DNA from: Candidatus Woesearchaeota archaeon
GTDB taxonomy: Archaea > Nanobdellota > Nanobdellia > Woesearchaeales > GW2011-AR9
Direction: 5' to 3'
DNA: 45,668 nucleotides
Assembly (NCBI GenBank): GCA_016214025.1
Contig: JACRPH010000006.1
Coordinates: forward strand, 1-45,668
Part shown: positions 1 through 45,668 of the stretch, in pieces
How the letters are laid out: every line of letters begins with the position of its first letter
Position numbering within the stretch: position 1 is the stretch's first letter
Position numbers and translations under genes: made by a program
The notes under the pieces: model-generated
Seen by the model: only the letters and a program-made list of their open reading frames with translations
What the model was told of the DNA's origin: nothing
The model's database searches: none

Positions 1-63
1 GATTACTACTCCTACCGTAAACGAATACGCAATCAGCTTATTCGTTACTGATTTTCCTACCAT
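1..63 (-). CDS. 5' end of a probable membrane/secreted protein, runs off the window (MVGKSVTNKLIAYSFTVGVVI...)
   Basis: Manual translation. ATG at 63 is preceded by a strong GGAGGTGG Shine-Dalgarno (complement ccacctcc at ~71-78). Hydrophobic N-terminus. Confidence 0.6.
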   Translation of the reverse strand, partial: MVGKSVTNKLIAYSFTVGVVI

Positions 64-352
64 TTTATATCCACCTCCCTTGGTTTAAATTATTATATTT
101 CCTCTTAAAACAGCTGGTGTTTAAAAAGTTTTCTTTTATCTGGGTCTGATTTTTAATTCCGTGAAAAGAGGTCAATTTTTGAAAATAATGAATGATTTCT
201 CATGGAACTTTCATATACCAAGAAAAAAAATACAAAATTTAACATTTTTTTTTCTTAAACCACTTCATTAACTATCTTAAACTCAAAATTCACTTAATTT
301 CTTCCATTCTTTCATGGCTCTCGCTAGTTTATTTTTGTTAAATTGAGAAAAT

Positions 353-1765
353 TTAACCGTCGAATAAACCCAGCACGGCAAATATCTGTGCTAAATCAAA
401 CACAGTAAACTTTCTGAAATATTTTTTTCCTTCTTGCTTTGCTCTTTTCCTTTTTAGCAATGCCGAGAAACTAAGCAAACTTTTCCTACCCTTCTTCCTA
501 AATTTCTTCAGGGTTGATCCAAAAAATCCCTCTAATTTGTTATTTGTGAGAATTTCCCCTTCTGAAGCTATAAAATATTCAAAATTTTCTTTGATTCTTT
601 CAATTCTCTTTCGTAATTCTTTAGGAAATAGAGCTATTTCCCCATAAATTCTAGCAAAAATTTTCTTTGCAGATTCAGTTGATCTTATTGGTAGGGTTTC
701 TTTACGTCTTCTTCTAATGTTCTTCTTATCGTGCAGGATTCTTCTGAACGATTTCATCAGTTTCTTTTCCATAATCTCAATCATTTCTTGCTTTTGTTTT
801 TCAACTGTTTTGCAATTAATCTTGTATTTATGGACGTAAAACTTAACTTTCTCAATAGTTAAGTTTGCTTTAAATTGTTTGAAGTGTTCCATCAATTTCT
901 TCAATCTTTTCAGTTCAAAGTTACGATTGTAGAATATATTAAACAACAAGTACAGGTTATAGTAATCCATTAAACTCCATTTCACTTTCTTACCAACTTT
1001 AAGGCTTTCCTGGTATTCTTTTAATATCAGTTTGTTAAGATGAAATACACAAAACTGTAACTTTATTTTTCTTCCAAAAACCTCTTTAAATGCACTTGGA
1101 TACTCAAGTCTCATGTCGACTACAAATCCTTTGGGTATTTTATCACCGAATACTTCAGCAAGTATTTGCTTCAAAATTTTCTTGGAAAAATGGTAATGAA
1201 TTTTCTCATAGATTATCTTATTTTCTTTCAAATCAAAAAAGACTAATCGATATGCTCTTTTACCATCAATTGTGAGATACTGTTCGTCATAACCATAAAA
1301 GTGGTCTTTGATTTCATATTCGAATTCAATATTTTCAAACTCATCGTTAGATTTATCCACAATCTTGTGGATTGTGCTCTTAGAAATTTTAATACTCATC
1401 GTTTTTTTTAGATGGTTAACAATCTCTTCCTCAGATAATTGCTCTGAGAGGCTCAATACTTGAGATACAATGAATTGATTCAAAGAACCAATAATTCCAT
1501 CAAGCCATTCATTCTCTACTTGGATAGTTTTATCACAAATAGAGCAATACTGTTGCCCTTTCCGGAAGAAAGCATTGCTACTTTTACTCAAAATGTGTTT
1601 GCCCTTATTTGAGGAACCATTGTAATTACACACTTTTTCACAAGTACAACAGTTTGTTCTTGTAGTATGAACAATACCTGTATGTGAAATTATCACTTTA
1701 TTAGAAAACAAACCTGCTATTTCAAAAGCAGAAAAATTTATTAAGTTTGGATGAATTGCTTTCAT
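353..1765 (-). CDS. DDE transposase with CxxH motif (MULE/IS256-like fold; IS family uncertain)
   Basis: N-terminal Cys-rich zinc ribbon, HTH, YGYDEQY (D), VVDM (D), QFCVFH (CxxH), TNNKLEGFF (E). Confidence 0.85.
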   Translation of the reverse strand: MKAIHPNLINFSAFEIAGLFSNKVIISHTGIVHTTRTNCCTCEKVCNYNGSSNKGKHILSKSSNAFFRKGQQYCSICDKTIQVENEWLDGIIGSLNQFIVSQVLSLSEQLSEEEIVNHLKKTMSIKISKSTIHKIVDKSNDEFENIEFEYEIKDHFYGYDEQYLTIDGKRAYRLVFFDLKENKIIYEKIHYHFSKKILKQILAEVFGDKIPKGFVVDMRLEYPSAFKEVFGRKIKLQFCVFHLNKLILKEYQESLKVGKKVKWSLMDYYNLYLLFNIFYNRNFELKRLKKLMEHFKQFKANLTIEKVKFYVHKYKINCKTVEKQKQEMIEIMEKKLMKSFRRILHDKKNIRRRRKETLPIRSTESAKKIFARIYGEIALFPKELRKRIERIKENFEYFIASEGEILTNNKLEGFFGSTLKKFRKKGRKSLLSFSALLKRKRAKQEGKKYFRKFTVFDLAQIFAVLGLFDG

Positions 1766-1774
1766 TGTGTAAAT

Positions 1775-1821
1775 ACCTCTTTTTTGTCGTTATTGTTTAA
1801 CTTTAGCGACGAAGAAGAGGT
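1775..1821. promoter_or_regulatory. Inverted repeat overlapping the transposase Shine-Dalgarno, next to a TATA box
   Basis: Arms 1776-1792 and 1804-1820 match 14/17. One arm contains the GAGG SD. A minus-strand TATATAAA lies at ~1821-1828. Confidence 0.6.
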
Positions 1822-1985
1822 TTATATATTTTTCGTTTTCGACGACAAACAGTAAAAAAATATTTTAAGTTCCACCAGAAATAAGGGCTAATATTTGGTT
1901 AATTTCAGAATACCCCATCACGGAGCTTTAAATCAGACCCTTTTCTCCCAAAAGTTTATAAGCCAGCGTTTACTTTAGAGGCACT

Positions 1986-2294
1986 ATGGGAATTTTATTC
2001 AAGACTTACAACAGCCAGCACCAGCTGCATGTGTGCCGGGAAGTATGGCAGGTGGAAAATAAAGTACAATTAGAAGAGGCCCTAAGCATATTTCCCAAGA
2101 AGGAAGTAGCTAAAGCTAAGATAACCCCCACCGAAAAAGCCATTGAAATTGAGCTAAACACTTTAATCGTTCCTTGCCGGGACTTGGATGACTTAAAGAA
2201 AAAGTTTGGAATTCTGGCTGATTTGAAGATGAAATATCAGAAATTAGTTCCGCAGGTGCCGGCACAAAAGCCGAAGCCCGAGCAGAAGAAGTAA
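1986..2294 (+). CDS. Hypothetical protein
   Basis: 102-aa ORF with upstream TTTATAA and GAGG. No recognised motif. Confidence 0.7.
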   Translation: MGILFKTYNSQHQLHVCREVWQVENKVQLEEALSIFPKKEVAKAKITPTEKAIEIELNTLIVPCRDLDDLKKKFGILADLKMKYQKLVPQVPAQKPKPEQKK

Positions 2295-2314
2295 AAACAA
2301 TAATTTTGATTTGT

Positions 2315-3202
2315 TTATCTTTTCTTTAACGCTTCTACTATCAGGGGAGTAACGTCAATTCTGTTGCTGGGATGCTCAATGCAATTTGTGGTTACCACTC
2401 CGTTAACTCCGGCTTTCCTTAGCTTATCCAGAGCATTTTCTACCAATAATCCGTGTACGCCTAAAGCATAAATATTTTTGGCGCCTTTCTTCTTCGCATC
2501 TTTAGCTGCTTCAGCAATAGTATGCCCGGTACTGATAATGTCATCCACAATTATCACATTTCTATCTTGGATTATTACCGGATGGATCATCTTAACTTCT
2601 ACATGCCGGGAGGAAAAGCGAGTTTTCTTTAGCACCGTAGCCTGGACGTTGATGTGTTTAGCAATATCTTCAGCCCATTGGAATGATTCCCAATCCGGAC
2701 CGATAATTACTTCTTTAGAGAAATGCTTCTTAATGTATTCTGCAATCAACGGATTGGCGCTAAGCTTAATCGCCGGAATCTTAAAAATCTCTTTAAGCGA
2801 TTTGTAGCGGTGCAAATGCGGGTCGATGGTTATCAACTTATCAATGGAATTGTTGAGCAGTTTAGCCATCACCCGGCTGGAAATGCATTCTCCGGCATTG
2901 AAGCGCTTATCCTGCCGCATATAGCCTAAATATGGTGCGACTAAAGTTACTTTCTTTGCGCCTAAGTCTTTGGCTGTTTCCGCCGCGAATACGACATCAA
3001 ATAACGATTGATCAGGATGCGGCTGGAATGATTGGACGAGAACTACTTCGTGTCCTTTTACATCGCAGTTGAACTTGAGGTATAAATCGCCATCGGGAAA
3101 GGAAGCGATAGTTAATGGAGAGAACTTGGCGTTAAGTTTTTTAGCTAGTTTTTGGGCTATTTGGGCGGAATTTCCGCAGGTAGTTATTATCATGTTGGGC
3201 AC
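2315..3202 (-). CDS. prs: Ribose-phosphate pyrophosphokinase (PRPP synthase)
   Basis: FPDGD, APYLGYMRQDKRF, IDPH, and PRT motif IIVDDIISTGHT. Confidence 0.95.
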   Translation of the reverse strand: MPNMIITTCGNSAQIAQKLAKKLNAKFSPLTIASFPDGDLYLKFNCDVKGHEVVLVQSFQPHPDQSLFDVVFAAETAKDLGAKKVTLVAPYLGYMRQDKRFNAGECISSRVMAKLLNNSIDKLITIDPHLHRYKSLKEIFKIPAIKLSANPLIAEYIKKHFSKEVIIGPDWESFQWAEDIAKHINVQATVLKKTRFSSRHVEVKMIHPVIIQDRNVIIVDDIISTGHTIAEAAKDAKKKGAKNIYALGVHGLLVENALDKLRKAGVNGVVTTNCIEHPSNRIDVTPLIVEALKKR

Positions 3203-3264
3203 CTCTTTTTAATGAGCAAAATAAGAAAACTTTATAAAGCCTTTGCTTATTTTCCAGAAACATA

Positions 3265-3372
3265 ATGAAACGAAGCTCACGCCGCTGGAAGAAAAAAGGC
3301 CAGATGCGCTGGAAATGGCAGCGCAAGAAGATAAAGAAAGCCAAGCGCAGAAGAAAGCTCCAGGCAACTTAA
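3265..3372 (+). CDS. rpl41e: Ribosomal protein eL41 (eS32), extended archaeal form; absent from the ORF track
   Basis: Manual translation MKRSSRRWKKKGQMRWKWQRKKIKKAKRRRKLQAT contains the MRWKW..K core. TTTATAAA lies upstream. Confidence 0.88.
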   Translation: MKRSSRRWKKKGQMRWKWQRKKIKKAKRRRKLQAT

Positions 3373-3528
3373 GTTAGTTCTTAGAATGTTTTTAGGTTAT
3401 GATTCTTTTAATTGTAACTTTTAATCTTTACCTTTTCTCTTAAATATTTTAATCCTTGCCAACATCAAAACAGTACAACTTCTCAGTTCTCAACAACCTT
3501 TAAATAGGAGTTGGATTTCGCTCAGCAG

Positions 3529-3753
3529 ATGAAGCTCAAGATTTATACTACGGAAATTTGCCCTGAATGCAAGGTAGTTAAGAGCTACTTAAAGGCGATG
3601 AATATTGACTTTGACGAAGTTTTGGTTAACACTCCTGAACTGGTAGAACACGTTATCAGCTTAACCGGTCAGCGCAGAGTTCCGGTGATCCAGACTGACA
3701 GCGATGTGATTGTTGGGTTTAATCAGGATAAGATTAAGTCATTGGCGTATTGA
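3529..3753 (+). CDS. Glutaredoxin / NrdH-like redoxin
   Basis: KIYTTEICPEC (CxxC), TGQRRVPVI, IVGFN. ATG at 3529 preferred over TTG at 3511. Confidence 0.9.
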   Translation: MKLKIYTTEICPECKVVKSYLKAMNIDFDEVLVNTPELVEHVISLTGQRRVPVIQTDSDVIVGFNQDKIKSLAY

Positions 3754-3787
3754 TTGTTTTTAGTTTCTTCTTTACCTTTTTTTATCT

Positions 3788-6700
3788 TTACCTTCTCATC
3801 ACAATCAAAGCATAAATTGCTAATAGAAATATCAATATTCCTCCTAAGATATACAGCGCCTTTTCCCGCTTACTCACTTCACTGGCTTTTAGATCAGTAG
3901 TCCAGTTTACCGGAGTGATGTTTTTCTGCACCGCTTCTACCGGAGCAGCTGGAACCGCAGCCGTGCTTACGGTATTTGCTGCACTCTTAGGCGTTTCTGC
4001 TGGTTTGGCTGGTGTTGGTGCAGGAGTTGTCGTAGTGGTATTTACTACACAAGCGCTGCACGAGCCGCCGCAATCAACCTCACTTTCATCTCCATTCTTA
4101 GTTCCATCCGAACAAGAGATTACCGTAAAATTGTAAGTGTAATTTTTAGCATGAGTGGTAGTAAAGTTATCCATCGCTTCAAGGGTGAATGAATTACTTC
4201 CGGCACTTTTATAATACAGCTTAACTGAAGACAAATTAGAATAATCAAACAAAGTAGCATTGACTAATTGGGTTTTATCTTTGCCCAGATGCACCGTAGA
4301 AGAATAACTGACTGAAGTAATGGTGGGGGCTTGAGTGTCATTTACAACAACCGATAAATTTAGAATTACTGAAGTGGAATTATTTGAAATATTTAACGTA
4401 ACATTATAATTTCCCGTAACATTATATTGTTTGTTAATGGATAAGCTGGTTGCATTAGTTCCATCACCAAAGCCCCATAAATAAGTTAAGTTTCCAGTAA
4501 TATTGGTAGTGGCATTAAATAAGGTTGTATTTCCTACTTCTATAACTGTTTCATTAGTTCGCGGGGAAGTAATATTGTTAATCAATGAAGTTAGGTCTGA
4601 AGTAGTGTTAGTCGCATTAACAAAAATTACGCTTACATTTAAAATTCCTGATGAATTAACATTTCCAGCCAAATCATACGCATAGGCTTGGTAGTAAAGT
4701 GTAGTATTTGCGCTAAAAGTGTTAGCCATCAGAGTGTAATTGAATAAGCTGTCATTCTGTTGGCTCATGGAATAATTGCTCCAGTTGCCGCTATAATTCA
4801 AGCTGAATATTACTCCGGAAGAATTCAAATTCAAATCGCTTACATTGGCTCGGAAAGTGATGCTTTCATTGGTGTACAATGTTGCAGAGGTACAATTTAT
4901 ATTTAAAATCGAAGGAACAATAGTATCTATCATTATTTTATACTGCGTACTGCTATTTCCCCCTAAAGTATCGCTGGCAACAATGCTTAAAGTATAATTG
5001 CCATCACCTAAGCTGTTGTTCTGCTCTGGGGGAAGAGCACTAATTCCAAACGGATTTCCAGCAACAATTATCTGATGACTAAGGGAATAATTGGCGACGT
5101 TTAAACTTCCGCTGGAATTACTTAATACATTTAGTCCAGAACTGTTAGTAAAGTTATAAGTTAAAGATGAAATATTGGCTAGGCTGGAATTGGTTGAGTT
5201 TAAAGAGATATTTAATGCGAATGAAGCCCGATGGTAAGTATTATTTGCAGGAGAAGCGATTGTAAGCTGTATTGGTGTAGGAATAGATGTGGTGGTATAA
5301 TTAATGGTTACGGCTCTGGTTTCAGTGTATGCTTCAGTTAAGCTGTCATTTCCGTAAACGCGATAAGTGTAAGTGCCGCTATTTAATCCGGTTAAGTTGT
5401 AATAAAAGTTGGTGGAAGAATAATTAGTGAGAGTGTAATTGAAAGTGGTTGCATTGGCATTAGTCCAATCTAATCTAGCAGAAGATAATGGCACATCTGA
5501 AGTAACATTTATCCACAAACTATTTACGGAGATAACACTTCCATTAGCACTCATGCTGGAAGTAAAATTAATAATTGGCTTTACCGCAGCGAACACATCT
5601 ATCCTGGAAAAATTCAATCCTGAGCCCGTATCACTAATTACTTTTCCGGTTGCAGAGAACTTGCTTAATATTTGTGCGGGAGTTGGATTTGTTCCATACA
5701 CTGCTTTCCAATATTCTCTGAATAAAGCAGCAGCTCCCGCAGCATGAGGAGTAGCCATAGAAGTTCCGCTTAATGAAATCCAGCCCCCGTTAAGCGTAGT
5801 AGAATCAATGCCGGTTCCAGGCACCAGTAATTTCAGCAGGCTTCCTCGATTATATATTATGGCCTCATTTCCATCTGCTGCTCCTATAGGTATAGCATAT
5901 TGCACACAGGCAGGATTAGATATCCCGTCAGTCCATCCTGAATTTCCTGATGCGATGAACACGGATATATTTTTGGTGTAAGCTGCTGCTACTGCACTAG
6001 CAGTTAAATCTCCAGTGCAGTAACTCTGATAATGTACACAACTACTTCCGCTGCATCCTAAACTCATGCTGATAATGGAGATATTATATTTATTGGCATT
6101 CTGCACACACCAATCCATTCCGGCTACTACATCTGAAGAATGGCCTCCGCCGGCTGCACTTAATGCTTTAACTCCAATTAAATTTGCACCAGGAGCTACA
6201 CCCCGATAAGTATTGTTAGTGGAAGCAGCAATTCCAGCTACATGGGTCCCATGTCCATGGTCGTCTTTAGGATCAGCGTCGTTATTGTAAGTGTCCCATC
6301 CCCCAATGACTTTAGAACAGGAACTCCAATTCATAGTCGTATTAGTAGTGCCGTTAATCACTTGGTCAATATAAAATCCATAATCCGTAACTGAGCTATC
6401 GCTGACTAAGCGCACGTAAATTGTATCTCCAATTCCATGCGGAGTCCAGACATCAGTATCACTTTCTTTGTAGATAGCTAGAGTATTGTTGTTTTGGTCG
6501 TAAATGTAAATTCTATCCGTTGTATCTCCTCCGCTAGGCATGGCTTCCAGAGAGAAGTTAGCAAAGTGAACGGCTATGTTAGTATATCCGGATAAATTAA
6601 TCTTCCAGGTGTAATCCATGCTGTCATTATAGGGATGAGCAGATTCTACCGGTGTGGATAAATTAGCTACCGTTCCGCTTAATTGATAGGTTACCGGAGC

Positions 6701-7456
6701 GCATCCGCCTAACGCTGGATGAGTATAATCTATTCCGGTATCTACGATGCAGATAGTTTCACCAGAGCCGTCAATGGAATTGTTGTTTACGGAAAGGTTC
6801 CATACTAAAGTTGCGTTTATTCTGGGGACACTTTGGTCCAAGCTAACTTCAACTGGATAATCTAACAGAATCTGTTTGACTTTGTCGCTATTAACTAGCT
6901 CTGCTAGTGCTTCGGCAGTTTTTACTTCTCCAGCAAAAGCATTTACCGTGGAGAATTCTTGGGTAACTTCAAAATCGGCTTCCTGCTCCTGCATCTGGAT
7001 GATTTCACTTTCAGGTAAGGCTTCCTGAGCGATTCCTATGTTTAATTCTTCTTCTGAAGCAGTCCCTTCGGTGGTAATTATTTCCGGCTTTTCTTCCGGG
7101 GTTAACACTTCGACTTTGCTTTCCAGCTCAGCAATTACTTCCTGCTGTACTTCTTGGATGGCATCTTTACGCTGTTCTAAGTCAGCCGAAGTAGTTCCTA
7201 TGGTATCTTCTAATACGATTATAATTTTTGGCTCATTGTTTCCGGAGCGTATTTCCTGCACTAATTCTGGAGATAGTTTTTCGGTGCTGACTTTAGTTCC
7301 GCCTTCAAATACAACGTAGCCGGTTAAAGAATTATCTTCGTAATTGTTAACATAATCAGAATAGAACGCATAACCAAATAAAGCGCTAACTAGCAGGAAA
7401 CCTACCAGTATCTTCACATGCACCCAATTAACTTCGTCATCCATCTCTTTTTTCAA
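3788..7456 (-). CDS. S8 subtilisin-like surface protease with CUB-like insertion, Ig/PKD repeats, Cys-rich motif and C-terminal TM anchor
   Basis: Catalytic motifs VDTGIDYTHP, HGHGTHVAG, SGTSMATPH. PKD motif YLWGFGDG. Many N-x-S/T sequons. Hydrophobic segments at both termini. Confidence 0.92.
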   Translation of the reverse strand: MKKEMDDEVNWVHVKILVGFLLVSALFGYAFYSDYVNNYEDNSLTGYVVFEGGTKVSTEKLSPELVQEIRSGNNEPKIIIVLEDTIGTTSADLEQRKDAIQEVQQEVIAELESKVEVLTPEEKPEIITTEGTASEEELNIGIAQEALPESEIIQMQEQEADFEVTQEFSTVNAFAGEVKTAEALAELVNSDKVKQILLDYPVEVSLDQSVPRINATLVWNLSVNNNSIDGSGETICIVDTGIDYTHPALGGCAPVTYQLSGTVANLSTPVESAHPYNDSMDYTWKINLSGYTNIAVHFANFSLEAMPSGGDTTDRIYIYDQNNNTLAIYKESDTDVWTPHGIGDTIYVRLVSDSSVTDYGFYIDQVINGTTNTTMNWSSCSKVIGGWDTYNNDADPKDDHGHGTHVAGIAASTNNTYRGVAPGANLIGVKALSAAGGGHSSDVVAGMDWCVQNANKYNISIISMSLGCSGSSCVHYQSYCTGDLTASAVAAAYTKNISVFIASGNSGWTDGISNPACVQYAIPIGAADGNEAIIYNRGSLLKLLVPGTGIDSTTLNGGWISLSGTSMATPHAAGAAALFREYWKAVYGTNPTPAQILSKFSATGKVISDTGSGLNFSRIDVFAAVKPIINFTSSMSANGSVISVNSLWINVTSDVPLSSARLDWTNANATTFNYTLTNYSSTNFYYNLTGLNSGTYTYRVYGNDSLTEAYTETRAVTINYTTTSIPTPIQLTIASPANNTYHRASFALNISLNSTNSSLANISSLTYNFTNSSGLNVLSNSSGSLNVANYSLSHQIIVAGNPFGISALPPEQNNSLGDGNYTLSIVASDTLGGNSSTQYKIMIDTIVPSILNINCTSATLYTNESITFRANVSDLNLNSSGVIFSLNYSGNWSNYSMSQQNDSLFNYTLMANTFSANTTLYYQAYAYDLAGNVNSSGILNVSVIFVNATNTTSDLTSLINNITSPRTNETVIEVGNTTLFNATTNITGNLTYLWGFGDGTNATSLSINKQYNVTGNYNVTLNISNNSTSVILNLSVVVNDTQAPTITSVSYSSTVHLGKDKTQLVNATLFDYSNLSSVKLYYKSAGSNSFTLEAMDNFTTTHAKNYTYNFTVISCSDGTKNGDESEVDCGGSCSACVVNTTTTTPAPTPAKPAETPKSAANTVSTAAVPAAPVEAVQKNITPVNWTTDLKASEVSKREKALYILGGILIFLLAIYALIVMRR

Positions 7457-8070
7457 GAACAGGGAAAGAGGATAGGTATATAAAGGTTTGCGGGGGGTTT
7501 GCCACTATTTTTAATTAAATCCTGAACTAGAAACCAGTATAAGAACAATTCTTTCTCTATCTTTTGATGGTCGCAAAACTTCTTATTCACTATACCCCAA
7601 AACTTTTCGTTGTGCTTTCTTTCTTTTAGATGCATAACTTCATGATAAACAACATAATCAATTAATCTGTCTGGCAAATATTTTAGAAGAGTATTTATCG
7701 TTAAATTTTTTTGTGAACTACAACTAGCCCACTTAGAACTCATATTTCTAAAATTGACACCATTAATATTTAAATCGCATTCTAATAAAAAAAGATTGAC
7801 TTTATTCTTAACAATTTCTTTAAATTCTTCGGCAGTTCTATCCATTACTAACTTTTTATCTTTACTTTCTTTTAAAGAGGAGATAATTTCTGAGTTCTTT
7901 CTGTAAATCCAATTCTTATGCTTGTCAATCACCTCTTTATGATCTTTTGTGTTTTTTGGGAGAACAAGTAATAAATTTCCAGTTCTAAACTCTAAACGAG
8001 GATATCTAATATCTCTATAATCAACATCATATTCTACCTCCAAATCATAAATATTAATTTTCTTGTGCAT
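7453..8070 (-). CDS. YgjP/M48-like (DUF45) metal-dependent hydrolase
   Basis: KWASCS, YVVYHEVMHLKERKHNEKFW (HExxH...H..FW). Typical neighbour downstream of hsdR. Confidence 0.88.
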   Translation of the reverse strand: MHKKINIYDLEVEYDVDYRDIRYPRLEFRTGNLLLVLPKNTKDHKEVIDKHKNWIYRKNSEIISSLKESKDKKLVMDRTAEEFKEIVKNKVNLFLLECDLNINGVNFRNMSSKWASCSSQKNLTINTLLKYLPDRLIDYVVYHEVMHLKERKHNEKFWGIVNKKFCDHQKIEKELFLYWFLVQDLIKNSGKPPANLYIPILFPCS

Positions 8071-11000
8071 AGGCTTTCACACGGTCAATCAATTTAATAT
8101 ATAACTTGTTTAAATCTTCAAAACTTAAATTATATTTCTTAACATATCTTCGAATAAATTTTCTCAATGTTCTCTCTACATTCTTTTGTGCTGTTGGCTG
8201 TGAAATCCATCCACTAAACGTAACTTCTTTTAATTCTTCTGATAACTCTTTAATGTCGTTAGTAAAATCTTCTTCTTTGCTAAAGCAATCTTCTAGGACA
8301 AGAAGTAATGAATATTCTAGTTTGTTCAAACCTAATTCTTTTTGTCTTTGAGAAAGCTGCATAAATTCTTTAATTACTTTAATACCCTCCCTATATACTT
8401 TTTCATAATCTTTGGTTTTTTCTTTCCATAATTGCAGTAGTCTGAAAACTTTATCAGTTAAACTCTCTGAAACGGGATTTTTATGTTTATCAACAAGAAT
8501 AAATCGGTTAAGCGTAAAAACAATGTTCGCTGCTTTTTCTTCTTTGGTTTTAAAATGTTCTTCTAATTTTATAAAATAATCTTTATCAAACTCAATTAAT
8601 GGTAAAGATTTCTGAATTTCTTCAAGTTTGGTACTTTTATGAATAAACTTGATTGTTTTCTGAAAATATTTATTCACAAATCGATTATCTTGAGGTTGTT
8701 CTCTTAAAACCATCCTAGTATAATAGATATAAATTGCAGTTAGCCACTGGAAGTCAGAAAACTTCTCTGCTTTTATTGTATCTGGACCGAGTAATTCAAA
8801 TATTTTTTGAAGATGCTTATATTCCTCTACAAATTTCTTACTTTTTTCATCATCAGACGTCAATATCTCGATAGCTTTTAATAGGGTTTTGCGGTCGTAT
8901 TCATTCTTGGGAACGTCTTTAAACATCTCCAGTAATCCACTTAATATTCTGACAAAATCGTTTCTTAAATCATCCAAACTGAACAATGCTCCATTTATCT
9001 CCTCTTTGCTATAAATCTCAAATGCTCTCTTAAATTCTTTCAAAATTCCCATGTAATCAATAATTAAGCCCGCTTCCTTAACGTTTTTATAGGGCCTATT
9101 TGTTCTTGCAATTGCCTGAAGTAATCTATGCTCTTTTAGAGGCTTATCCAGATACATCGTCTGTAATACTGGAGCATCAAATCCAGTAAGAAGCATATCT
9201 GTTACAATAAGAATTTTAGGAAGTTCTTCCTCTTTATACTTTTCAATTACATCTTTCTTAATTTCCTCATAGTCTTTTCCATATTTAGCAGTTGATTCCT
9301 TAACATACCATTGAGTTATTTGAGGTTCTTTTCTCGTTAATCCGTAACTCATAACAATCTCAGAATATTGTGGAGGAAGATGTTTGTCTAATTCTTTTTT
9401 GTAGTTTACGCATGCTTCTCTATTCACAGCTACAACCATCGCTTTAAACTTTCCATTAACATTCTCTTTGAAATGCTCAGCAATATTTTCTGCTATTTTA
9501 GCAATTCTTTCTGGGTTTTCCAAATAGGCTTTCATCCAATTAATCTTTTTCTTCACACTTTCTTTAACATCTTCTCTAATATCTTCTGGAAGTTCGTCGT
9601 ATTCTATCTCTAAGAATGCATCCAGCATTTCTTTCTTCAAATGAACTTCTTTTTCTAATCTCGCTTGATAAGCAATTTTTACGGTAAAGCCGTCATTAAT
9701 AGAATCGGTAATGAAATACTTATCCAGATATTTTTCTTCAGGCGGATAGCTGAAAACTTCATAAGTATCTACTCCTAGTTTTGGCTTAGAGATGGGAGTT
9801 CCGGTAAATGCAAAGAAAAAAGTATTTCTTAATATGGAACGCATCTGTGCTGCAAGTGTTCCGTATTGTGTTCTGTGGCCCTCATCAATAAATGCTACAA
9901 CATTTCTTCGAGTGAGAATTGTTTCTTGCTTTTCAGACATCTTCTCAAGTTCTTTTCTTAAAGAATCTAACTCTTCTGGCCTAAACTTATGGATTAATGT
10001 AATAAAGATACCTCTTTTACCTTTCCCATTGCCATGTAGAATCATTCTTTGCATTTCATTAACCGAACTAATAATTTCAGGTAATGTTAAATCCAGAGCG
10101 GTGAATTCTTCATAAAGTTGTCTTTCTAAATCCTGCCTATCAATAATTAAAAATAGTGACGGATTTTCTAGTACTTCAGAGCGATAGAGCTTATTTGCTG
10201 CAAAAATCATTTCTAATGTTTTTCCTGATCCTTGCCAATGCCAGATTAACCCTTTGTCTTTCGGTTCTTTTCCTTTGATATGATTTACTACCCTACTCAC
10301 TACTTTGTTTACTGCCCTATATTGCATATATCTTGGCAGAACTTTGGTGGCTTCTCCAGATTCTATTCTATAAAAGAGGAAATTATTAATGATATCTAAC
10401 AATTGATGAGGAGTAAATAATTCAATGGTTGAATCTATTGAATCTTTCTCAAATTCTTTCCACTCGCTCGTCTTTACCTCTTCCTGCCATGGAATTATCG
10501 GAAAGTATTTCGCAATCTGCTCAGCAGCTACCCCAATTTGAACATACTTATATAATTCTGGAACATCTTGCTCATAGCTTTTGATTTGTTTGTAAGCATC
10601 AAACCAATTCTCGGAAAAACCCGCTGGATTTTTACATTCAATATCCACTAATGGAATTCCATTAACATAAAGTATGATGTCTGTTCTAATTTCTTTATTT
10701 CCTACGGTGTAAACTGCTTGTCTTGTTACAATAAATTCATTATTTTGGATGTTATGATGATCAAACAGTTTTATTTTTCGTAATGTCCTATCCTTTTCCA
10801 ACTTAATAGGAATTCCTTCTTTGAAGAATTGAAGAATCTGTTTAATTCCTTCTGGCGAACTTGGCTTGAATTTAAGTTCGTTTATTACAGTGTTGATATC
10901 CGCATCTGACATATCAACCAAGTTAATTTCCTTAATCTTTTGGATTAAATTTCTGAGGAGTAATGGTTCTTCAAAGCTGGCTCTATCTAGCTCTTTAGCC

Positions 11001-11080
11001 GGCACAAAAATCCAGCCTTTCTTTCCAAGCTGTTCAATAATGTAGTCTTCAACTACTGATTTTTCTGTGAAGCGGGGCAT
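8054..11080 (-). CDS. hsdR: Type I restriction enzyme, R subunit
   Basis: RTDIILYVNGIPLVDIECKNP nuclease motif, WHWQGSGKT, DEGHR, FTGTP, MLLTGFDAP, QAIARTNR. Confidence 0.96.
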   Translation of the reverse strand: MPRFTEKSVVEDYIIEQLGKKGWIFVPAKELDRASFEEPLLLRNLIQKIKEINLVDMSDADINTVINELKFKPSSPEGIKQILQFFKEGIPIKLEKDRTLRKIKLFDHHNIQNNEFIVTRQAVYTVGNKEIRTDIILYVNGIPLVDIECKNPAGFSENWFDAYKQIKSYEQDVPELYKYVQIGVAAEQIAKYFPIIPWQEEVKTSEWKEFEKDSIDSTIELFTPHQLLDIINNFLFYRIESGEATKVLPRYMQYRAVNKVVSRVVNHIKGKEPKDKGLIWHWQGSGKTLEMIFAANKLYRSEVLENPSLFLIIDRQDLERQLYEEFTALDLTLPEIISSVNEMQRMILHGNGKGKRGIFITLIHKFRPEELDSLRKELEKMSEKQETILTRRNVVAFIDEGHRTQYGTLAAQMRSILRNTFFFAFTGTPISKPKLGVDTYEVFSYPPEEKYLDKYFITDSINDGFTVKIAYQARLEKEVHLKKEMLDAFLEIEYDELPEDIREDVKESVKKKINWMKAYLENPERIAKIAENIAEHFKENVNGKFKAMVVAVNREACVNYKKELDKHLPPQYSEIVMSYGLTRKEPQITQWYVKESTAKYGKDYEEIKKDVIEKYKEEELPKILIVTDMLLTGFDAPVLQTMYLDKPLKEHRLLQAIARTNRPYKNVKEAGLIIDYMGILKEFKRAFEIYSKEEINGALFSLDDLRNDFVRILSGLLEMFKDVPKNEYDRKTLLKAIEILTSDDEKSKKFVEEYKHLQKIFELLGPDTIKAEKFSDFQWLTAIYIYYTRMVLREQPQDNRFVNKYFQKTIKFIHKSTKLEEIQKSLPLIEFDKDYFIKLEEHFKTKEEKAANIVFTLNRFILVDKHKNPVSESLTDKVFRLLQLWKEKTKDYEKVYREGIKVIKEFMQLSQRQKELGLNKLEYSLLLVLEDCFSKEEDFTNDIKELSEELKEVTFSGWISQPTAQKNVERTLRKFIRRYVKKYNLSFEDLNKLYIKLIDRVKAYAQEN

Positions 11081-11081
11081 T

Positions 11082-11663
11082 TTATTTTTCAATCACCCAG
11101 TATCTTGTTCTGCCGTCAATAAACCGTTCCATTAACTCTTTGTTTATCTCTTCTATCTCAAAATAATTAGGATCAAAATCCTCACCCAGCCATTCTTTAA
11201 TTAACTCTTTATATTCTGGATGATTCTTATTCCGGCGAACATGAAGAAGTCGGTAATACCCCCCAATCCCCCCGCAATCATCAGGCGGACAGGATAATTT
11301 TCCTTTAATACATACTGGATGAGGAAGCCCCATTTCATTTGGTTCTATTTTTTCTACGATGATCTGATGCTCCCAACAGTCACCAAAATCGTAGGTATAG
11401 TCAAACTTTTGGCTCGGCTTTAATGTACTAATCCTGATTTTTCTTGAATCCATTAACTTATCATCCCAATCAAAATATTTGGGGACTGATAGCCGCTGTC
11501 CATCAACCTGAAAGTCATACAAATGGGAATTCGTCCATCCCATCACTACCTGAAATATTTCATGGAGTTTATGAAATGAGATATTATCTTTTATTTTTAT
11601 TCTTCTCCAGATGGGCGGTTGAGAATCCCGCAAGGTTATTTTTAATTGCATTATGTTTGGCAT
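11082..11663 (-). CDS. Plasmid pRiA4b ORF-3 family protein
   Basis: PPIWRRI, LHEIFQVVMGWTNSHLYDF, YTYDFGDCWEH, CPPDDCGGIGGY. Confidence 0.9.
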   Translation of the reverse strand: MPNIMQLKITLRDSQPPIWRRIKIKDNISFHKLHEIFQVVMGWTNSHLYDFQVDGQRLSVPKYFDWDDKLMDSRKIRISTLKPSQKFDYTYDFGDCWEHQIIVEKIEPNEMGLPHPVCIKGKLSCPPDDCGGIGGYYRLLHVRRNKNHPEYKELIKEWLGEDFDPNYFEIEEINKELMERFIDGRTRYWVIEK

Positions 11664-11764
11664 TATTGATACCCCCCTTTTTTAGCATCTTGAATGAATT
11701 GGTCAATGTCTTTATCCAGCGTTTCTTCAGTTAACTTGTAAGCATACTTTTTGATTATTTTCAT
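11663..11764 (-). CDS. 33-aa small ORF or gene fragment (MKIIKKYAYKLTEETLDKDIDQFIQDAKKGGYQ)
   Basis: Manual translation. It fills the gap exactly, starting 2 nt after the upstream stop, and its TAA overlaps the next ATG (TAATG). Confidence 0.45.
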   Translation of the reverse strand: MKIIKKYAYKLTEETLDKDIDQFIQDAKKGGYQ

Positions 11765-11766
11765 TT

Positions 11767-12420
11767 TTATTTTATAAATTCGCAAATGGAACTTCCATTT
11801 AATTTTTCTATGCTTTGTACAAACTCAATTTCTTTTTTGAGTTCCTCTTTAACTTTCTGGATTTCACTTTTCACTGATCTTAATTCTTTACTCACAGGTT
11901 TGTTTAATGTTCTATCAAGTTCTTTACTCAGTTCATCCAACTTCTCTTTACTCCCTTTTGCGATTATAAACCCAGGACATCTTAACTCATCATTTTCAAT
12001 TCTTGGTTTAAAATATTCTCGCTCTGGCTCAAACAAATAAAATTCAAAATGAGGGTAAACTTCTTTTAACTTGAACCGATCTTTAAATTGGGCAATTAAA
12101 CTATTTAATATTTCTTTTTTGCTATCTTCTAAAGAACGAAGTTTTTTATTAAACTCTATTAGTGTTGGAAAATGATTATTTAAATCCTCAAACAACGATT
12201 TGTTTACTAAAATAGGTTCTAAGTTGTCATTTTCTGACCACGGCTTTAACACTTCCTGTTTTATTCTATTTAAGTGTTCTTTTTTTCTCTCTTCTCCTTC
12301 TTTTCTTCTGAAAATTAAGATGCTTCCATAAACTGCTATAAAAGTCCCAATTATAGTTATCAGTAATTGAATAATTGAATGTGTGATATCGAGAGTATTT
12401 GAAATCGTAATATTAACCAT
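11767..12420 (-). CDS. Hypothetical protein with one N-terminal TM helix and coiled coils
   Basis: IIQLLITIIGTFIAVYGSILIF followed by a basic stretch. ATG at 12420 follows the hsdS stop. Confidence 0.7.
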   Translation of the reverse strand: MVNITISNTLDITHSIIQLLITIIGTFIAVYGSILIFRRKEGEERKKEHLNRIKQEVLKPWSENDNLEPILVNKSLFEDLNNHFPTLIEFNKKLRSLEDSKKEILNSLIAQFKDRFKLKEVYPHFEFYLFEPEREYFKPRIENDELRCPGFIIAKGSKEKLDELSKELDRTLNKPVSKELRSVKSEIQKVKEELKKEIEFVQSIEKLNGSSICEFIK

Positions 12421-12421
12421 T

Positions 12422-13592
12422 TTAGCTCGCCACATTAACTCGTTTCTTACCTGTTAAGAGATCATTCATCAATCCATGTTTTATTTTTTCCAATTTTTGT
12501 TTTTTTGTTTTTTGAAGAGAAAGTTTTTTGTCAAAAAAAAGATTTATCTCAGAAATTTTTATTTGTTCTTGTAGAGGTGGAGTCTTAATTAAAAATTTTT
12601 GTAAGTTTGTTGCATTAATATTTGCCTGTGAGACTGCCCTACTAGCAAGCTTTCTAATCTCTGAATTAAAATGTATCAGGAGATAAGTTAAAAATGATGA
12701 GTAAATACATTCACTTTTTACTCTTAATCTAATTAAGTACGAAGCAAATACACAATCTTTTTCGGATAAAAAAATTCCAGTTCTACCAACTAATTCGTAG
12801 CTATTCGTTCGATTAAATAGAATGTCTCCTGATTTTAGTTTAAAATTATTAAATGTTTTTTCATCCAAATCAATTCGCTTAGCATTCTTTAATATTACTT
12901 CTCCATTTTCTATATTATCCATTTTAACAATAGGATACTTACCAATATCACTTAGCTTAGTAGATAAACCATATTGACACATTTCTAAGACATCGCCAAG
13001 CTTTTTTACTTCCCATACCTCAGGTATCTTTCCAATGTCCGTCTCTTTAAACTCTTTATGTCCTATTCCTTTGGTTAATAATTTCTGCATTACTCCACTT
13101 TTTAACCTTTCAGTCTTCTCAATCTGCCTATCAACACTCTGAATCGCTTCATCAACAGTAGAAAGAACTTCGGCGATGGCTTTTTGTTCCTACATGAGGG
13201 ATACCAGTACCTTTGGTTTGTCCTCTTAAATACCCCTCTTTTGTTTTTAAAACATAAAATAAATAGCTCTGGTCAATATCTCTTTTGAGAGAGAATTTAA
13301 CCATTGTTGAGGATAATATACCTTTTTTACCAATAAAAAATTCACCTGCATTTGATCCGTCCCATAATAAAATTAATTCGCCGGTATCTACAATAACTTC
13401 GTAGCCAGAGACTTTACAGAAAATAGTTTTTCCATTATTTCTTAGATATTCTGTTGATAAATAGGGGAGATAACTATTAATGGGTGATTCACTAGTTACT
13501 CTTGGTTTCTTTCCTTTTGTATAATTCAAAAGCTCATCTATCTCAACAACTTCCCAATCTTCCGGGATTTTTCCTATTTCAGTTTGTTTCAT
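12422..13592 (-). pseudogene. hsdS: Type I RM specificity subunit, split by a frameshifting deletion at ~13190 (real or assembly artefact)
   Basis: Repeats KQTEIGKIPEDWEV / KETDIGKIPEVWEV, two TRDs, C-terminal LMNDLLTGKKRV. GTGIPHV jumps frame to EQKAIAEVL, and the expected ..IPLPPL.. segment is missing. Confidence 0.88.
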
Positions 13593-14594
13593 CTTTTCTG
13601 CCTAACTCGAAGAACTCCTGCAATTTTTGTTGCAACAATTTTCTAGGGATGAGCTTTGTTTTATACTCAGAAATCAATGCTGGGGACATATTTCTCTTTA
13701 ACGCATATTCAACTACTTCTTTGTCCTTACTTTTGCACAAAATTATTCCTCTTTGTCTAATGCTTCAAGGTAAAAGTTCATTTTTCCAAGGTATTCTGGC
13801 TTGAAACCATCTATTTTTAACTCAAAAGCAACCAAGCATCTCAATTCTCTATGATAAAACAAGAGATCAACAAAAAAATCATTATTACCTATTTGCAGCC
13901 TGTATTCTTCACCTACAAAAGCAAAATCTTTGCCGAACTCTAAAACAAACTTTTTAAAATTGTGAATTAGAGAATTTCTTAAGTCCGACTCATCGAATAC
14001 CTCAGGTAAATTAAGAAATTCAAGAACATACGTTTCTTTAAAGTAAGGTAGGCCTTCTTTGTCAGAGTGTGACAACATTGGTGACACTTTTTTACTAATT
14101 ATGGCTCTTTCATAATAGCTACTGTCAATTTGGCGCTCTAACTCTCTTTTAGAATACTTCTCTATTATTGCTAGCCTTAAATAGAATTCCCTCTCTTCGG
14201 AGCTTTTCGATTTTGAGATGATAGCTAAATGATGCGACCAGCTAATTTGTGACAACAGTGGCGACACAATTTGGTTGTTCTTGTACGTATCATAAAACTG
14301 TCGCATCCGATAAAGATTTCTTCGAGTATATCCCTTTAAATCGGGGTGCCTGTTAGCAATATATGCTGCCAGCTTGTCAACCACAAAATCTCCCCATTCA
14401 GCATTTTGAATCTTTGTGCTGATGTACTCTCCAATTTTCCAATAAAGAGTTATAAGCTCATTATTGACAGATTTTAATGCTTTAATTCTGGCTTTTTTGA
14501 TAAAGTCAACTATTTCGATGAAGTGATTTTCAAATTTAATAGTACTAATTTGTCCTATTTCAGTTTGGTTGTGTTTTTTCTTACTGATTGTCAT
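13579..14594 (-). pseudogene. YhcG/DUF1016 PD-(D/E)xK nuclease family protein, frameshifted at ~13748
   Basis: LYWKIGEYI, NLYRMRQFY, ISWSHH, GKDFAFVGEEY, VDLLFYHRELRCLVAFELK. The C-terminus IILCKSKDKEVVEYAL...ETN* continues in another frame to 13579. Confidence 0.85.
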
Positions 14595-14623
14595 AGTAGC
14601 CCTACTGATAGTTTTATTGATAT

Positions 14624-14742
14624 AGTAAGTGACATTAATTTTTATACGTCGTGTCACTTACTTATTACGAGATGACATACTATTTTGTATAGTTGTCATC
14701 AGACAACTCACGAATGAAGTGACTTGAATTATTTATGTCATC
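14624..14742. repeat. Cluster of inverted repeats built on TGACA/TGTCA between hsdM and yhcG
   Basis: AGTAAGTGACA 14624-34 / TGTCACTTACT 14652-62. GATGACATA 14671-79 pairs with TGTCATC 14694-700 or TATGTCATC 14734-42. Confidence 0.65.
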
Positions 14743-14757
14743 GAGTATAGTTCCATT

Positions 14758-16524
14758 TTAACCTATCTCCTTCAAATATCCCTCAATCTTTTTATCCACC
14801 TCTTTTTCTTGATTTTCCAACTCTTTTAGTCCTTCCCATTCTTTCATAATATCAATATCTTCAATTTCATCTTCCGGGTAAACATAAAGAGTAATATTCA
14901 GGTTATAGTCATTTTTCCTAATTTCATCCAACTTAACAATTCTGGAGAAACCTTCTTCTTCCTTCCAGGCATGGTAAGTATCGGATATTTTCTTGGTATT
15001 TTCATCGCTTAACCAGTTTAACTTGCGTACGTCTGGATGCTTTTCAAATTCAGTTGAAGCATTAATGAACAATATTTCATTTTTGTGCTTCTTTTTCTTA
15101 TTGAATATCAAAATTGCGCCAGGTGCTCCTGTATTGTAAAACAATTTCTCAGGTAACAATATTATAGCCTCAATTAAATCACCTTGTAGATTTGCATCTC
15201 CATCAATTACTTTCATTCGCACTGCTCTTTCTTTTCCACCCCTAAACAAACAACCATTATCTATAACAATACCAACTTTTTCTTTAGACGAAGCAAGCAT
15301 ATGCTGAATCCAAGCCAAGTCAGCCGATTGCTTAGGTACAAAACCATAGGCAAATCTTTTCTTCCAGAATTCTCCTTTCTTGAGAACTAATTCATCATAA
15401 CCATCTTGATTCCAGGGAGGATTGGCAATGACAATATCAAACTGCTGAACGTTCTCTCCTTCCTTGAATTTAGGGTATAATAATGTATCGCCATAAGCCA
15501 GTTTAGCATTTCTAATATCATGGATATACATATTCATTCTACCAAAAGCAAGTGTTTTATGGTTTGCTTCTTGCCCATAAAGAAATAATTTATCTGCTTC
15601 TTTCTTCCCTTTTGATTCTTTAACATGTTCATAAGAAATAATCAGCATTCCATTACTGGCACTGGCGGGATCATAAACACTTTGCCCTGGTTTGGGATCA
15701 AGTATTTCGACGAGTAATTTAATAACTTCTCGTGGAGTATAAACTTCTCCTTCCTTGGCTTTATCAGGAGCAAAATATCTCAAAACCCATTCATAAGCAT
15801 CTCCTAAAATATCAGCAGAAACATGATTAAGCTTCTTTTCACTGAATAACTCTACTAACTGCCGAAGAATTTCTGCATTCTCTCTATTAGTCGTGAACTG
15901 AATAAAATCAACATTGTCAAGTACATCTTTTAACTCTTGATTTTTCTCGGCCAGAACCTTCAAAGCTTGAGAAAACTTTTCGGGAAGTTTCGTAACATCT
16001 TTACGAATATTTTCCCATAAGTATTCCATAGGAATAATAAAATCATGGTAAGCGGCATTTCTTGCTTCTTCTTCAGCTTCTATTTCACTGAATTCATCAT
16101 GAATTGCTTCATCATATGCTTTTTCATATTCTGCTTCCCATTTGTCGCTAATCCTCTTATAGAATAATAAAATCAGAATAAACTTATAATCAACTCTAGT
16201 TCTAATTAAATCGGCAGCTTTCTTAAGAATCCCCTCAATATCAGAACGAGATAGTTTTTCAACATCAAAAACACTCTTAATTATCTCCTCTTTACTTTTC
16301 AAACAATAAATACTCTTCCTAGCATCTTCAGGATCTGGCTGAAGCTCAAGCCAACCAGCTTTCCTTAATTCAGAAAGCACAACTGCCACACCTTTAACCT
16401 TATCAACATCACTCAATCGCAAGATACTTTTTGCCTGTTCCATCGTAAATGTAGAGGCATTCAGCTTATCAAAGAGTAATAAATACTTATTCTCTAACCA
16501 CGGTGGAAGTTTTATTTGGACCAT
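14758..16524 (-). CDS. hsdM: Type I RM methyltransferase (m6A) with an extra N-terminal winged-HTH domain
   Basis: ILKKAADLIR, GEVYTPREV, VYDPASASNG, YGQE, ANPPW. The first ~90 aa resemble a wHTH (VLSELRKAGWLELQPDPEDARKSIYCL). Confidence 0.95.
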   Translation of the reverse strand: MVQIKLPPWLENKYLLLFDKLNASTFTMEQAKSILRLSDVDKVKGVAVVLSELRKAGWLELQPDPEDARKSIYCLKSKEEIIKSVFDVEKLSRSDIEGILKKAADLIRTRVDYKFILILLFYKRISDKWEAEYEKAYDEAIHDEFSEIEAEEEARNAAYHDFIIPMEYLWENIRKDVTKLPEKFSQALKVLAEKNQELKDVLDNVDFIQFTTNRENAEILRQLVELFSEKKLNHVSADILGDAYEWVLRYFAPDKAKEGEVYTPREVIKLLVEILDPKPGQSVYDPASASNGMLIISYEHVKESKGKKEADKLFLYGQEANHKTLAFGRMNMYIHDIRNAKLAYGDTLLYPKFKEGENVQQFDIVIANPPWNQDGYDELVLKKGEFWKKRFAYGFVPKQSADLAWIQHMLASSKEKVGIVIDNGCLFRGGKERAVRMKVIDGDANLQGDLIEAIILLPEKLFYNTGAPGAILIFNKKKKHKNEILFINASTEFEKHPDVRKLNWLSDENTKKISDTYHAWKEEEGFSRIVKLDEIRKNDYNLNITLYVYPEDEIEDIDIMKEWEGLKELENQEKEVDKKIEGYLKEIG

Positions 16525-16666
16525 TTTGTAGCTATAAAACACAACTACTATTTAAATGTTACTAATTAAATAAGTGTATTTTGTAAAGTACTTATCTAAT
16601 TTTAATAGCAACCCCTCTATGAAACTAAAAATTCCGTTTGGGTAGAGAAACAGCGATTGCATACGT

Positions 16667-19600
16667 TTATGGGAAAGGATAGGCATTCTTCCGGTGTTTA
16701 CTCGCTTTTTTCTTTCTGCGATGCATTTTCACTAGGACCAACACCAAACCAATAACTATTACCACCTCTAAAACATACTTCCAGGTGATCCATTGGGTAA
16801 TGCTTTTCCAAGAAGAGGTATTCTTGTCAGCTGAGCCTAACGCTTCATTTACAGTTAAAGGGGTTATGCCGATTTTGAATTCTGTAGAAGTATTGGAAGC
16901 ATTAATTGCGTCTAACGCTGATGAAGCCACGCTTTCATTAACTTTTTCTTCTACTGCCACTTTCTGTTCCGGTATCGCTTCATGAATCTTTTGAATGGTA
17001 AGGTTTGCTTTAACTGCAGTGATGTTTATGCTATTTAATTTTGCTTTTATATCATAATAACTGTCATCATCCAGCTCAAATTTCATCTCTTCTCCAATGG
17101 ATAATAATACTTTGTAAACTTTGCTGGTCACATTGAAGCTGGCTGATACCGAAGTCATGCTTTCCATAGTTAGATAATGCTCTTCGTTACTAATAGAAAA
17201 TTTCATCTTGTCGCCTTTGCTTAAAGTGTTGGTGTATCCGGTAGCTAATTGGGCATCATTGATTACATACGTTGTTCCTCCAGTTCCGCCTCCGCCACCC
17301 CCGCCGCCTCCGCCGGAGCTGCTAGGTGAGCTGGGGCAGGCACTGCACGAGCCGCCGCAATCTGTTCCTGCTTCATTTCCATTTTGGATGCTATCTGAAC
17401 ATGAAGTAACGCTGAAATTATAAGTTGAAGAATTGGTGTGCGTAGTAGTGAAATTGTCAGTATAATTTAAAGTGAAATTGTACGAGCCAACCGTTAAATC
17501 ACTTATGCTCCAATTACAGTTCCAGGTGGTATTGGTTGTGGTGCAGCTTCCGTTGAAGAGAGTTCCATTGAAATCCAGAGTAAAGTTAGATATTCCAGAA
17601 TAGTCGTGAGTGGTGCTATTTATACTTAAAGTGCTTCCATCTTGCTGCAGGTGTAATTCGGTGTCGTAAGTTGGAGATGAAATAGTGGGTGGTTTAGTGT
17701 CATTAATAATTACAGTTATGTTGGTTAAATTTGAACTGTAACCATCAGAGACGTTTAGAATAACGATGAAGCTTCCTGTTGAATTAAATGAGTGAGTTGT
17801 GTTTTGTTCGGTAACTAAAGAAGTATTATCACTGAAGTTCCAGTAGTAAGTTAAAGTATCGTTGTCTAAATCAGTAGCAGTAGCATTAAAAGAGGTGGAG
17901 TTGCCTACTTCAATTACAGAATTGTTAATCGGAGCAGTAATGTTCAGGGCAAATGGAATTCTATTTTGTACCGTAAAATTGTAAGTGGCAGATGTGTTGA
18001 TGTTTCCAGCCAAATCCGCGGCATTAAACTTGTACGCGATATTTCTCTGATTAGTTAGATTGGATGTGCCAGTTAAAGTGAAGTTAAAAGTGATATTATT
18101 TTCATTATTCATAGAATAGTTAGTCCAGTTAGTGGAGAAGTTTGATTCAAAATAAACTGCGGAGGTGTTTAGGGCATAATTGTCGGTTACGTTTATTCTA
18201 AAAGTGATGGAATCATTGTTGTAAACGGTGCTAGGGTGGAGGCTGAGGTTTATTATGCTGGCAGCAGTTTTGTCTACGGTAAATATTACTGATGAGGTAG
18301 CAGAATTGCCTAAAGTATCATTGACGAATACAGTTAGGGTGTAGTTTCCATCGGAGAAGGTGGAGTTGGATAAATTAACTAAATCCGTCCAAGTAAAGCT
18401 GGTGGCGAGTATCGAATTATTAGTGTTAGTTTGTAGAGTTGTATTGGTAGAGTTGATAATAGAATAATTGGAAAAAGATAATTGTAAATTGGTGAGAGAG
18501 ACATTTAGATTTAAGGCTTGTCGATAGTAAGAAAGGTTAGTCGGAGTGTAAAAAGTAATATTCGGTGCAGTCTGGTCTACGACGATTAATCTGGTTTCGC
18601 TTACTCCAAACGTTCCGGCTGAATCATTCCCATATACTCTGTAAGTGTAATTAGTTGTGGTTAACCCAGTCATGTTGTAATAGAAGCTAGTAGCATTGCT
18701 GGAATTCATGGTAAAATTAGCCGGTGTTCCATTATTCCATTCCAGTAACGCTGTAGAAAGATTTACGTCAGAAGTTATGTTTATCAAAGTGTAAGTTGCA
18801 GTGATAGTGGTAGCATTGGCTGGGCTGGAAGAGGTGAAGTTGATGAATGGCTGGATGGCGGCAAGGATATCAATTCTAGGGAAAGTAATCCCATTTCGTG
18901 TATCGTTTATTCTTACCCCCGTAATTTTCAATTTGTTTTCTATTTGCTGTGGAGTGATGTTAATATTATATGCTGCTTTCCAGTACTGTTTCAGCAATGC
19001 TGCAGCTCCGGCTACGTGGGGGGCAGCCATGGATGTGCCGCCTTCAGTGCCATAAGTATTACTTAGAACTGTTGAGTATATCTGCGCACCAGGAGCAAGC
19101 AAATCTAATATATTTCCAGAGTTAGTAAAACATGAGATTTGATCTGCTGCAGTTGAACCATCTGTGCAAGCACTCCAAGCAGCAATTCCAACATTTGCAT
19201 CATATACTGATCCAACCGAAGTAACATTTGAAGCACATGCTGGTGAGCCTATCCCTGAACTATTTGCGGCATTTCCAGCAGCAACATCAACAAAAATTCC
19301 TTGGCTCGCAGCATAATTAGTGGCATTAGCTAGTGGACGATCATCACAGTAAGAAGTAGAGATAAATTCGTAGGGACACCCCTGTGTTGGATGGCATTCT
19401 CCTAAGCTCAGAGTTATTACAGAAATGTTAAACAAAGTTTTATTACTTACGCACCAATCTATTCCCGCAATAGCATCATCAGTACTACCTGAACCATTAT
19501 TTGCAAACACTTTCAAAGCCACAATTTTTGCTCCGGGTGCGACTCCTCGATAAGTATTATTTTCAGAAGCAATAATTCCTGCTACATGTGTACCATGACT

Positions 19601-20272
19601 GTTTACATCCATCGGATTCGAATCATCATTACCAAAGTCATATCCTCCAATCACCTTACTACAGCTTCCATTTAAAAAACTAGTATTAGTACATCCTCCT
19701 AAAGCTGGATGGGTATAATCTACTCCCGTATCGATAACACAAACGGTTTGTCCAGTTCCATTAATGCTAGTCCCATTTACAGAAATATTCCAAACCTGGT
19801 TTGCTTTAATTAACGGCACGGATTGAATAAGATTTATTTTTATTGGTTTTACTGGTCGAATTTTTTCTATCAAGTCTGATTTTACTAACTTCTCTAACCC
19901 TTTCTTCGTTACTCTTCCCGAAAATCCATTAATAATAGAATAACGATGTTTTAAATCAATATCATAATCCTCCGCAGAAGCAATTCCTAAACCACCAACT
20001 TTATCTCGTTTTCTCACTCTTAACTCACCTAAAACGTCATCCTGCACTTCGCTTATCATCGCCTTCCTTCGGGAGAATTCATCTGTTGCAGAAGCAATTC
20101 CTAATCTTTTCTCTGGAAGTGGCTGGTCTTTCAATACAATGATTACAGAAACCTCATCTTGGGAATTTAATGCATCTAGAACTTCTTGGTCGATGGTTGC
20201 AGCAAAAGCAAACGTAGTTAAAACTAAGAATACCACTAATAATACGACTATCAAATACCCTCTTTTATTCAT
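16667..20272 (-). CDS. S8 subtilisin-like surface protease (paralogue of 3788-7456) with signal peptide, propeptide, Ig/PKD repeats and TM anchor
   Basis: IDTGVDYTHP, NSHGTHVAG, GGTSMAAPHVAG, YYWNFSD, SCSDSIQNGNEAGTDCGGSC, poly-Gly linker, C-terminal TM and basic tail. Confidence 0.93.
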   Translation of the reverse strand: MNKRGYLIVVLLVVFLVLTTFAFAATIDQEVLDALNSQDEVSVIIVLKDQPLPEKRLGIASATDEFSRRKAMISEVQDDVLGELRVRKRDKVGGLGIASAEDYDIDLKHRYSIINGFSGRVTKKGLEKLVKSDLIEKIRPVKPIKINLIQSVPLIKANQVWNISVNGTSINGTGQTVCVIDTGVDYTHPALGGCTNTSFLNGSCSKVIGGYDFGNDDSNPMDVNSHGTHVAGIIASENNTYRGVAPGAKIVALKVFANNGSGSTDDAIAGIDWCVSNKTLFNISVITLSLGECHPTQGCPYEFISTSYCDDRPLANATNYAASQGIFVDVAAGNAANSSGIGSPACASNVTSVGSVYDANVGIAAWSACTDGSTAADQISCFTNSGNILDLLAPGAQIYSTVLSNTYGTEGGTSMAAPHVAGAAALLKQYWKAAYNINITPQQIENKLKITGVRINDTRNGITFPRIDILAAIQPFINFTSSSPANATTITATYTLINITSDVNLSTALLEWNNGTPANFTMNSSNATSFYYNMTGLTTTNYTYRVYGNDSAGTFGVSETRLIVVDQTAPNITFYTPTNLSYYRQALNLNVSLTNLQLSFSNYSIINSTNTTLQTNTNNSILATSFTWTDLVNLSNSTFSDGNYTLTVFVNDTLGNSATSSVIFTVDKTAASIINLSLHPSTVYNNDSITFRINVTDNYALNTSAVYFESNFSTNWTNYSMNNENNITFNFTLTGTSNLTNQRNIAYKFNAADLAGNINTSATYNFTVQNRIPFALNITAPINNSVIEVGNSTSFNATATDLDNDTLTYYWNFSDNTSLVTEQNTTHSFNSTGSFIVILNVSDGYSSNLTNITVIINDTKPPTISSPTYDTELHLQQDGSTLSINSTTHDYSGISNFTLDFNGTLFNGSCTTTNTTWNCNWSISDLTVGSYNFTLNYTDNFTTTHTNSSTYNFSVTSCSDSIQNGNEAGTDCGGSCSACPSSPSSSGGGGGGGGGGTGGTTYVINDAQLATGYTNTLSKGDKMKFSISNEEHYLTMESMTSVSASFNVTSKVYKVLLSIGEEMKFELDDDSYYDIKAKLNSINITAVKANLTIQKIHEAIPEQKVAVEEKVNESVASSALDAINASNTSTEFKIGITPLTVNEALGSADKNTSSWKSITQWITWKYVLEVVIVIGLVLVLVKMHRRKKKASKHRKNAYPFP

Positions 20273-20319
20273 GTTTTACAGTGCCACTCTTAACCGGTTT
20301 TACTGTATCATTTACAGTA

Positions 20320-20643
20320 TCAAAAAGGTGTCTCCTTTGATGTCCCCTTTATGTCCCCTATAACATAATACGTACCTTTGCCTGTTGTACCGACTTTCTT
20401 TAAGATATTCTTATCAACTAAATCATTAAGATCGCGTGTTGCAGTTTTGATTTGCTGAGAAATTTTTTTAAGATTAGAGTCAGTAGCTATTTGCCCCACA
20501 CTATTTCTGGTTTTATCATCTATTCCAAAATAAATAGTTCCGCCTTTGTGATTGGTGAAAGCACAGACTGTTTTGAGAGATTTTTCTAACTGGGATAACG
20601 AGGTTTTCAATTCTACTTTATCACTCTCTTTCAAGTTTACCAT
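20320..20643 (-). pseudogene. Internally deleted Schlafen/AlbA_2-domain + HTH regulator
   Basis: The N-terminal ESDKVELK...TVCAFTNHKGGTIYFGIDD joins directly to the C-terminal HTH tail TATRDLNDLVDKNILKKVGTTGKGTYY. The central domains are absent. Confidence 0.75.
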
Positions 20644-20646
20644 TTT

Positions 20647-20766
20647 TTACTTATCATCTCTTTTTTTTCTGGAAGACTTATCTGCATTAACAGAGGCAGA
20701 AATAGTTAAAACTAGGAATACAATTAATACACCGACTAAACCCCCTCTTTTTAGTATCATGTTCAT
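20647..20766 (-). pseudogene. 39-aa orphan signal-peptide ORF (MNMILKRGGLVGVLIVFLVLTISASVNADK...)
   Basis: Manual translation. It resembles the N-terminus of the S8 protease at 20272 (MNKRGYLIVVLLVVFLVLTTFAFA). Confidence 0.45.
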
Positions 20767-20792
20767 TTTAAATTTAGATGATTAAATATTAT

Positions 20793-21095
20793 TCATTTTG
20801 TCTTATCACTGCCGAGAGTTTTATCTGTTACTACCCAATAACCCATTTTTCTTCCACCTTCTCTTTTCAAGAATCCTTTTTCTTTTAGTTTCTCTAAATA
20901 TTCTTTTACTGTTTCAGGACTCAAATTAAGTTTTTCTGCGATAATTTTACGAGTAGCCGAGGGATTATTAATTAAAAATCTCAAAATAGTTTCTTCTAAT
21001 TCCGTTCTTTTGGGGGGTTCTTTTGGGGGGTTCTTTTGGGGGGTAACTTGGGGGGTCTCTTCAAGTAACGCTTTCTTATGTATTGGTAAAGCCAT
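20793..21095 (-). CDS. Winged-HTH protein, probably the C-terminal fragment of a Fic/AlbA-type regulator
   Basis: TPQ-type repeat linker, then NNPSATRKIIAEKLNLSPETVKEYLEKLKEKGFLKREGGRKMGYWVV. Confidence 0.7.
   Translation of the reverse strand: MALPIHKKALLEETPQVTPQKNPPKEPPKRTELEETILRFLINNPSATRKIIAEKLNLSPETVKEYLEKLKEKGFLKREGGRKMGYWVVTDKTLGSDKTK
21004..21055. repeat. 13-bp tandem repeat (GTTCTTTTGGGGG x3) giving four G6 tracts
   Basis: G6 runs at 21012-17, 21025-30, 21038-43 and 21050-55. Confidence 0.8.
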
Positions 21096-21102
21096 TTTGT
21101 AA

Positions 21103-22020
21103 TTAAGTTAGTAGGTATGGTGTTATACTTTCCTTCAGAAACATAGTCCCAATCCCTTCTCCTACATTAAAGAAACCTTGCGAAATCACTCCAGAAAGCA
21201 TCTCCAATAACCCTTTCTTCTGCTCATAGACCACATAATCAACGTCTTCAATATCGTATTTGTCTTTAAGATACTTTTCTGCAGTTTCTTTGTCTCCTAA
21301 TTCATCTACTAATCCCAGCTCTAATGCTTCGCTGCCCAGAAAGAATTCTCCGGTAGCCATCTCTCGAACTTTGGATTCGGAAAGGTTTCTATTGGTGGCA
21401 ATCTCCTGAATGAAATAAGTGTGTACCTTGTCTATCTTTGCCTGTAAAATTTTCTTCTTCTCCTCGCTTAGCTTCAGGTAGGGGCTTCCCATATCTTTAT
21501 TTTCTCCACCCACCACCCGTTCGTATCCTACCCCATATTTTTCCATCAATCCGCTGAATTCCAGGAACGAAGAATATACTCCGATGCTTCCGGTGATGGA
21601 CATCTTGTTAGCAATAATATGCTCTGAAGCCGAAGCAATCCAATATCCGCCAGATGCGCCGACTTCTCTGATAACAGTTACAACTGGTTTCTTAGCTTTC
21701 TTAATTGCCGTTCCAATTTCATCTGAAGCTACTGGTGAACCTCCCGGAGAATTTATCTCCAGTACAATAGCTTCTATTTGAGAGCTTTCTTCAGCACTTT
21801 CAATAAATTCCACGATTTTAGTGGAAGAGATAGTATCCTCTCCCCAAGAACTAGCTCCGTCTCCGGTTATCACTCCCCGAATTTTGATTAAAGCCACGTT
21901 TCCATACTTAGAGCCGTCAAATAAAGATAAGCTTAACGAAAGTAGCATTAGAACGAACAGCGTAGCTCCAATCGTTAATAACACCGTCTTCCACCGTTTA
22001 GTTCCCTCCGCTTTCACCAT
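21103..22020 (-). CDS. sppA: Signal peptide peptidase SppA (S49, 36K type)
   Basis: LEINSPGGSPVASDEI, GASGGYWIAS, TGSIGV, N-terminal TM. Start at MVKAEG. Confidence 0.93.
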   Translation of the reverse strand: MVKAEGTKRWKTVLLTIGATLFVLMLLSLSLSLFDGSKYGNVALIKIRGVITGDGASSWGEDTISSTKIVEFIESAEESSQIEAIVLEINSPGGSPVASDEIGTAIKKAKKPVVTVIREVGASGGYWIASASEHIIANKMSITGSIGVYSSFLEFSGLMEKYGVGYERVVGGENKDMGSPYLKLSEEKKKILQAKIDKVHTYFIQEIATNRNLSESKVREMATGEFFLGSEALELGLVDELGDKETAEKYLKDKYDIEDVDYVVYEQKKGLLEMLSGVISQGFFNVGEGIGTMFLKESITPYLLT

Positions 22021-22073
22021 AGTGGTCGTTACTACAACAATGTTTATATAGATTTTGGTGCAGTAAGCTATTT

Positions 22074-23306
22074 GTGGAAGATAATTCGGAAGCAATATCT
22101 GTACTTAACGAAGTTTATGCCTTATCAGAAAGGGAACCGCAGCAAGTTTCCGATAAAATTAACACTATTCGCCAGCTGAAAAAAGAAAAGACTGAAATCC
22201 CTGCTGAATTATTAATCCTGTCTGAATTTGTTTATCCCTTTGAAACATTGCATAAGCGCGGCTTGTATGAACATCTGTTAGTGGATGATTATGGCTTGAG
22301 CAACGCTACTACGATTAAATTCGGCCAGCACCGAATCAAGAGAATCCAAGAATTGTTTGGGGATGCTAAAGTATTGGATATTAGCTGCGGATGCGGGGGG
22401 CAGTTACTGGAATCATGTAAAGAAGGGATCAATGTAGCGGGAGTGGAAAAAGATCCACTGCGCTGTTTATTGGCGAAGATTAATGTTAACTTAGCTCACT
22501 TCCATAATTATATTTCGGTAAAGCCTCAAATTGTTAACGATGATGCCCTTTCTCCGGCTACAGTTAAATTAGCCGCAGAGTTTGAGGTAGTACTGTGTGA
22601 TTCGCTGCGTATTAGCGGAGCATATTTCCCAGAGTTGAATGAATTACGCAAGTTTTATCCCCAAAAGTATATTGTGTATGAACTCCGTCCGTTAGAGAAT
22701 ATTCAGCACTTGTTGCAGCAGTATCCTTTCTTGTCCAAGAATGCCGAGGTTGAATTTTATGGTGAAGAAGACCGATGCAGCCGGCTGACTGCTTATATTG
22801 GTCGGGGGAAGAGCATCAAATTCTTTCAAGAGGATGAATTATTAAATGCAGAGTTAAGTTACCCTCCGGAAAGAATGGAAAGCGCAGCCCTGCAGACGCA
22901 GCAGAAGTTAAGCTCTGAATTCCCCACTCACGATTTCTTTGTGCTGAACCGCTGCTTAGTGGATAATTATTTTGTAGCGCTGTTGAATTTGTCTATTTGT
23001 GCCGTGGACAAGAAGAGATATTTGTGCGAGTTTTCTCCAGCTAAAGATTCAAAGATAAATCCACTGAAGATTTTTTATACCGTTGAATCTTCTACGGACA
23101 TTAAAGAGCTTACCGCTTTTTTACAGGATAATTTTGAAGAGTATACTACGGCGCTGCGGTTTGAGATCCCTTCCGGCGAATATTGGGATTTTATAAAAGA
23201 GAATAAGTTAGTTACTAATCGTGATAGTGTATATAGATTCAGCTTGTTTAAGTTTAATGGAGTGTATCATTTAGCGGAGGAAAAGAGCCGTTTACCCGTA
23301 GATTAA
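22074..23306 (+). CDS. Class I SAM-dependent methyltransferase-like protein
   Basis: Motif I VLDISCGCGG, motif II AGVEKDP, then NDDAL. Substrate unknown. Confidence 0.7.
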   Translation: MEDNSEAISVLNEVYALSEREPQQVSDKINTIRQLKKEKTEIPAELLILSEFVYPFETLHKRGLYEHLLVDDYGLSNATTIKFGQHRIKRIQELFGDAKVLDISCGCGGQLLESCKEGINVAGVEKDPLRCLLAKINVNLAHFHNYISVKPQIVNDDALSPATVKLAAEFEVVLCDSLRISGAYFPELNELRKFYPQKYIVYELRPLENIQHLLQQYPFLSKNAEVEFYGEEDRCSRLTAYIGRGKSIKFFQEDELLNAELSYPPERMESAALQTQQKLSSEFPTHDFFVLNRCLVDNYFVALLNLSICAVDKKRYLCEFSPAKDSKINPLKIFYTVESSTDIKELTAFLQDNFEEYTTALRFEIPSGEYWDFIKENKLVTNRDSVYRFSLFKFNGVYHLAEEKSRLPVD

Positions 23307-23636
23307 TGCCCCTATCGCTACCAAGAGGTTTAACATAAGATAGAAACTGTTAGCAAAGATAATGGGTTTCTCTCGGTGAAGTATTCCATAAGCAAGCCAG
23401 AATACCGAGATGATTGCGTAAGCCGACCAGGATAAAGCCGATACTCCCGCAGCATTATGGTCCAGCCATATTTTTTGCAGCTGGGGCAAGGTCATGACAA
23501 TGCCAAAGATAGCTACCCCATAAATTAACTTGTCAACAATCCTTTTTAATTTATTCGGGTGTGGAAATTTTTCATGTTTCAGATGGATTCTCTTGCGAAC
23601 ATGGAAATGGTGCAGCCCTATGGTGTGGTTAGGCAT
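23292..23636 (-). CDS. SemiSWEET / PQ-loop family small transporter
   Basis: Three TM helices, TLPQ..KIW, AAGVSALSW, WLAYGIL...PIIFAN. Confidence 0.85.
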   Translation of the reverse strand: MPNHTIGLHHFHVRKRIHLKHEKFPHPNKLKRIVDKLIYGVAIFGIVMTLPQLQKIWLDHNAAGVSALSWSAYAIISVFWLAYGILHREKPIIFANSFYLMLNLLVAIGALIYG

Positions 23637-23691
23637 AATCAGCAAGGTTAATGTTTTAGAATATAAACTTAACGTTGATTTATTACCTTAA

Positions 23692-24330
23692 CTAAAATCC
23701 TCTTCCCTTTCTATCCCTTTCTCTTCTGTAATCCCATTTCCCACATTGTATAGAAGCTTCCAAAGAGCCAATAAAATCTTTGGCCGGGTCTAAAATAATT
23801 ACCTCTCCCTTTTTGTCAGTATATCTGCACCAGGCATGCGCTCCCAGCACCCATGAATTGCGGTCTACACTGACCTTACCCTCTAAATAGCCTTCTTTGA
23901 TGAATTTCTCCAGCAGAAAAGCAGCCAGTAAAGCTTGCTGCCGGCATACGCCGTATTGCCTTTCCAAAAATGCGCCTAAAGAAATCTTGTGGTCATCAAC
24001 AGCTCCTCTTTCTTCAATTATTTTTTTGGTTTCTTCCTCGGAATAGCGCAGCCGGAGCTTTACGGTGTTAAATACGGTGCCTAAGATAATAAAAGGATGA
24101 GCGGAGCTATAGTCTTCCCCAAGACATAACGCTTTTACTTCGTCATAAACCTGCCCGATTAACGGATATTTTACCGAATCAACTACAATCGCTTCCCGTT
24201 CGTGCCCTCCCAGATATACTCCTCCATCAATAGGGCTGTCTCTCTGGATTATGGGGCGGCCTTCGTAAATCTCTTGGCTTATTTTATCTTCCAGGCGGTG
24301 CAACACATATTTAGTTCTTAACCAGTTCAT
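23692..24330 (-). CDS. Transglutaminase-like / papain-fold protein
   Basis: Candidate Cys-His-Asp triad: YGVCRQQALL, GAHAW, IILDP. Confidence 0.75.
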   Translation of the reverse strand: MNWLRTKYVLHRLEDKISQEIYEGRPIIQRDSPIDGGVYLGGHEREAIVVDSVKYPLIGQVYDEVKALCLGEDYSSAHPFIILGTVFNTVKLRLRYSEEETKKIIEERGAVDDHKISLGAFLERQYGVCRQQALLAAFLLEKFIKEGYLEGKVSVDRNSWVLGAHAWCRYTDKKGEVIILDPAKDFIGSLEASIQCGKWDYRRERDRKGRGF

Positions 24331-24470
24331 AAATCCCTAGAAAAAGAGGTGATTTAAATACTTTACTACTCTAAAATAGTTCCAACCGTAAAGCTTTTAA
24401 ATAGGCCCATAGCTTAAAAATTACTTTTCCTCATTAAGTTTATTAACCACTTCTATATCCTCTTTAAATT

Positions 24471-25610
24471 ATGGCATTACATCGCGAGATAATCGTCTTG
24501 GGAGACATTGAAATGGGTGGAGGCACGCTTACTGATGATTTCATAGGCGATAACGCTCTCTCAAAATTGCTCTTAGAACTGAACCGGCGTCCGCATCCAT
24601 TAGATTTAATCTTAAATGGAGACACGTTTGACTTTCTGAAATGCCCGTATTCAAAAGGCGGGAAATTAGCTTACACCCGGCATATTACCGCAGAAGTTTC
24701 TTTGAGCAAGCTGGACTTAATGTACTCTGCGCATAAGAAAGTATTTGATGCACTAACTAAATTTATCCGTTTACCTCAGCACAACTTATTTTTTGTATTC
24801 GGGAACCATGATTTAGATTTAGTTTTTCCTCAAGTGCAAGAAAAAATTAGAAAAATATTGTGGGCAAAGTCCAACGTTCATTTCATAATTCGATATAATG
24901 CCGATGGAGTATACGTTGAGCACGGGATGCAGTATGATTACCTGAATAAAATTGATTTCCAGAAGGTGTTTTTGAAACATAAAGGAAAAGAGCTGCTTAA
25001 TCTGTCCTGGGTTTCATTTGGATTAATCGGAAAGATGCTTCCGTTGAAAGAAGAGCATCCGTTCTTAGAGAGGCTTATGGACCGTCCGCGGTTATTTACC
25101 ATAAACAAATTCCTGAGAAAGAGGATCGCGTGGAAAGTTACCGAATACTTCTTTAAGAGCATGGTATATTATCCGTGGAGATATATCACTGACCCCACTT
25201 ATGCTTTTCCCCGGGGATTATTCCGTGAATTCCTGCGCCGGATGAAACACACACATTGGGAAGTTGATACCATTGTGAGCGTGTTTAAAAGGAACAAACG
25301 CCGCAGCTTGCATAAGAATAAAATTTATGTTTTGGGGCACGTGCATCACCATTATATGGAGGAAAAAGAAGGCAGGGTAATTATTCATTCCGGAAGTTGG
25401 AGAGATGAGTATGATTTGGATAAGAATAGTCATTTAGTCCCCCGAGTGAAGAAATATGTGCAAGTCTTAATTGGAGATGGCAGATGTGAATATCAGGTTA
25501 TTTCTTATCCCCTTAAGCGAAGCAAGTTTAAGCTGGAAGATGCGCTGAAAAATGAGAAAAAGTGCTTGAAGACGGCGGCGAAGGAGGAGGGGTATGATTT
25601 GACTTTGTGA
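24471..25610 (+). CDS. Calcineurin-like metallophosphoesterase
   Basis: LGDIEMG, LNGDTFD, FGNHD, VEHG, LGHVH, SGSW. Confidence 0.88.
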   Translation: MALHREIIVLGDIEMGGGTLTDDFIGDNALSKLLLELNRRPHPLDLILNGDTFDFLKCPYSKGGKLAYTRHITAEVSLSKLDLMYSAHKKVFDALTKFIRLPQHNLFFVFGNHDLDLVFPQVQEKIRKILWAKSNVHFIIRYNADGVYVEHGMQYDYLNKIDFQKVFLKHKGKELLNLSWVSFGLIGKMLPLKEEHPFLERLMDRPRLFTINKFLRKRIAWKVTEYFFKSMVYYPWRYITDPTYAFPRGLFREFLRRMKHTHWEVDTIVSVFKRNKRRSLHKNKIYVLGHVHHHYMEEKEGRVIIHSGSWRDEYDLDKNSHLVPRVKKYVQVLIGDGRCEYQVISYPLKRSKFKLEDALKNEKKCLKTAAKEEGYDLTL

Positions 25611-25718
25611 TTTTCACCACTCCTTTACACTCAACAACCTTTAAATAGAAGTTTGGTTCTCAGCTTCATATTCTAGTTATCGGGGTGGGGGAATATCTTA
25701 GAACAAAAATTAAACCAA

Positions 25719-26219
25719 GTGAGTAACCGCTCGTCAATCAAAGACGCGGTGACGGCAGTAGCTAAGCTGGATTATACTGTGCTGAAGGAGATTTCTGCCA
25801 ATGATAATTTTGTTGATGAGGGAGCAGATGATGAAGCCAGTGAAATTGAGAAGTTAACTTCTGATGATGAGCTGGTTGATTATGCTTTACTTCATCAACA
25901 ACCCCCAGTTAATTATGCTTTGAATTTAGATTATCTTTCCGAGTTAGCTGGAGCAAGGTCTTCTTCAGTGACGTATGAAGATGATGAGAAAGAGAAGAAA
26001 GTGGAGGATGAACCAGAACCCATAATTACTGCCCAAGAGGCAGGTGAGATAATCCATCAACTCCAAGCTAATAGAATTTTTGGGGGTGGAAAGGTCGTAG
26101 ACTACAAGAAGAGGGAGTCGTTTCTTTATTATATTACTTTTAATCCAGCGATATTTAGACTACAGTGCGTTTCAAGTCAGTTTTATACCGATGACATAGA
26201 TTATTCGAGGTTTGTTTAG
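25719..26219 (+). CDS. Acidic hypothetical protein
   Basis: 166-aa ORF with GTG start and an upstream TTTAAATA promoter-like element. Confidence 0.6.
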   Translation: MSNRSSIKDAVTAVAKLDYTVLKEISANDNFVDEGADDEASEIEKLTSDDELVDYALLHQQPPVNYALNLDYLSELAGARSSSVTYEDDEKEKKVEDEPEPIITAQEAGEIIHQLQANRIFGGGKVVDYKKRESFLYYITFNPAIFRLQCVSSQFYTDDIDYSRFV

Positions 26220-26225
26220 ACTTAG

Positions 26226-26774
26226 CTAAAGGTTCTTGCTTTCTTCATGTAACTCGTTCCATAGTTGTTTTCCGGTAGCAGTTTTGAAATATTTATGATA
26301 AGTCTTAAGAAACTCAGAGAGAATATCTTTATTTAGCTGTTTTGAATAAACTCTTGCTTGCAATAAAGTATCTAACTCATCAGCTTCCCTAGCTACAATG
26401 GACTCTTTTGTCTTTTGTTCTTGGTATTCGCTGATTAAATTACTAAATTCTCGAGCAATTTTAGCGGGTAGATTTTTCATCAACTTTTCCATAGACTTTT
26501 TTTCAATTTCTTCTTTATTAACATAACTTTTGTCTGCGGGAGTGAGATCATCTATGTACGCCATAATTAAGTCATGTATAAGCAACATCTTTATTACTTT
26601 ATTAGAATCAACCTTTTCCATCTCTGATAATAGCCACCCTAGAGAAGCCGCTCCAAAAGAATGACTGGCAATGGTGTCTTTGATTCCCGATACTCCTTTC
26701 AACATCCATCCCTTTCTCTCTAAATGCTTAATCTTATTTATGGGTTCAAAGAGGTTTAATATGTCATTTTTCAT
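26226..26774 (-). CDS. HD-domain hydrolase (HDDC2/YfbR-like 5'-deoxynucleotidase family)
   Basis: KHLERKGW, DTIASHSF, LLIHDL, EADELD. Confidence 0.85.
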   Translation of the reverse strand: MKNDILNLFEPINKIKHLERKGWMLKGVSGIKDTIASHSFGAASLGWLLSEMEKVDSNKVIKMLLIHDLIMAYIDDLTPADKSYVNKEEIEKKSMEKLMKNLPAKIAREFSNLISEYQEQKTKESIVAREADELDTLLQARVYSKQLNKDILSEFLKTYHKYFKTATGKQLWNELHEESKNL

Positions 26775-27328
26775 GTTGTCTTTTTTCGGATAGATTTAAG
26801 CTCGCCCAGTATTCCCACTAGTTGTTCATCTTTGAGATATTTCTCGACGTTTTCCCAGAACTCATCTAATGACCCGCCTGCAACTTCTTCATACTCTAAT
26901 GTTTGAATTGCCATCTCTAATTTATCGATCTCTTTAAGAAATTTAGCTTCTTGTGAACGGCGATTAATGTAATCATCTATAATCACAAAGTAATCTTCTT
27001 CTGAACTTAACCCGGAGATGATCTCTTTAGCTGATTTAAGTTCTTTCTGATGTTTACTCTTCAGCTTTTCTAGATCTGATATTTTCCCGTGTTCCCACAC
27101 AAGGTCCGTCGTTATTGACTCAGCAATGTCGTGTATCAATGCCATCTTAAGCAGATAAAACCGATCTAAATCTCTTCCCTCAGAGAGAGTCATAGCCATT
27201 ACTGCGACTCTGAATGAATGTTCAGCAACGCTTTCGGGTGAGCTTATACCCTTTAATAGCCAACCTGTTCTCTTAACTTTCTTTAACTTCCCCACTTCCA
27301 ATAAAAATTTAGTTATAGGACTTATCAT
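26771..27328 (-). CDS. HD-domain hydrolase (HDDC2/YfbR-like), tandem paralogue
   Basis: LKKVKRTGW, ESVAEHSFR, MALIHDIAES, IDKLE. ATGA overlap with the next gene. Confidence 0.88.
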   Translation of the reverse strand: MISPITKFLLEVGKLKKVKRTGWLLKGISSPESVAEHSFRVAVMAMTLSEGRDLDRFYLLKMALIHDIAESITTDLVWEHGKISDLEKLKSKHQKELKSAKEIISGLSSEEDYFVIIDDYINRRSQEAKFLKEIDKLEMAIQTLEYEEVAGGSLDEFWENVEKYLKDEQLVGILGELKSIRKKTT

Positions 27329-27399
27329 TTTTTCTCTTATCTTTTAGAGATTGGATTAACTCTCTTAATTTATCTTCTTTTATAGGGTATTTGGCATTT

Positions 27400-28359
27400 T
27401 CAAAATGACAAACACAGTTTAGTTATTCTTATTAGGTATTCGTGAATTACTTTCATATTCTCCAGTGCCTTTCCCACCAAGAGGTCATCATTTACACGAT
27501 GAATGTTGTCTATTCTTTCCATTATCTCTTTCTCTTCTTTAACTAATTTACTCATCTGGTTTCGATTCTTCTGGTGATGGTTGTTCATCATTTCCACGTA
27601 AATTCTCTCAGTAGTAGAGTATATTTGCTCTAAAGATTTAACCGTCTTTTTCTTCTCATCCAAGTACACCAAATCTTGGGCGATGGACTTCAAATGATGA
27701 GAAATATTTTCTAAAAAGAAGTTTATCTTAGACGTTAACACAATCTCCAAGTAATTTAACTCAAACATTTTAGCAATATTCGGGTCAGTAAGAGCTTTTT
27801 TGGTTACTTTCATTGCCAGCAGGTTAAGCTTATTTATCTGCTCATTTAAGTTGTTTATCTCCTCGTAATCCTTTGCTCTGAGCCCTTTCTGAAAGAATTT
27901 TTTAATTTCTACCAACATGGCTCTGAGGATAATATCTTCTTTCTTCAGCACCATACTTGCAGAGGTATCTTTGTAGTCAAAGAAGTTTCTAGCGATGATA
28001 TGTTGTGGAGTATGTTCAATAACATCTAACGCAATCAAGCCCTGAATAATCTCTGTTATCATTACGGATTTGTCTTTTATTTCTTTTCCAACTAATCTGA
28101 TATTTTTGAAGTCGTCAATATAGGCAGAGATTATCTCATTACGCAAGTCGTTGGTATCTTTTCCATCGATATTGATGCAGGTTTCCTCTACTTTTGGGCT
28201 TTCTTTAAGCTCTTGTGGGCTTATCAGCAGATGCCCATTAGTTCCATAACTTAGGCTTATGGTATCTCCCGCTGCAAGTTTATTTTCTCTGACCCACTCT
28301 ATAGGCAAAGAGACTACAAAAGAGGTATTCCCTGATTTTACCAGAGTTCTGAACGCCAT
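27400..28359 (-). CDS. Archaeal AbrB-PhoU type regulator (phosphate-uptake regulator family)
   Basis: N-terminal RTLVKSGNTSFVVSLPIEWV...GD, IISAYIDDF, helical PhoU-like C-terminus. Confidence 0.82.
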   Translation of the reverse strand: MAFRTLVKSGNTSFVVSLPIEWVRENKLAAGDTISLSYGTNGHLLISPQELKESPKVEETCINIDGKDTNDLRNEIISAYIDDFKNIRLVGKEIKDKSVMITEIIQGLIALDVIEHTPQHIIARNFFDYKDTSASMVLKKEDIILRAMLVEIKKFFQKGLRAKDYEEINNLNEQINKLNLLAMKVTKKALTDPNIAKMFELNYLEIVLTSKINFFLENISHHLKSIAQDLVYLDEKKKTVKSLEQIYSTTERIYVEMMNNHHQKNRNQMSKLVKEEKEIMERIDNIHRVNDDLLVGKALENMKVIHEYLIRITKLCLSF

Positions 28360-28444
28360 AATGGTTTTAGAAGTAAGTACTTTATATATTTGGTGTATAG
28401 TATGTCAATAAAGTATATATCTGGGGGGGGCTTTTTGTATTATT

Positions 28445-28789
28445 ATGCCAGTAGAAATAACGCTGGAGCTCCCTCACGCACATAGGGGTGATTTTAGAGA
28501 ATTCCTGCACCGACACCGGCGTGTGGATTCGTTCCAAGAGGTGGATGGATGTTTTATGGTGAGAGTTATTCCTCAAGATAGTCCGGAATTTCATGCGTTT
28601 GTGCGAGGAATAAAAAAAACGTTCCAGGTTAGTGTGGTTAAAGAAACTCCTCTTTGCCAGGGAACGTGCAGAAATGGAACAAACTGCTTTAATCGGGATA
28701 AATATGAGGGTTACTGCTTTCATCATCGAAAGGTTTCCGAAGGTGTGGGAGAAAGGGATATTAATCCCGCTCATCAGGTGATGGAATAA
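28445..28789 (+). CDS. Small protein with a C-terminal Cys/His zinc-finger-like motif
   Basis: CQGTCRNGTNCFNRDKYEGYCFHH (DUF5763-like spacing). First gene of the putative operon, downstream of TATA-like sequence. Confidence 0.65.
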   Translation: MPVEITLELPHAHRGDFREFLHRHRRVDSFQEVDGCFMVRVIPQDSPEFHAFVRGIKKTFQVSVVKETPLCQGTCRNGTNCFNRDKYEGYCFHHRKVSEGVGERDINPAHQVME

Positions 28790-28809
28790 AATAAGGAGGT
28801 AAAGAAAAA

Positions 28810-29016
28810 ATGGAAACACTTGACAGAAAGTTAGGTCTAACAGAAAGTGCAACAAACATAGGAGACTTAAAAACTGAACAAGCACTGGGTAGGTACGCTT
28901 ATTGGAGTACCGAGAGTAGATACGACAAATTAGGCGAAAATTATAGGGGTAGTTCATGTGGTCATTGTGGTGGCAGTTGCCATGGAGATGGTTCTTGTGG
29001 AGGAGATGGTGACTGA
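28810..29016 (+). CDS. Putative RiPP precursor peptide (Cys/Gly/Ser-rich C-terminal core)
   Basis: Strong AGGAGGT SD. 68 aa ending GSSCGHCGGSCHGDGSCGGDGD. Lies 8 nt upstream of a radical SAM ORF. Confidence 0.75.
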   Translation: METLDRKLGLTESATNIGDLKTEQALGRYAYWSTESRYDKLGENYRGSSCGHCGGSCHGDGSCGGDGD

Positions 29017-29024
29017 TTAAACAA

Positions 29025-29597
29025 ATGACTGGGAATATCTCTAAGCGTAGAAGCTTTAGTCTCCAATGGCACATTACGGCCGAATGTGACCAGAATTGTG
29101 CCCATTGTTACGTTACCGACGACAGAACATACCAGCAAGAACTAGAAAACCCCCTTACTCTTGATGGATGTACAAAAGTAATAGATAGCCATATTAAATT
29201 TGCTGGAAAACTGGGCGCAACACCAAATCTTGTGCTAACTGGTGGAGATCCGCTTCTACGCATAGAGATATTCCATTTAGCATATTGGGATTTCTTTGAG
29301 GAGACGTATGGAATTAAAGTTGATGACCTCTTTGATGAGCTCTATAAGAGTCATACCAATAGTGAACAATTCAATTTTTGGCAAATATCTGAATTGCTTC
29401 CAGAATATTATCTTAAGTTGCCCGTGTTTGCTAAATTTAAGTGGAATTTATTTGACCGGGAAACAGGATATCCCTGGATGAAAAAGATGAAAGTGATAGC
29501 AGACCCTTTATGGAAGCGTAAGCCTAGTTTTAGTACATTTATTGTTAGTTTGCATGAGAAATGTGGGTGTCCTTTAAGATTGATTAAGTTCAAGTGA
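29025..29597 (+). CDS. Radical SAM peptide-maturase-like N-terminus fused to an unrelated-looking C-terminus (truncated/chimeric)
   Basis: FSLQWHITAECDQNCAHCY (CxxxCxxC) and LTGGDPLLR. Similarity appears to stop at ~29261. Only 190 aa, with no SPASM cysteines. Confidence 0.75.
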   Translation: MTGNISKRRSFSLQWHITAECDQNCAHCYVTDDRTYQQELENPLTLDGCTKVIDSHIKFAGKLGATPNLVLTGGDPLLRIEIFHLAYWDFFEETYGIKVDDLFDELYKSHTNSEQFNFWQISELLPEYYLKLPVFAKFKWNLFDRETGYPWMKKMKVIADPLWKRKPSFSTFIVSLHEKCGCPLRLIKFK

Positions 29598-29600
29598 ATT

Positions 29601-30740
29601 CTAACAACACTTCTCTTTCTTTTCTTCTTCTGTTGGTTTGGGTGGTATTTCTATCCGAATGTGCATATGGTCGCCGTGGCTTCTGTCGGGATAAAAAGCT
29701 TTACCGTATTTCTGCCATTCTTCTTTCCCATATTTTTCTGTTACGTACTTCTTAAGCGGATAAACATACCGCTGGCTCCAGAAAATGTATTCTATCTCTG
29801 AGCTGGGAGCATCTTGCAATGACTTAACAAATCGCCAATTGGCTTCCAGAGTTTCTAGGGTGAGCATCTTCATTCCTAATCCCCTAAATCCGCTGTGGTA
29901 TTCACCTTTCTCATACCAATAATGTCCTACATCTATGTCTATTCCATAGCGGTGGCTGATGTGCGGAGGCAGTCTTCCTCCCCTTGCGCCACTTATATCA
30001 CCAACTGTAAGTACAGGGTAATTTCCGGAATAGGAATAATACACATTAGTAGCACATGCCGCCAAAGCCACGCTGTTGATTAATTCCACCGCTCCAAATT
30101 TGGCCCAATGTTTTCGGGTGCGCATATAATCCGTATCCGGCATCTCTGCCCACTTTAGATGTTTAAAGTATCGCGATTGGCTGAATGGATTGGGGACTTC
30201 AGTTGGATTTAGTGAATAGCAGATAGCAGTTTTATCTACTGCCTCTTCTACAGCTAGCTCTAATCCTGACAAATCAGGAAAGCCCAACTGCGGCAGTTCT
30301 AATTTAGAAGCAAGTTCATGCAGTTTGTGTTGGGTTAATAATCCTAACGTGGCTGCTTCTACCAAATCATCTGGTGCCGGTTTGCAGGCGCTGGCAGCAG
30401 CAGTTCTTTCGCCAAGCTTTACTGAAGGCTGATAATTGGTATAATAAGCAGTAACACACATACCAGTAATCATACCCATAATTGCGACGGTAGTAAAAGA
30501 AAAGGCGGTTTTTGCCCACCCTGGAGACAAAAAGGATGGAAATGAGAAAGATGTTTTGGTCTTAGGGGCTGGTGTAGGCGGTGGATCATTTTCTTTTAGT
30601 TCCATTTCCCACCAGCGATCTTCATACAATCTCTTCAACTTATCATATTCCTCTCGAATACGCATTACGATCTCACTTTTAGATATTCTTTCAGCTAGTG
30701 AGAGGGGTTCTTGTTTGTAGTTGAGGTTTATCCTAATCAT
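29601..30740 (-). CDS. Membrane-anchored MepA-like (penicillin-insensitive murein endopeptidase, LAS family) zinc peptidase
   Basis: VGDISGARGGRLPPHISHRYGIDID (H-x6-D) and HGDHMHIRI (HxH). TM helix near aa 80-100. Confidence 0.82.
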   Translation of the reverse strand: MIRINLNYKQEPLSLAERISKSEIVMRIREEYDKLKRLYEDRWWEMELKENDPPPTPAPKTKTSFSFPSFLSPGWAKTAFSFTTVAIMGMITGMCVTAYYTNYQPSVKLGERTAAASACKPAPDDLVEAATLGLLTQHKLHELASKLELPQLGFPDLSGLELAVEEAVDKTAICYSLNPTEVPNPFSQSRYFKHLKWAEMPDTDYMRTRKHWAKFGAVELINSVALAACATNVYYSYSGNYPVLTVGDISGARGGRLPPHISHRYGIDIDVGHYWYEKGEYHSGFRGLGMKMLTLETLEANWRFVKSLQDAPSSEIEYIFWSQRYVYPLKKYVTEKYGKEEWQKYGKAFYPDRSHGDHMHIRIEIPPKPTEEEKKEKCC

Positions 30741-31030
30741 CGCCCAGAAAAACTCTTTCGTGAAGAAAAAGTTCCCTAAAAATTAGTTTTTACTGTTCTT
30801 TTATAAGTTTTTTGCATTTGCGGTATATGAATGTGTTGATAAACTGGATTGAGTATAAAGCTGACACCATATTGGTTTGATTTTGTTTTTCAAGAAGCCT
30901 CACTGTTTTTATCATGTTTGAAAGAGTTGCTATAATTCCTAATGCTTCTTTAAAACTTAACGCTAGTGTAATATCTATATCCCCCACTTACTAAAAACAT
31001 ATAAAGCCTCAGTAAACAATTTTAATCAAT

Positions 31031-32488
31031 ATGTGCGGAATAATTGGAATTGTGGGCAGCAAAGACCTGGCTAAAGAGATGTACCGTGGCTTATTGCACT
31101 TACAACATCGAGGACAAGATGCTGCCGGAATCCTTAGCTATGATAAACACCATCCTGAACATGTGAGTGGGGTAAATAGAATAAAACAATTAGGTCTGGT
31201 AAAAAATCTTCTCCCCGAGCTTTCTGAGATAGGTGGAGAGATTGGGATTGGTCAGGTAAGGTACCCAACAATTGGTGAAGGAAAACTACAGGATGCCCAG
31301 CCGTTATACATTACCTCTCCCAATGGAATTTTAGGCATAGCACATAATGGCAACTTGGTAAATTATCTTTCTTTGCGGAAAGAATTAGAACGAGAAGGAA
31401 CCGAAGCTCAGACTAGCAGCGATGTAGAAATTATCCTTAACATCATGGCTAAGAAATATTCTGAACATAACTGCTTGCTAGATAATATCGTTGACAGCAT
31501 TCAAGAAGTATATCAGCGGGTTAATGGGGCATATTCAGTGCTGTGCTTCAACAAAAAGTTAGGAGGATTGATTGCATTCCGCGATCCTAAAGGAATTAAG
31601 CCGTTGCTGTGGGGAAAAAGAACCATTGATGAAAAAGTATCATATGGTTTTGCTTCTGAAGACGAAGCGTTATACGCATTAAAATTTAGGGATGTTCAAC
31701 CGCTTGAGCCGGGAGTAATCGCTATCGTGGATAATCATCGAGAACTGCATTTTAGAAAATTACGCCAAGAAGTACATGCCCATTGCGCATTTGAATGGGT
31801 TTATTTTGCTGGAACCGAAGCACGCTTGGAAAACGTAGGAGTTTACGGAGCAAGAAAGAGATTAGGAGAAGCATTAGGATATCAATTACGAGATAGAAAT
31901 ATCAATGCCGATGCCATTGTTCCTGTTCCGGATACCGCCAGAACTGCGGCCCAATCCCTAGCACAAGTATTAGGAATTCCATTTGAAGAAGGCTTGATAA
32001 AGAACCGTTATATCGGAAGAACTTTTATCATGCCCAATCAAAGAGATAGAGAAACCGCCGTAGGAATAAAATTAAAGCCGGTGCGGGAAGTGTTAGAGGG
32101 AAAAGATATTATCATTGTTGATGACAGCATTGTTAGGGGCACTACTTCACGAAAGATTATCCGTTTAGTTAAAGAAGCTGGCGCTAAAAAAGTATACTTC
32201 GCTTCTACTTACCCTCCGATAGCACATCCATGTTATTATGGGATTGATTTTCAGATGGGAAAAGAATTAATCGCTAATGGAAAAAGTGTGGAGAAAGTTC
32301 GTGCTACTATCGAAGCTGATGGATTGTTCTTTAATACCTCATCTGACTTGAAGAAAGCCATTGGATTAGATGACTTATGTATGGCTTGCGCTACTGGAGA
32401 ATATCCCGCGGATATAAGCGAAGCGAAAAGGCTGGGAGAGTTGAGAGAAATATTGAACGAAAGAACCAGAGGAAGCCAACTTATTTAA
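31031..32488 (+). CDS. purF: Amidophosphoribosyltransferase
   Basis: MCGIIG, LQHRGQDAAG, AHNGNL, CAFEWVYFA, VDDSIVRGTTS, PCYYGID, CMAC. Confidence 0.96.
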   Translation: MCGIIGIVGSKDLAKEMYRGLLHLQHRGQDAAGILSYDKHHPEHVSGVNRIKQLGLVKNLLPELSEIGGEIGIGQVRYPTIGEGKLQDAQPLYITSPNGILGIAHNGNLVNYLSLRKELEREGTEAQTSSDVEIILNIMAKKYSEHNCLLDNIVDSIQEVYQRVNGAYSVLCFNKKLGGLIAFRDPKGIKPLLWGKRTIDEKVSYGFASEDEALYALKFRDVQPLEPGVIAIVDNHRELHFRKLRQEVHAHCAFEWVYFAGTEARLENVGVYGARKRLGEALGYQLRDRNINADAIVPVPDTARTAAQSLAQVLGIPFEEGLIKNRYIGRTFIMPNQRDRETAVGIKLKPVREVLEGKDIIIVDDSIVRGTTSRKIIRLVKEAGAKKVYFASTYPPIAHPCYYGIDFQMGKELIANGKSVEKVRATIEADGLFFNTSSDLKKAIGLDDLCMACATGEYPADISEAKRLGELREILNERTRGSQLI

Positions 32489-32511
32489 ACCCCGACTAAT
32501 TACCTTCTGTT

Positions 32512-32646
32512 ATGATTTCCAATTGTCCAGATTGCGGTAAAACACTTCACGTCGGCCAGCACAAATTTGCTGACGGATTGTTTGAAGTATATTACTGCAA
32601 AGAGTGCGGATTTAGGAAAGAAGAGAAGATAAAAGAAGAGATGTAA
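32512..32646 (+). CDS. 44-aa CPxCG-type zinc-finger microprotein; absent from the ORF track
   Basis: Manual translation MISNCPDCGKTLHVGQHKFADGLFEVYYCKECGFRKEEKIKEEM. Confidence 0.75.
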   Translation: MISNCPDCGKTLHVGQHKFADGLFEVYYCKECGFRKEEKIKEEM

Positions 32647-32649
32647 AAA

Positions 32650-32958
32650 TCAGTGTGTGGCACGATTCAGCATGGCTATCATCTCTGGTGTTCTCTTGCC
32701 TGCAACCAGAAGATGTTTCCTGAAAGAATTTAGCTCATCAATAAAAATCTCTACTCTGTCTTTGGTATAAAATAATGCTTCATCTCCTCTTTGGGAATTT
32801 TGTTTATACACTTGTATACCCCTAAACTCTTGGGCAGTTCTCCCCGCTTCTGTTTTGATAATATTCATTAGCTCTATAAACGAATTCACTTGAGCATCAT
32901 CGATACGGCTGTAGCTCATCCAAGCCATCCGTTCTGGCTTTTTTCTTAACAATACCAT
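32650..32958 (-). CDS. Hypothetical protein
   Basis: ~102-aa ORF with a GAGGTG SD. Confidence 0.65.
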   Translation of the reverse strand: MVLLRKKPERMAWMSYSRIDDAQVNSFIELMNIIKTEAGRTAQEFRGIQVYKQNSQRGDEALFYTKDRVEIFIDELNSFRKHLLVAGKRTPEMIAMLNRATH

Positions 32959-33002
32959 TTCATCCACCTCTTTCTGTTTTGTTTAATATTGCTTAATTAA
33001 AT

Positions 33003-34293
33003 TCACATCAACCCTTTGGGCATTTTCCCGCTCATCTTCCGCATCATCTTGGAGATATCTTTCTCGCTTTTGAACATCTTGACCATCTTCTTGGCCAGGC
33101 GATACTGCTTGAGTAATTCTCGGATATCGGTAACTTTAACTCCTGAACCGGCTGAAATGCGTTCAATCCTATCCGCATTAATGAGCTCTGGCTCTTCTAA
33201 TCACTTCCAGAGCATCTTTAGGCAGTTTTAATGAGCCCATGCCCGGAATCATCTCCAGAATCTTGCCGAAGGAGCCCATCTTCTTCATGGATTTCATCTG
33301 CTGGTACAGATCTAATAAATTGAAATCTCCTTTGAGCAGTTTCTTCTCCAGGTCTTTGGCATCTTCTTCGGTAATAACTTCCCGGGCTTTTTCCAGCAGT
33401 GATTCAATATCTCCCATGCCGATTAATTTGCCCACGAATCTCTGCGGATGGAATAATTCCAGCTCATCAATCTTCTCTCCTACACCAATGAAAGTAATAG
33501 GGGCATTAGTTACTGAGCATGCAGATAAAGCTCCGCCGCCTTTAGCGGTGCCTTCTAATTTAGTTACGATGACTCCAGTTACGTTACAAGTATCGTGAAA
33601 AGCCTGGGCCTGTTTTTGCGCCGCTTGTCCGATATCAGCTGAGATAACTAACAAGCGCTCGTCAGGCTGCGCCGCTTTATTGAGCAGATTTAATTCTTCG
33701 ATAAGTTCTGATGACAACGCATCTCTTCCTGCCGTGTCAATTATCACTACATCATATTCAGAAAGCTTGGATTGGAATGAAGAGTAAATCTTTAACGGAT
33801 CTTTGCTTCCTTTAACTCCCAGAAAATCTACGCCAACAGCCTTGGCTAACTGCTCCAGCTGTTCATAGGCTGCCGGTCTCCACGTATCAGTCTGCATTAC
33901 TGCTACTTTATATCCCCTTTTGCGGTAGAACTTGGCTAATTTTCCGACACTGGTTGTTTTTCCCGATCCGAAGAGCCCCACCAGCATTATCTGTGTCGGC
34001 TTTTTCCCTACTTTGACTTCATGAGCTTCTTTCCCCAGAAAGTTGGTTAATTCTTCGTAAACGATAGTTATTAATTGCTCTCTTTTGGTTATGCCTGGAG
34101 GAGCAGATTCTTTAGCCCGCTCTTTGATTTTGGTGGTTAAGTTGAATACTAACTGGACATTGGTATCGGATTGAAGCAAGGCACGTTGAATATCTTTAAC
34201 TAATTCATTGATGAGCTTATCATCTACAAATACAGCTTTGGTTATTTTCTGCAGGGTGTTCTTCAATGATTCACCGAGTTTTTCCAGTACCAT
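33003..34293 (-). CDS. srp54: Signal recognition particle protein SRP54, frameshifted at ~33201 by an apparent deletion
   Basis: GLFGSGKTT, DTWRPAA, DTAGR, TKLEGTAKGGGALS. The M domain resumes out of frame as LEEPELINADRIERISAGSG...MPKGLM*. Confidence 0.93.
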
Positions 34294-34356
34294 GGTTTAA
34301 GTGAAAAAGAATATGATTATATAAAAGTTATGGGGAGGAATGAAGAAAATTATAAC

Positions 34357-35523
34357 TTAATACCCCACCACCATCACCACTCCCAGAATGATGGTTATAA
34401 CACACAAAACTATATTCAGCACTTTTACCTGCTTCTTTTTCCACAGCCATTGCCCTTTCACGCCGGATTCTTCACCTGATTCCCTAATCCAATATACCAG
34501 CCAGCTTAGGGCAACCATTAATGCAATAGTGAGCAATACATAAAACACCAACACCGCAAACACCGTAATATTAAACTGCTGTCCCAGCAAGTAGCTTAAC
34601 CATTCCGCATATACTTTATGCGCCCCAGCAAAGCTGAATAGTCCGACCACTATTCCGATAATCATAGTTCCTAAGCCAGAAAATAACTTATCCAATTTCT
34701 GGTTGTATTCAACATGTTTATGATGAGCCATTCCCTGGAACAATTCTTTGCCCGAGAAAGCATGGCGAAGCAACAACAGAGATAATATCATCATAATTAT
34801 TCCTATTGTTTTAGAAGCATAATAACTTACTGCCTCAATTCCGAACCAAGAGAAAAACCCAGAGCCAAACACTAAATAAGCGATTAATATCCCAAAGGTA
34901 AACGTCAATGCCCGCTGCAGCACTACTTTTCTGCTCTTGCCGCTTATTCCGACTACTGCCATTATGCTAAGTAATATTCCAACCACCCCCAAAAATCCCG
35001 GACTGAAATAATTATTAATTGCTCCGCCGATTACCCGCACCGGTGTTAATGATTCTAAAATTGAACATGGCGAGCTTTTTCCCACGATTCCGGCTACGAA
35101 CCTGGACTCTGCTGCCGGACAGGCAGAATTGTTATTTTCAACCAGATGATTTTCTAACATTTCCCGAATGGGCTTCTCACCGATAAAATAACCGGTAGAA
35201 GTAAACACCACTGGAACTCCTTGCGAAGTTTCGGGGATTCCATAAGCTTGATAGAATGATTGCATTTCAGCATAATGTTCTGAATTATAATATACTTCCG
35301 CTTTCTTAACTGTGAGTTCAGGATGCACTTCCATCAACTGATCCATAAAAGCTTCAATGCTTACTGCTTCTTCGCTGTTTCTTCCATAGAAGTAATAGAT
35401 ACAATCAGAATAAAGGGAAGCATCGGAAGAGACCTCTTCAGCCACAGCCACATTAAATAGTATAGCTGCTATTAACATACGTATAATCCACAGTACTAAC
35501 CACTTGTGCAGCATCTTCACCAT
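34357..35523 (-). CDS. Thioredoxin-fold + CcdA/DsbD-like multi-pass membrane protein (degenerate)
   Basis: Signal peptide, CIYYFYG..., GVPVVF...YFIG (cis-Pro motif), then about six TM helices. Confidence 0.6.
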   Translation of the reverse strand: MVKMLHKWLVLWIIRMLIAAILFNVAVAEEVSSDASLYSDCIYYFYGRNSEEAVSIEAFMDQLMEVHPELTVKKAEVYYNSEHYAEMQSFYQAYGIPETSQGVPVVFTSTGYFIGEKPIREMLENHLVENNNSACPAAESRFVAGIVGKSSPCSILESLTPVRVIGGAINNYFSPGFLGVVGILLSIMAVVGISGKSRKVVLQRALTFTFGILIAYLVFGSGFFSWFGIEAVSYYASKTIGIIMMILSLLLLRHAFSGKELFQGMAHHKHVEYNQKLDKLFSGLGTMIIGIVVGLFSFAGAHKVYAEWLSYLLGQQFNITVFAVLVFYVLLTIALMVALSWLVYWIRESGEESGVKGQWLWKKKQVKVLNIVLCVITIILGVVMVVGY

Positions 35524-35640
35524 TTTTGTATCTCTGTGCCTACGTTTTCTTCAAAAGCATGGAATATTTTAAATACTTTTTCTTTTAATTCTGATTTAGG
35601 CTTGGAGGAGTATATAAATTGATATCCTCCTTTTTCTAAA

Positions 35641-37017
35641 TTAATCCGTCCTTCGGGTCAATTCTCTAGAGCGAGGCTGAGTACGGATATCCCTGTAGCG
35701 AGGAGGAGCTCGGCTGCCAAATGAACCCCCCGAACTTCTGGAGTTATAGCGGTTACCTCCACTAAAATCCCGTGGACCTCTGAAATCTCTTTGGCTTCTA
35801 AAGCCGCGCTCACCAAACCTCTGTCCACCAAACCGAGACGGCTCTCGGGAACGGACTTCAAATCTCAACCTGGGGAAATCCTCCAGTGGAAGCTCTTTGA
35901 TATCCAAGCGGTAACGGTCAAAAATCTGGCCAAATACCTGATAATCCTTATCACTCAGTAAAGTAATCGCTTTTCCGCTTTCTCCCGCTCGGGCAGTTCT
36001 TCCAATCCGGTGGATATATTCCTGGGGGTCAGGTGAAAGATCGTAGTTAAAGATGTGGGTTATGTTCTTAATGTCTAACCCACGAGCAGCTACCGGCGAG
36101 GCTACCAACACTTTTATTTTATCATGATTAAATCTATCAATTACCTGTAATCTTTTGCTTTGCGTCATCTTGCCGTGAATCATCTCCGCTTTAACGCCCT
36201 GATTACGCAAATTAGCAGTTAACAGCTCTACCGTAGAGCGGGATGAACAGAAAATTAACACTCGGTCCATGACATCCAGATTTGCCCTATGTTCAGGGTT
36301 TAAAGGCACCGCTGTTTCTTTTTTAAGCAAGTGCACTAACAACGAAAACTTTTGGTTATGAGGAATGTTATAATAATACTGCTCTAACAATTCCTGTTTA
36401 ACATATTTGTCGGCTTCCGCGACTTCCGGGTTATGCATGTAATCCGCTTTAAGATGATCAATCTCGCAGGAGATAGTCGCTCCAAACAACAACATCTGCC
36501 GGCGCTCCGGCGTTTGGGACAATATTTTTTCTACGTCTTCAATAAAGCCCATTTCTACCATTTTATCGGCTTCATCCAGCACAAAACAATTGATGTGAGA
36601 GAGGTCTAAATTTCCTCGCTGTAAATGGTCTAACATTCTCCCGGGAGTTCCTACTATGATATCTGCTCGGGCCATATCTCCGATTTGCGGACCTAAACCT
36701 ACACCGCCATAAACAGTAGCGATGTGACATCGCTTATACTTAGAAAACTTTTTCAGTTCGCTAGATATTTGTACTGCTAACTCTCTGGTTGGGGTTAGGA
36801 TCAAGGTCTGCAATCCTGCTCTTGGTTTTATATTTTGGATTATAGGTGCACCAAAAGCTACGGTTTTTCCCGAACCGGTAAACGACATTCCAATTACGTC
36901 TTTCCCGGCGAGGACTAAAGGAATAGCTATCTCCTGAATCTTGGTCGGCTCGGATATTCCCTCTTCCGCCAAGGCTTTTATTACTTCTGCATTTAAATTT
37001 AGTTGTTCAAATGACAT
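35641..37017 (-). CDS. DEAD-box RNA helicase
   Basis: Q motif PTKIQ, TGSGKT, PTRELA, TPGR, DEAD, ARGLD, HRIGRTAR, RG-rich tail. Confidence 0.96.
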   Translation of the reverse strand: MSFEQLNLNAEVIKALAEEGISEPTKIQEIAIPLVLAGKDVIGMSFTGSGKTVAFGAPIIQNIKPRAGLQTLILTPTRELAVQISSELKKFSKYKRCHIATVYGGVGLGPQIGDMARADIIVGTPGRMLDHLQRGNLDLSHINCFVLDEADKMVEMGFIEDVEKILSQTPERRQMLLFGATISCEIDHLKADYMHNPEVAEADKYVKQELLEQYYYNIPHNQKFSLLVHLLKKETAVPLNPEHRANLDVMDRVLIFCSSRSTVELLTANLRNQGVKAEMIHGKMTQSKRLQVIDRFNHDKIKVLVASPVAARGLDIKNITHIFNYDLSPDPQEYIHRIGRTARAGESGKAITLLSDKDYQVFGQIFDRYRLDIKELPLEDFPRLRFEVRSREPSRFGGQRFGERGFRSQRDFRGPRDFSGGNRYNSRSSGGSFGSRAPPRYRDIRTQPRSRELTRRTD

Positions 37018-37178
37018 GTTTTTATCTCCTGAATAGATACTTTAATTGAAATCAGTACTGATCTCTAAACCCTTATGGGGGAATTATAAGTTGAAACAGA
37101 ATGAGCGTTACTTGGTAAGGACCCCCTGTTTCGGCCTATTCATATATTATTTTATTTTTGTAGGGGCGAGTTTATAAA
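37018..37178 (-). promoter_or_regulatory. TATA box and long, potentially structured 5' leader of the helicase gene
   Basis: TTTATAAA at 37171-78. Nested complementary segments 37030-36/37136-42 and 37093-99/37126-32. AGGAG SD is adjacent. Confidence 0.45.
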
Positions 37179-37295
37179 GCTTTGGGTAGGAAATTTAATT
37201 TGTTAGTGATTAATAGTAAGGAAGTGGCAAAGACTTATCAGAATTATTTTGATTTTTTTGGAGACTGGCGGAGAAGTAAAGTGCATGATGTAGAT

Positions 37296-37682
37296 TTACT
37301 CTATCTCTCGCGGATCTTTGCACTTCAAGTTTGTTATCGTAGGAAACACTGTGTCTGTGCTTACGAGAATATCGTCATAAATCAGCGCAAATGCTACATG
37401 TACCGAATCAAAGATATTTAGCCGAGGAAAGCACTGCATCAATTCCTCACTTTTGCCTAAGACTCTTTCATCCAAAGGCAATAATTGGATATTTAACTTT
37501 CTAATTGTGGGCAGAACAGAGAGAGCTTCTTCGCGGGAATACTCGCGCTCCAATACGATTCTTGCTTCTATAACTGTAAACACGGAAGTGGTTGCCGGCC
37601 TAAGCTTAGAGAAGTTTACATGCTCTTTTAGCCAGTCCTCTTTTTTGACCAGCGCCAGAATGATGTCAGTATCAAGATACAT
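37296..37682 (-). CDS. vapC: PIN-domain (VapC) toxin
   Basis: MYLDTDIILAL, TVIE, FDSVHVAFA, IVSTD-like motif. Confidence 0.88.
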   Translation of the reverse strand: MYLDTDIILALVKKEDWLKEHVNFSKLRPATTSVFTVIEARIVLEREYSREEALSVLPTIRKLNIQLLPLDERVLGKSEELMQCFPRLNIFDSVHVAFALIYDDILVSTDTVFPTITNLKCKDPREIE

Positions 37683-37896
37683 GCGTTAACTTACCTCTCC
37701 TCAGCCCTTCTTTGATCTCCTCGTAAGCGTAGTCCTCTGCACGATGATGAGTTCTTCTGGACATGAGTACTATTAATCGTGCGCCAAACTTAAGAGCCTC
37801 ACTTCTACTGGTAAATTCTCCCTCATCTACAAGAGTATCGATTTCTTGTGCTAATCCCATCGGCAAGGCCACCGGAACTAATTTTCGCTTTAACAT
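37672..37896 (-). CDS. Ribbon-helix-helix (CopG-like) antitoxin
   Basis: VPVALP...IDTLVDEGEFTSRSEAL. Overlaps the PIN gene. Confidence 0.82.
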   Translation of the reverse strand: MLKRKLVPVALPMGLAQEIDTLVDEGEFTSRSEALKFGARLIVLMSRRTHHRAEDYAYEEIKEGLRRGKLTHVS

Positions 37897-38045
37897 GTAT
37901 ACTATAATATACAACTGGTATATAAATATTTAGGTGCAGATGTGCAATTCCTTCCATCAAAACAGCCACAACTCCATCAGTCTTATAAAGCAAAGTATTA
38001 TAAACATTGCCACAGTTAAGTATTTATCTTGGTTAGAGGTTAAAA

Positions 38046-38375
38046 ATGGTAACTGAACTAAATGACAAAAACTTTAACAAAACAATTAAATCTTCTATAC
38101 CCACAATTGTAGATTTCTGGGCAACTTGGTGCGGTCCCTGCCAGATGCTTACACCGGTATTTGAGCAGCTGAGCAAGGATAAAGAATTTGAAGGAAAGTT
38201 AAAATTCGCCAAGTTATCTACTGAAGAGCATCCTGAAGTGGCTGAAACCCAGCATATTACTGGAATCCCTTGCTTGATTGTATTCAAGAACGGAGAAGAA
38301 GTGGATAGGATCATTGGCTTTTACCCAGCTCCGGCATTGAAACGGAAGATTGAAAGCGTGCTGGGAGAGATTTAG
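38046..38375 (+). CDS. trxA: Thioredoxin
   Basis: VDFWATWCGPC, GIP. GAGGT SD. Confidence 0.96.
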   Translation: MVTELNDKNFNKTIKSSIPTIVDFWATWCGPCQMLTPVFEQLSKDKEFEGKLKFAKLSTEEHPEVAETQHITGIPCLIVFKNGEEVDRIIGFYPAPALKRKIESVLGEI

Positions 38376-38440
38376 GAGACAAATAACCTCTATTCTTCAT
38401 CTCCTAAATTCTTATAAACGTAAATTAATCTCGTCTTTCT

Positions 38441-39328
38441 ATGCCACAAAATATTATCGCTTTGCTCTACGATTTCGATTCTACTCTTAGCCCGGAATGC
38501 ATGCAGGAAGCGTTGTTTAAAAAGTATAACGTTGACGGGAACACTTTTTGGGCTGAAAAGCGCGGGCTGATGAAGAATGCCGAAGGCAAAGGAGTAAATT
38601 ACGATACGGAATGTGCGTATATGAATCTTATCCTGCGCTACATCCGCGAGGAAAAATTCCCACCATTGTCTAATTTAGAGCTGCGGGAGTTAGGAAAAGA
38701 AGTTGCATTGTATCCAGGACTTCCTGATTTTCTGCCCAACATCAAAGAGAAAACCGAAGAGAAATATGATGCAGAAGGAATAACTTTAGAGCATTACGTC
38801 ATCAGTACTGGATTAACCGAAATGATAAAAGGCAGTGCCGTAGGTGAATATCTGGAAGAGATTTTTGCTTCGGAGTACAATACTGATGGAAACGGCGTTA
38901 TCTGTGAAATCGCCCGAGCAGTAGGTCACACCAAGAAAACTGAATTCCTGCATTTAATCAACAAAGGCGGGAATAAAGATCCAAGTATTGATGTGAATGG
39001 GATACTGCCGCGAGAACTGAGAAGAATTCCGTTTGAGAATATGGTTTATATTGGAGACGGGCCCACTGATGTGCCTTGTTTTGCTACGTTGAATCATCGC
39101 GGAGGAATAAGCATTGGTGTGTACAATCCTTCTTCTGAGGATGCGTTCCGGAAGGCTTACCAATTAAGAGAGCAAAAAAGAGTGTTCAGCTTTGGCGAAG
39201 CCGATTATCGTGAGGGAAGCCATACTTACAGGACGATTTTACATGCGGTCACTGGAATCGCTGAAAGAATTATCGGCGAGCAGGATGAAACGCAACGAAA
39301 AGGAAGAAGGGAAGGGCCAAGGTTGTAG
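38441..39328 (+). CDS. HAD-superfamily hydrolase
   Basis: YDFDSTL, ISTG, K, YIGDGPTDVPC. Confidence 0.88.
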   Translation: MPQNIIALLYDFDSTLSPECMQEALFKKYNVDGNTFWAEKRGLMKNAEGKGVNYDTECAYMNLILRYIREEKFPPLSNLELRELGKEVALYPGLPDFLPNIKEKTEEKYDAEGITLEHYVISTGLTEMIKGSAVGEYLEEIFASEYNTDGNGVICEIARAVGHTKKTEFLHLINKGGNKDPSIDVNGILPRELRRIPFENMVYIGDGPTDVPCFATLNHRGGISIGVYNPSSEDAFRKAYQLREQKRVFSFGEADYREGSHTYRTILHAVTGIAERIIGEQDETQRKGRREGPRL

Positions 39329-39721
39329 TTAATACAACTCTAAATTTAGCCCTCTTATCCTAGAAAAATCTTTAACATTACGGGTTAGCACGATTTCATT
39401 CTTAATCAATGCAATGCCTGCAATCATGCAATCTATGACATCTATACCTTTTCCGTCTTTTATCAAAGAGCCATCAATTTCTCCGCCTTTCTCGGCAGAG
39501 TCAGAATCCAAGTGCACTACCAATTGTCCACCCAACGTTTTCATGATTTTGTTTCTTTCTTCTACCGGCTTATTACATCTTGCTAACCCGCTAAATAATT
39601 CAAATATGGTTAAAGCAGTTACCGACTGTGGCTCATTCCTTCTAATTAATTCCTGCAATTTTGCTACTGCTCTTTCATCATTATGCATCAAATCGATTAT
39701 AAAAGCAGTATCAGCAATCAT
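39329..39721 (-). CDS. vapC: PIN-domain (VapC) toxin
   Basis: MIADTAFIID, TIFEL, DCMIAGIAL, TRNVKDF. Confidence 0.92.
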   Translation of the reverse strand: MIADTAFIIDLMHNDERAVAKLQELIRRNEPQSVTALTIFELFSGLARCNKPVEERNKIMKTLGGQLVVHLDSDSAEKGGEIDGSLIKDGKGIDVIDCMIAGIALIKNEIVLTRNVKDFSRIRGLNLELY

Positions 39722-39951
39722 TTTAACCTTTCTGCCGTAGCGTCTACCCTATTTCTCATTCTCTTGCGAAGCCCTTTTACATTAGAGCTAAGTTCCACTG
39801 CTTCTTTATCTGATAGTACGCCAACTAGATCTAACATGGAGTTGTGCCGCGTAAGCTTAACAATAACTTCACTAAAGCTTTCGCCCGGCTCTTTGGATAT
39901 GGCTAACCTTTCGTAGGCATCATTCGTAATAGTTATGCATTTGGTGGACAT
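39718..39951 (-). CDS. vapB: VapB antitoxin (archaeal DUF217-like)
   Basis: TKCITITNDAYERL...ESFSEVIVKL. ATGA overlap with vapC. Confidence 0.88.
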   Translation of the reverse strand: MSTKCITITNDAYERLAISKEPGESFSEVIVKLTRHNSMLDLVGVLSDKEAVELSSNVKGLRKRMRNRVDATAERLK

Positions 39952-40026
39952 AACTGGTAAATACATATACATATATTTAAAGGTTGCGTTATTTTTGAAG
40001 GGGTAATTTACTTTCCACTGATTAAG

Positions 40027-40800
40027 TCAACTTGTCGTCATCTCTAGTTCTTGTGCTATTTTTATGAGATCCAGTAATCTATTTTCTCCCAGCGGCAGCA
40101 TTAATTCTGCGCTCTCTGCGGGGGTTCTTTCATGAAGCATACTGTGCGGATTGACATAATTGTGCAGTACTTTGCACAGTGTCGAGGTTGCCTGCGCTCC
40201 CTCATGTGTTTGAAACACATTCAGCGCATCAAATCTTCTGCTCGGTTCTCGATTGTGTCTTTCCACAGCATTGTTATTATGCTTTAATCCAAATTTTTTA
40301 CAAGCAATAGGCACACCAAACTTCATTTTGGTGATTCTGTAAAATAATTTTTTCCATACAGCCTTGTAATTTCCAAATTTATCGGAGACGAACACAATTA
40401 TTTTTCTTTTTTCCACTGGCTTTTTCAATTCTTGCTCATACTGTTCCAGCATCTGCTGATAACACCACTTTTTAATTTGCTCAAGGAAAGCTACACATAC
40501 TTTCAATGTTCGTTTTATGACGACAATTTCCGCAAGAACAAACTTTGTTTTACTATCAATAGCAGTCAGCCGATATTCCCAATGATTTTTTACTCTGGTG
40601 TATTTTTCATCAAAATGGATACGCCCCTTAATCTTTGGAGTACCGAATTTCGGCTCGTTTTTTTTAAGAGATGGGTGTACTTAATCAGCCATTTCCTTAT
40701 CGCCCATCGAGTTACTTTAACACCATCATGTTGCTTATCTTTATAAATAAACCACTGCACCAAGAAAACAGCCTTTCCTTAAGTGGGAATAGCAGTTGAA
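40027..40800 (-). mobile_element. Degenerate IS1/IS6-like DDE transposase with a -1 frameshift site; 5' part decayed
   Basis: HTH fragment QHDGVKVTRWAIRKW, an A8C slippery run (40657-40665), then -1 frame IHFDEKY..AIDSKTK..VSD..NNNAVERHN..YVNPH..TPAE. Confidence 0.78.
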
Positions 40801-40983
40801 ATAAGCCCAAGTAAGCTTAGAATAAACTTAGACCTAAAAATAAGAGCTTAAAAACCTATCCTTTTATTGGATAAAAATACTCGACGTACGAACGTCTCGT
40901 AATATCAAACGCACCGATTGAATCAAATCGCCTCGTTTTTTATTACGATTACTTTGTGCGTTTGATATAATGGAGGAATAAAA

Positions 40984-42279
40984 ATGGCTAAAACCAAAGA
41001 GCACATAAATTTAGTATTTATCGGCCATGTTGACCATGGAAAGTCTACTACGGTAGGCAGGTTGCTGTATGACTCCGGAAATATTGATGAGCAGGCGATG
41101 AGAAAGCTGAAAGAGAAAGCCGAGCAGCTAGGCAAGAAAGGGTTTGAGTTTGCTTTCGTTATGGATACCCTTAAAGAAGAGCAGGAGAGAGGAGTTACCA
41201 TTGATTTGTCTCATAAGAGATTTGACACGGACAAATATTACTTTACTATAATTGATGCGCCGGGGCATAGGGATTTCATCAAGAACATGATAACCGGAGC
41301 ATCCCAAGCTGACTGCGCCGTGCTGGTAATTTCCGGCAATACCGGTGATGGGGTGCAAGCACAGACTATTGAGCATTTAAAGCTATCTAAAATATTTGGC
41401 GTAGGCCAATTGATAATTGCAGTTAATAAGATGGATATGGTAGACTTCTCTGAGAAGAGGTACAATGAAGTTATAGCGGAAGCCAAAGTACATGCTAAGC
41501 AGGCGGGCTGGAATATAGACAAAGTAAAATTCTTGCCTATGGCGGCGCAGGTCGGCGAGAATATTACTAAGAAAACCACTAAGATGCCGTGGTGGACTGG
41601 CGATTGCTTATTGGAAGCGATTAATAAGTTTGAGGTTCCTCAGAAGCCAGTTAATCTGCCGTTGAGAATGCCGTTGCAGGATGTGTATAATATTACCGGC
41701 ATTGGTGTAGTTCCGGTGGGCAGAGTTGAAACCGGTATTATGAAAGTAGGCGATAAAATCATCTTTGTTCCGGGAAGAGAAGGCAAAGGCGTTCACGGAG
41801 AGGTTAAGTCTATTGAAATGCACCATGAGGCTATTCCATTGGCTGAGCCGGGGGACAATGTAGGGTTCAACGTGAGGGGCATTGCCAAGAAAGATGTAGC
41901 CCGAGGAGATGTGGTAGGGCATGAAACTAACCCCCCTAGTGTAGCTACTGAGTTTACGGCTCAGGTGGTTATCTTAAATCATCCTACGGTAGTTACGGTG
42001 GGGTATACTCCTGTATTTCACATCCACAGTTCACAGGTAGCGTGCCAGTTTGTAGAGATTATTAAGAAGATTAATCCTACTAGTGGTGAAGAAATCAAGG
42101 AAGATAAAGACATCCTTAGAAACGGAGATGCGGCCGTGGTTAAGCTAAGGCCGGTACAGCCGGTAGTGATTGAGAAGAACACTGACATCCCGCAGATGAG
42201 CAGATTTGCCATCAGGGATTCCGGACTAACTGTGGCTGCAGGCATGTGCATAGATATGGTCAAGAAACCCATGCAGTAA
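40984..42279 (+). CDS. tuf: Translation elongation factor aEF-1alpha
   Basis: [47 protein letters not shown]. Confidence 0.98.
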
Positions 42280-42381
42280 AGATTTAATTTTGATTTTATT
42301 ATAATTTTTATCATCAGGGTGAATGAAAAAGGCACGTTAAAACAGATTTTTATCGTGTGGTAAACAAATACAATAACTACA

Positions 42382-42693
42382 ATGGCACAACGGGCAAGAA
42401 TCAAGCTGGCGAGTACGGATATTGATAAGATTAATCAAATCTGCGGCGACATTAAGGATATTGCTGAGAAGACTGGAGTAGAATTGAAAGGCCCGATTCC
42501 ATTGCCTACCAAGAAACTTAAAGTTACCACCCGAAAATCTCCCTGCGGGAATGGAAAAGCCACCTGGGAGCGCTATGAGATGCGGATTCATAAACGATTG
42601 ATTGATTTGAGTGCTGATGAGAGAACGCTTAGGCTGGTGATGAGGGTGCCGATACCTGAAGGGCTTAACATAGAAATTGAGATGGTGGGGTAA
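42382..42693 (+). CDS. rpsJ: 30S ribosomal protein uS10
   Basis: GPIPLPTKKLKVTTRKSPCGNG, MRIHKRLID. Conserved tuf-rpsJ synteny. Confidence 0.97.
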   Translation: MAQRARIKLASTDIDKINQICGDIKDIAEKTGVELKGPIPLPTKKLKVTTRKSPCGNGKATWERYEMRIHKRLIDLSADERTLRLVMRVPIPEGLNIEIEMVG

Positions 42694-42701
42694 GATAATC
42701 A

Positions 42702-42950
42702 TTAATTGTTACTTAAAATTTCTTCTAACCTTATTCTGTAACCTACCACTCTTGCTAGTTCTTTTGAAATTCCTATTTTTTGACAAAACTTTGAAAACCA
42801 ACGATTATTATCATAACATCTAACAAGAGTTTTGATATCTTCTACCTCTTTATGCCTTGCCTCTCGGTAAAATCTCTCAACTTCTTTAGAATAAATTCTA
42901 TCTCCTTCATACTTCGCTGCCATCATTTTTCCACTAAAATATTGAAACAT
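42702..42950 (-). CDS. Hypothetical protein
   Basis: 82-aa AT-rich ORF with no recognised motif. Confidence 0.5.
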   Translation of the reverse strand: MFQYFSGKMMAAKYEGDRIYSKEVERFYREARHKEVEDIKTLVRCYDNNRWFSKFCQKIGISKELARVVGYRIRLEEILSNN

Positions 42951-43086
42951 ATACTCTTAATTTAACCTGTTTTAATAAACTTTATGAAAGATTTAAACTA
43001 TGTTCTACGAACTATATATCACATATGCCAAAGTTTAATAAATTAGTGAGCATAATAAACTGAAATCAAAGATAGGGGGTGTTAAA

Positions 43087-43386
43087 ATGGACAGGAAAAG
43101 TCCTTCCGAATTGGGGGATTTATTGGATCAAATAGATGCTGCACCATTATTGTATGTTAGTAATGATAACATTCCGTACGAAGGTTCTTTTGGTGCTTGT
43201 GTAAGTTGTGGTGGAAAATGTTATAACGGGTGTAAAGCAACAACCGTCTCAGAAATAGAATATAACCTTCCGAACAGACAACCTTCCTTAGATAGGCAAC
43301 AACAGGGTGATAGGGAGAAGATGAATGAGCGCACTAACTTGGATGAGAAAACTGAACGAACACCTCCTTACTCAACAAAAAAGTGA
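43087..43386 (+). CDS. Putative RiPP precursor peptide (leader / Cys-Ser-Gly core / follower)
   Basis: GGGGGTG SD and upstream TTTAATAAA. Core GSFGACVSCGGKCYNGCKATTVS. Lies directly upstream of, and overlaps, ycaO. Confidence 0.7.
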   Translation: MDRKSPSELGDLLDQIDAAPLLYVSNDNIPYEGSFGACVSCGGKCYNGCKATTVSEIEYNLPNRQPSLDRQQQGDREKMNERTNLDEKTERTPPYSTKK

Positions 43387-44572
43387 TCTTACATCATTAG
43401 TTGAACAATTACTGGTCTTACCGATAACAGGTAAATTACAGAAAACTCGTCCATTTAATGATGAGCCTAAATTTATTCAGTATTTCTGCTTGAATGAAGG
43501 AAGATCAGAAGAAGATACAGGTAGCGGGATATTTTTTAATGATGAGATAGCAAAGTTAAAAGCTTTAGCAGAAACCGTGGAGAGATCTGCTTTAGGAGAA
43601 GTTCCTTTAGAACTCCCTTACACCACATATCTCCGGTTAGGTTGTTCTGCAGTAAATCCGTTCTTATGGCATAATTATTCACAAGTTAACGATTTATCAA
43701 CTATACAAAATACACCCCATTTGCCAACTCATTGGACAAAAGCCAAAAACCTTCTTACAAACCAAGAGGTTTTAGTTCCGACGCAATTAGTATATGTACC
43801 CTACACTTTTAGGAAAGAAGAATTAATGCTTTGTGATCCTGTAAGTACGGGAGCAGCTTTTGGTACCTCTTGGGAAGATGCAGTGAAAAGAGGGATACTG
43901 GAATGTGTTGAGCGCGATGCCTTTATGATTAGATATTTTAAGAAAGATAAAGTTCCTCGAGTTACGCATCCAGTAATAGAAGAACTTTCCTCTTATTTTG
44001 CAAGATATCAATTGGAACTGAATATTTTTGATCTTACTAATGATTTAGATATACCTGTAATGTTAGGAATAGTTATAGATAAAACAGGGATAGGTCCAGC
44101 AGTTTCAGCAGGGTTAAAAGTTGATGAAAATCCACTTAATGCCGCGCTTGGAGCAATGCTGGAGGCTCAACATGTAAGGTCCTGGATTAGATTTTCCTAT
44201 CATGCCCAAGGAAAGCCACAAATCCACAATCCGTCTCAAATTATAGATTTAAAGACACGCGGTTTCTATTGGTATGACTTGAGTATGATAAAGCATCTCG
44301 ATTTTCTATTAGAAAACTCAGAAATCAAAGAGATAAGCGGTGAATCATCAAAAGTTAGTTTTAATTTTCTTCTTCAATTATTAAAAGACAAAGAGTATCA
44401 TGTCTTTGGTGTAGACATTAGCCCAGAAATTCCAATAGGCACTGTTGCTAAAGTGCTGATTCCTGAACTGCAACCACTCCGATTGGTTGAATCTCCAGAT
44501 ATTTACACAAGTAAAAGACTTTACGAAAGAGGCATATCAAATTTAAACTCAATTCCCCACCCTTTCACATGA
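43325..44572 (+). CDS. YcaO-family ATP-dependent cyclodehydratase
   Basis: AETVER, STGAAFG, ILECVERDAF, MLEA, C-terminal PHPFT. Confidence 0.93.
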   Translation: MSALTWMRKLNEHLLTQQKSDLTSLVEQLLVLPITGKLQKTRPFNDEPKFIQYFCLNEGRSEEDTGSGIFFNDEIAKLKALAETVERSALGEVPLELPYTTYLRLGCSAVNPFLWHNYSQVNDLSTIQNTPHLPTHWTKAKNLLTNQEVLVPTQLVYVPYTFRKEELMLCDPVSTGAAFGTSWEDAVKRGILECVERDAFMIRYFKKDKVPRVTHPVIEELSSYFARYQLELNIFDLTNDLDIPVMLGIVIDKTGIGPAVSAGLKVDENPLNAALGAMLEAQHVRSWIRFSYHAQGKPQIHNPSQIIDLKTRGFYWYDLSMIKHLDFLLENSEIKEISGESSKVSFNFLLQLLKDKEYHVFGVDISPEIPIGTVAKVLIPELQPLRLVESPDIYTSKRLYERGISNLNSIPHPFT

Positions 44573-45309
44573 ACGACAAAATCAAAAAGTTTTACGAAGA
44601 AGTAACTTCCTCATCCAATCAGTTACCTCTCTCTCCCGATACATGGCCAGAAGAATGGATTAAAGTTTTCTGGAAGACTTACCCCCGACTTCCTCAAGTA
44701 CCTCTAATAAACACAGAACTAAACCTACAAAAAAAGTTACAATCAGTTCTTCTTGGGAGAGAATCATCAAGAGATTATAATACACCAATAAATTTTTTGG
44801 AATTATCTGCTTTATTAAATTTTTCTGCAGGATTAAATGGAAAAGGAAGTAAAGAACAACCAAGAAGAACTTATCCTTCCGCAGGAGCCCGCTATCCTAT
44901 AGAATTATATATTTTCTCAGCAGAGATAGATGGACTGGACAATGGAGCTTATCATTACAATGTTAAACAGAATACTTTAGAATTACTTATTTCGGGAGCG
45001 GTTGATGAAAATATCAATACTATTCTTAAAACTCAACATGAAGATATGTTCAAGAAATTATCCGCCCTGGTTATTTTTACGACAGTTATCTCTCGAACAC
45101 AAATTAAGTATGGTTCATCAGCTTATCCTTTGTCTTTGATAGAATGCGGACATATTGCCCAAAATATATATCTTGTCTCTGAAAATCTAGGGTTGCGATG
45201 TTGTGCCATTGGTGGTTTTGATACACAACATACTTCCGATATACTCGATTTGACAGAAGAAGAGCTGCCTTTATATGGGGTGGTAATCGGAAAATTTAGA
45301 CTTTACTAA
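44569..45309 (+). CDS. SagB/ThcOx/McbC-like FMN-dependent azoline dehydrogenase
   Basis: RESSRDY, RTYPSAGARYPIELY, KY motif (IKYG), ECGHIAQN, IGGF. ATGA overlap with ycaO. Confidence 0.92.
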   Translation: MNDKIKKFYEEVTSSSNQLPLSPDTWPEEWIKVFWKTYPRLPQVPLINTELNLQKKLQSVLLGRESSRDYNTPINFLELSALLNFSAGLNGKGSKEQPRRTYPSAGARYPIELYIFSAEIDGLDNGAYHYNVKQNTLELLISGAVDENINTILKTQHEDMFKKLSALVIFTTVISRTQIKYGSSAYPLSLIECGHIAQNIYLVSENLGLRCCAIGGFDTQHTSDILDLTEEELPLYGVVIGKFRLY

Positions 45310-45667
45310 ACGAAATTAGATTGGAATCATTCCTAAGAATAGCATCTAAAAGAACTGCTCCGATTACATAATATTTATCCTCAGCGTGTGGCCAAGGGTC
45401 AACAATTTGGAATAAATCATCTTTATACCCACAAATGACTACTACATGCCCATAAGGTTGCCCTTTGATATCATCTGGCTTCCAGCATTTTTCTTCCAGA
45501 AAATAACGTTCTCTCGGAGCATTAACTAGTAAAGTATAACAAACTCCCGCAATTAAAGGGTTATGCTGATCTAACTGACTTTTTATTAATTTCTCACTAA
45601 TTGGAGTAAAAACGATTTTTCCACCATTTTCTAAGAAGGAAACGGCTGCCTCAGCATCCTCTCTAAA
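45296..45667 (-). CDS. 3' part of a peptidase C39-like protein (start lies beyond the window; absent from the ORF track)
   Basis: Manual translation ...QHNPLIAGV...DDIKGQPYGHVVVICGYKDDLFQIVDPWP...SKV*. His and Asp motifs of the C39-like fold. The catalytic Cys is outside the window. Confidence 0.75.
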   Translation of the reverse strand, partial: FREDAEAAVSFLENGGKIVFTPISEKLIKSQLDQHNPLIAGVCYTLLVNAPRERYFLEEKCWKPDDIKGQPYGHVVVICGYKDDLFQIVDPWPHAEDKYYVIGAVLLDAILRNDSNLISFSKV

Positions 45668-45668
45668 A

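Follow-up and report, generated by a model that had tools for sequence, protein, structure and literature searches.

The closest described counterpart of the locus reported here is the ACGX system, a radical SAM/SPASM enzyme (TIGR04340) with a peptide (TIGR04341), which is catalogued and defined in silico; literature searches with the terms ACGX plus radical SAM and TIGR04340 returned no paper naming the system. ACGX-like enzymes and their Cys-rich peptides are among the larger radical SAM/SPASM peptide systems for which we found no published chemistry, and they occur widely among ultra-small archaea and bacteria. Of the enzyme's near relatives, only SbtM (TIGR04082) has been characterised, a maturase of the same class that forms thio(seleno)oxazoles, carries auxiliary clusters in its SPASM domain, and acts on Cys beside Gly (PMC9204691, PMC11002830). 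Its product is given as a thiooxazole and not a thioether (PMC9204691). The maturases of ranthipeptides (PapB) and sactipeptides (StsB, AlbA, SkfB) are likewise radical SAM/SPASM enzymes acting on Cys-rich precursors.

The stretch of DNA analysed, called the window below, comprises 45,668 nt of a Candidatus Woesearchaeota archaeon (contig JACRPH010000006.1). Positions 28445-29597 hold three co-oriented ORFs on the + strand: a DUF5763 zinc-finger gene, a gene for a 68-aa peptide with a Cys/Gly tail, and a 190-aa radical SAM-like ORF. The last shares with ACGX enzymes the start QWH-T-x2-C-x3-C-x2-C, and both here (29016/29025) and in a congener (genome G004) it is immediately preceded by a small peptide gene with [A/S]-C-G-x-like units; the window type of peptide is without the ACGX repeats and instead combines a [YF]W leader with a single irregular patch of Cys. 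We consider it highly probable that the locus is what decay has left of a peptide-modification cassette (RiPP-type, with an ACGX-like radical SAM/SPASM enzyme) in this small-genome groundwater archaeon, whose closest database hits carry the label Nanoarchaeota. An in-frame deletion cut the maturase to a quarter and fused its codon 79 with about codon 150 of a zincin-like gene in the same orientation. In the resulting ORF, most of the radical SAM barrel is gone, the SPASM domain is missing entirely, and only the C-terminal third of the zincin fold is left, a clear case of cassette inactivation by a single in-frame deletion.

Layout of the locus and comparison with a congener

As a sequence-only reading had described, the trio is tightly spaced on one strand, with gaps of 20 nt before and 8 nt after the peptide gene in the ORF listing (Table 1). 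By tblastx, window positions 23704-25999 and 29593-30832 are collinear with contig C1 of the congener, where about 700 bp with a 110-aa ORF lie between the two blocks; in the window, a variable island is found there.

An intact cluster, of the kind that the same reading had proposed looking for in relatives, is present in the congener. It consists of two homologous peptides (the first of 73 aa), a 355-aa radical SAM enzyme behind them, and a TehB-like methyltransferase at the end; there is no zincin gene in this cassette. The peptide/radical SAM/methyltransferase block is absent from genome G001. The window cassette has no methyltransferase gene, and its enzyme and zincin genes are present as fused remnants.

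Table 1. Positions of the features discussed, in window coordinates
Feature	Position	Strand	Remarks
Variable island relative to the congener G004	26220-29600		tblastx synteny; contains two HD-domain genes, the AbrB/PhoU-like regulator, the zinc-finger gene, the peptide gene, and the chimeric ORF
AbrB/SpoVT (MazE-type) and PhoU-like regulator gene	27400-28359	-	Pfam MazE_antitoxin, 27 bits; PhoU weak, 13.7 bits; divergent from the zinc-finger gene
Zinc-finger gene (ORF 1)	28445-28789	+	114 aa; N-terminal beta-alpha-beta-beta-alpha-beta domain and C-terminal DUF5763 zinc ribbon (Pfam and model)
Shine-Dalgarno-like AAGGAGGT	28793-28800	+	read from the sequence; GGAGG ends 10 nt before the ATG at 28810
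Precursor-type peptide gene (ORF 2)	28810-29016	+	68 aa; leader with RYAYW; Cys/Gly/Asp-rich tail, four Cys
Chimeric ORF (ORF 3)	29025-29597	+	190 aa
ACGX-like radical SAM/SPASM maturase remnant	29025-29261	+	codons 1-79; CxxxCxxC and GGDPLL only, remaining barrel and SPASM domain missing
Left arm of 23-nt inverted repeat	29032-29054	+	codons 3-10 of the chimeric ORF; 22 of 23 bases complementary to 29252-29274
Right arm of 23-nt inverted repeat	29252-29274	+	straddles the fusion junction 29261/29262
Zincin-like (EExxH...E) remnant	29262-29597	+	last ~105-110 residues of a ~250-aa protein; fused in frame to the maturase remnant

The maturase remnant and its family

ORF 3 starts with ...FSLQWHITAECDQNCAHCY, including CxxxCxxC (ECDQNCAHCY) and GGDPLLR, and its NCBIfam matches are confined to about residues 5-100. 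The best family was TIGR04340 (residues 10-85, model positions 2-75 of 341, 51.9 bits), followed by the SbtM model TIGR04082 (residues 5-84, 48.7 bits). These are the two families, ACGX-system and selenobiotic, that the sequence-only reading had named for the N-terminal motif. Models of haem and cofactor enzymes reached at most 34.6 bits, and the N-terminus does not group with cofactor-biosynthesis enzymes. Of the features that generally define a radical SAM/SPASM maturase, the ORF has CxxxCxxC but neither a complete barrel nor a C-terminal SPASM domain. Automated annotation would label the fusion a short 'radical SAM protein', and genome mining by N-terminal motif matches alone can flag dead clusters of this kind.

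The fragment is 75% identical to the intact congener enzyme over residues 6-88. That enzyme carries PF04055 and the SPASM domain PF13186 and ranks the families in the same order, with 325.1 bits for TIGR04340 (positions 3-340 of 341) and 203.2 bits for SbtM. The curated cut-off of the ACGX enzyme (400 bits) is reached neither by the fragment nor by the congener enzyme, nor by the enzymes of two related loci, L025 and L044 (349-369 bits), whereas two canonical ACGX enzymes among the homologues reach 528.8 and 567.7 bits. The SbtM cut-off (350 bits) is likewise missed by fragment and congener enzyme. SbtM modifies Cys residues that adjoin Gly in a ribosomally made peptide, as the present system would, and it has a SPASM domain, but it also has an extra N-terminal region of about 190 residues (matches of the window and congener enzymes start at model position 193-199 of 516), and its substrates have Gly-Cys/Sec, whereas here most Cys have Ser before them and Gly after them. 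Scores of the congener enzyme fall far below the cut-offs for PapB (69.2 against 340 bits), StsB (84.5 against 625), and SkfB (66 against 300), and compared with PapB, StsB, AlbA, and SkfB, the enzyme here has no fused N-terminal RRE domain. The sequence-only reading had called the operon ranthipeptide/sactipeptide-like, a label that these scores, far lower than those of the ACGX and SbtM models, do not support.

The fusion junction

Codon-by-codon comparison showed that similarity to the intact congener gene ends after R79 (29259-29261), and tblastn with the zincin family picked up the window at 29265. The break suspected at about 29261, directly after GGDPLLR, is therefore exact. Residues 1-79 and 80-190 belong to two unrelated families, ACGX-like radical SAM and zincin-like, and the second part is indeed another gene's 3' end, as the HMMER matches to a separate family of ~250-aa proteins demonstrate.

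Logan contigs from four runs span the junction with 0 differences. In the two runs that are not flagged as source, the contigs cover 28930-29369 and 29013-29447, respectively, and stretches without contig cover are uninformative. Since assembled contigs (not reads) of four runs cross it, the junction shows that the in-frame deletion is real and that the sequence was not misjoined. The opposite view, that the assembly was wrongly joined at 29261 and that the real genome has an intact maturase, we regard as barely credible. It can draw on the window being a metagenome-assembled contig and on the four supporting runs all belonging to one study, with two of them possibly the source of the window DNA. 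Against it stand the identical contigs from the two samples not flagged as source, the lack of any long exact word common to the two sides (in the inverted repeat described below, the longest exact match, 12 nt, is shorter than usual k-mer sizes), and the collinearity of both outer flanks with the congener. Furthermore, the missing part of the enzyme was found nowhere else in the 97%-complete genome, on no other contig, and neither was the missing part of the zincin.

With a real in-frame deletion running through the maturase, the cassette is most likely dead here, and as the maturase is destroyed, no product is expected. The stretch lost would amount to roughly 1.3-1.9 kb. Both enzymes would be dead, and the intact peptide gene would be an orphan, unmodified or heading for loss. 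An earlier suggestion was that part of the cluster may be missing; the cluster is more than incomplete, its maturase being destroyed. Contigs drop rare variants, and the population may therefore also contain an intact allele. The exact presumed ancestor, an ACGX-like radical SAM gene followed by a core EExxH member, was absent from the genomes examined.

The zincin-like partner

An exhaustive HMMER search with residues 80-190 in a space of 1.84 billion representatives yielded 22 proteins at E <= 0.001, including the window's own product, which was also the only full-length match to the 190-aa fusion architecture. The other matches are mostly ~240-260 aa long and align by their C-terminal ~100 residues (best match: 57% identity over 152-249 of 253). 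No tblastn match to the C-terminal piece was obtained in the 40 nearest relatives. In a 17-row alignment of the core family, EExxH...E is invariant (E152, H155, and E190, the last Glu following 35 residues after the motif); distant members have a true HExxH. The window keeps the protein from the motif helix onward, and the N-terminal subdomain (model residues 1-150) is missing.

The model of a full-length relative (pLDDT 90.6) gave M1 aminopeptidase catalytic domains as top rows in VIA-align (Z 8.0-8.7, 162-167 residues aligned), with thermolysin, M30, collagenases, and YbeY as further neighbours; nearly all top ones are zinc metallopeptidases. Foldseek with the same model found nothing in the PDB at E <= 0.001, and Pfam had no match for the core EExxH family. 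The motif and the middling Z-scores point to a putative zincin-like fold for this family. It has in common with gluzincins (M1 and thermolysin catalytic domains) the active-site helix motif and the invariant later Glu, but in its core members the first His is replaced by Glu, and Z is only about 8.

Gene order around related proteins was surveyed in a related-locus scan with a 7-row alignment. Among 15 metagenome zincin loci, 12 of which have at least 300 nt of upstream sequence, five have a radical SAM-like ORF directly upstream of the zincin gene, with overlapping stop and start. The radical SAM enzymes directly upstream of core members belong to other SPASM subfamilies, namely (i) mycofactocin/GeoRSP-like (137 bits) and (ii) FibroRumin/PapB-like (222 bits). 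For the distant HExxH members, 19 genome loci include two (L131 and L136) with a radical SAM gene directly upstream, both also having Cys/Asp-rich peptides, and one (L135) with the order radical SAM, TehB-like methyltransferase, HExxH protein. Judged by this gene order, the zincin-like partner is plausibly a member of the cassette. The fused partner suggests that a rare zincin-like family repeatedly accompanies radical SAM/SPASM peptide maturases, and hence that it is a candidate leader peptidase.

The precursor peptide and its relatives

The peptide gene is intact. It is preceded by the strong Shine-Dalgarno sequence noted beforehand (Table 1), and its tail, SSCGHCGGSCHGDGSCGGDGD, consists of SCG/CGG units, as the sequence-only reading had seen. 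The related peptide P0145 has the core CGHCGGSCHGDGSCGGDG in common with it at an overall identity of only 43%. Across 20 aligned peptides from related loci, the W of the leader [YF]W motif is invariant (20/20), and the conserved end of the aligned peptides reads C-H-G-D-x-x-C-G-G-D-G-[DE]. A word-indexed search with the peptide returned three proteins, a count that reflects the sensitivity limit of the tool and is uninformative on rarity. In the NCBIfam scan, neither the window peptide nor those of the congener matched any family at E <= 1, TIGR04341 (cut-off 28 bits) included; the peptide of locus L075, the positive control for this model, scored 55.3 bits.

A small Cys-rich ORF precedes the enzyme gene at 63 of 80 related enzyme loci. 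It carries ACG repeats at 45 of these and is of another kind at 18; the latter include tails very like that of the window, e.g. ...CHGDDQCGGDGE in L025. Intact homologues hence often have a Cys-rich peptide next to them, and the opposite finding had been named as one that would tell against a maturase/peptide pair.

These data also bear on two other readings. One holds that the 68-aa product is an unmodified, Cys/His/Asp-rich metal-binding protein (metallothionein-like) that merely adjoins an enzyme gene. The conserved end is rich in metal ligands, and the gene persists here without a working maturase; nevertheless, we consider this explanation improbable, as homologous or analogous peptides lie immediately upstream of the enzyme family at these 63 loci in very distant phyla, the combination of a conserved leader motif with hypervariable Cys cores is the pattern of precursor/maturase pairs, and genuine ACGX pairs among these loci score above the cut-offs of both curated models (e.g. 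L075, with 567.7 bits for its enzyme).

The other reading, to which we give slightly less credit still, is that the cassette works: the peptide would be matured in trans, or the 190-aa fusion would have a new function of its own. The intact peptide gene with its strong Shine-Dalgarno sequence and a core conserved in P0145 would fit, and so would the fusion ORF, which has no internal stop and still encodes both the cluster-binding Cys triad and the EIFHL helix. A candidate for action in trans is a full-length paralogue in the same genome (contig C29), which has the QWH...CxxxCxxC start and reaches 157.8 bits with TIGR04340. However, this paralogue is only 30% identical to the congener maturase and lies in another gene context (an aminotransferase, a 68-aa ORF that is not Cys-rich, and U32-like genes). 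Moreover, 79 residues are too few for a radical SAM barrel, the zincin piece is left without its N-terminal subdomain, and the fusion architecture occurs in no other protein of the HMMER search space.

The presumed working of the intact system can be outlined from family resemblance. The radical SAM/SPASM enzyme would recognise the peptide leader via the conserved [YF]W motif and would perform 5'-deoxyadenosyl radical chemistry on Cys of the [S/A]-C-G-x-like core. The outcome could be a thiooxazole formed by oxidation, as with SbtM, or a thioether cross-link, and a TehB-like methyltransferase and/or the zincin-like putative leader peptidase may finish the product. The window copy is a poor object for studying the system; the intact cassette of the congener is better suited to work on the chemistry.

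An inverted repeat at the junction

The two arms of a 23-nt inverted repeat lie near the start of the chimeric ORF and across the junction (Table 1). None of 300 shuffles reached 23 nt, and the stem is present in both the minimum free energy and the centroid RNA fold (z = -5.0). At the same places, the intact congener gene has only an 11-nt core with one mismatch, and among intact homologues no junction-type repeat rose above background, 24 other homologues having 7-10 nt.

Owing to a mismatch at position 11, the longest exact match within the repeat is 12 nt, and the repeat was rejected on this ground as a cause of mis-assembly. Snap-back synthesis is unlikely to have created the junction sequence, because the right half of the second arm encodes the conserved EIFH of the zincin family. 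The fusion ORF, still open over 190 codons and with a highly improbable 23-bp stem, may therefore be more than neutral debris.

The zinc-finger gene and its divergent regulator

The DUF5763 match (PF19067) covers residues 69-96 with 27.3 bits, above the gathering threshold of 26.3. The zinc ribbon has the ligand spacing C-x3-C-x5-C-x9-C-x2-H, and C71, C75, C81, C91, and H94 are invariant in 5/5 paralogues and orthologues. With Foldseek, the model gave no PDB match at E <= 0.001; its N-terminal domain weakly resembles Lrp/AsnC RAM domains (E >= 0.013), a hint at most because model confidence is low (pLDDT 61.8 overall, below 50 in the ribbon). Two proteins were returned by a word-indexed search, a number again set by the sensitivity of the tool and uninformative on rarity, and across the order, partial weak matches occurred in 2 of 300 other genomes outside the genus.

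The pairing of zinc-finger gene and divergent regulator recurs at three places (G000 C2, G004 C17, and G001 C31), and the zinc-finger gene is also found without peptide and enzyme genes. Its operon membership is uncertain for these two reasons. Most likely, the zinc-finger gene and its AbrB/PhoU-like neighbour form a pair of local regulators next to which such cassettes are located, and have no biosynthetic role. The association of zinc finger and RiPP cluster was examined at five loci, all in the genus.

The same genome contains a second maturase that has likewise lost its core and that lies behind a paralogue of the zinc-finger gene. The locus ties these genus-specific zinc-finger/regulator modules to two different maturase families. 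Taken together with the inverted repeat, the second loss could mean that more than passive decay is at work, a joint reading that we consider doubtful, if somewhat less so than the alternatives weighed above. According to it, codons 3-7 of the dead enzyme, in the left arm, would have been rewritten to complement the native sequence of the other gene. The repeat could be either (i) a trace left naturally in an archaeon by quasi-palindrome (template-switch) mutagenesis or (ii) a selected RNA hairpin that keeps a fusion ORF, perhaps a harmful one, locked at its 5' end. The lineage would repeatedly disable radical SAM maturases but retain the zinc-finger/regulator modules and, at this locus, the precursor gene, and zinc-finger genes may mark sites where such cassettes preferentially land or are regulated.

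Gene content of the cassette

The source genome comprises 1.43 Mb in 85 contigs (estimated completeness 97%), of which the window represents contig C83 (45.7 kb). As the sequence-only reading had described for 28445-29597, three co-oriented ORFs were found on the + strand, with AAGGAGGT upstream of the 68-aa peptide gene (ending 10 nt before the ATG) and a Cys/Gly tail in the peptide (SSCGHCGGSCHGDGSCGGDGD). The 114-aa protein matched the DUF5763 zinc finger (27.3 bits; Pfam threshold 26.3), and neither Pfam nor NCBIfam gave a family for the peptide at E ≤ 1. A 230-aa ORF runs antisense across the zinc-finger, peptide, and enzyme-start genes; it probably just reflects the skewed composition of these + strand genes.

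Coordinates of features in the window and in related loci
Feature	Sequence	Coordinates	Strand	Description
114-aa protein	window	28445-28789	+	ORF, co-oriented with next two
68-aa peptide	window	28810-29016	+	ORF
190-aa ORF	window	29025-29597	+	ORF
230-aa ORF	window	28382-29074	-	antisense ORF
SRP54 homologue	window	33178-34293	-	371 aa
Small ORF	window	32650-32967		next downstream of SRP54 homologue
CefB-like frame 1	L143	2990-3379		ORF; model positions 1-81
CefB-like frame 2	L143	3331-3771		ORF, to contig end; model positions 284-427 of 444
Compact operon	L131 (G120:C7)	1456-3377		Cys/Asp-rich peptide, rSAM/SPASM enzyme, HExxH zincin-like protein
Compact operon	L136 (G300:C4)	1492-3422		order as in L131, plus GNAT-like ORF and second small HExxH protein

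The two best NCBIfam matches of the 190-aa ORF were the families named in the sequence-only reading: TIGR04340, the radical SAM (rSAM)/SPASM protein of the 'ACGX system' (residues 10-85 against positions 2-75 of 341; 51.9 bits), and SbtM (residues 5-84; 48.7 bits). Top-scoring families stopped near residue 85, and no match was listed beyond residue 100. Haem and cofactor enzyme families scored lower (at most 34.6 bits), and the proposal of a RiPP cassette survives on this point.

An intact counterpart and the fused gene

Among 41 genomes searched (source genome included), the congener G004 encodes a 355-aa open frame with 75% identity to residues 6-88 of the 190-aa ORF, directly behind two homologues of the window peptide. 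The search for intact clusters in relatives thereby yielded, on the coding strand, a zinc-finger gene, peptide 1 (73 aa, tail ...SCSSCGASCSGGSCHGDGSCGGDGE), peptide 2, the rSAM/SPASM enzyme, and a TehB-like methyltransferase, without a zincin gene. The enzyme matched TIGR04340 end to end (325 bits, under the cut-off of 400) and scored 203 bits for SbtM, 69 for PapB, and 84.5 for StsB.

Codon-by-codon comparison with G004 showed high identity through GGDPLLR (codon 79, 29259-29261) and noise thereafter, placing the cut where it had been predicted. The remainder is, as suspected, another gene's 3′ end: residues 80-190 matched 22 of 1.84 billion representative proteins at E ≤ 0.001, one being the window's own product. 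The others are mostly ~240-260 aa long and aligned via their C-terminal ~100 residues (best match 57% identity over 152-249 of 253); the few shorter ones are probably partial proteins. For this ~250-aa family, Pfam gave no match. Among the residues invariant in it are E152, H155, and E190, i.e. EExxH followed by Glu 35 residues on, and the window piece begins exactly within the motif (R|IEIFHLAYW). A true HExxH is found in distant members, which come from 18 other genomes out of 400 sampled across the phylum. For a modeled full-length relative (pLDDT 90.6, pTM 0.90), Foldseek returned nothing significant; in an all-against-representatives search, its structural neighbours were almost all zinc metallopeptidases, namely M1 aminopeptidase catalytic domains (Z 8.0-8.7, 162-167 residues aligned, rmsd 3.6-4.5), thermolysin, M30, collagenases, YbeY, and Wss1. 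We consider the family zincin-like with moderate confidence. The window cassette is broken, maturase and putative peptidase both being fused stubs.

The stretch is present in Logan contigs of four public groundwater-metagenome runs from one study. Two runs, a possible source of the window, span all of 28400-30200; contigs from two other samples (28930-29369 and 29013-29447) cross the junction at 29261 without differences. Because of these contigs, because the missing parts of the rSAM and zincin genes were found nowhere else in the 97% complete source genome, and because the outer flanks are collinear with G004, we conclude that the fusion is a real allele; a rarer intact allele is compatible with the contig data.

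Probable deletion history and the repeat at the junction

The zincin-like family is encoded in 15 metagenome loci, 12 with at least 300 nt of upstream sequence. In five (L108, L109, L116, L118, and L119, including two pairs of near-duplicates), an rSAM/SPASM-like ORF of a peptide-maturase type from other subfamilies lies directly upstream, overlapping stop to start. Distant members occur in 19 genome loci. Two of these, L131 and L136, from other archaea of the phylum, have an rSAM directly upstream of the HExxH protein and a Cys/Asp-rich small ORF before it, the enzymes falling below the cut-off of every curated family; L135 has the order rSAM, TehB-like methyltransferase, HExxH protein. Judging from such gene orders, the rSAM and zincin genes of the window were probably former neighbours. 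The simplest history would therefore be an ancestral operon of peptide, rSAM, possibly methyltransferase, and zincin gene, in which one in-frame deletion of roughly 1.3-1.9 kb fused the rSAM start to the zincin tail. The exact ancestor, with peptide, ACGX-like rSAM, and zincin gene in one operon, was found in no genome examined.

A 23-nt inverted repeat (22/23 complementary) pairs 29032-29054 (codons 3-10) with 29252-29274, the second arm straddling the junction. When the 5.4-kb region was shuffled 300 times, no repeat reached this length (maximum 21, mean 14.6). At the corresponding sites, complementarity in the intact G004 gene is limited to an 11-nt core (one mismatch), and in 24 other homologues it extends to 7-10 nt. 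Both arms were without differences in contigs of the two samples beyond the possible source. In RNA folding of 29000-29300, the stem forms part of both the minimum-energy and the centroid structure (z = -5.0). EIFH, encoded by the right half of arm two, belongs to the zincin family's own sequence; the left half of arm one, coding GNIS (TFTT in G004), therefore looks like the derived part. Our best guess is that a ~10-nt quasi-palindrome already present was lengthened by template switching after the deletion; the alternative would be a selected hairpin. What the window copy mainly offers is a documented case of decay, with an odd repeat at its junction.

The wider enzyme and peptide family

With the G004 enzyme as query, 1250 of 4079 candidate proteins were found at E ≤ 0.001, the named sources including Nanoarchaeota, Micrarchaeota, Patescibacteria, and others; several entries bear the JGI name 'radical SAM/SPASM domain protein of ACGX system'. 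By a scripted criterion, a Cys-rich small ORF lies upstream in 63 of 80 enzyme loci from species-representative genomes (ACG repeats in 45, other Cys-rich tails in 18), and the RiPP reading also holds for the neighbouring genes. Among the other 17 loci, three had no sequence anchor and four had less than 500 nt upstream.

Curated models divide canonical ACGX pairs from a second type with other peptides. The canonical pair L075 exceeded both cut-offs (enzyme 567.7 bits, peptide 55.3 bits), and the L059 enzyme is likewise canonical (528.8 bits). Enzymes accompanied by peptides without ACG repeats were sub-threshold (L025, 349 bits; L044, 369 bits), their peptides being unrecognised by the curated peptide model. 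The window peptide is of the second type, 20 members of which align through a leader motif whose Trp is conserved throughout (RYAYW in the window), with a variable linker and a Cys patch after it; the L025 peptide ends in ...CHGDDQCGGDGE, and the database peptide P0145 is 43% identical overall to that of the window, with the common core CGHCGGSCHGDGSCGGDG. A conserved leader motif and Cys core beside a SPASM enzyme across phyla is typical of a precursor/maturase pair. The nearest characterised enzyme is SbtM, described as turning Cys or Sec next to Gly into thio(seleno)oxazole by oxidation (PMC9204691; PMC11002830). By analogy, the putative product might carry a thiooxazole, thioether formation, proposed in the sequence-only reading, being the other obvious option. 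The window system is an ACGX-like variant of a kind already in databases; a literature search found no paper naming the ACGX system or TIGR04340.

Genomic setting and other maturases

Compared with G004, window 26220-29600 forms an island. It is flanked by a conserved 166-aa ORF and by a convergent gene for an M74-like peptidase; between these flanks, G004 has only a 110-aa ORF. The island contains two HD-domain genes, the regulator, zinc-finger, and peptide genes, and the chimera. In all loci examined, the zinc-finger gene is divergent from a regulator gene, which is AbrB/PhoU-like in the window, source contig C2, G004, and the further genome G001, and TrmB-like on source contig C63. The true orthologue of the G004 zinc-finger gene (87% identity) lies on C2 without peptide or enzyme gene, and the G001 pair is directly beside a cupin gene. 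Because these pairs lack it, the peptide/enzyme/methyltransferase block is variably present 3′ of zinc-finger genes. Between source and G004, identity is 75% for the enzyme start and 53-62% for the peptides, versus ~39-40% for the zinc-finger protein and ~29-30% for the regulator; that cassette parts are far more alike than adjoining genes fits a mobile cassette. In 301 genomes of the order, the zinc-finger family turned up at full length in this genus alone. Its model was weak (pLDDT 61.8), the N-terminal beta-alpha-beta-beta-alpha-beta domain resembled Lrp/AsnC effector domains weakly at best (E ≥ 0.013), and a regulatory role is a guess.

On C2 (locus L144), the same ~28-residue translated stretch (…ALSFPVSCGHKKSSPSMASMRWVVPSL…) occurs twice, at ~64.1-64.4 kb and 66.66-66.85 kb, flanking the zinc-finger, AbrB/PhoU, and PLP-enzyme block, pointing to a DNA repeat of ~90 nt, or to an RNA gene, on either side.

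Elsewhere in the window, the SRP54 homologue is short, its M (signal-peptide-binding) domain match being limited to positions 2-31 of 91, and the next small ORF downstream has no Pfam match; the gene may be truncated or its M domain very divergent.

The source genome has a second broken maturase in L143 (C63:14000-17770, ~1936-3771 of the locus). There, the TrmB-like regulator gene (-) and a zinc-finger paralogue (2764-3108; 64% identity to its counterpart in the window) form a divergent pair, and after the paralogue comes a CefB-like ('Cys-every-fifth', NF038107) rSAM/SPASM gene that is split over two overlapping frames and lacks the radical SAM core. A full-length paralogous rSAM/SPASM enzyme (347 aa, TIGR04340 157.8 bits) is encoded in L001 (contig C29:4737-8720). 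It is ~30% identical to the G004 enzyme, with a QWH...CxxxCxxC start, and is preceded by a gene for a DegT-like aminotransferase and by a 68-aa ORF without Cys enrichment; two ORFs weakly like U32-family enzymes (TrhP, UbiU) follow, with a TehB-like gene ~2 kb further. L001 is a system different from the window cassette.

Follow-up and report, generated by a model that had tools for sequence, protein, structure and literature searches.

LAP/TOMM clusters in which a YcaO protein is combined with a nitroreductase, a peptidase and an adjacent precursor are described for CPR bacteria in the available part of Sharrar et al. (2020; PMC7298704). Archaeal counterparts are the haloazolisins and thermoacidophisins, in which the C-D cyclodehydratases are either fused or discrete and the cores Ser-rich or Tyr/Gly-rich, and heterocycloanthracin is made by a fused C-D enzyme that depends on an Ocin-ThiF-like F protein (available part of Cox et al. 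2015; PMC4603692). Among the radical SAM (rSAM) systems, the ranthipeptide and sactipeptide maturases (PapB, model NF047865; StsB; AlbA) are rSAM plus SPASM enzymes with a Cys-rich precursor. The ACGX system is represented by the model TIGR04340, and its partner we take, from the NCBIfam description, to be an ACGX-repeat peptide; no mention of TIGR04340 or of the ACGX-repeat system was found in the literature searched.

The window, i.e., the whole stretch of 45,668 nucleotides analysed here, belongs to a genome of 1.43 Mb that is 97% complete and in which no match to McrA was found, and the label 'DPANN-type' used in the first-pass annotation agrees with these properties. The window very probably contains two distinct RiPP loci, each of its own class, that are alike only in a short Cys-Gly core. 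Both clusters are of already known kinds and the result is ordinary; three points are of modest use, namely the archaeal LAP cluster, the invariant SCGGxCY core and the rSAM module under loss.

The YcaO cluster and peptide B

Peptide B (43087..43386, + strand, 99 aa) is encoded as first quoted (MDRK..LGDL..YEGSFGACVSCGGKCYNGC...) and consists of the leader LGDLLDQIDAAPLL, the core GACVSCGGKCYNGCKATT and a conserved follower, EYNLPNRQPSLDR. Its end is overlapped by the start of the gene for a putative YcaO cyclodehydratase (43325..44572, + strand, 415 aa, YcaO domain only), for which a nearly invariant Met7 at 43343 may be the alternative start. This protein matched PF02624 with 155 bits and the SagD-family model TIGR03604 with 175.7 bits, the latter being under the cut-off of 219.25. 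The motifs ExxER, ERD and C-terminal PHPF were invariant in 12 homologues; motifs of the ExxER/ERD type presumably bind ATP. The best fold matches of the AF2 model (pLDDT 84.6) were LynD, MusD and TruD, the nearest solved structures, all of them azoline-forming; the TM score with LynD was 0.75, the 415-aa protein covering LynD's YcaO half alone. The YcaO stop codon is overlapped by the start of a SagB-type FMN dehydrogenase gene (44569..45309, + strand, 246 aa), the product of which yielded 130.5 bits with TIGR03605 (cut-off 78.4) and 64 bits with PF00881. The PF02624 and TIGR03605 scores bear out the initial reading that B abuts a YcaO gene and a dehydrogenase gene, and the precursor beside these enzymes is rich in Cys, Ser and Thr.

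On the opposite strand, the contig end truncates a C39-like cysteine peptidase, of which the last 123 aa are retained (45296..45667, - strand). The fragment reached 22.2 bits with PF13529 (cut-off 24), and the full 232-aa homologue, which occupies the same position in the locus of the closest relative (L030), reached 41.5 bits; this protein is presumed to be the leader peptidase. In L030 the cluster is complete, with precursor, YcaO, SagB, C39-like peptidase and an MFS exporter; the contig of the window stops before the point at which the MFS pump is observed in the relative. No E1-like C protein, Ocin-ThiF-like F protein or other RRE partner was found in the full L030 cluster, and the best TIGR03603 match in the host genome (39.1 bits, cut-off 187.65) was equalled by the controls from E. 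coli and B. subtilis. The specificity of this partner-less YcaO could be looser than assumed.

Peptide B very probably serves as precursor in a minimal cluster of the linear azol(in)e-peptide type. As predicted from the gene content, YcaO with ATP would activate backbone amides next to Cys (possibly Ser/Thr) of the SCGGxCY core to form thiazolines, which the SagB flavoprotein would oxidise to thiazoles; the C39-like peptidase would cut off the leader, a plausible cleavage point being behind the Gly-Ala that immediately precedes the core, and the MFS pump would export the finished peptide.

Compared with the CPR LAP clusters as presented in the available part of PMC7298704, locus B shows the same gene set and order (precursor and SagB/nitroreductase adjoining YcaO, plus a peptidase) and likewise occurs in a small-genome, uncultivated host. 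A small-genome archaeon has the YcaO-nitroreductase-peptidase cluster type noted earlier in those bacteria, a likeness of gene content and order; besides the archaeal host, the lack of an E1-like or RRE partner is counted as a difference. Locus B shares with the haloazolisins and thermoacidophisins the archaeal host, the YcaO-based type of cluster and the B-protein dehydrogenase, but its cyclodehydratase is a YcaO domain alone, also unlike the fused C-D enzyme of heterocycloanthracin, and its core is SCGGxCY (available part of PMC4603692). Heterocycloanthracin/sonorensin precursors (TIGR03601) and B have Cys/Gly-rich cores for a YcaO cyclodehydratase plus dehydrogenase in common; TIGR03601 gave weak matches of 14.9-17.9 bits, all below the 35-bit cut-off, in three of five scanned peptides of the broad B family, and no match to peptide B itself (P0002).

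The homologue search with peptide B yielded five relatives (P0005-P0009). Of the 80 metagenome YcaO loci, 21 encode a CGGxCY peptide immediately before YcaO and in the same orientation, and 65 contain SagB; the peptide occurred in 20 of the 28 loci with a YcaO identity of at least 33%, and in 1 of the 52 below that value. Of nine additional YcaO loci in genomes of the phylum, three showed the same kind of core, and the source names of the YcaO relatives include Shapirobacteria (CPR) and Aenigmarchaeota. The B family is wider than the A family and its SCGGxCY core is invariant; because this core stays constant across enzymes diverged to 33% identity, it suggests a conserved product and not a hypervariable antibiotic.

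Peptide A and its truncated radical SAM neighbour

Peptide A (28810..29016, + strand, 68 aa) is also present as quoted before (METLDRK..IGDL..YRGSSCGHCGGSCHGDGSCGGDGD), with the leader METLxxK...RYAYW and the core SCGHCGGSCHGDGSCGGDGD. By direct reading, a purine-rich, Shine-Dalgarno-like stretch lies just 5' of its ORF and of that of B. The A family is small and has the leader motif (R/K)YxYW; the homologue search yielded two relatives (P0003 and P0004). Relatives of A adjoin full-length rSAM/SPASM genes in two loci: in L007 two A-type peptides are followed by a 355-aa enzyme (TIGR04340, 325.1 bits, model positions 3-340 of 341), in L017 one A-type peptide by a 341-aa enzyme (332 bits). A Cys-rich small ORF directly upstream of rSAM was seen by eye in six of seven further loci of the phylum (L111-L117), four of these six ORFs having the leader motif [YF]x[YFN]W.

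Directly upstream of A lies a gene for a small protein of 114 aa with a DUF5763 Cys motif (28445..28789, + strand; PF19067, 27.3 bits, cut-off 26.3). A homologous ORF was found at the same place in L007 (7646-7966; 41% identity in tblastn) and none upstream of the A-type peptide of L017; the protein may be a regulator or else be outside the system.

The gene order around both peptides bears on the idea that A and/or B are small zinc- or metal-binding microproteins which adjoin the enzymes by chance. Their four to five Cys at CxxC-type spacing could bind metal, and the long conserved non-core C-terminal part of B (EYNLPNxQPSLDR) would not normally be expected in a precursor made up simply of leader and core. 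However, the peptides keep their place immediately before the gene of the cognate enzyme, in the same orientation, down to 33% identity for YcaO and down to 31% for rSAM, and such conserved gene order usually marks a precursor with its maturase; moreover, no zinc-finger family of Pfam or NCBIfam matches A or B. The microprotein explanation is accordingly judged very unlikely, and A and B can both plausibly be regarded as RiPP precursors, each adjoining a maturase of a different chemistry, as had been proposed.

The statement that A abuts a radical SAM gene held for one part of the adjacent ORF only: in 29025-29597, residues 1-87 match rSAM and the remaining 105 match nothing. The first 87 codons (29025..29285, + strand) are the remnant of an rSAM/SPASM maturase; they include the cluster motif CDQNCAHC as well as GGDPLLR and share 75% identity with the 355-aa L007 enzyme over its residues 5-87, and TIGR04340 covered residues 10-85 only (51.9 bits). 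Fused to this remnant is an in-frame tail of 105 codons (29286..29597, + strand), for which no match was found elsewhere in the genome, in L007 or in 60 relatives. No further rSAM sequence was present in any frame of 28300-31000, and the only other full-length rSAM/SPASM match of the genome lies on another contig (C29), is 32% identical and stands in a different gene context. Independent contigs, assembled from four runs of a single study, span the break junction, and two of these runs carry no flag as a potential source; the contigs of runs X3 and X4 cross it with 0 differences. Since the break leaves the maturase gene only its first 87 codons, peptide A in the host genome is most likely an orphan, unmodified or decaying, and the locus appears to be an ACGX-like rSAM peptide module caught while being lost.

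Regarding the intact members of the family, TIGR04340 was the best model, matching over the full length (325-332 bits), and a Cys-rich peptide lies directly upstream, as in the ACGX system. The scores nevertheless stay under the 400-bit cut-off, direct reading of the core of A shows no ACGX repeat, the window enzyme is truncated with no full-length SPASM copy at the locus, and no NCBIfam peptide model matched peptide A at E values up to 1. If they act like other rSAM/SPASM peptide maturases, the full-length enzymes of the relatives would cross-link the Cys-rich A-type core, probably by thioethers. Candidate sites are two CxxD units in the invariant tail SCHGDGSCGGDG, which we take to resemble the thioether motifs between Cys and Asp in the substrates of PapB. 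The A-family maturases share rSAM plus SPASM and a Cys-rich precursor with the ranthipeptide and sactipeptide systems but reached just 69-85 bits with the PapB model (cut-off 340), and the A-type cross-link is a prediction. The second-best NCBIfam model for these maturases was SbtM (203 bits), named as a thio(seleno)oxazole-modifying rSAM, which hints that this rSAM clade has an evolutionary connection to azole peptides.

Comparison of the two precursors

The first-pass annotation had proposed one dispersed hybrid system, in which A and B would have diverged within a single precursor family and would be guided to rSAM and/or YcaO enzymes by their related leaders. Overall similarity favours this proposal: BLASTP aligned A and B with an E value of 0.001 (17/58 identities), the Smith-Waterman score of 47 (shuffles, 24.2 +/- 4.4) was reached by 4 of 2000 shuffles, and hhalign with the full profiles gave a probability of 63% (E 7e-05). 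In addition, both ORFs are intact and lie on one contig, and the pattern C..CGG.C occurred in 2 of the 21,979 six-frame ORFs of at least 30 aa in the 1.43-Mb genome, these two being A and B. Separation of leader and core, however, showed that the signal resides wholly in a 12-column Cys-Gly core. Core-only hhalign gave an E value of 7e-07 over these 12 columns; leader-only hhalign gave a probability of 0.1% and an E value of 0.48, and shuffling of the B leader columns left the score unchanged (27.9 +/- 0.5; the observed 27.97 was reached by 20 of 60 shuffles). The chance resemblance that had been conceded at the outset does not account for the core, the likeness of which exceeds noise, and may apply to the leaders, where the observed score was marginal (reached by 98 of 2000 shuffles). 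Since the core match is nontrivial in both its E value and its uniqueness in the genome, the two cores may be related by common descent or exchange.

Neither homologue search retrieved the other family, the two relatives of A and the five of B showing no overlap. As a query in its own genome each peptide found itself alone, and the B profile gave five matches among 1.84 billion proteins, all B-type and none A-type. The elements thought to be shared are not conserved in the alignments as judged by eye: DRK was present in one of five A-type and one of 22 B-type rows, GDL in one of five A-type rows, and YxGS in the two window peptides only. None of the 16 B-type peptides carried the A leader motif and none of the 6 A-type peptides that of B; these counts are purely descriptive because the motifs were defined post hoc. 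Disjoint homologue sets and unconserved motifs are the outcome that the first-pass annotation had itself named as speaking against its proposal.

The neighbouring maturases are distributed independently. Among 401 genomes of the phylum, rSAM was counted in 8 and YcaO in 10, with none shared (the host genome, G000, has YcaO, and its rSAM remnant fell below the rSAM threshold); intact rSAM and YcaO thus occur together in 0 of 401. Two genomes (G004 and G032) have A and rSAM and lack both B and YcaO. In the 80 YcaO loci, tblastn found the A peptide in none and an ACGX-like rSAM in one, weakly and with 25% identity. In the window itself the rSAM is truncated, and A and B are parted by 14 kb of housekeeping genes, including purF-like, SRP54-like, helicase, EF-1alpha and S10 genes (translations, by eye). 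A single family is consequently given a very small probability, and the attractive claim of one precursor family matured by two chemistries is removed as unsupported; profile comparison with leader and core separated, a table of neighbouring maturases and a check of maturase integrity provide a way to test claims of this kind.

The core likeness could also be read as convergence or exchange with cross-talk, the leaders being unrelated and the common SCxxCGGxC(H/Y)G core allowing the acquired YcaO and SagB to act on the orphaned A. Such activity would explain why A, with a good ribosome-binding site, is intact after its maturase was broken. The host genome alone has the YcaO cluster among the seven of its genus, the YcaO is without a dedicated leader-binding partner, and the cores align as stated above. 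On the other hand, the relative P0004, which comes from another assembly, shares its core with peptide A, so that the A core is not specially adapted in the host genome; YcaO enzymes of the LAP type normally need their own leader, and the rSAM truncation may just be recent. Cross-talk through a common core is therefore considered very unlikely. Highly improbable, too, is the version in which a horizontally acquired, partner-less YcaO/SagB pair heterocyclises A, which is kept for that reason, after core exchange or by functional cross-talk between RiPP classes; if true, it would make peptide A a naturally occurring example of a precursor that changes its maturation chemistry.

Peptide A and the truncated radical SAM gene

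Peptide A (P0001) is encoded by an ORF of 68 aa (28810-29016, + strand) and peptide B (P0002) by an ORF of 99 aa (43087-43386, + strand), each with a purine-rich ribosome-binding stretch upstream. Both sequences were exactly as quoted in the first-pass annotation, which had described them as one apparent precursor family with two maturation chemistries. Both ORFs and the likeness of their cores stood, but the single family did not, and the assignment of both peptides as RiPP precursors was the sole part of the interpretation that was upheld. The peptides belong to two separate loci of known kinds, of which the A locus is defunct; the 14 kb between them hold ordinary genes (identities by eye from translations).

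Among 5.8 billion proteins, two relatives of peptide A were found (P0003 and P0004), and the conserved features of the alignment were the initial MET, (R/K)YxYW and the tail SCHGDGSCGGDG. At L007, a relative's locus, the surroundings are like those of the window, with an AbrB/MazE-like gene (319 aa) and a DUF5763 small protein preceding the peptide; two A-type peptides are followed there by a full-length radical SAM (rSAM)/SPASM enzyme of 355 aa, which scored 325.1 bits on TIGR04340 (positions 3-340 of 341; cut-off 400), with SbtM (TIGR04082, 203 bits) as the runner-up model. An enzyme identical to that of L007, together with two A-type peptides, was found in G004, a genome of the window's genus, and in G032 (another genus of the same family) one A-type peptide lies immediately 5' of an enzyme of 341 aa (332 bits). 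Within the sample of 401 genomes of the phylum, 8 encoded an ACGX-like rSAM enzyme (E up to 1e-50); a Cys-rich small ORF was located immediately 5' of the rSAM gene in six of the seven new phylum loci, and the leader motif [YF]x[YFN]W was recognized by eye in four of those six. Because of this synteny and the enzyme matches in L007, G004, G032 and the phylum loci, peptide A is regarded as the predicted precursor of an ACGX-like rSAM/SPASM maturase family. The locus is, however, no strict member of the ACGX system of NCBIfam, as the relatives' enzymes score below the cut-off, peptide A was matched by no peptide model and its core is without ACGX repeats. No relevant literature was found on the ACGX system/TIGR04340 or on SbtM.

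The second A-type peptide of L007 (L007:8438-8629) keeps the leader METLELK...RYAYW and has a degenerate core ending in CSFCEGEDINDLHYQA. A weak match of the A profile in another genome (L018 in G001) was dismissed as a chance match, since none of the genes of the A locus had a match there.

The ORF 3' of peptide A encodes 190 aa, of which only residues 10-85 were matched by radical SAM models; the best was TIGR04340 ('radical SAM/SPASM domain protein, ACGX system') with 51.9 bits. Identity with the L007 enzyme was 75% over residues 6-88, the sequences being divergent thereafter. The reported radical SAM gene next to peptide A is therefore present as an N-terminal match, but the rest of the enzyme is missing; tblastn in all frames of 28300-31000 detected no further rSAM sequence. 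The rSAM remnant runs on in frame into an open tail of 105 codons (29286-29597), whose 105 residues had no match in the window's genome (G000), in L007 or in 60 relatives. The junction near 29285 is spanned with zero differences by independently assembled contigs of four runs (one study), including two runs not flagged as a possible source, X3 (28930-29369) and X4 (29013-29447). Because these independent contigs bridge the junction, the truncation is real DNA and no artefact of this assembly. Radical SAM enzymes are not expected to function as a fragment that has CX3CX2C and lacks most of the barrel and the SPASM domain.

Elsewhere in the genome, only one full-length rSAM/SPASM match was found; it lies on contig C29 in an unrelated context (L009:67-3608), a module of a DegT/PseC-like aminotransferase, a 68-aa ORF, the 347-aa rSAM/SPASM protein and a 371-aa weakly U32/TrhP-like protein. 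This enzyme was considered as a stand-in maturase for peptide A and rejected, given an identity of 32%, about equal scores on the NirJ2, AhbD and ACGX models (158-171 bits) and its position between the aminotransferase and the U32-like gene.

Peptide B and the YcaO cluster

Five relatives of peptide B (P0005-P0009) were found among the same 5.8 billion proteins, and a profile of the B set returned five proteins from 1.84 billion representatives, all of them B-type. The alignment is conserved at LLDxIDAAPL, C(V/L)SCGGKCYxGCKA and EYNLPNxQPSLDR; over 22 B-type rows, only SCGGxCY and one leader Asp were invariant. The follower EYNLPNxQPSLDR (43255-43296, residues 57-70 of peptide B) is kept in the close relatives P0005-P0009 and could serve in recognition or as a second cleavage site. 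The wider B family ends instead in a short amphipathic-looking tail, e.g. GLAKKVEDFLDK or SKLAEMVESVLG. No NCBIfam or Pfam model matched the precursor, and the likeness of its relatives to heterocycloanthracin/sonorensin was sub-threshold (14.9-17.9 bits vs a cut-off of 35). A metagenome scan with the B alignment gave 595 pattern matches and zero confirmed relatives. P0006 and P0011 share an equal longest contig value (8403), as do P0007 and P0012 (2995), a hint that the members of each pair are perhaps encoded on one contig.

Peptide B does abut the two enzymes that had been named beside it: a YcaO protein of 415 aa (PF02624, 155 bits) follows 3' and then a SagB-type dehydrogenase of 246 aa (TIGR03605, 130.5 bits vs a cut-off of 78.4), the ends of the three reading frames overlapping. 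A set of 80 metagenome loci was fetched with the alignment of YcaO homologues, more than 250 bases of upstream sequence being present in 72 of them. In 21 of the 80, YcaO is immediately preceded by a CGGxCY peptide encoded on its own strand (16 distinct peptides), namely in 20 of 28 loci with a YcaO identity of at least 33% and in one of 52 below 33%; SagB was present in 65 and a C39-like peptidase in five of the 80 loci. The closest locus, L030 (YcaO 65% identical), comprises a 103-aa precursor, YcaO and SagB; its opposite strand encodes an MFS transporter as well as a 232-aa C39-like peptidase (PF13529, 41.5 bits). In the window, the peptidase gene (45296-45667) is cut off by the end of the contig.

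The YcaO motifs ExxER, ERD and C-terminal PHPF were invariant in the alignment. The AF2 model (pLDDT 84.6) matched best the YcaO half of LynD, MusD and TruD (TM 0.72-0.75), followed by thioamide-forming YcaOs and McbD. No E1-like or RRE domain was found in the YcaO protein, and a partner of this kind was found neither in the cluster nor, above cut-off, in the genome. A complex prediction for YcaO with the B family scored 0.01, a value that speaks neither for nor against binding. In three phylum loci (L121:473-1021; L122:2696-3250, - strand; L125:2747-3328, - strand), YcaO is immediately preceded by a conserved ORF of roughly 182-193 aa, which in L121 and L122 stands between precursor and YcaO. 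Neither the window nor L030 has this ORF, a possible candidate for the leader-binding partner that the YcaO lacks.

The evidence on YcaO, SagB, peptidase and transporter makes an azoline/azole route the most likely one for peptide B; enzymes and synteny were observed, and from these the chemistry would begin with ATP-dependent cyclodehydration of core Cys to thiazolines by YcaO. The thiazolines would then be oxidised by SagB, after which the leader would be cut off by the peptidase and the product exported. The SCGGxCY core is invariant (L030-L051, L061, L085; window 43087-43386) while YcaO diverges to 33% identity. Since the cores of RiPP antibiotics usually vary, this invariance suggests a conserved product or target.

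PMC7298704 describes clusters of the same type in CPR bacteria, made up of YcaO, a nitroreductase, a peptidase and a neighbouring precursor; of the 110 clusters, spread over 93 genomes, 89 have the nitroreductase adjoining YcaO. SCGGxCY-type precursors may already be contained in the precursor listings of PMC7298704 and PMC4603692. Archaeal YcaO and rSAM RiPP clusters, DPANN included, have been counted bioinformatically (PMC12144867).

Resemblance of the peptides and distribution of their enzymes

BLASTP of peptide A against peptide B gave an E value of 0.001 (17/58 identities). The local alignment score of 47 was reached by 4 of 2000 shuffles of B (24.2 +/- 4.4), and among 21,979 six-frame ORFs of the whole genome (at least 30 aa) C..CGG.C occurred in two, A and B. 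When only the leaders were compared (A 1-47, B 1-35), the observed score was reached by 98 of 2000 shuffles. Comparison by hhalign gave a probability of 19.5% over 11 columns with small alignments and of 63% (E 7e-05, 35 columns) with wider ones (5 A-type, 22 B-type); leader-only comparison yielded a probability of 0.1% (E 0.48) and core-only comparison an E value of 7e-07 over 12 columns. The observed score of 27.97 was reached by 20 of 60 runs when the B leader columns were shuffled (27.9 +/- 0.5) and by none of 60 when all B columns were shuffled (10.1 +/- 3.6). Because of these leader-only, core-only and column-shuffle comparisons, the profile signal is read as entirely core-derived.

The shared CxxCGGxC core thus resembles between A and B beyond chance, as judged from sequence and within the core only, but it is invariant in neither family: the first Cys is missing in 4 of 22 B-type rows and CGG in 3 of 5 A-type rows. 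The other proposed family motifs, DRK, GDL (in A) and YxGS, were confined to the window's own copies, and homologue searches did not retrieve the other peptide, the A and B sets being disjoint. The match could stem from convergence between two cores rich in Cys and Gly, from an ancient exchange of cores or from cross-talk; cross-talk or exchange is considered very improbable.

Neighbouring maturases and genome co-occurrence likewise showed separate distributions. Peptide A was found in none of the 80 YcaO loci, and an ACGX-like rSAM in one, weakly (25% identity, 3.8 kb off, other strand). The B profile gave nothing credible in the 60 relatives (best E 0.05), among which the only YcaO matches were three distant copies, all in a single genome from a different family. 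G004 and G032 contain peptide A with its enzyme, B and YcaO both being absent; the B and YcaO searches were likewise empty in the genome of L007, where an empty answer carries little weight. Of the 401 phylum genomes, rSAM was present in 8 and YcaO in 10, with an overlap of zero. Because these distributions of A/rSAM and B/YcaO are disjoint, the evidence speaks against a single dispersed system. The case for acquisition of the B cluster is solely its absence from the 60 relatives searched; its GC content (0.36-0.38; window range 0.29-0.43) gives no compositional sign of transfer.

Just upstream of distant YcaO genes and on the opposite strand, a 127-aa Tyr/Gln-rich protein is encoded (L086:1449-1832 and L087:2222-2605, both - strand); its C-terminus, GCGSCGGGCDSCSGGDDDDGC, is a Cys/Gly/Asp tail similar to that of peptide A.

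Genome and other genes of the window

The genome comprises 1.43 Mb in 85 contigs, one of which (C83; 45,668 bases) is the window in full, and is estimated to be 97% complete; genomes of the phylum sample are about 1 Mb each. McrA had no match in the window's genome, methanogen controls being positive in the same search. The small genome, the absence of McrA and the genome sizes of the phylum sample are compatible with the 'DPANN-type' assignment of the first-pass annotation.

At 3788-7456 and 16667-20272 (both - strand) lie genes for two proteins, each about 1200 aa long and with S8 subtilase as well as PKD domains; the stretch between them holds type I restriction-modification genes (HsdR, 8054-11092; HsdM, 14758-16542; both - strand). 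The truncated rSAM ORF is adjoined by a gene for a 379-aa Peptidase_M74 protein (penicillin-insensitive murein endopeptidase; 29601-30740, - strand; 33.8 bits vs a cut-off of 25). This is a bacterial type of cell-wall hydrolase in an archaeon, and its target may be a bacterial host or neighbour.

Follow-up and report, generated by a model that had tools for sequence, protein, structure and literature searches.

MepA is described in the accessible part of PMC6403190 as a Zn-dependent D-Ala-mDAP endopeptidase. Wall hydrolases of archaea have also been published, and the idea itself is not new: the accessible portion of Strock et al. 2025 (PMC12352652) reports that 175 of 3,706 archaeal genomes encode modular wall hydrolases, with Nanoarchaeota prominent, and states that archaeal peptidoglycan hydrolases kill bacteria. 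Murein transglycosylases of Woesearchaeota are reported in the accessible parts of PMC8204110 (Castelle 2021), PMC9723730 (Vigneron 2022) and PMC10936187, where bacterial hosts or prey are suggested for these archaea. Our literature search found no paper describing an archaeal M74/MepA protein or an archaeal M74 clade, and the accessible part of a 2026 preprint on archaeal bacteriocins does not mention M74; several of the M74 proteins considered below have already been auto-named by NCBI.

Here we describe an M74/MepA-family gene at positions 29601..30740 (minus strand) of a window of 45,668 nt, which is contig JACRPH010000006.1 (GCA_016214025.1) of a Candidatus Woesearchaeota archaeon and to which all coordinates refer unless another contig is named. 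The genome, denoted G000, has 1.43 Mb and is 97% complete. The gene encodes a protein of 379 aa, denoted P0001.

A zinc peptidase of the M74/MepA family

By Pfam, profile and fold searches, the ORF is confirmed as a real gene for a zinc peptidase of the M74/MepA family. In the Pfam scan, Peptidase_M74 (PF03411) reached 33.8 bits (cut-off 25 bits; E 3.5e-8) and was the sole family detected, with no cell-wall-binding domain. A profile of 125 homologues of P0001 matched E. coli MepA (1tzp) at E 2.3e-28. When the protein alone was searched with phmmer against PDB sequences, only weak matches to pneumococcal VldE were obtained (E 0.02); profile and fold searches both point to MepA. With the NCBI MepA equivalog NF006947, P0001 scores 33.1 bits, far under the 272-bit cut-off; by this measure it is not a MepA orthologue, although it appears to work like MepA. 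No paralogue was found among the 2302 six-frame ORFs of the genome.

The earlier note, made from the letters alone, had named a MepA-type enzyme with intact H-x6-D and HxH zinc ligands, and had proposed to compare an AlphaFold model with MepA by Foldseek. The Pfam score and the fold bear out this identity, and the comparison recovered the LAS/MepA fold. The model has a mean pLDDT of 77.8, with values mostly above 90 in the catalytic domain (residues 176-366, 29643..30215, minus strand), and its best Foldseek match is MepA 1tzp (E 1.7e-7). VIA-align placed 164 residues on the same structure with Z 14.9 and an rmsd of 3.1 A, followed by Hedgehog (Z 8.3) and VanX (Z 6.1). Identity to MepA in the structural matches is 15-17%, and LAS folds include non-wall proteins, e.g. 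Hedgehog; both points count against a firm reading of a wall substrate.

Both zinc-ligand motifs, H263-x6-D270 and H358-x-H360, are intact and aligned to MepA. The full first motif, H260-x2-H263-x6-D270 (29931..29963, minus strand), aligns with MepA H110, H113 and D120 and is invariant in 125 of 125 alignment rows; the second, H355-x2-H358-x-H360 (29661..29678, minus strand), aligns with MepA H206, H209 and H211. Equivalents of the first three residues are retained in all 36 archaeal M74 domains and those of the last three in 35 of the 36, the remaining domain being truncated where its contig ends. If the roles are those we presume for MepA, H263, D270 and H360 would serve as Zn ligands, with H358/H355 activating the water that hydrolyses a D-Ala-diamino-acid cross-link. 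Asp352 of P0001 occupies the position of MepA W203, which we take to be a substrate-binding residue, and hence the specificity of P0001 may differ from that of MepA; in our literature search, no paper on MepA mutants bearing on W203 was found. At the C-terminus, a Cys-Cys pair (29604..29609, minus strand) is conserved in G000, G001, G002, G004, P0002, P0004-P0006 and P0008. It is kept in the P0001 subclade as well as in G002 and P0008, although the tails otherwise differ.

The segments of the N-terminal half are likewise encoded on the minus strand. Residues 1-75 (30516..30740) form a charged extension that is predicted to be cytoplasmic, with a helix modelled at 23-49. The extension is limited to the closest homologues (P0002-P0006 and those in G001 and G004), and an Atlas search with residues 1-178 gave no usable match. 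Its dN/dS is 0.07-0.52 against G004 and G001, and in codons 1-22 the synonymous rate is low (pS 0.15-0.22 vs about 0.6), so that conservation of these codons may partly act at the DNA or RNA level. A single hydrophobic helix follows (residues 76-100, 30441..30515), which would serve as a signal anchor or else as a cleavable signal with V96-T97-A98 at its end, and then a helical linker or stalk modelled at low confidence (residues 101-175, 30216..30440; pLDDT mostly 43-59, rising towards 175). The hydrophobic peak at residues 78-98 has a Kyte-Doolittle value of 1.6 in a window of 19, borderline for a TM helix; AlphaFold gives a helix at 74-102 with pLDDT about 83, and the K+R counts flanking the hydrophobic helix are 3 vs 2. 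Most stand-alone M74 relatives have a plain signal-like segment right at the N-terminus; the helix of P0001 is therefore probably an equivalent export signal, and the protein is likely exported. From the topology in the earlier note, a cytoplasmic N-terminus, one TM helix and an external catalytic domain, we keep the one helix and the likely export, but permanent tethering, as opposed to release, is uncertain, given the modest hydrophobicity of the helix and the possible signal-peptidase site V96-T97-A98 that we read by eye at its end. Two M74 homologues, P0024 and P0025, have a long N-terminal helical region and then an internal twin-arginine-like RRxF before the catalytic domain.

Archaeal inheritance of the gene and its rearranged surroundings

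The M74 family is bacterial, as are all the clusters that neighbour P0001 in the Atlas, and Logan contigs are interrupted by a short repeat located immediately upstream of the M74 gene, as would be expected if bacterial DNA had been mis-assembled or mis-binned into an archaeal genome. However, the GC content of the segment resembles that of its flanks, and one 16-kb contig of run X2, possibly the source sample, spans 25000-30928 with no differences. An archaeal-type EF-1alpha above the TIGR00483 cut-off is encoded on the same contig, orthologues with 76-80% identity adjoin dph5 in congeners, and M74 of congener G003 (P0022 = MFA6462100.1) and several other close homologues are recorded as Ca. 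Woesearchaeota. With the archaeal domains also forming one clade, we rejected a chimeric contig on congener synteny and phylogeny and regard it as scarcely credible; the assignment of the gene to an archaeon, as originally proposed, holds.

The clade was obtained from an IQ-TREE tree of 93 of 183 domains, in which 90 unlabelled rows were omitted and from which 3 short rows and 21 duplicates had been removed beforehand. The 36 domains from archaeal genomes are all contained in a single clade, which has 53 rows including 17 unlabelled ones (support 95/80); within it, 29 rows from the woesearchaeal family of G000 lie in a clade of 43 (support 95/89), and 22 stand-alone family rows in a clade of 33 (support 95/93). 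A phylogeny against homologues from predatory bacteria had been suggested as a check, and it separated the archaeal clade but resolved neither its sister group nor a bacterial donor that could be named, the backbone being open and most outgroup rows being without a taxon name. We read the M74 domain as one of long archaeal inheritance within one archaeal clade.

Homologues are present in 5 of the 6 other genomes of the genus and in 28 of the 114 genomes of the family; 86 of the 114 gave no match, and the gene accordingly appears to be dispensable in the family. M74 is rare beyond the family in the genomes sampled: an order-level search found it in 4 of 301 genomes by Pfam and in 7 of 401 by the alignment profile, and in a class-level sample it was found in 2 of 301 genomes, both from the same family as G000. 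A pattern scan of genome contigs for the M74 locus returned 2 close loci. For the catalytic domain dN/dS is 0.06 against both G004 and G001, and this domain is under strong purifying selection.

The earlier note had pointed out that the stop of the M74 gene is 3 nt from that of a radical SAM (rSAM)-like ORF, and had suggested that the enzyme and the RiPP-like peptide loci form a joint antibacterial toolkit. The spacing of the two convergent stops is correct (29597 and 29601), and contigs from 4 of 4 runs, all of one study, show the same junction and also bridge the rSAM breakpoint; the spacing and the junction would both suit one co-selected antibacterial locus. The rSAM homology is real for about 80 codons, but the gene (29025..29597, plus strand) is broken. 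DNA homology to the rSAM gene of G004 ends at about 29266, the fragment is without most of the barrel and the SPASM domain, and its unrelated tail of 110 codons (29266-29594) matches only G000 itself among the 114 family genomes and has no Pfam match. The intact G004 orthologue (355 aa, with SPASM) lies on a contig different from that of the M74 gene of G004, and DNA similar to the Cys/Gly-rich precursor-like peptide of the cassette (28810..29016, plus strand) is found 5' of this intact rSAM (G004:C17). Moreover, convergent genes are not one operon, and the adjacency occurs in none of the other family loci compared and in none of the five congeners (G001, G002, G003, G004, G005), where the M74 gene adjoins dph5 and/or a metallophosphoesterase gene in 5 of 5 cases. 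The flank in G004 matches 24412-26000 and then 29602-30832 of the G000 contig, and the 3.6 kb between 26000 and 29602, with two HD genes, a regulator, the precursor-like peptide and the rSAM gene, is particular to G000 in this comparison. With the adjacency not conserved and the maturase truncated, the RiPP linkage is largely refuted, and a co-selected locus is very improbable. We consider both genes of the cassette to be outside the M74 system, the cassette to be broken and its position beside the M74 gene to be an incidental result of rearrangement, and the genome-wide set of wall enzymes is a better context for P0001.

Several other features of the contig were recorded. Upstream of the M74 gene, assembly contigs branch at two short sequences (30829-30855 and 30899-30941), possibly associated with rearrangement, and contig C7 of G000 has an exact copy, 27 nt long, of the first. 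Where the contig ends (43325-45667), YcaO and SagB-like dehydrogenase genes form another RiPP-like cluster, of the azole kind. An SRP54 ORF at 33178-34293 (minus strand) ends at 371 aa within the signal-binding domain, is below full-length cut-offs and is possibly frameshifted or truncated. A type I restriction-modification island of lower GC (3788-20272; HsdR, two HsdS pieces, YhcG and HsdM) lies between two large S8/PKD proteases.

Wall-active enzymes and the candidate substrate

Two SLT lytic transglycosylase genes are present in G000, both with the catalytic Glu motif and both unlinked to the M74 gene. One encodes 272 aa (C29:13139-13957), and the other a 788-aa fusion of polysaccharide deacetylase, SGNH hydrolase and SLT (C8:11098-13464, minus strand), the SGNH-to-SLT stretch of which matches in G001, G004 and G005. 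According to the accessible part of 10.1101/2021.09.23.461501, O-acetyl removal by the bacterial SGNH-type Ape1 is a prerequisite for transglycosylase cleavage. By analogy, the fusion may have the same O-acetyl role, and it is possibly an exported, one-chain 'de-protect and cut' peptidoglycan enzyme. The genome further encodes two LysM proteins. At 97% completeness, it gave no match for M23, Amidase_3, NlpC/P60, M15_4 or PG_binding_1, which counts against the account favoured below, and none for a Mur ligase (Mur_ligase_M), Ala_racemase_N or AnmK. As no Mur ligase was detected, remodelling of its own murein would not be a function of P0001. In the family, SLT was found in 60 of 114 genomes, namely in 21 of the 28 that have M74 and in 39 of the 86 that do not; as the genomes are kin, this comparison is descriptive only.

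Relatives of P0001 are combined with other wall enzymes. A scan of 14 long archaeal M74 proteins showed a further wall-enzyme domain in 3 of them (Amidase_3 in G369, Amidase_2 in G442 and M14 in G441), and an unlabelled protein inside the family clade, P0031, is an M74-SLT fusion. M74 terminates anchored proteins in a pilin-like gene array adjoining an RPA-like gene in G369, G417, G355 and G204, 'pilin-like' being our reading of the N-termini; the pilin-like array of G000, which also adjoins an RPA-like gene (C2:40206-46310), contains no M74. In G021, M74 stands at the end of a 1989-aa surface protein whose gene array shares synteny with the C8/C56 array of G000, in which the SLT fusion lies.

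The catalytic modules of this surface-protein array beside enolase (G000:C56:1-4447 and C8:13439-17469; G021) vary by genome, with the SLT fusion in G000, and M74 on the giant protein together with GDSL and a weak Hydrolase_2 match in G021. In other families, the late genes of the pilin-like arrays encode M74, Amidase_3, SLT, NAGPA or metallophosphoesterase domains.

Given that G000 also has two SLT genes and that M74 is fused with amidases and a carboxypeptidase in relatives, bacterial peptidoglycan is the likely substrate of P0001, and the bacterial-wall target suggested in the earlier note is retained at that strength. We consider it quite probable that P0001 is exported and cleaves bacterial cross-links in a Zn-dependent manner. 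The helix at 76-100 would send the catalytic domain outside, where it would be anchored or released, and the enzyme would act with the unlinked glycan cutters, i.e. the 272-aa SLT and the deacetylase-SGNH-SLT fusion. Combined, these enzymes could breach the wall of a bacterial host or prey, so that the archaeon attaches to it and takes up nutrients. That the exported enzyme cuts peptide cross-links of bacterial peptidoglycan upon contact between archaeon and bacterium is the account we favour, with moderate confidence, and we infer that live bacteria would be attacked. Against it count the low identity to MepA, the absence of a cell-wall-binding domain and the dispensability of the gene in the family; moreover, a short tether would presumably be unable to cross a Gram-negative outer membrane, and the accessible part of PMC8204110 treats bacterial hosts or prey of DPANN archaea as unresolved.

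The same enzyme evidence would also suit a scavenger, in which P0001 cuts dead bacterial walls or fragments, and the peptides and sugars feed a heterotrophic archaeon while live cells are unharmed. P0001 is without a binding domain or long stalk, its signal may be cleaved, and the contig around it also encodes two large S8 proteases and an S49 peptidase. However, the two families tested for recycling of wall fragments, AnmK and alanine racemase, were not found in G000, and other Woesearchaeales place M74 on anchored surface proteins in the pilin-like array, which fits contact better than bulk digestion; scavenging is rather unlikely in our judgement. The MepA fold might instead have been repurposed for a non-peptidoglycan substrate, e.g. 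the envelope of an archaeal host or surface proteins of the archaeon itself. To our knowledge, the known DPANN hosts are archaea, and the low identity to MepA, the replacement of W203 by Asp and the long branch to the P0001 subclade would agree with such a change, but M74 of this clade has repeatedly been fused with amidases, M14 and SLT, and the SLTs encoded in G000 keep their catalytic motifs; both observations point to peptidoglycan, and we regard repurposing as improbable.

Beyond the action of a single enzyme upon contact, we tentatively entertain, as a possible but not the expected case, that the family consists of contact parasites or predators of bacteria with an old, archaeon-specific wall-opening kit. 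Equally tentatively, this kit would combine M74 as the cutter of cross-links with lytic transglycosylases and with a deacetylase fused to an O-acetyl-esterase for stripping protective groups from the wall, the catalytic modules having been swapped onto conserved surface and pilin-like scaffolds. If true, this would be the first lineage of archaea to live on bacteria as hosts, and M74 would serve both as a marker gene and as an assayable enzyme.

Comparison with described systems

P0001 resembles E. coli MepA (M74, PF03411, PDB 1TZP/1U10) in the LAS fold and in all six active-site His/Asp residues. It differs in the low identity, the missed equivalog cut-off and the exchange of W203 for Asp, in adding the 75-residue N-terminal extension, the helix and the stalk, and in that its organism is without a detected Mur ligase. 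Among bacterial proteins, its nearest Atlas structural neighbours are mostly clusters of Myxococcota, and two tree neighbours have the cluster names Bdellovibrionales and Sandaracinaceae; the M74 proteins of Myxococcota, Bdellovibrionota and related bacteria, which are often LysM-fused, nevertheless form clades separate from the archaeal one, and P0001 has no LysM.

With the hydrolases of Strock et al. (Woldo/Danwoldo, M23 with PG-binding; PMC12352652), P0001 would share the character of an archaeon-encoded, exported peptidase for bacterial walls. As far as its accessible portion goes, that survey kept only proteins with catalytic and wall-binding parts, and P0001, being without a binding domain, is excluded by this; among 12 of its supplementary files, M74 occurred only in the domain list S10, and the archaeal hit table, probably S2, may list an archaeal M74. 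P0001 is moreover M74 and not M23, and is spread through one archaeal family and not patchily on plasmids as in the accessible account (PMC12352652). The notion used there of an archaeon without peptidoglycan synthesis agrees with G000, in which EF-1alpha is archaeal and neither Mur_ligase_M nor alanine racemase was matched.

The published case for bacterial hosts or prey of DPANN archaea rests mainly on transglycosylases that cut glycan. To this, a single archaeal clade of cross-link-cutting M74, strongly selected, present in about a quarter of the family genomes and repeatedly fused to wall enzymes, would add a complementary activity. As P0001 is a small single-domain protein, it is directly assayable, and the kind of cross-link that it prefers would point to the bacterial partner. 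The large murein-like lytic transglycosylases of Woesearchaeota and Pacearchaeota, as described in the accessible parts of PMC8204110, PMC9723730 and PMC10936187, share with the present case the lineage and the suggestion of a host or prey, and G000 has two SLT genes of its own. Those enzymes cut the glycan strand, whereas P0001 would cut the peptide cross-link, which is the complementary bond.

Follow-up and report, generated by a model that had tools for sequence, protein, structure and literature searches.

The window analyzed here, the whole 45,668-nt stretch of contig JACRPH010000006.1 (contig C83 below) from a Candidatus Woesearchaeota archaeon, ends in a compact, horizontally acquired gene cassette that probably directs the synthesis of a linear azole-containing ribosomal peptide (LAP/TOMM type), as judged from its sequence. 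In the proposed pathway, a precursor composed of a conserved leader (residues 8–23), a Cys-rich core, and a follower would be the substrate of a YcaO enzyme that, with ATP, would cyclodehydrate the core cysteines, and possibly Ser and Thr residues, to azolines, which a SagB-type FMN enzyme would oxidize to azoles. Without an E1-like or ThiF-like partner, the leader is predicted to dock in a groove formed by residues R42–K49 of YcaO and P27–R40 of SagB. A cytoplasmic C39-like cysteine peptidase would trim the leader close to the Gly-Ala in front of the core, and an MFS transporter, co-transcribed with the peptidase, would export the product, for which an antagonistic role is our leading guess.

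Organization of the Cassette and Its Insertion at rpsJ

Three genes of the cassette run on the plus strand: the precursor peptide gene (43087–43386, 99 aa), ycaO (43325–44572, 415 aa, YcaO domain only; PF02624, E = 4e-45), and the gene of the SagB-type FMN dehydrogenase (44569–45309, 246 aa; PF00881, E = 2.5e-17). On the minus strand, an open-ended ORF (45296–45667) is the 3′ part of the C39-like peptidase gene and encodes the C-terminal 123 residues (PF13529). The N-terminal part of the peptidase, also PF13529, is found at positions 17732–18205 of the adjoining contig C11 (L003), preceded by the MFS transporter gene (16529–17704). Contigs C83 and C11 were joined on the basis of a 141-nt end overlap and colinearity with L027, a 65%-related metagenome contig that carries the same five genes, from precursor to MFS, between different flanks.

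All of the ORFs listed in the first-pass annotation were found at the same positions, as was the convergent, tail-to-tail overlap (14 nt) by which the peptidase gene reaches into the end of the operon from the other strand. The description of the precursor, ycaO, and dehydrogenase genes as translationally coupled is right for ycaO and sagB, which share the 4-nt overlap of classic coupling, and wrong for the precursor, whose ORF overlaps ycaO by 62 nt and does not form a stop–start junction with it. A Shine-Dalgarno-like GGGGGTG run lies 6 nt before the precursor ATG, and the promoter is presumably located within the non-coding stretch upstream (42972–43086, plus strand), which is conserved with the related cassette L027; blastn homology between the two starts at position 42972. 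The block had been called AT-rich and is mildly so, with a GC content of 0.365 for the cluster, compared with 0.393 for the genome and 0.44 for tuf-rpsJ. The assignment to a DPANN-type archaeon agrees with the genome, which shares its class with a Nanoarchaeota archaeon MAG.

The position of the block just after tuf-rpsJ, also recorded in the first-pass annotation, is that of an insertion at the 3′ end of rpsJ. The inserted segment is 4,559 nt long, contains the five cassette genes and one 82-aa ORF, and is bounded on each side by 144 nt of rpsJ 3′-end sequence, the two copies forming a direct repeat. The left copy (42550–42693, plus strand) is the last 144 nt of rpsJ itself, which is intact, and the right copy lies just past the MFS gene (contig C11, 16339–16482, reverse strand). 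In a local alignment the two copies are identical at 132 of 144 positions and at 103 of the first 104, and both encode the same 47 residues followed by a stop codon. In G196, a genome of the same genus, tuf-rpsJ is followed by the CCA-enzyme region and the insertion is absent. Together with the recurrence of the five genes in L027, these features indicate that the genes most likely travel together as a horizontally acquired cassette. None of the six ORFs of the insertion is an integrase or recombinase gene. The 82-aa ORF (42702–42950, minus strand) lies inside the insertion and outside the cassette common to L027; it has no Pfam family, and an NCBIfam match to the MepK endopeptidase (E = 0.087, far below cut-off) was taken as chance. 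A structure search against the Atlas gave weak helix-turn-helix-like leads for this ORF.

A Conserved Precursor Family Linked to ycaO

The precursor matches no family in Pfam or NCBIfam. An exhaustive profile search with it returned 36 matches at E ≤ 1e-3. Of these, 33 are small proteins (48–110 aa) that have in common a leader motif, a Cys-rich core that hardly varies, and a follower motif. In the window peptide, the leader motif comprises residues 8–23 (nt 43108–43155), and the core, Cys38–Cys49 (nt 43198–43233), has four cysteines, Cys38, Cys41, Cys45, and Cys49; the core region also holds Ser40 and Thr52-53. The follower motif comprises residues 60–70, and the tail that overlaps ycaO is poorly conserved. 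Gly-Ala, Gly-Gly, or Val-Ala stands before the core in the five closest precursors, which is no more than a hint of cleavage at a double-glycine-type site.

In related loci, homologues of this small ORF, again built of leader, core, and follower, lie beside ycaO. The core motif was looked for in the 7,738 ORFs of 93 non-identical related loci, which come from CPR bacteria and DPANN archaea. Six ORFs have it, and all six lie upstream of ycaO on the same strand. A crude test that counts any Cys-rich small upstream ORF gives a weak enrichment (39 of 78 loci versus 26% of random control windows). On this sequence evidence the small upstream ORF is judged to be a real precursor gene and a member of a conserved family. 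What had been proposed as a candidate precursor is thus part of a small-ORF family linked to ycaO, and the opposing case, in which homologous gene pairs have no conserved upstream peptide, is not borne out.

An Azoline-Type YcaO and a SagB-Type Dehydrogenase

The top-scoring YcaO model for the window enzyme is TIGR03604 (SagD family), at 175.7 bits and below the cut-off of 219.25; TIGR03266 and TIGR00702 give 77.4 and 36.2 bits, respectively. When the YcaO profile is compared with the PDB, the best matches are TruD (8.8e-35), MusD (9.2e-33), and LynD (1e-32), followed by weaker matches to MJ1094 (2.4e-28), E. coli YcaO (1.8e-12), and McbD (6.1e-7). The alignment with LynD covers residues 348–775 only, and the fused ThiF-YcaO forms are distant from the window YcaO (24–26% identity, four matches). 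Two groups of residues, E83/E86/R87 and E193/E196/R197/D198, are nearly invariant or invariant among 37 homologues; we take these Glu/Arg motifs to be ATP/Mg-binding. In the same homologues P411, H412, and P413 of the C-terminal ...PHPFT are nearly invariant and F414 is invariant, such that the ATP-binding motifs and PHP tail noted in the first-pass annotation are kept across the family. The N-terminal motif R42–F50 is family-specific. The nearest solved relatives make azolines, which supports assignment of this YcaO to the azoline-forming type.

The dehydrogenase scores 130.5 bits on the SagB model TIGR03605, above the cut-off of 78.4. The KY motif ascribed to it is present as K180-Y181, with the lysine kept in 94% and the tyrosine in 100% of 81 sequences, and an N-terminal extension is conserved at P27, K36, Y38, P39, and R40. 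A SagB-type dehydrogenase is of use only once azolines have formed, and a sagB homologue lies no more than 4 kb from ycaO in 80 of the 93 related loci. The model scores and the profile comparison with the PDB uphold the identities first given to the two enzymes, an azoline-type YcaO and a SagB-type dehydrogenase.

A C39-Like Peptidase and a Proposed Exporter

The full peptidase is a stand-alone protein of ~232–235 aa. Its N-terminal piece scores 27.3 bits on PF13529 (cut-off 24) and its C-terminal piece 22.2 bits, just under the cut-off, while the L027 ortholog scores 41.5 bits; PF03412 (cut-off 22) is not reached by the N-terminal piece (13.2 bits) or by the L027 ortholog (18.4 bits). The window protein spans two contigs, so the L027 ortholog was modeled (pLDDT 93.7). 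Foldseek matches of this model to the PDB range from a C39-like peptidase, 3erv (1.3e-5), to the ComA peptidase domain (8.4e-3), with PeiR, the PCAT1 peptidase domain, and the LahT double-glycine protease among the other best matches and a query TM of about 0.41–0.49. The Gln, Cys, His, and Asp positions align in all four homologues that cover them; in the peptidase alignment (A6), His and Asp do not vary, and all eight rows that extend to the Gln and Cys columns have these residues. The peptidase is accordingly modeled with a papain-like, C39-type fold in which the catalytic residues appear to be kept. The position of cleavage is uncertain, because a cut directly after Ala37 is chemically impossible if Cys38 is heterocyclized.

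Outside the window, a C39-like gene adjoins the ycaO-sagB pair in 4 of the 93 related loci, convergent after sagB in L027 and L028 and divergent before ycaO in L033 and L116; three of these four loci are closely related to the window. The first-pass annotation had reasoned that a C39-like gene in a separate operon would speak against its involvement. The gene is indeed transcribed separately, together with the MFS gene, yet it is part of the one inserted cassette and recurs beside the pair, which leaves its link to the pair standing.

We consider it unlikely that the peptidase and the MFS transporter do another job, such as peptide turnover and efflux, with the leader removed by an unlinked protease or never removed. 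Such a division would suit a convergent transcription unit of their own, the sparse occurrence of both genes (the MFS gene accompanies only L027 among the 93 loci), and the breadth of PF13529, which includes cell-wall hydrolases, with PeiR among the best fold matches. It fits less well with the shared placement of both genes within the 4.56-kb insertion and the recurrence of all five genes between other flanks in L027, or with the adjacency of the peptidase gene after rearrangement in L033 and L116. Moreover, the peptidase family is very small (nine proteins at E ≤ 1e-3), and in other loci the same place is occupied by other peptidases, namely M16 (15 loci), DUF2268 (4 loci), and an HExxH protein (4 loci).

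Proposed Leader Recognition Without a Linked E1-Like Partner

The prevailing view is that azole-forming YcaO enzymes, a few exceptions aside, depend on an E1-like or ThiF-like protein to hold the leader peptide. The first-pass annotation reported no E1/ThiF partner or TfuA in the window, and this is correct for the window and for the adjoining contig C11 as well, neither of which has an E1-like or TfuA gene; no partner is linked to the cassette. The genome as a whole, which is 97% complete, encodes one YcaO and lacks TfuA. Its only ThiF, on contig C65, is of the housekeeping type and scores 230 bits with the general ThiF model and 39 bits with the SagC model TIGR03603 (cut-off 187.65). An E1-like, SagC-like gene is found within 4 kb in 8 of the 93 related loci, and none lies that near in the other 85.

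A three-chain complex prediction for precursor, YcaO, and SagB gave scores of 0.83, 0.71, and 0.83, compared with 0.00 for the best control, in a job that was run on author-built alignments and departs from the calibration of the tool, in which 58 of 80 solved complexes and 2 of 110 mismatched pairs attain the score mark. The docking runs share at least 40% of their contacts, and the partner pLDDT of 39–43 signifies low confidence for the peptide's own fold. The confident predicted contacts of precursor residues 8–23 are with YcaO residues 42–46, 49, 290, and 293–294 and with SagB residues 27–29, 34–39, 133, 173–179, and 229–232; the invariant or near-invariant residues among them fall in YcaO 42–49 and SagB 27–39. 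The leader motif, which was defined post hoc, is present in 20 of 49 candidate precursors versus 226 of 6,878 other small ORFs. The model thus places the conserved leader, by prediction only, between the N-terminal motifs of YcaO and SagB.

It is quite improbable that the azole peptide is made with its leader bound by an unlinked protein, either the single ThiF-family enzyme or one that went unrecognized. In most characterized LAP pathways, as summarized in the portion of PMC7136475 available to us, the YcaO does need an E1-like or ThiF-like partner, and both the SagC-like genes of the eight related loci and the one ThiF-family gene of this genome would suit such a dependence. Against it, that ThiF falls well short of the SagC cut-off and sits on another contig, the 85 loci have no partner nearby, a mobile five-gene cassette that needed a host gene would spread poorly, and the complex model would seat the leader on YcaO and SagB themselves.

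Least credible, to the point of being highly improbable, is a YcaO that performs thioamide or amidine chemistry or modifies a large protein such as a ribosomal neighbor, with the small ORF encoding an unmodified, metal-binding Cys-rich peptide or being no gene: YcaOs are described as forming thioamides and amidines too (PMC7136475, PMC8442711; both sources available in part), this one matches the McrA-thioamidation model (77.4 bits), and the cluster is beside tuf-rpsJ, but the genome is without TfuA, the SagB-type enzyme is coupled to this YcaO and recurs with it, the rpsJ position is that of an insertion absent in kin and L027 has different flanks, and the small-ORF family is conserved and always ycaO-linked.

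Distribution and Comparison with Known Systems

A study from 2020 (Sharrar et al., mBio, PMC7298704, available to us in part) predicted clusters of YcaO, nitroreductase, peptidase, and precursor genes in 93 additional CPR genomes, so the presence of a cluster of this kind is by itself unsurprising. Our scans found the YcaO family of the window in many Patescibacteria MAGs, and of 400 other genomes sampled from the same archaeal phylum, 11 have the enzyme family. With these numbers, the remark that the cluster is notable in a reduced-genome lineage was overstated. The point of interest is instead the recognition of a leader without a partner, as the complex model suggests. Like the present cluster, those of the CPR bacteria combine a YcaO with a neighboring nitroreductase-family dehydrogenase, a peptidase, and a short precursor rich in Cys and Ser, and their hosts too are ultra-small; they differ from it in that the host here is archaeal (Nanoarchaeota), the peptidase is C39-like and joined by an MFS exporter, and the precursor family is distinct. 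The available portion of PMC7298704 gives neither a leader-recognition mechanism nor a product.

We tentatively suggest, as a possibility that goes beyond the cassette itself, that a minimal azole synthetase of two enzymes, with no RRE or E1-like partner, is common to CPR bacteria and DPANN archaea. The leader motif (Asp-Ala-x-Pro/Glu-hydrophobic) would be read by a composite site of the YcaO N-terminal strand (FNDEPKF-type) and the SagB extension (K-x-Y-P-R), and the near-invariant core (Cys-x-Ser-Cys-Gly-Gly-x-Cys-Tyr-Gly-Cys) would yield one conserved poly-thiazole, used by episymbionts against bacteria or hosts and spread as a small cassette. If partner-free, this widespread enzyme pair would constitute a smaller, more portable toolkit for installing thiazoles and a second way of reading a leader peptide. 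It would also mean that archaea with 1.4-Mb genomes, presumed to be host-dependent, invest in a secreted modified peptide obtained by gene transfer, which bears on competition and host interaction in DPANN and CPR organisms. The proposal can be tested directly in E. coli, starting from the precursor family, the predicted docking residues, and the boundaries of the cassette.

Among characterized systems, the YcaO domain has its best solved relatives in TruD, LynD, and MusD, and their C-terminal Pro-rich tail and Glu/Arg motifs align with those of the window enzyme; unlike it, they are ~780 aa long, with a fused N-terminal E1-like domain and a leader-binding RRE. The stand-alone YcaOs of bottromycin biosynthesis, compared here by their description in the portion of PMC7136475 available to us, are likewise partner-free and act on a follower-bearing precursor, but that precursor has no N-terminal leader, and the pathway is actinobacterial and uses two YcaOs and a P450 in place of a SagB enzyme. 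The C39 peptidases ComA, LahT, and PCAT1 have in common with the window peptidase a papain-like fold, the Gln/Cys/His/Asp residues, and a Gly-Ala or Gly-Gly just before the substrate core. In contrast to PCAT/AMS peptidases, the window protein stands alone, is ~90 residues larger, is accompanied by an MFS transporter and not a fused ABC transporter, and belongs to PF13529 and not PF03412.

The pathways of microcin B17 (McbBCD), klebsazolicin, and phazolicin provide the parallel of a linear Gly/Cys/Ser-rich core, a YcaO with a SagB-type enzyme, and dedicated export. McbB, the E1-like leader-binding scaffold, has no counterpart here, and McbD is distant from the window YcaO. No immunity gene of the McbG or Erm type is present in the window. 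An Erm-type rRNA methyltransferase is encoded in five related loci, as might be expected if the product, like phazolicin, were directed at the ribosome.

Organization and context of the cluster

Our analysis places all four claimed features where the first-pass annotation had them and bears out its reading in substance. According to the ORF list and family scans, a 99-aa precursor ORF (43087–43386, forward strand) is followed on the same strand by a 415-aa YcaO (43325–44572; PF02624, E = 4e-45; TIGR03604, SagD family, 175.7 bits) and a 246-aa SagB-family peptide dehydrogenase (44569–45309; TIGR03605, 130.5 bits against a cut-off of 78.4), and a C39-like peptidase with a weak match to its family runs off the window end on the reverse strand (45296–45667). 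The precursor ORF overlaps ycaO by 62 nt, ycaO overlaps sagB by 4 nt, and sagB and the peptidase gene overlap tail to tail by 14 nt; the translational coupling proposed for all three forward genes fits ycaO and sagB with their 4-nt overlap, and the 62 nt shared by precursor and ycaO are an overlap of another kind than a stop-start junction. The window makes up the whole of contig C83, and its last 141 nt are also the end of a second contig, C11. When the two are read through this overlap, the peptidase is ~235 aa long and is preceded on its strand, 27 nt upstream, by an MFS transporter gene, a join supported by colinearity with a related metagenome contig (L027). Nucleotides 1–60 of the window recur at the ends of C43 and C62, two other contigs, which makes this end a branch point of the assembly graph.

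The genome is 1.43 Mb in size and 97% complete. Its tuf product is of the archaeal EF-1-alpha type, as read by eye from the ORF translation, and no tRNA genes were found in the window. The proposed DPANN-type host agrees with the identity of a locus from a same-class genome (L018, genome G179) to one from a Nanoarchaeota archaeon (L111).

In the sections of the review cited here, a minimal LAP cluster comprises a precursor, a YcaO, and a dehydrogenase, and the YcaO mostly depends on a partner of the E1-like or ThiF-like kind; bottromycin provides known cases of stand-alone YcaOs, a group that the review's own mining left out (PMC7136475). Sharrar et al. 2020, in the portion cited, predicted an LAP cluster with a YcaO, a nitroreductase, a peptidase, and an 84-aa precursor in a CPR genome, and 93 further CPR genomes hold 110 such clusters, the nitroreductase adjoining YcaO in 89 (PMC7298704). 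That an ultra-small organism carries a cluster of this kind no longer comes as a surprise. Surveys give counts of YcaO-type RiPP clusters for DPANN and, in the parts cited, offer no analysis of them (PMC12144867, PMC12153355). Literature searches with the core motif strings, which covered papers without their supplements, returned nothing, and neither did a search for YcaO with nitroreductase and Nanoarchaeota, although archaeal or C39-type clusters may appear in the supplements of PMC7298704. New here are a conserved family of predicted precursors, the cassette with its insertion at rpsJ, the C39-like/MFS variant, and a concrete, testable structural model of how a leader would be recognized in the absence of a partner protein. 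The azole chemistry is predicted from the genes, and the role of the product is conjectural.

The cassette is inserted behind rpsJ

The YcaO family is patchy in the phylum, being present in 11 of 400 other sampled genomes, in none of the 42 from the same family, and in neither of the two from the same genus. In a same-genus genome lacking the insertion (G196), the gene for the CCA-adding enzyme lies ~1 kb after rpsJ. In the genome under study, the rpsJ stop is followed by 4,559 nt that hold an 82-aa ORF, the precursor, ycaO, sagB, the peptidase, and the MFS gene. Directly after this insertion, the final 144 nt of rpsJ occur a second time (132/144 identical, 103/104 in the first part), followed by a DUF2283 gene, a 105-aa ORF, and then the CCA-enzyme gene. 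Both repeat copies encode the same residues, and over the last 40 nt they agree with G196 at 30 and 33 positions, so that either may be the native copy.

The YcaO of L027 is 65% identical to that of the window, and homology between the two contigs begins 115 nt ahead of the precursor, ends ~50 nt past the MFS start, and is absent outside these limits. Because the homology is limited to this five-gene stretch and the insertion is bracketed by an rpsJ repeat, sequence comparison identifies the five genes as one putatively transferable cassette. The C39-like gene, for which a separate operon had been considered, is part of the cluster, as it lies inside the insertion and within the same five-gene span in L027. 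No integrase gene was found in the insertion. The 82-aa ORF (42702–42950, reverse strand), which lies inside the insertion right after rpsJ, has no Pfam or NCBIfam match, is absent from the related cassette in L027, and gives weak helix-turn-helix-like structural leads in the Atlas.

Just upstream of tuf, a 159-aa ORF (40027–40506, reverse strand) weakly matches the C-terminal end of an IS481-family transposase (E = 0.0018, far below cut-off) and may be a transposase remnant. Further reverse-strand genes of the window encode two PKD-domain subtilases of ~1,200 aa (3788–7456 and 16667–20272), a type I restriction R subunit (8054–11092), and a PIN-domain protein (39329–39721).

A conserved precursor family with a nearly fixed core

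Nine further genomes of the phylum encode this YcaO, and in all of them sagB directly follows ycaO. Eight of the nine have, no more than ~600 nt upstream of ycaO and on the same strand, a small ORF rich in Cys, in Gly and Cys, or in Ser; none was found within that distance at L025. Seven of these eight ORFs align with the 99-aa ORF of the window, and the Ser-rich ORF of L024 falls outside the alignable set. The alignment has three parts: a leader with a common motif (window residues 11–23), a core of the form Cys-x-Ser-Cys-Gly-Gly-x-Cys-Tyr-x-Gly-Cys, and a short follower. A profile built from 11 peptides and searched against 1.84 billion representative proteins yields 36 matches at E ≤ 1e-3, of which 33 are 48–110 aa long and share the three parts with an almost fixed core. 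The three long multi-stretch matches (713, 784, and 1,649 aa) were set aside and, like P0161, are absent from the precursor-family alignment. Of the 7,738 ORFs of ≥25 aa in 93 related loci, six contain the core motif, and each of the six is upstream of ycaO on its strand.

In a crude test, any Cys-rich small ORF lies upstream of ycaO in 39 of 78 loci versus 26% of random windows. Because this enrichment is weak, the identification of the small upstream ORF as the predicted precursor peptide is based on homology and the specific core motif. An HMM of the precursor-family alignment matched 9 of the 93 loci, a result that is not independent because six of the nine ORFs are rows of that alignment or near-identical to one. 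Pfam and NCBIfam scans returned no family for the peptide.

The window and its closest relatives (L027, L029, P0143, and P0144) have in common a longer follower motif (window residues 60–70) and Gly-Ala, Gly-Gly, or Val-Ala directly before the core. The poorly conserved precursor tails reach into ycaO, with overlaps of 70 nt in L027 and 55 nt in L029, and the YcaO frame is still conserved there. At L023, a 125-aa precursor (8524–8901, reverse strand) has one leader and three near-identical core-plus-follower repeats, a layout like that of multi-core cyanobactin precursors.

YcaO and SagB retain their motifs and lack a linked partner

TIGR03604 is the best NCBIfam model for the YcaO, yet its score lies below the cut-off of 219.25. 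As the first-pass annotation had noted, the motifs of the enzyme and its PHP tail are kept: Glu83, Glu86, Arg87, Glu193, Glu196, Arg197, Asp198, and Phe414 are invariant among 37 homologues, and Pro411, His412, and Pro413 are nearly so. We take these positions to be the ATP/Mg and Pro-rich-tail motifs of azoline-forming YcaOs. The KY motif of the dehydrogenase is likewise retained (Lys180 in 94% and Tyr181 in 100% of 81 sequences), and beyond the stretch covered by the curated models SagB carries an N-terminal extension that is conserved. In profile comparisons, the closest solved structures to the YcaO are those of the cyanobactin heterocyclases TruD, MusD, and LynD (8.8e-35 to 1e-32), followed by the thioamidating MJ1094 (2.4e-28), E. 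coli YcaO (1.8e-12), and McbD (6.1e-7); this class placement draws on model scores and PDB profile E-values in place of a tree against reference clades. The alignment covers only residues 348–775 of LynD, its YcaO domain, which leaves no room for a fused leader-binding domain. Fused ThiF-YcaO proteins (four matches) are just 24–26% identical to the window's YcaO.

The genome holds one YcaO and, at 97% completeness, no TfuA. Its single ThiF-family gene lies on another contig, C65; the general ThiF model gives it 230 bits, the SagC model only 39 bits (cut-off 187.65). A single-protein search of genome contigs found no YcaO relatives, whereas a search with a six-row YcaO alignment did. In metagenome and genome collections, scans recovered 104 YcaO loci, 93 of them non-identical; sagB lies ≤4 kb from ycaO in 80 of the 93 and a SagC-like gene in 8, counts that are lower bounds because many contigs are short.

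In one genome of the class, G143 (contig C14, 1360–2019 and 2019–2498; loci L013, L016, and L026), YcaO is split into frames of 255 and 161 aa, apparently by a frameshift or as a broken gene; the locus keeps intact sagB, precursor, and DUF2268 peptidase.

A predicted leader-binding site between YcaO and SagB

YcaO, SagB, and precursor residues 1–72 were folded together, each with its own alignment. The predictions score 0.83, 0.71, and 0.83, against 0.00 for the best of three controls. In the tool's calibration, 58 of 80 solved complexes and 2 of 110 mismatched pairs attain the score mark; a three-chain job departs from that calibration, and a pass is no proof. The runs agree in ≥40% of contacts, with a partner pLDDT of 39–43. 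Precursor residues 8–23, the conserved leader motif, are in confident predicted contacts with YcaO residues 42–46, 49, 290, and 293–294 and with SagB residues 27–29, 34–39, 133, 173–179, and 229–232. YcaO 42–49 and SagB 27–39 are family-specific conserved N-terminal motifs. No solved complex that holds a leader at a YcaO/SagB site of this kind is known to us, so in our judgment memorization by the predictor is an unlikely source of the pose.

A first leader expression, which missed obvious cases, matched 9 of 49 candidate precursors versus 89 of 6,878 other small ORFs. A post hoc widened motif (acidic/Asn, Ala/Thr, an optional residue, Pro/Glu, hydrophobic) matched 20 of the 49 candidate precursors, which otherwise differ in type, versus 226 of the 6,878 other small ORFs, a distribution that would fit one shared recognition mode.

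Peptidases, transporter, and other linked genes

Peptidases across the related loci are of the M16 (15), DUF2268 (4), HExxH (4), and C39-like (4) types. In L027 and L028, the C39-like gene follows sagB in convergent orientation; in L033 and L116 it stands ahead of ycaO and is divergent, and in L116 the precursor is located after sagB. Homologue alignments keep the Gln, Cys, His, and Asp positions that a C39 peptidase should have, and the predicted model of an intact ortholog (pLDDT 93.7) finds its structural matches among C39-like and double-glycine peptidases. The family is small, with nine proteins at E ≤ 1e-3. The MFS protein weakly resembles drug:proton antiporters.

An Erm-type 23S rRNA methyltransferase gene lies between ycaO and sagB in L050 (2630–3511; NF000499, 229 bits, cut-off 212). 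Erm-type genes occur ≤4 kb from ycaO in 5 of 93 loci, L057, L064, L067, and L122 being assigned by BLAST clustering with L050 only; none is present in the window. Such a gene would fit self-protection against a ribosome-directed product.

The HExxH protein has ~185 aa and belongs to no Pfam or NCBIfam family. It sits beside ycaO-sagB, in most cases with one paralogue on each side (L018, 473–1021 and 3013–3531; L020, 2696–3250 and 202–762; L023, 7921–8502 and 5381–5926; L120, 3415–4026 and 7011–7616; L019, 8298–8903). Its weak Atlas structure leads point toward zincin-like peptidases; CPR bacteria commonly encode members of this family.
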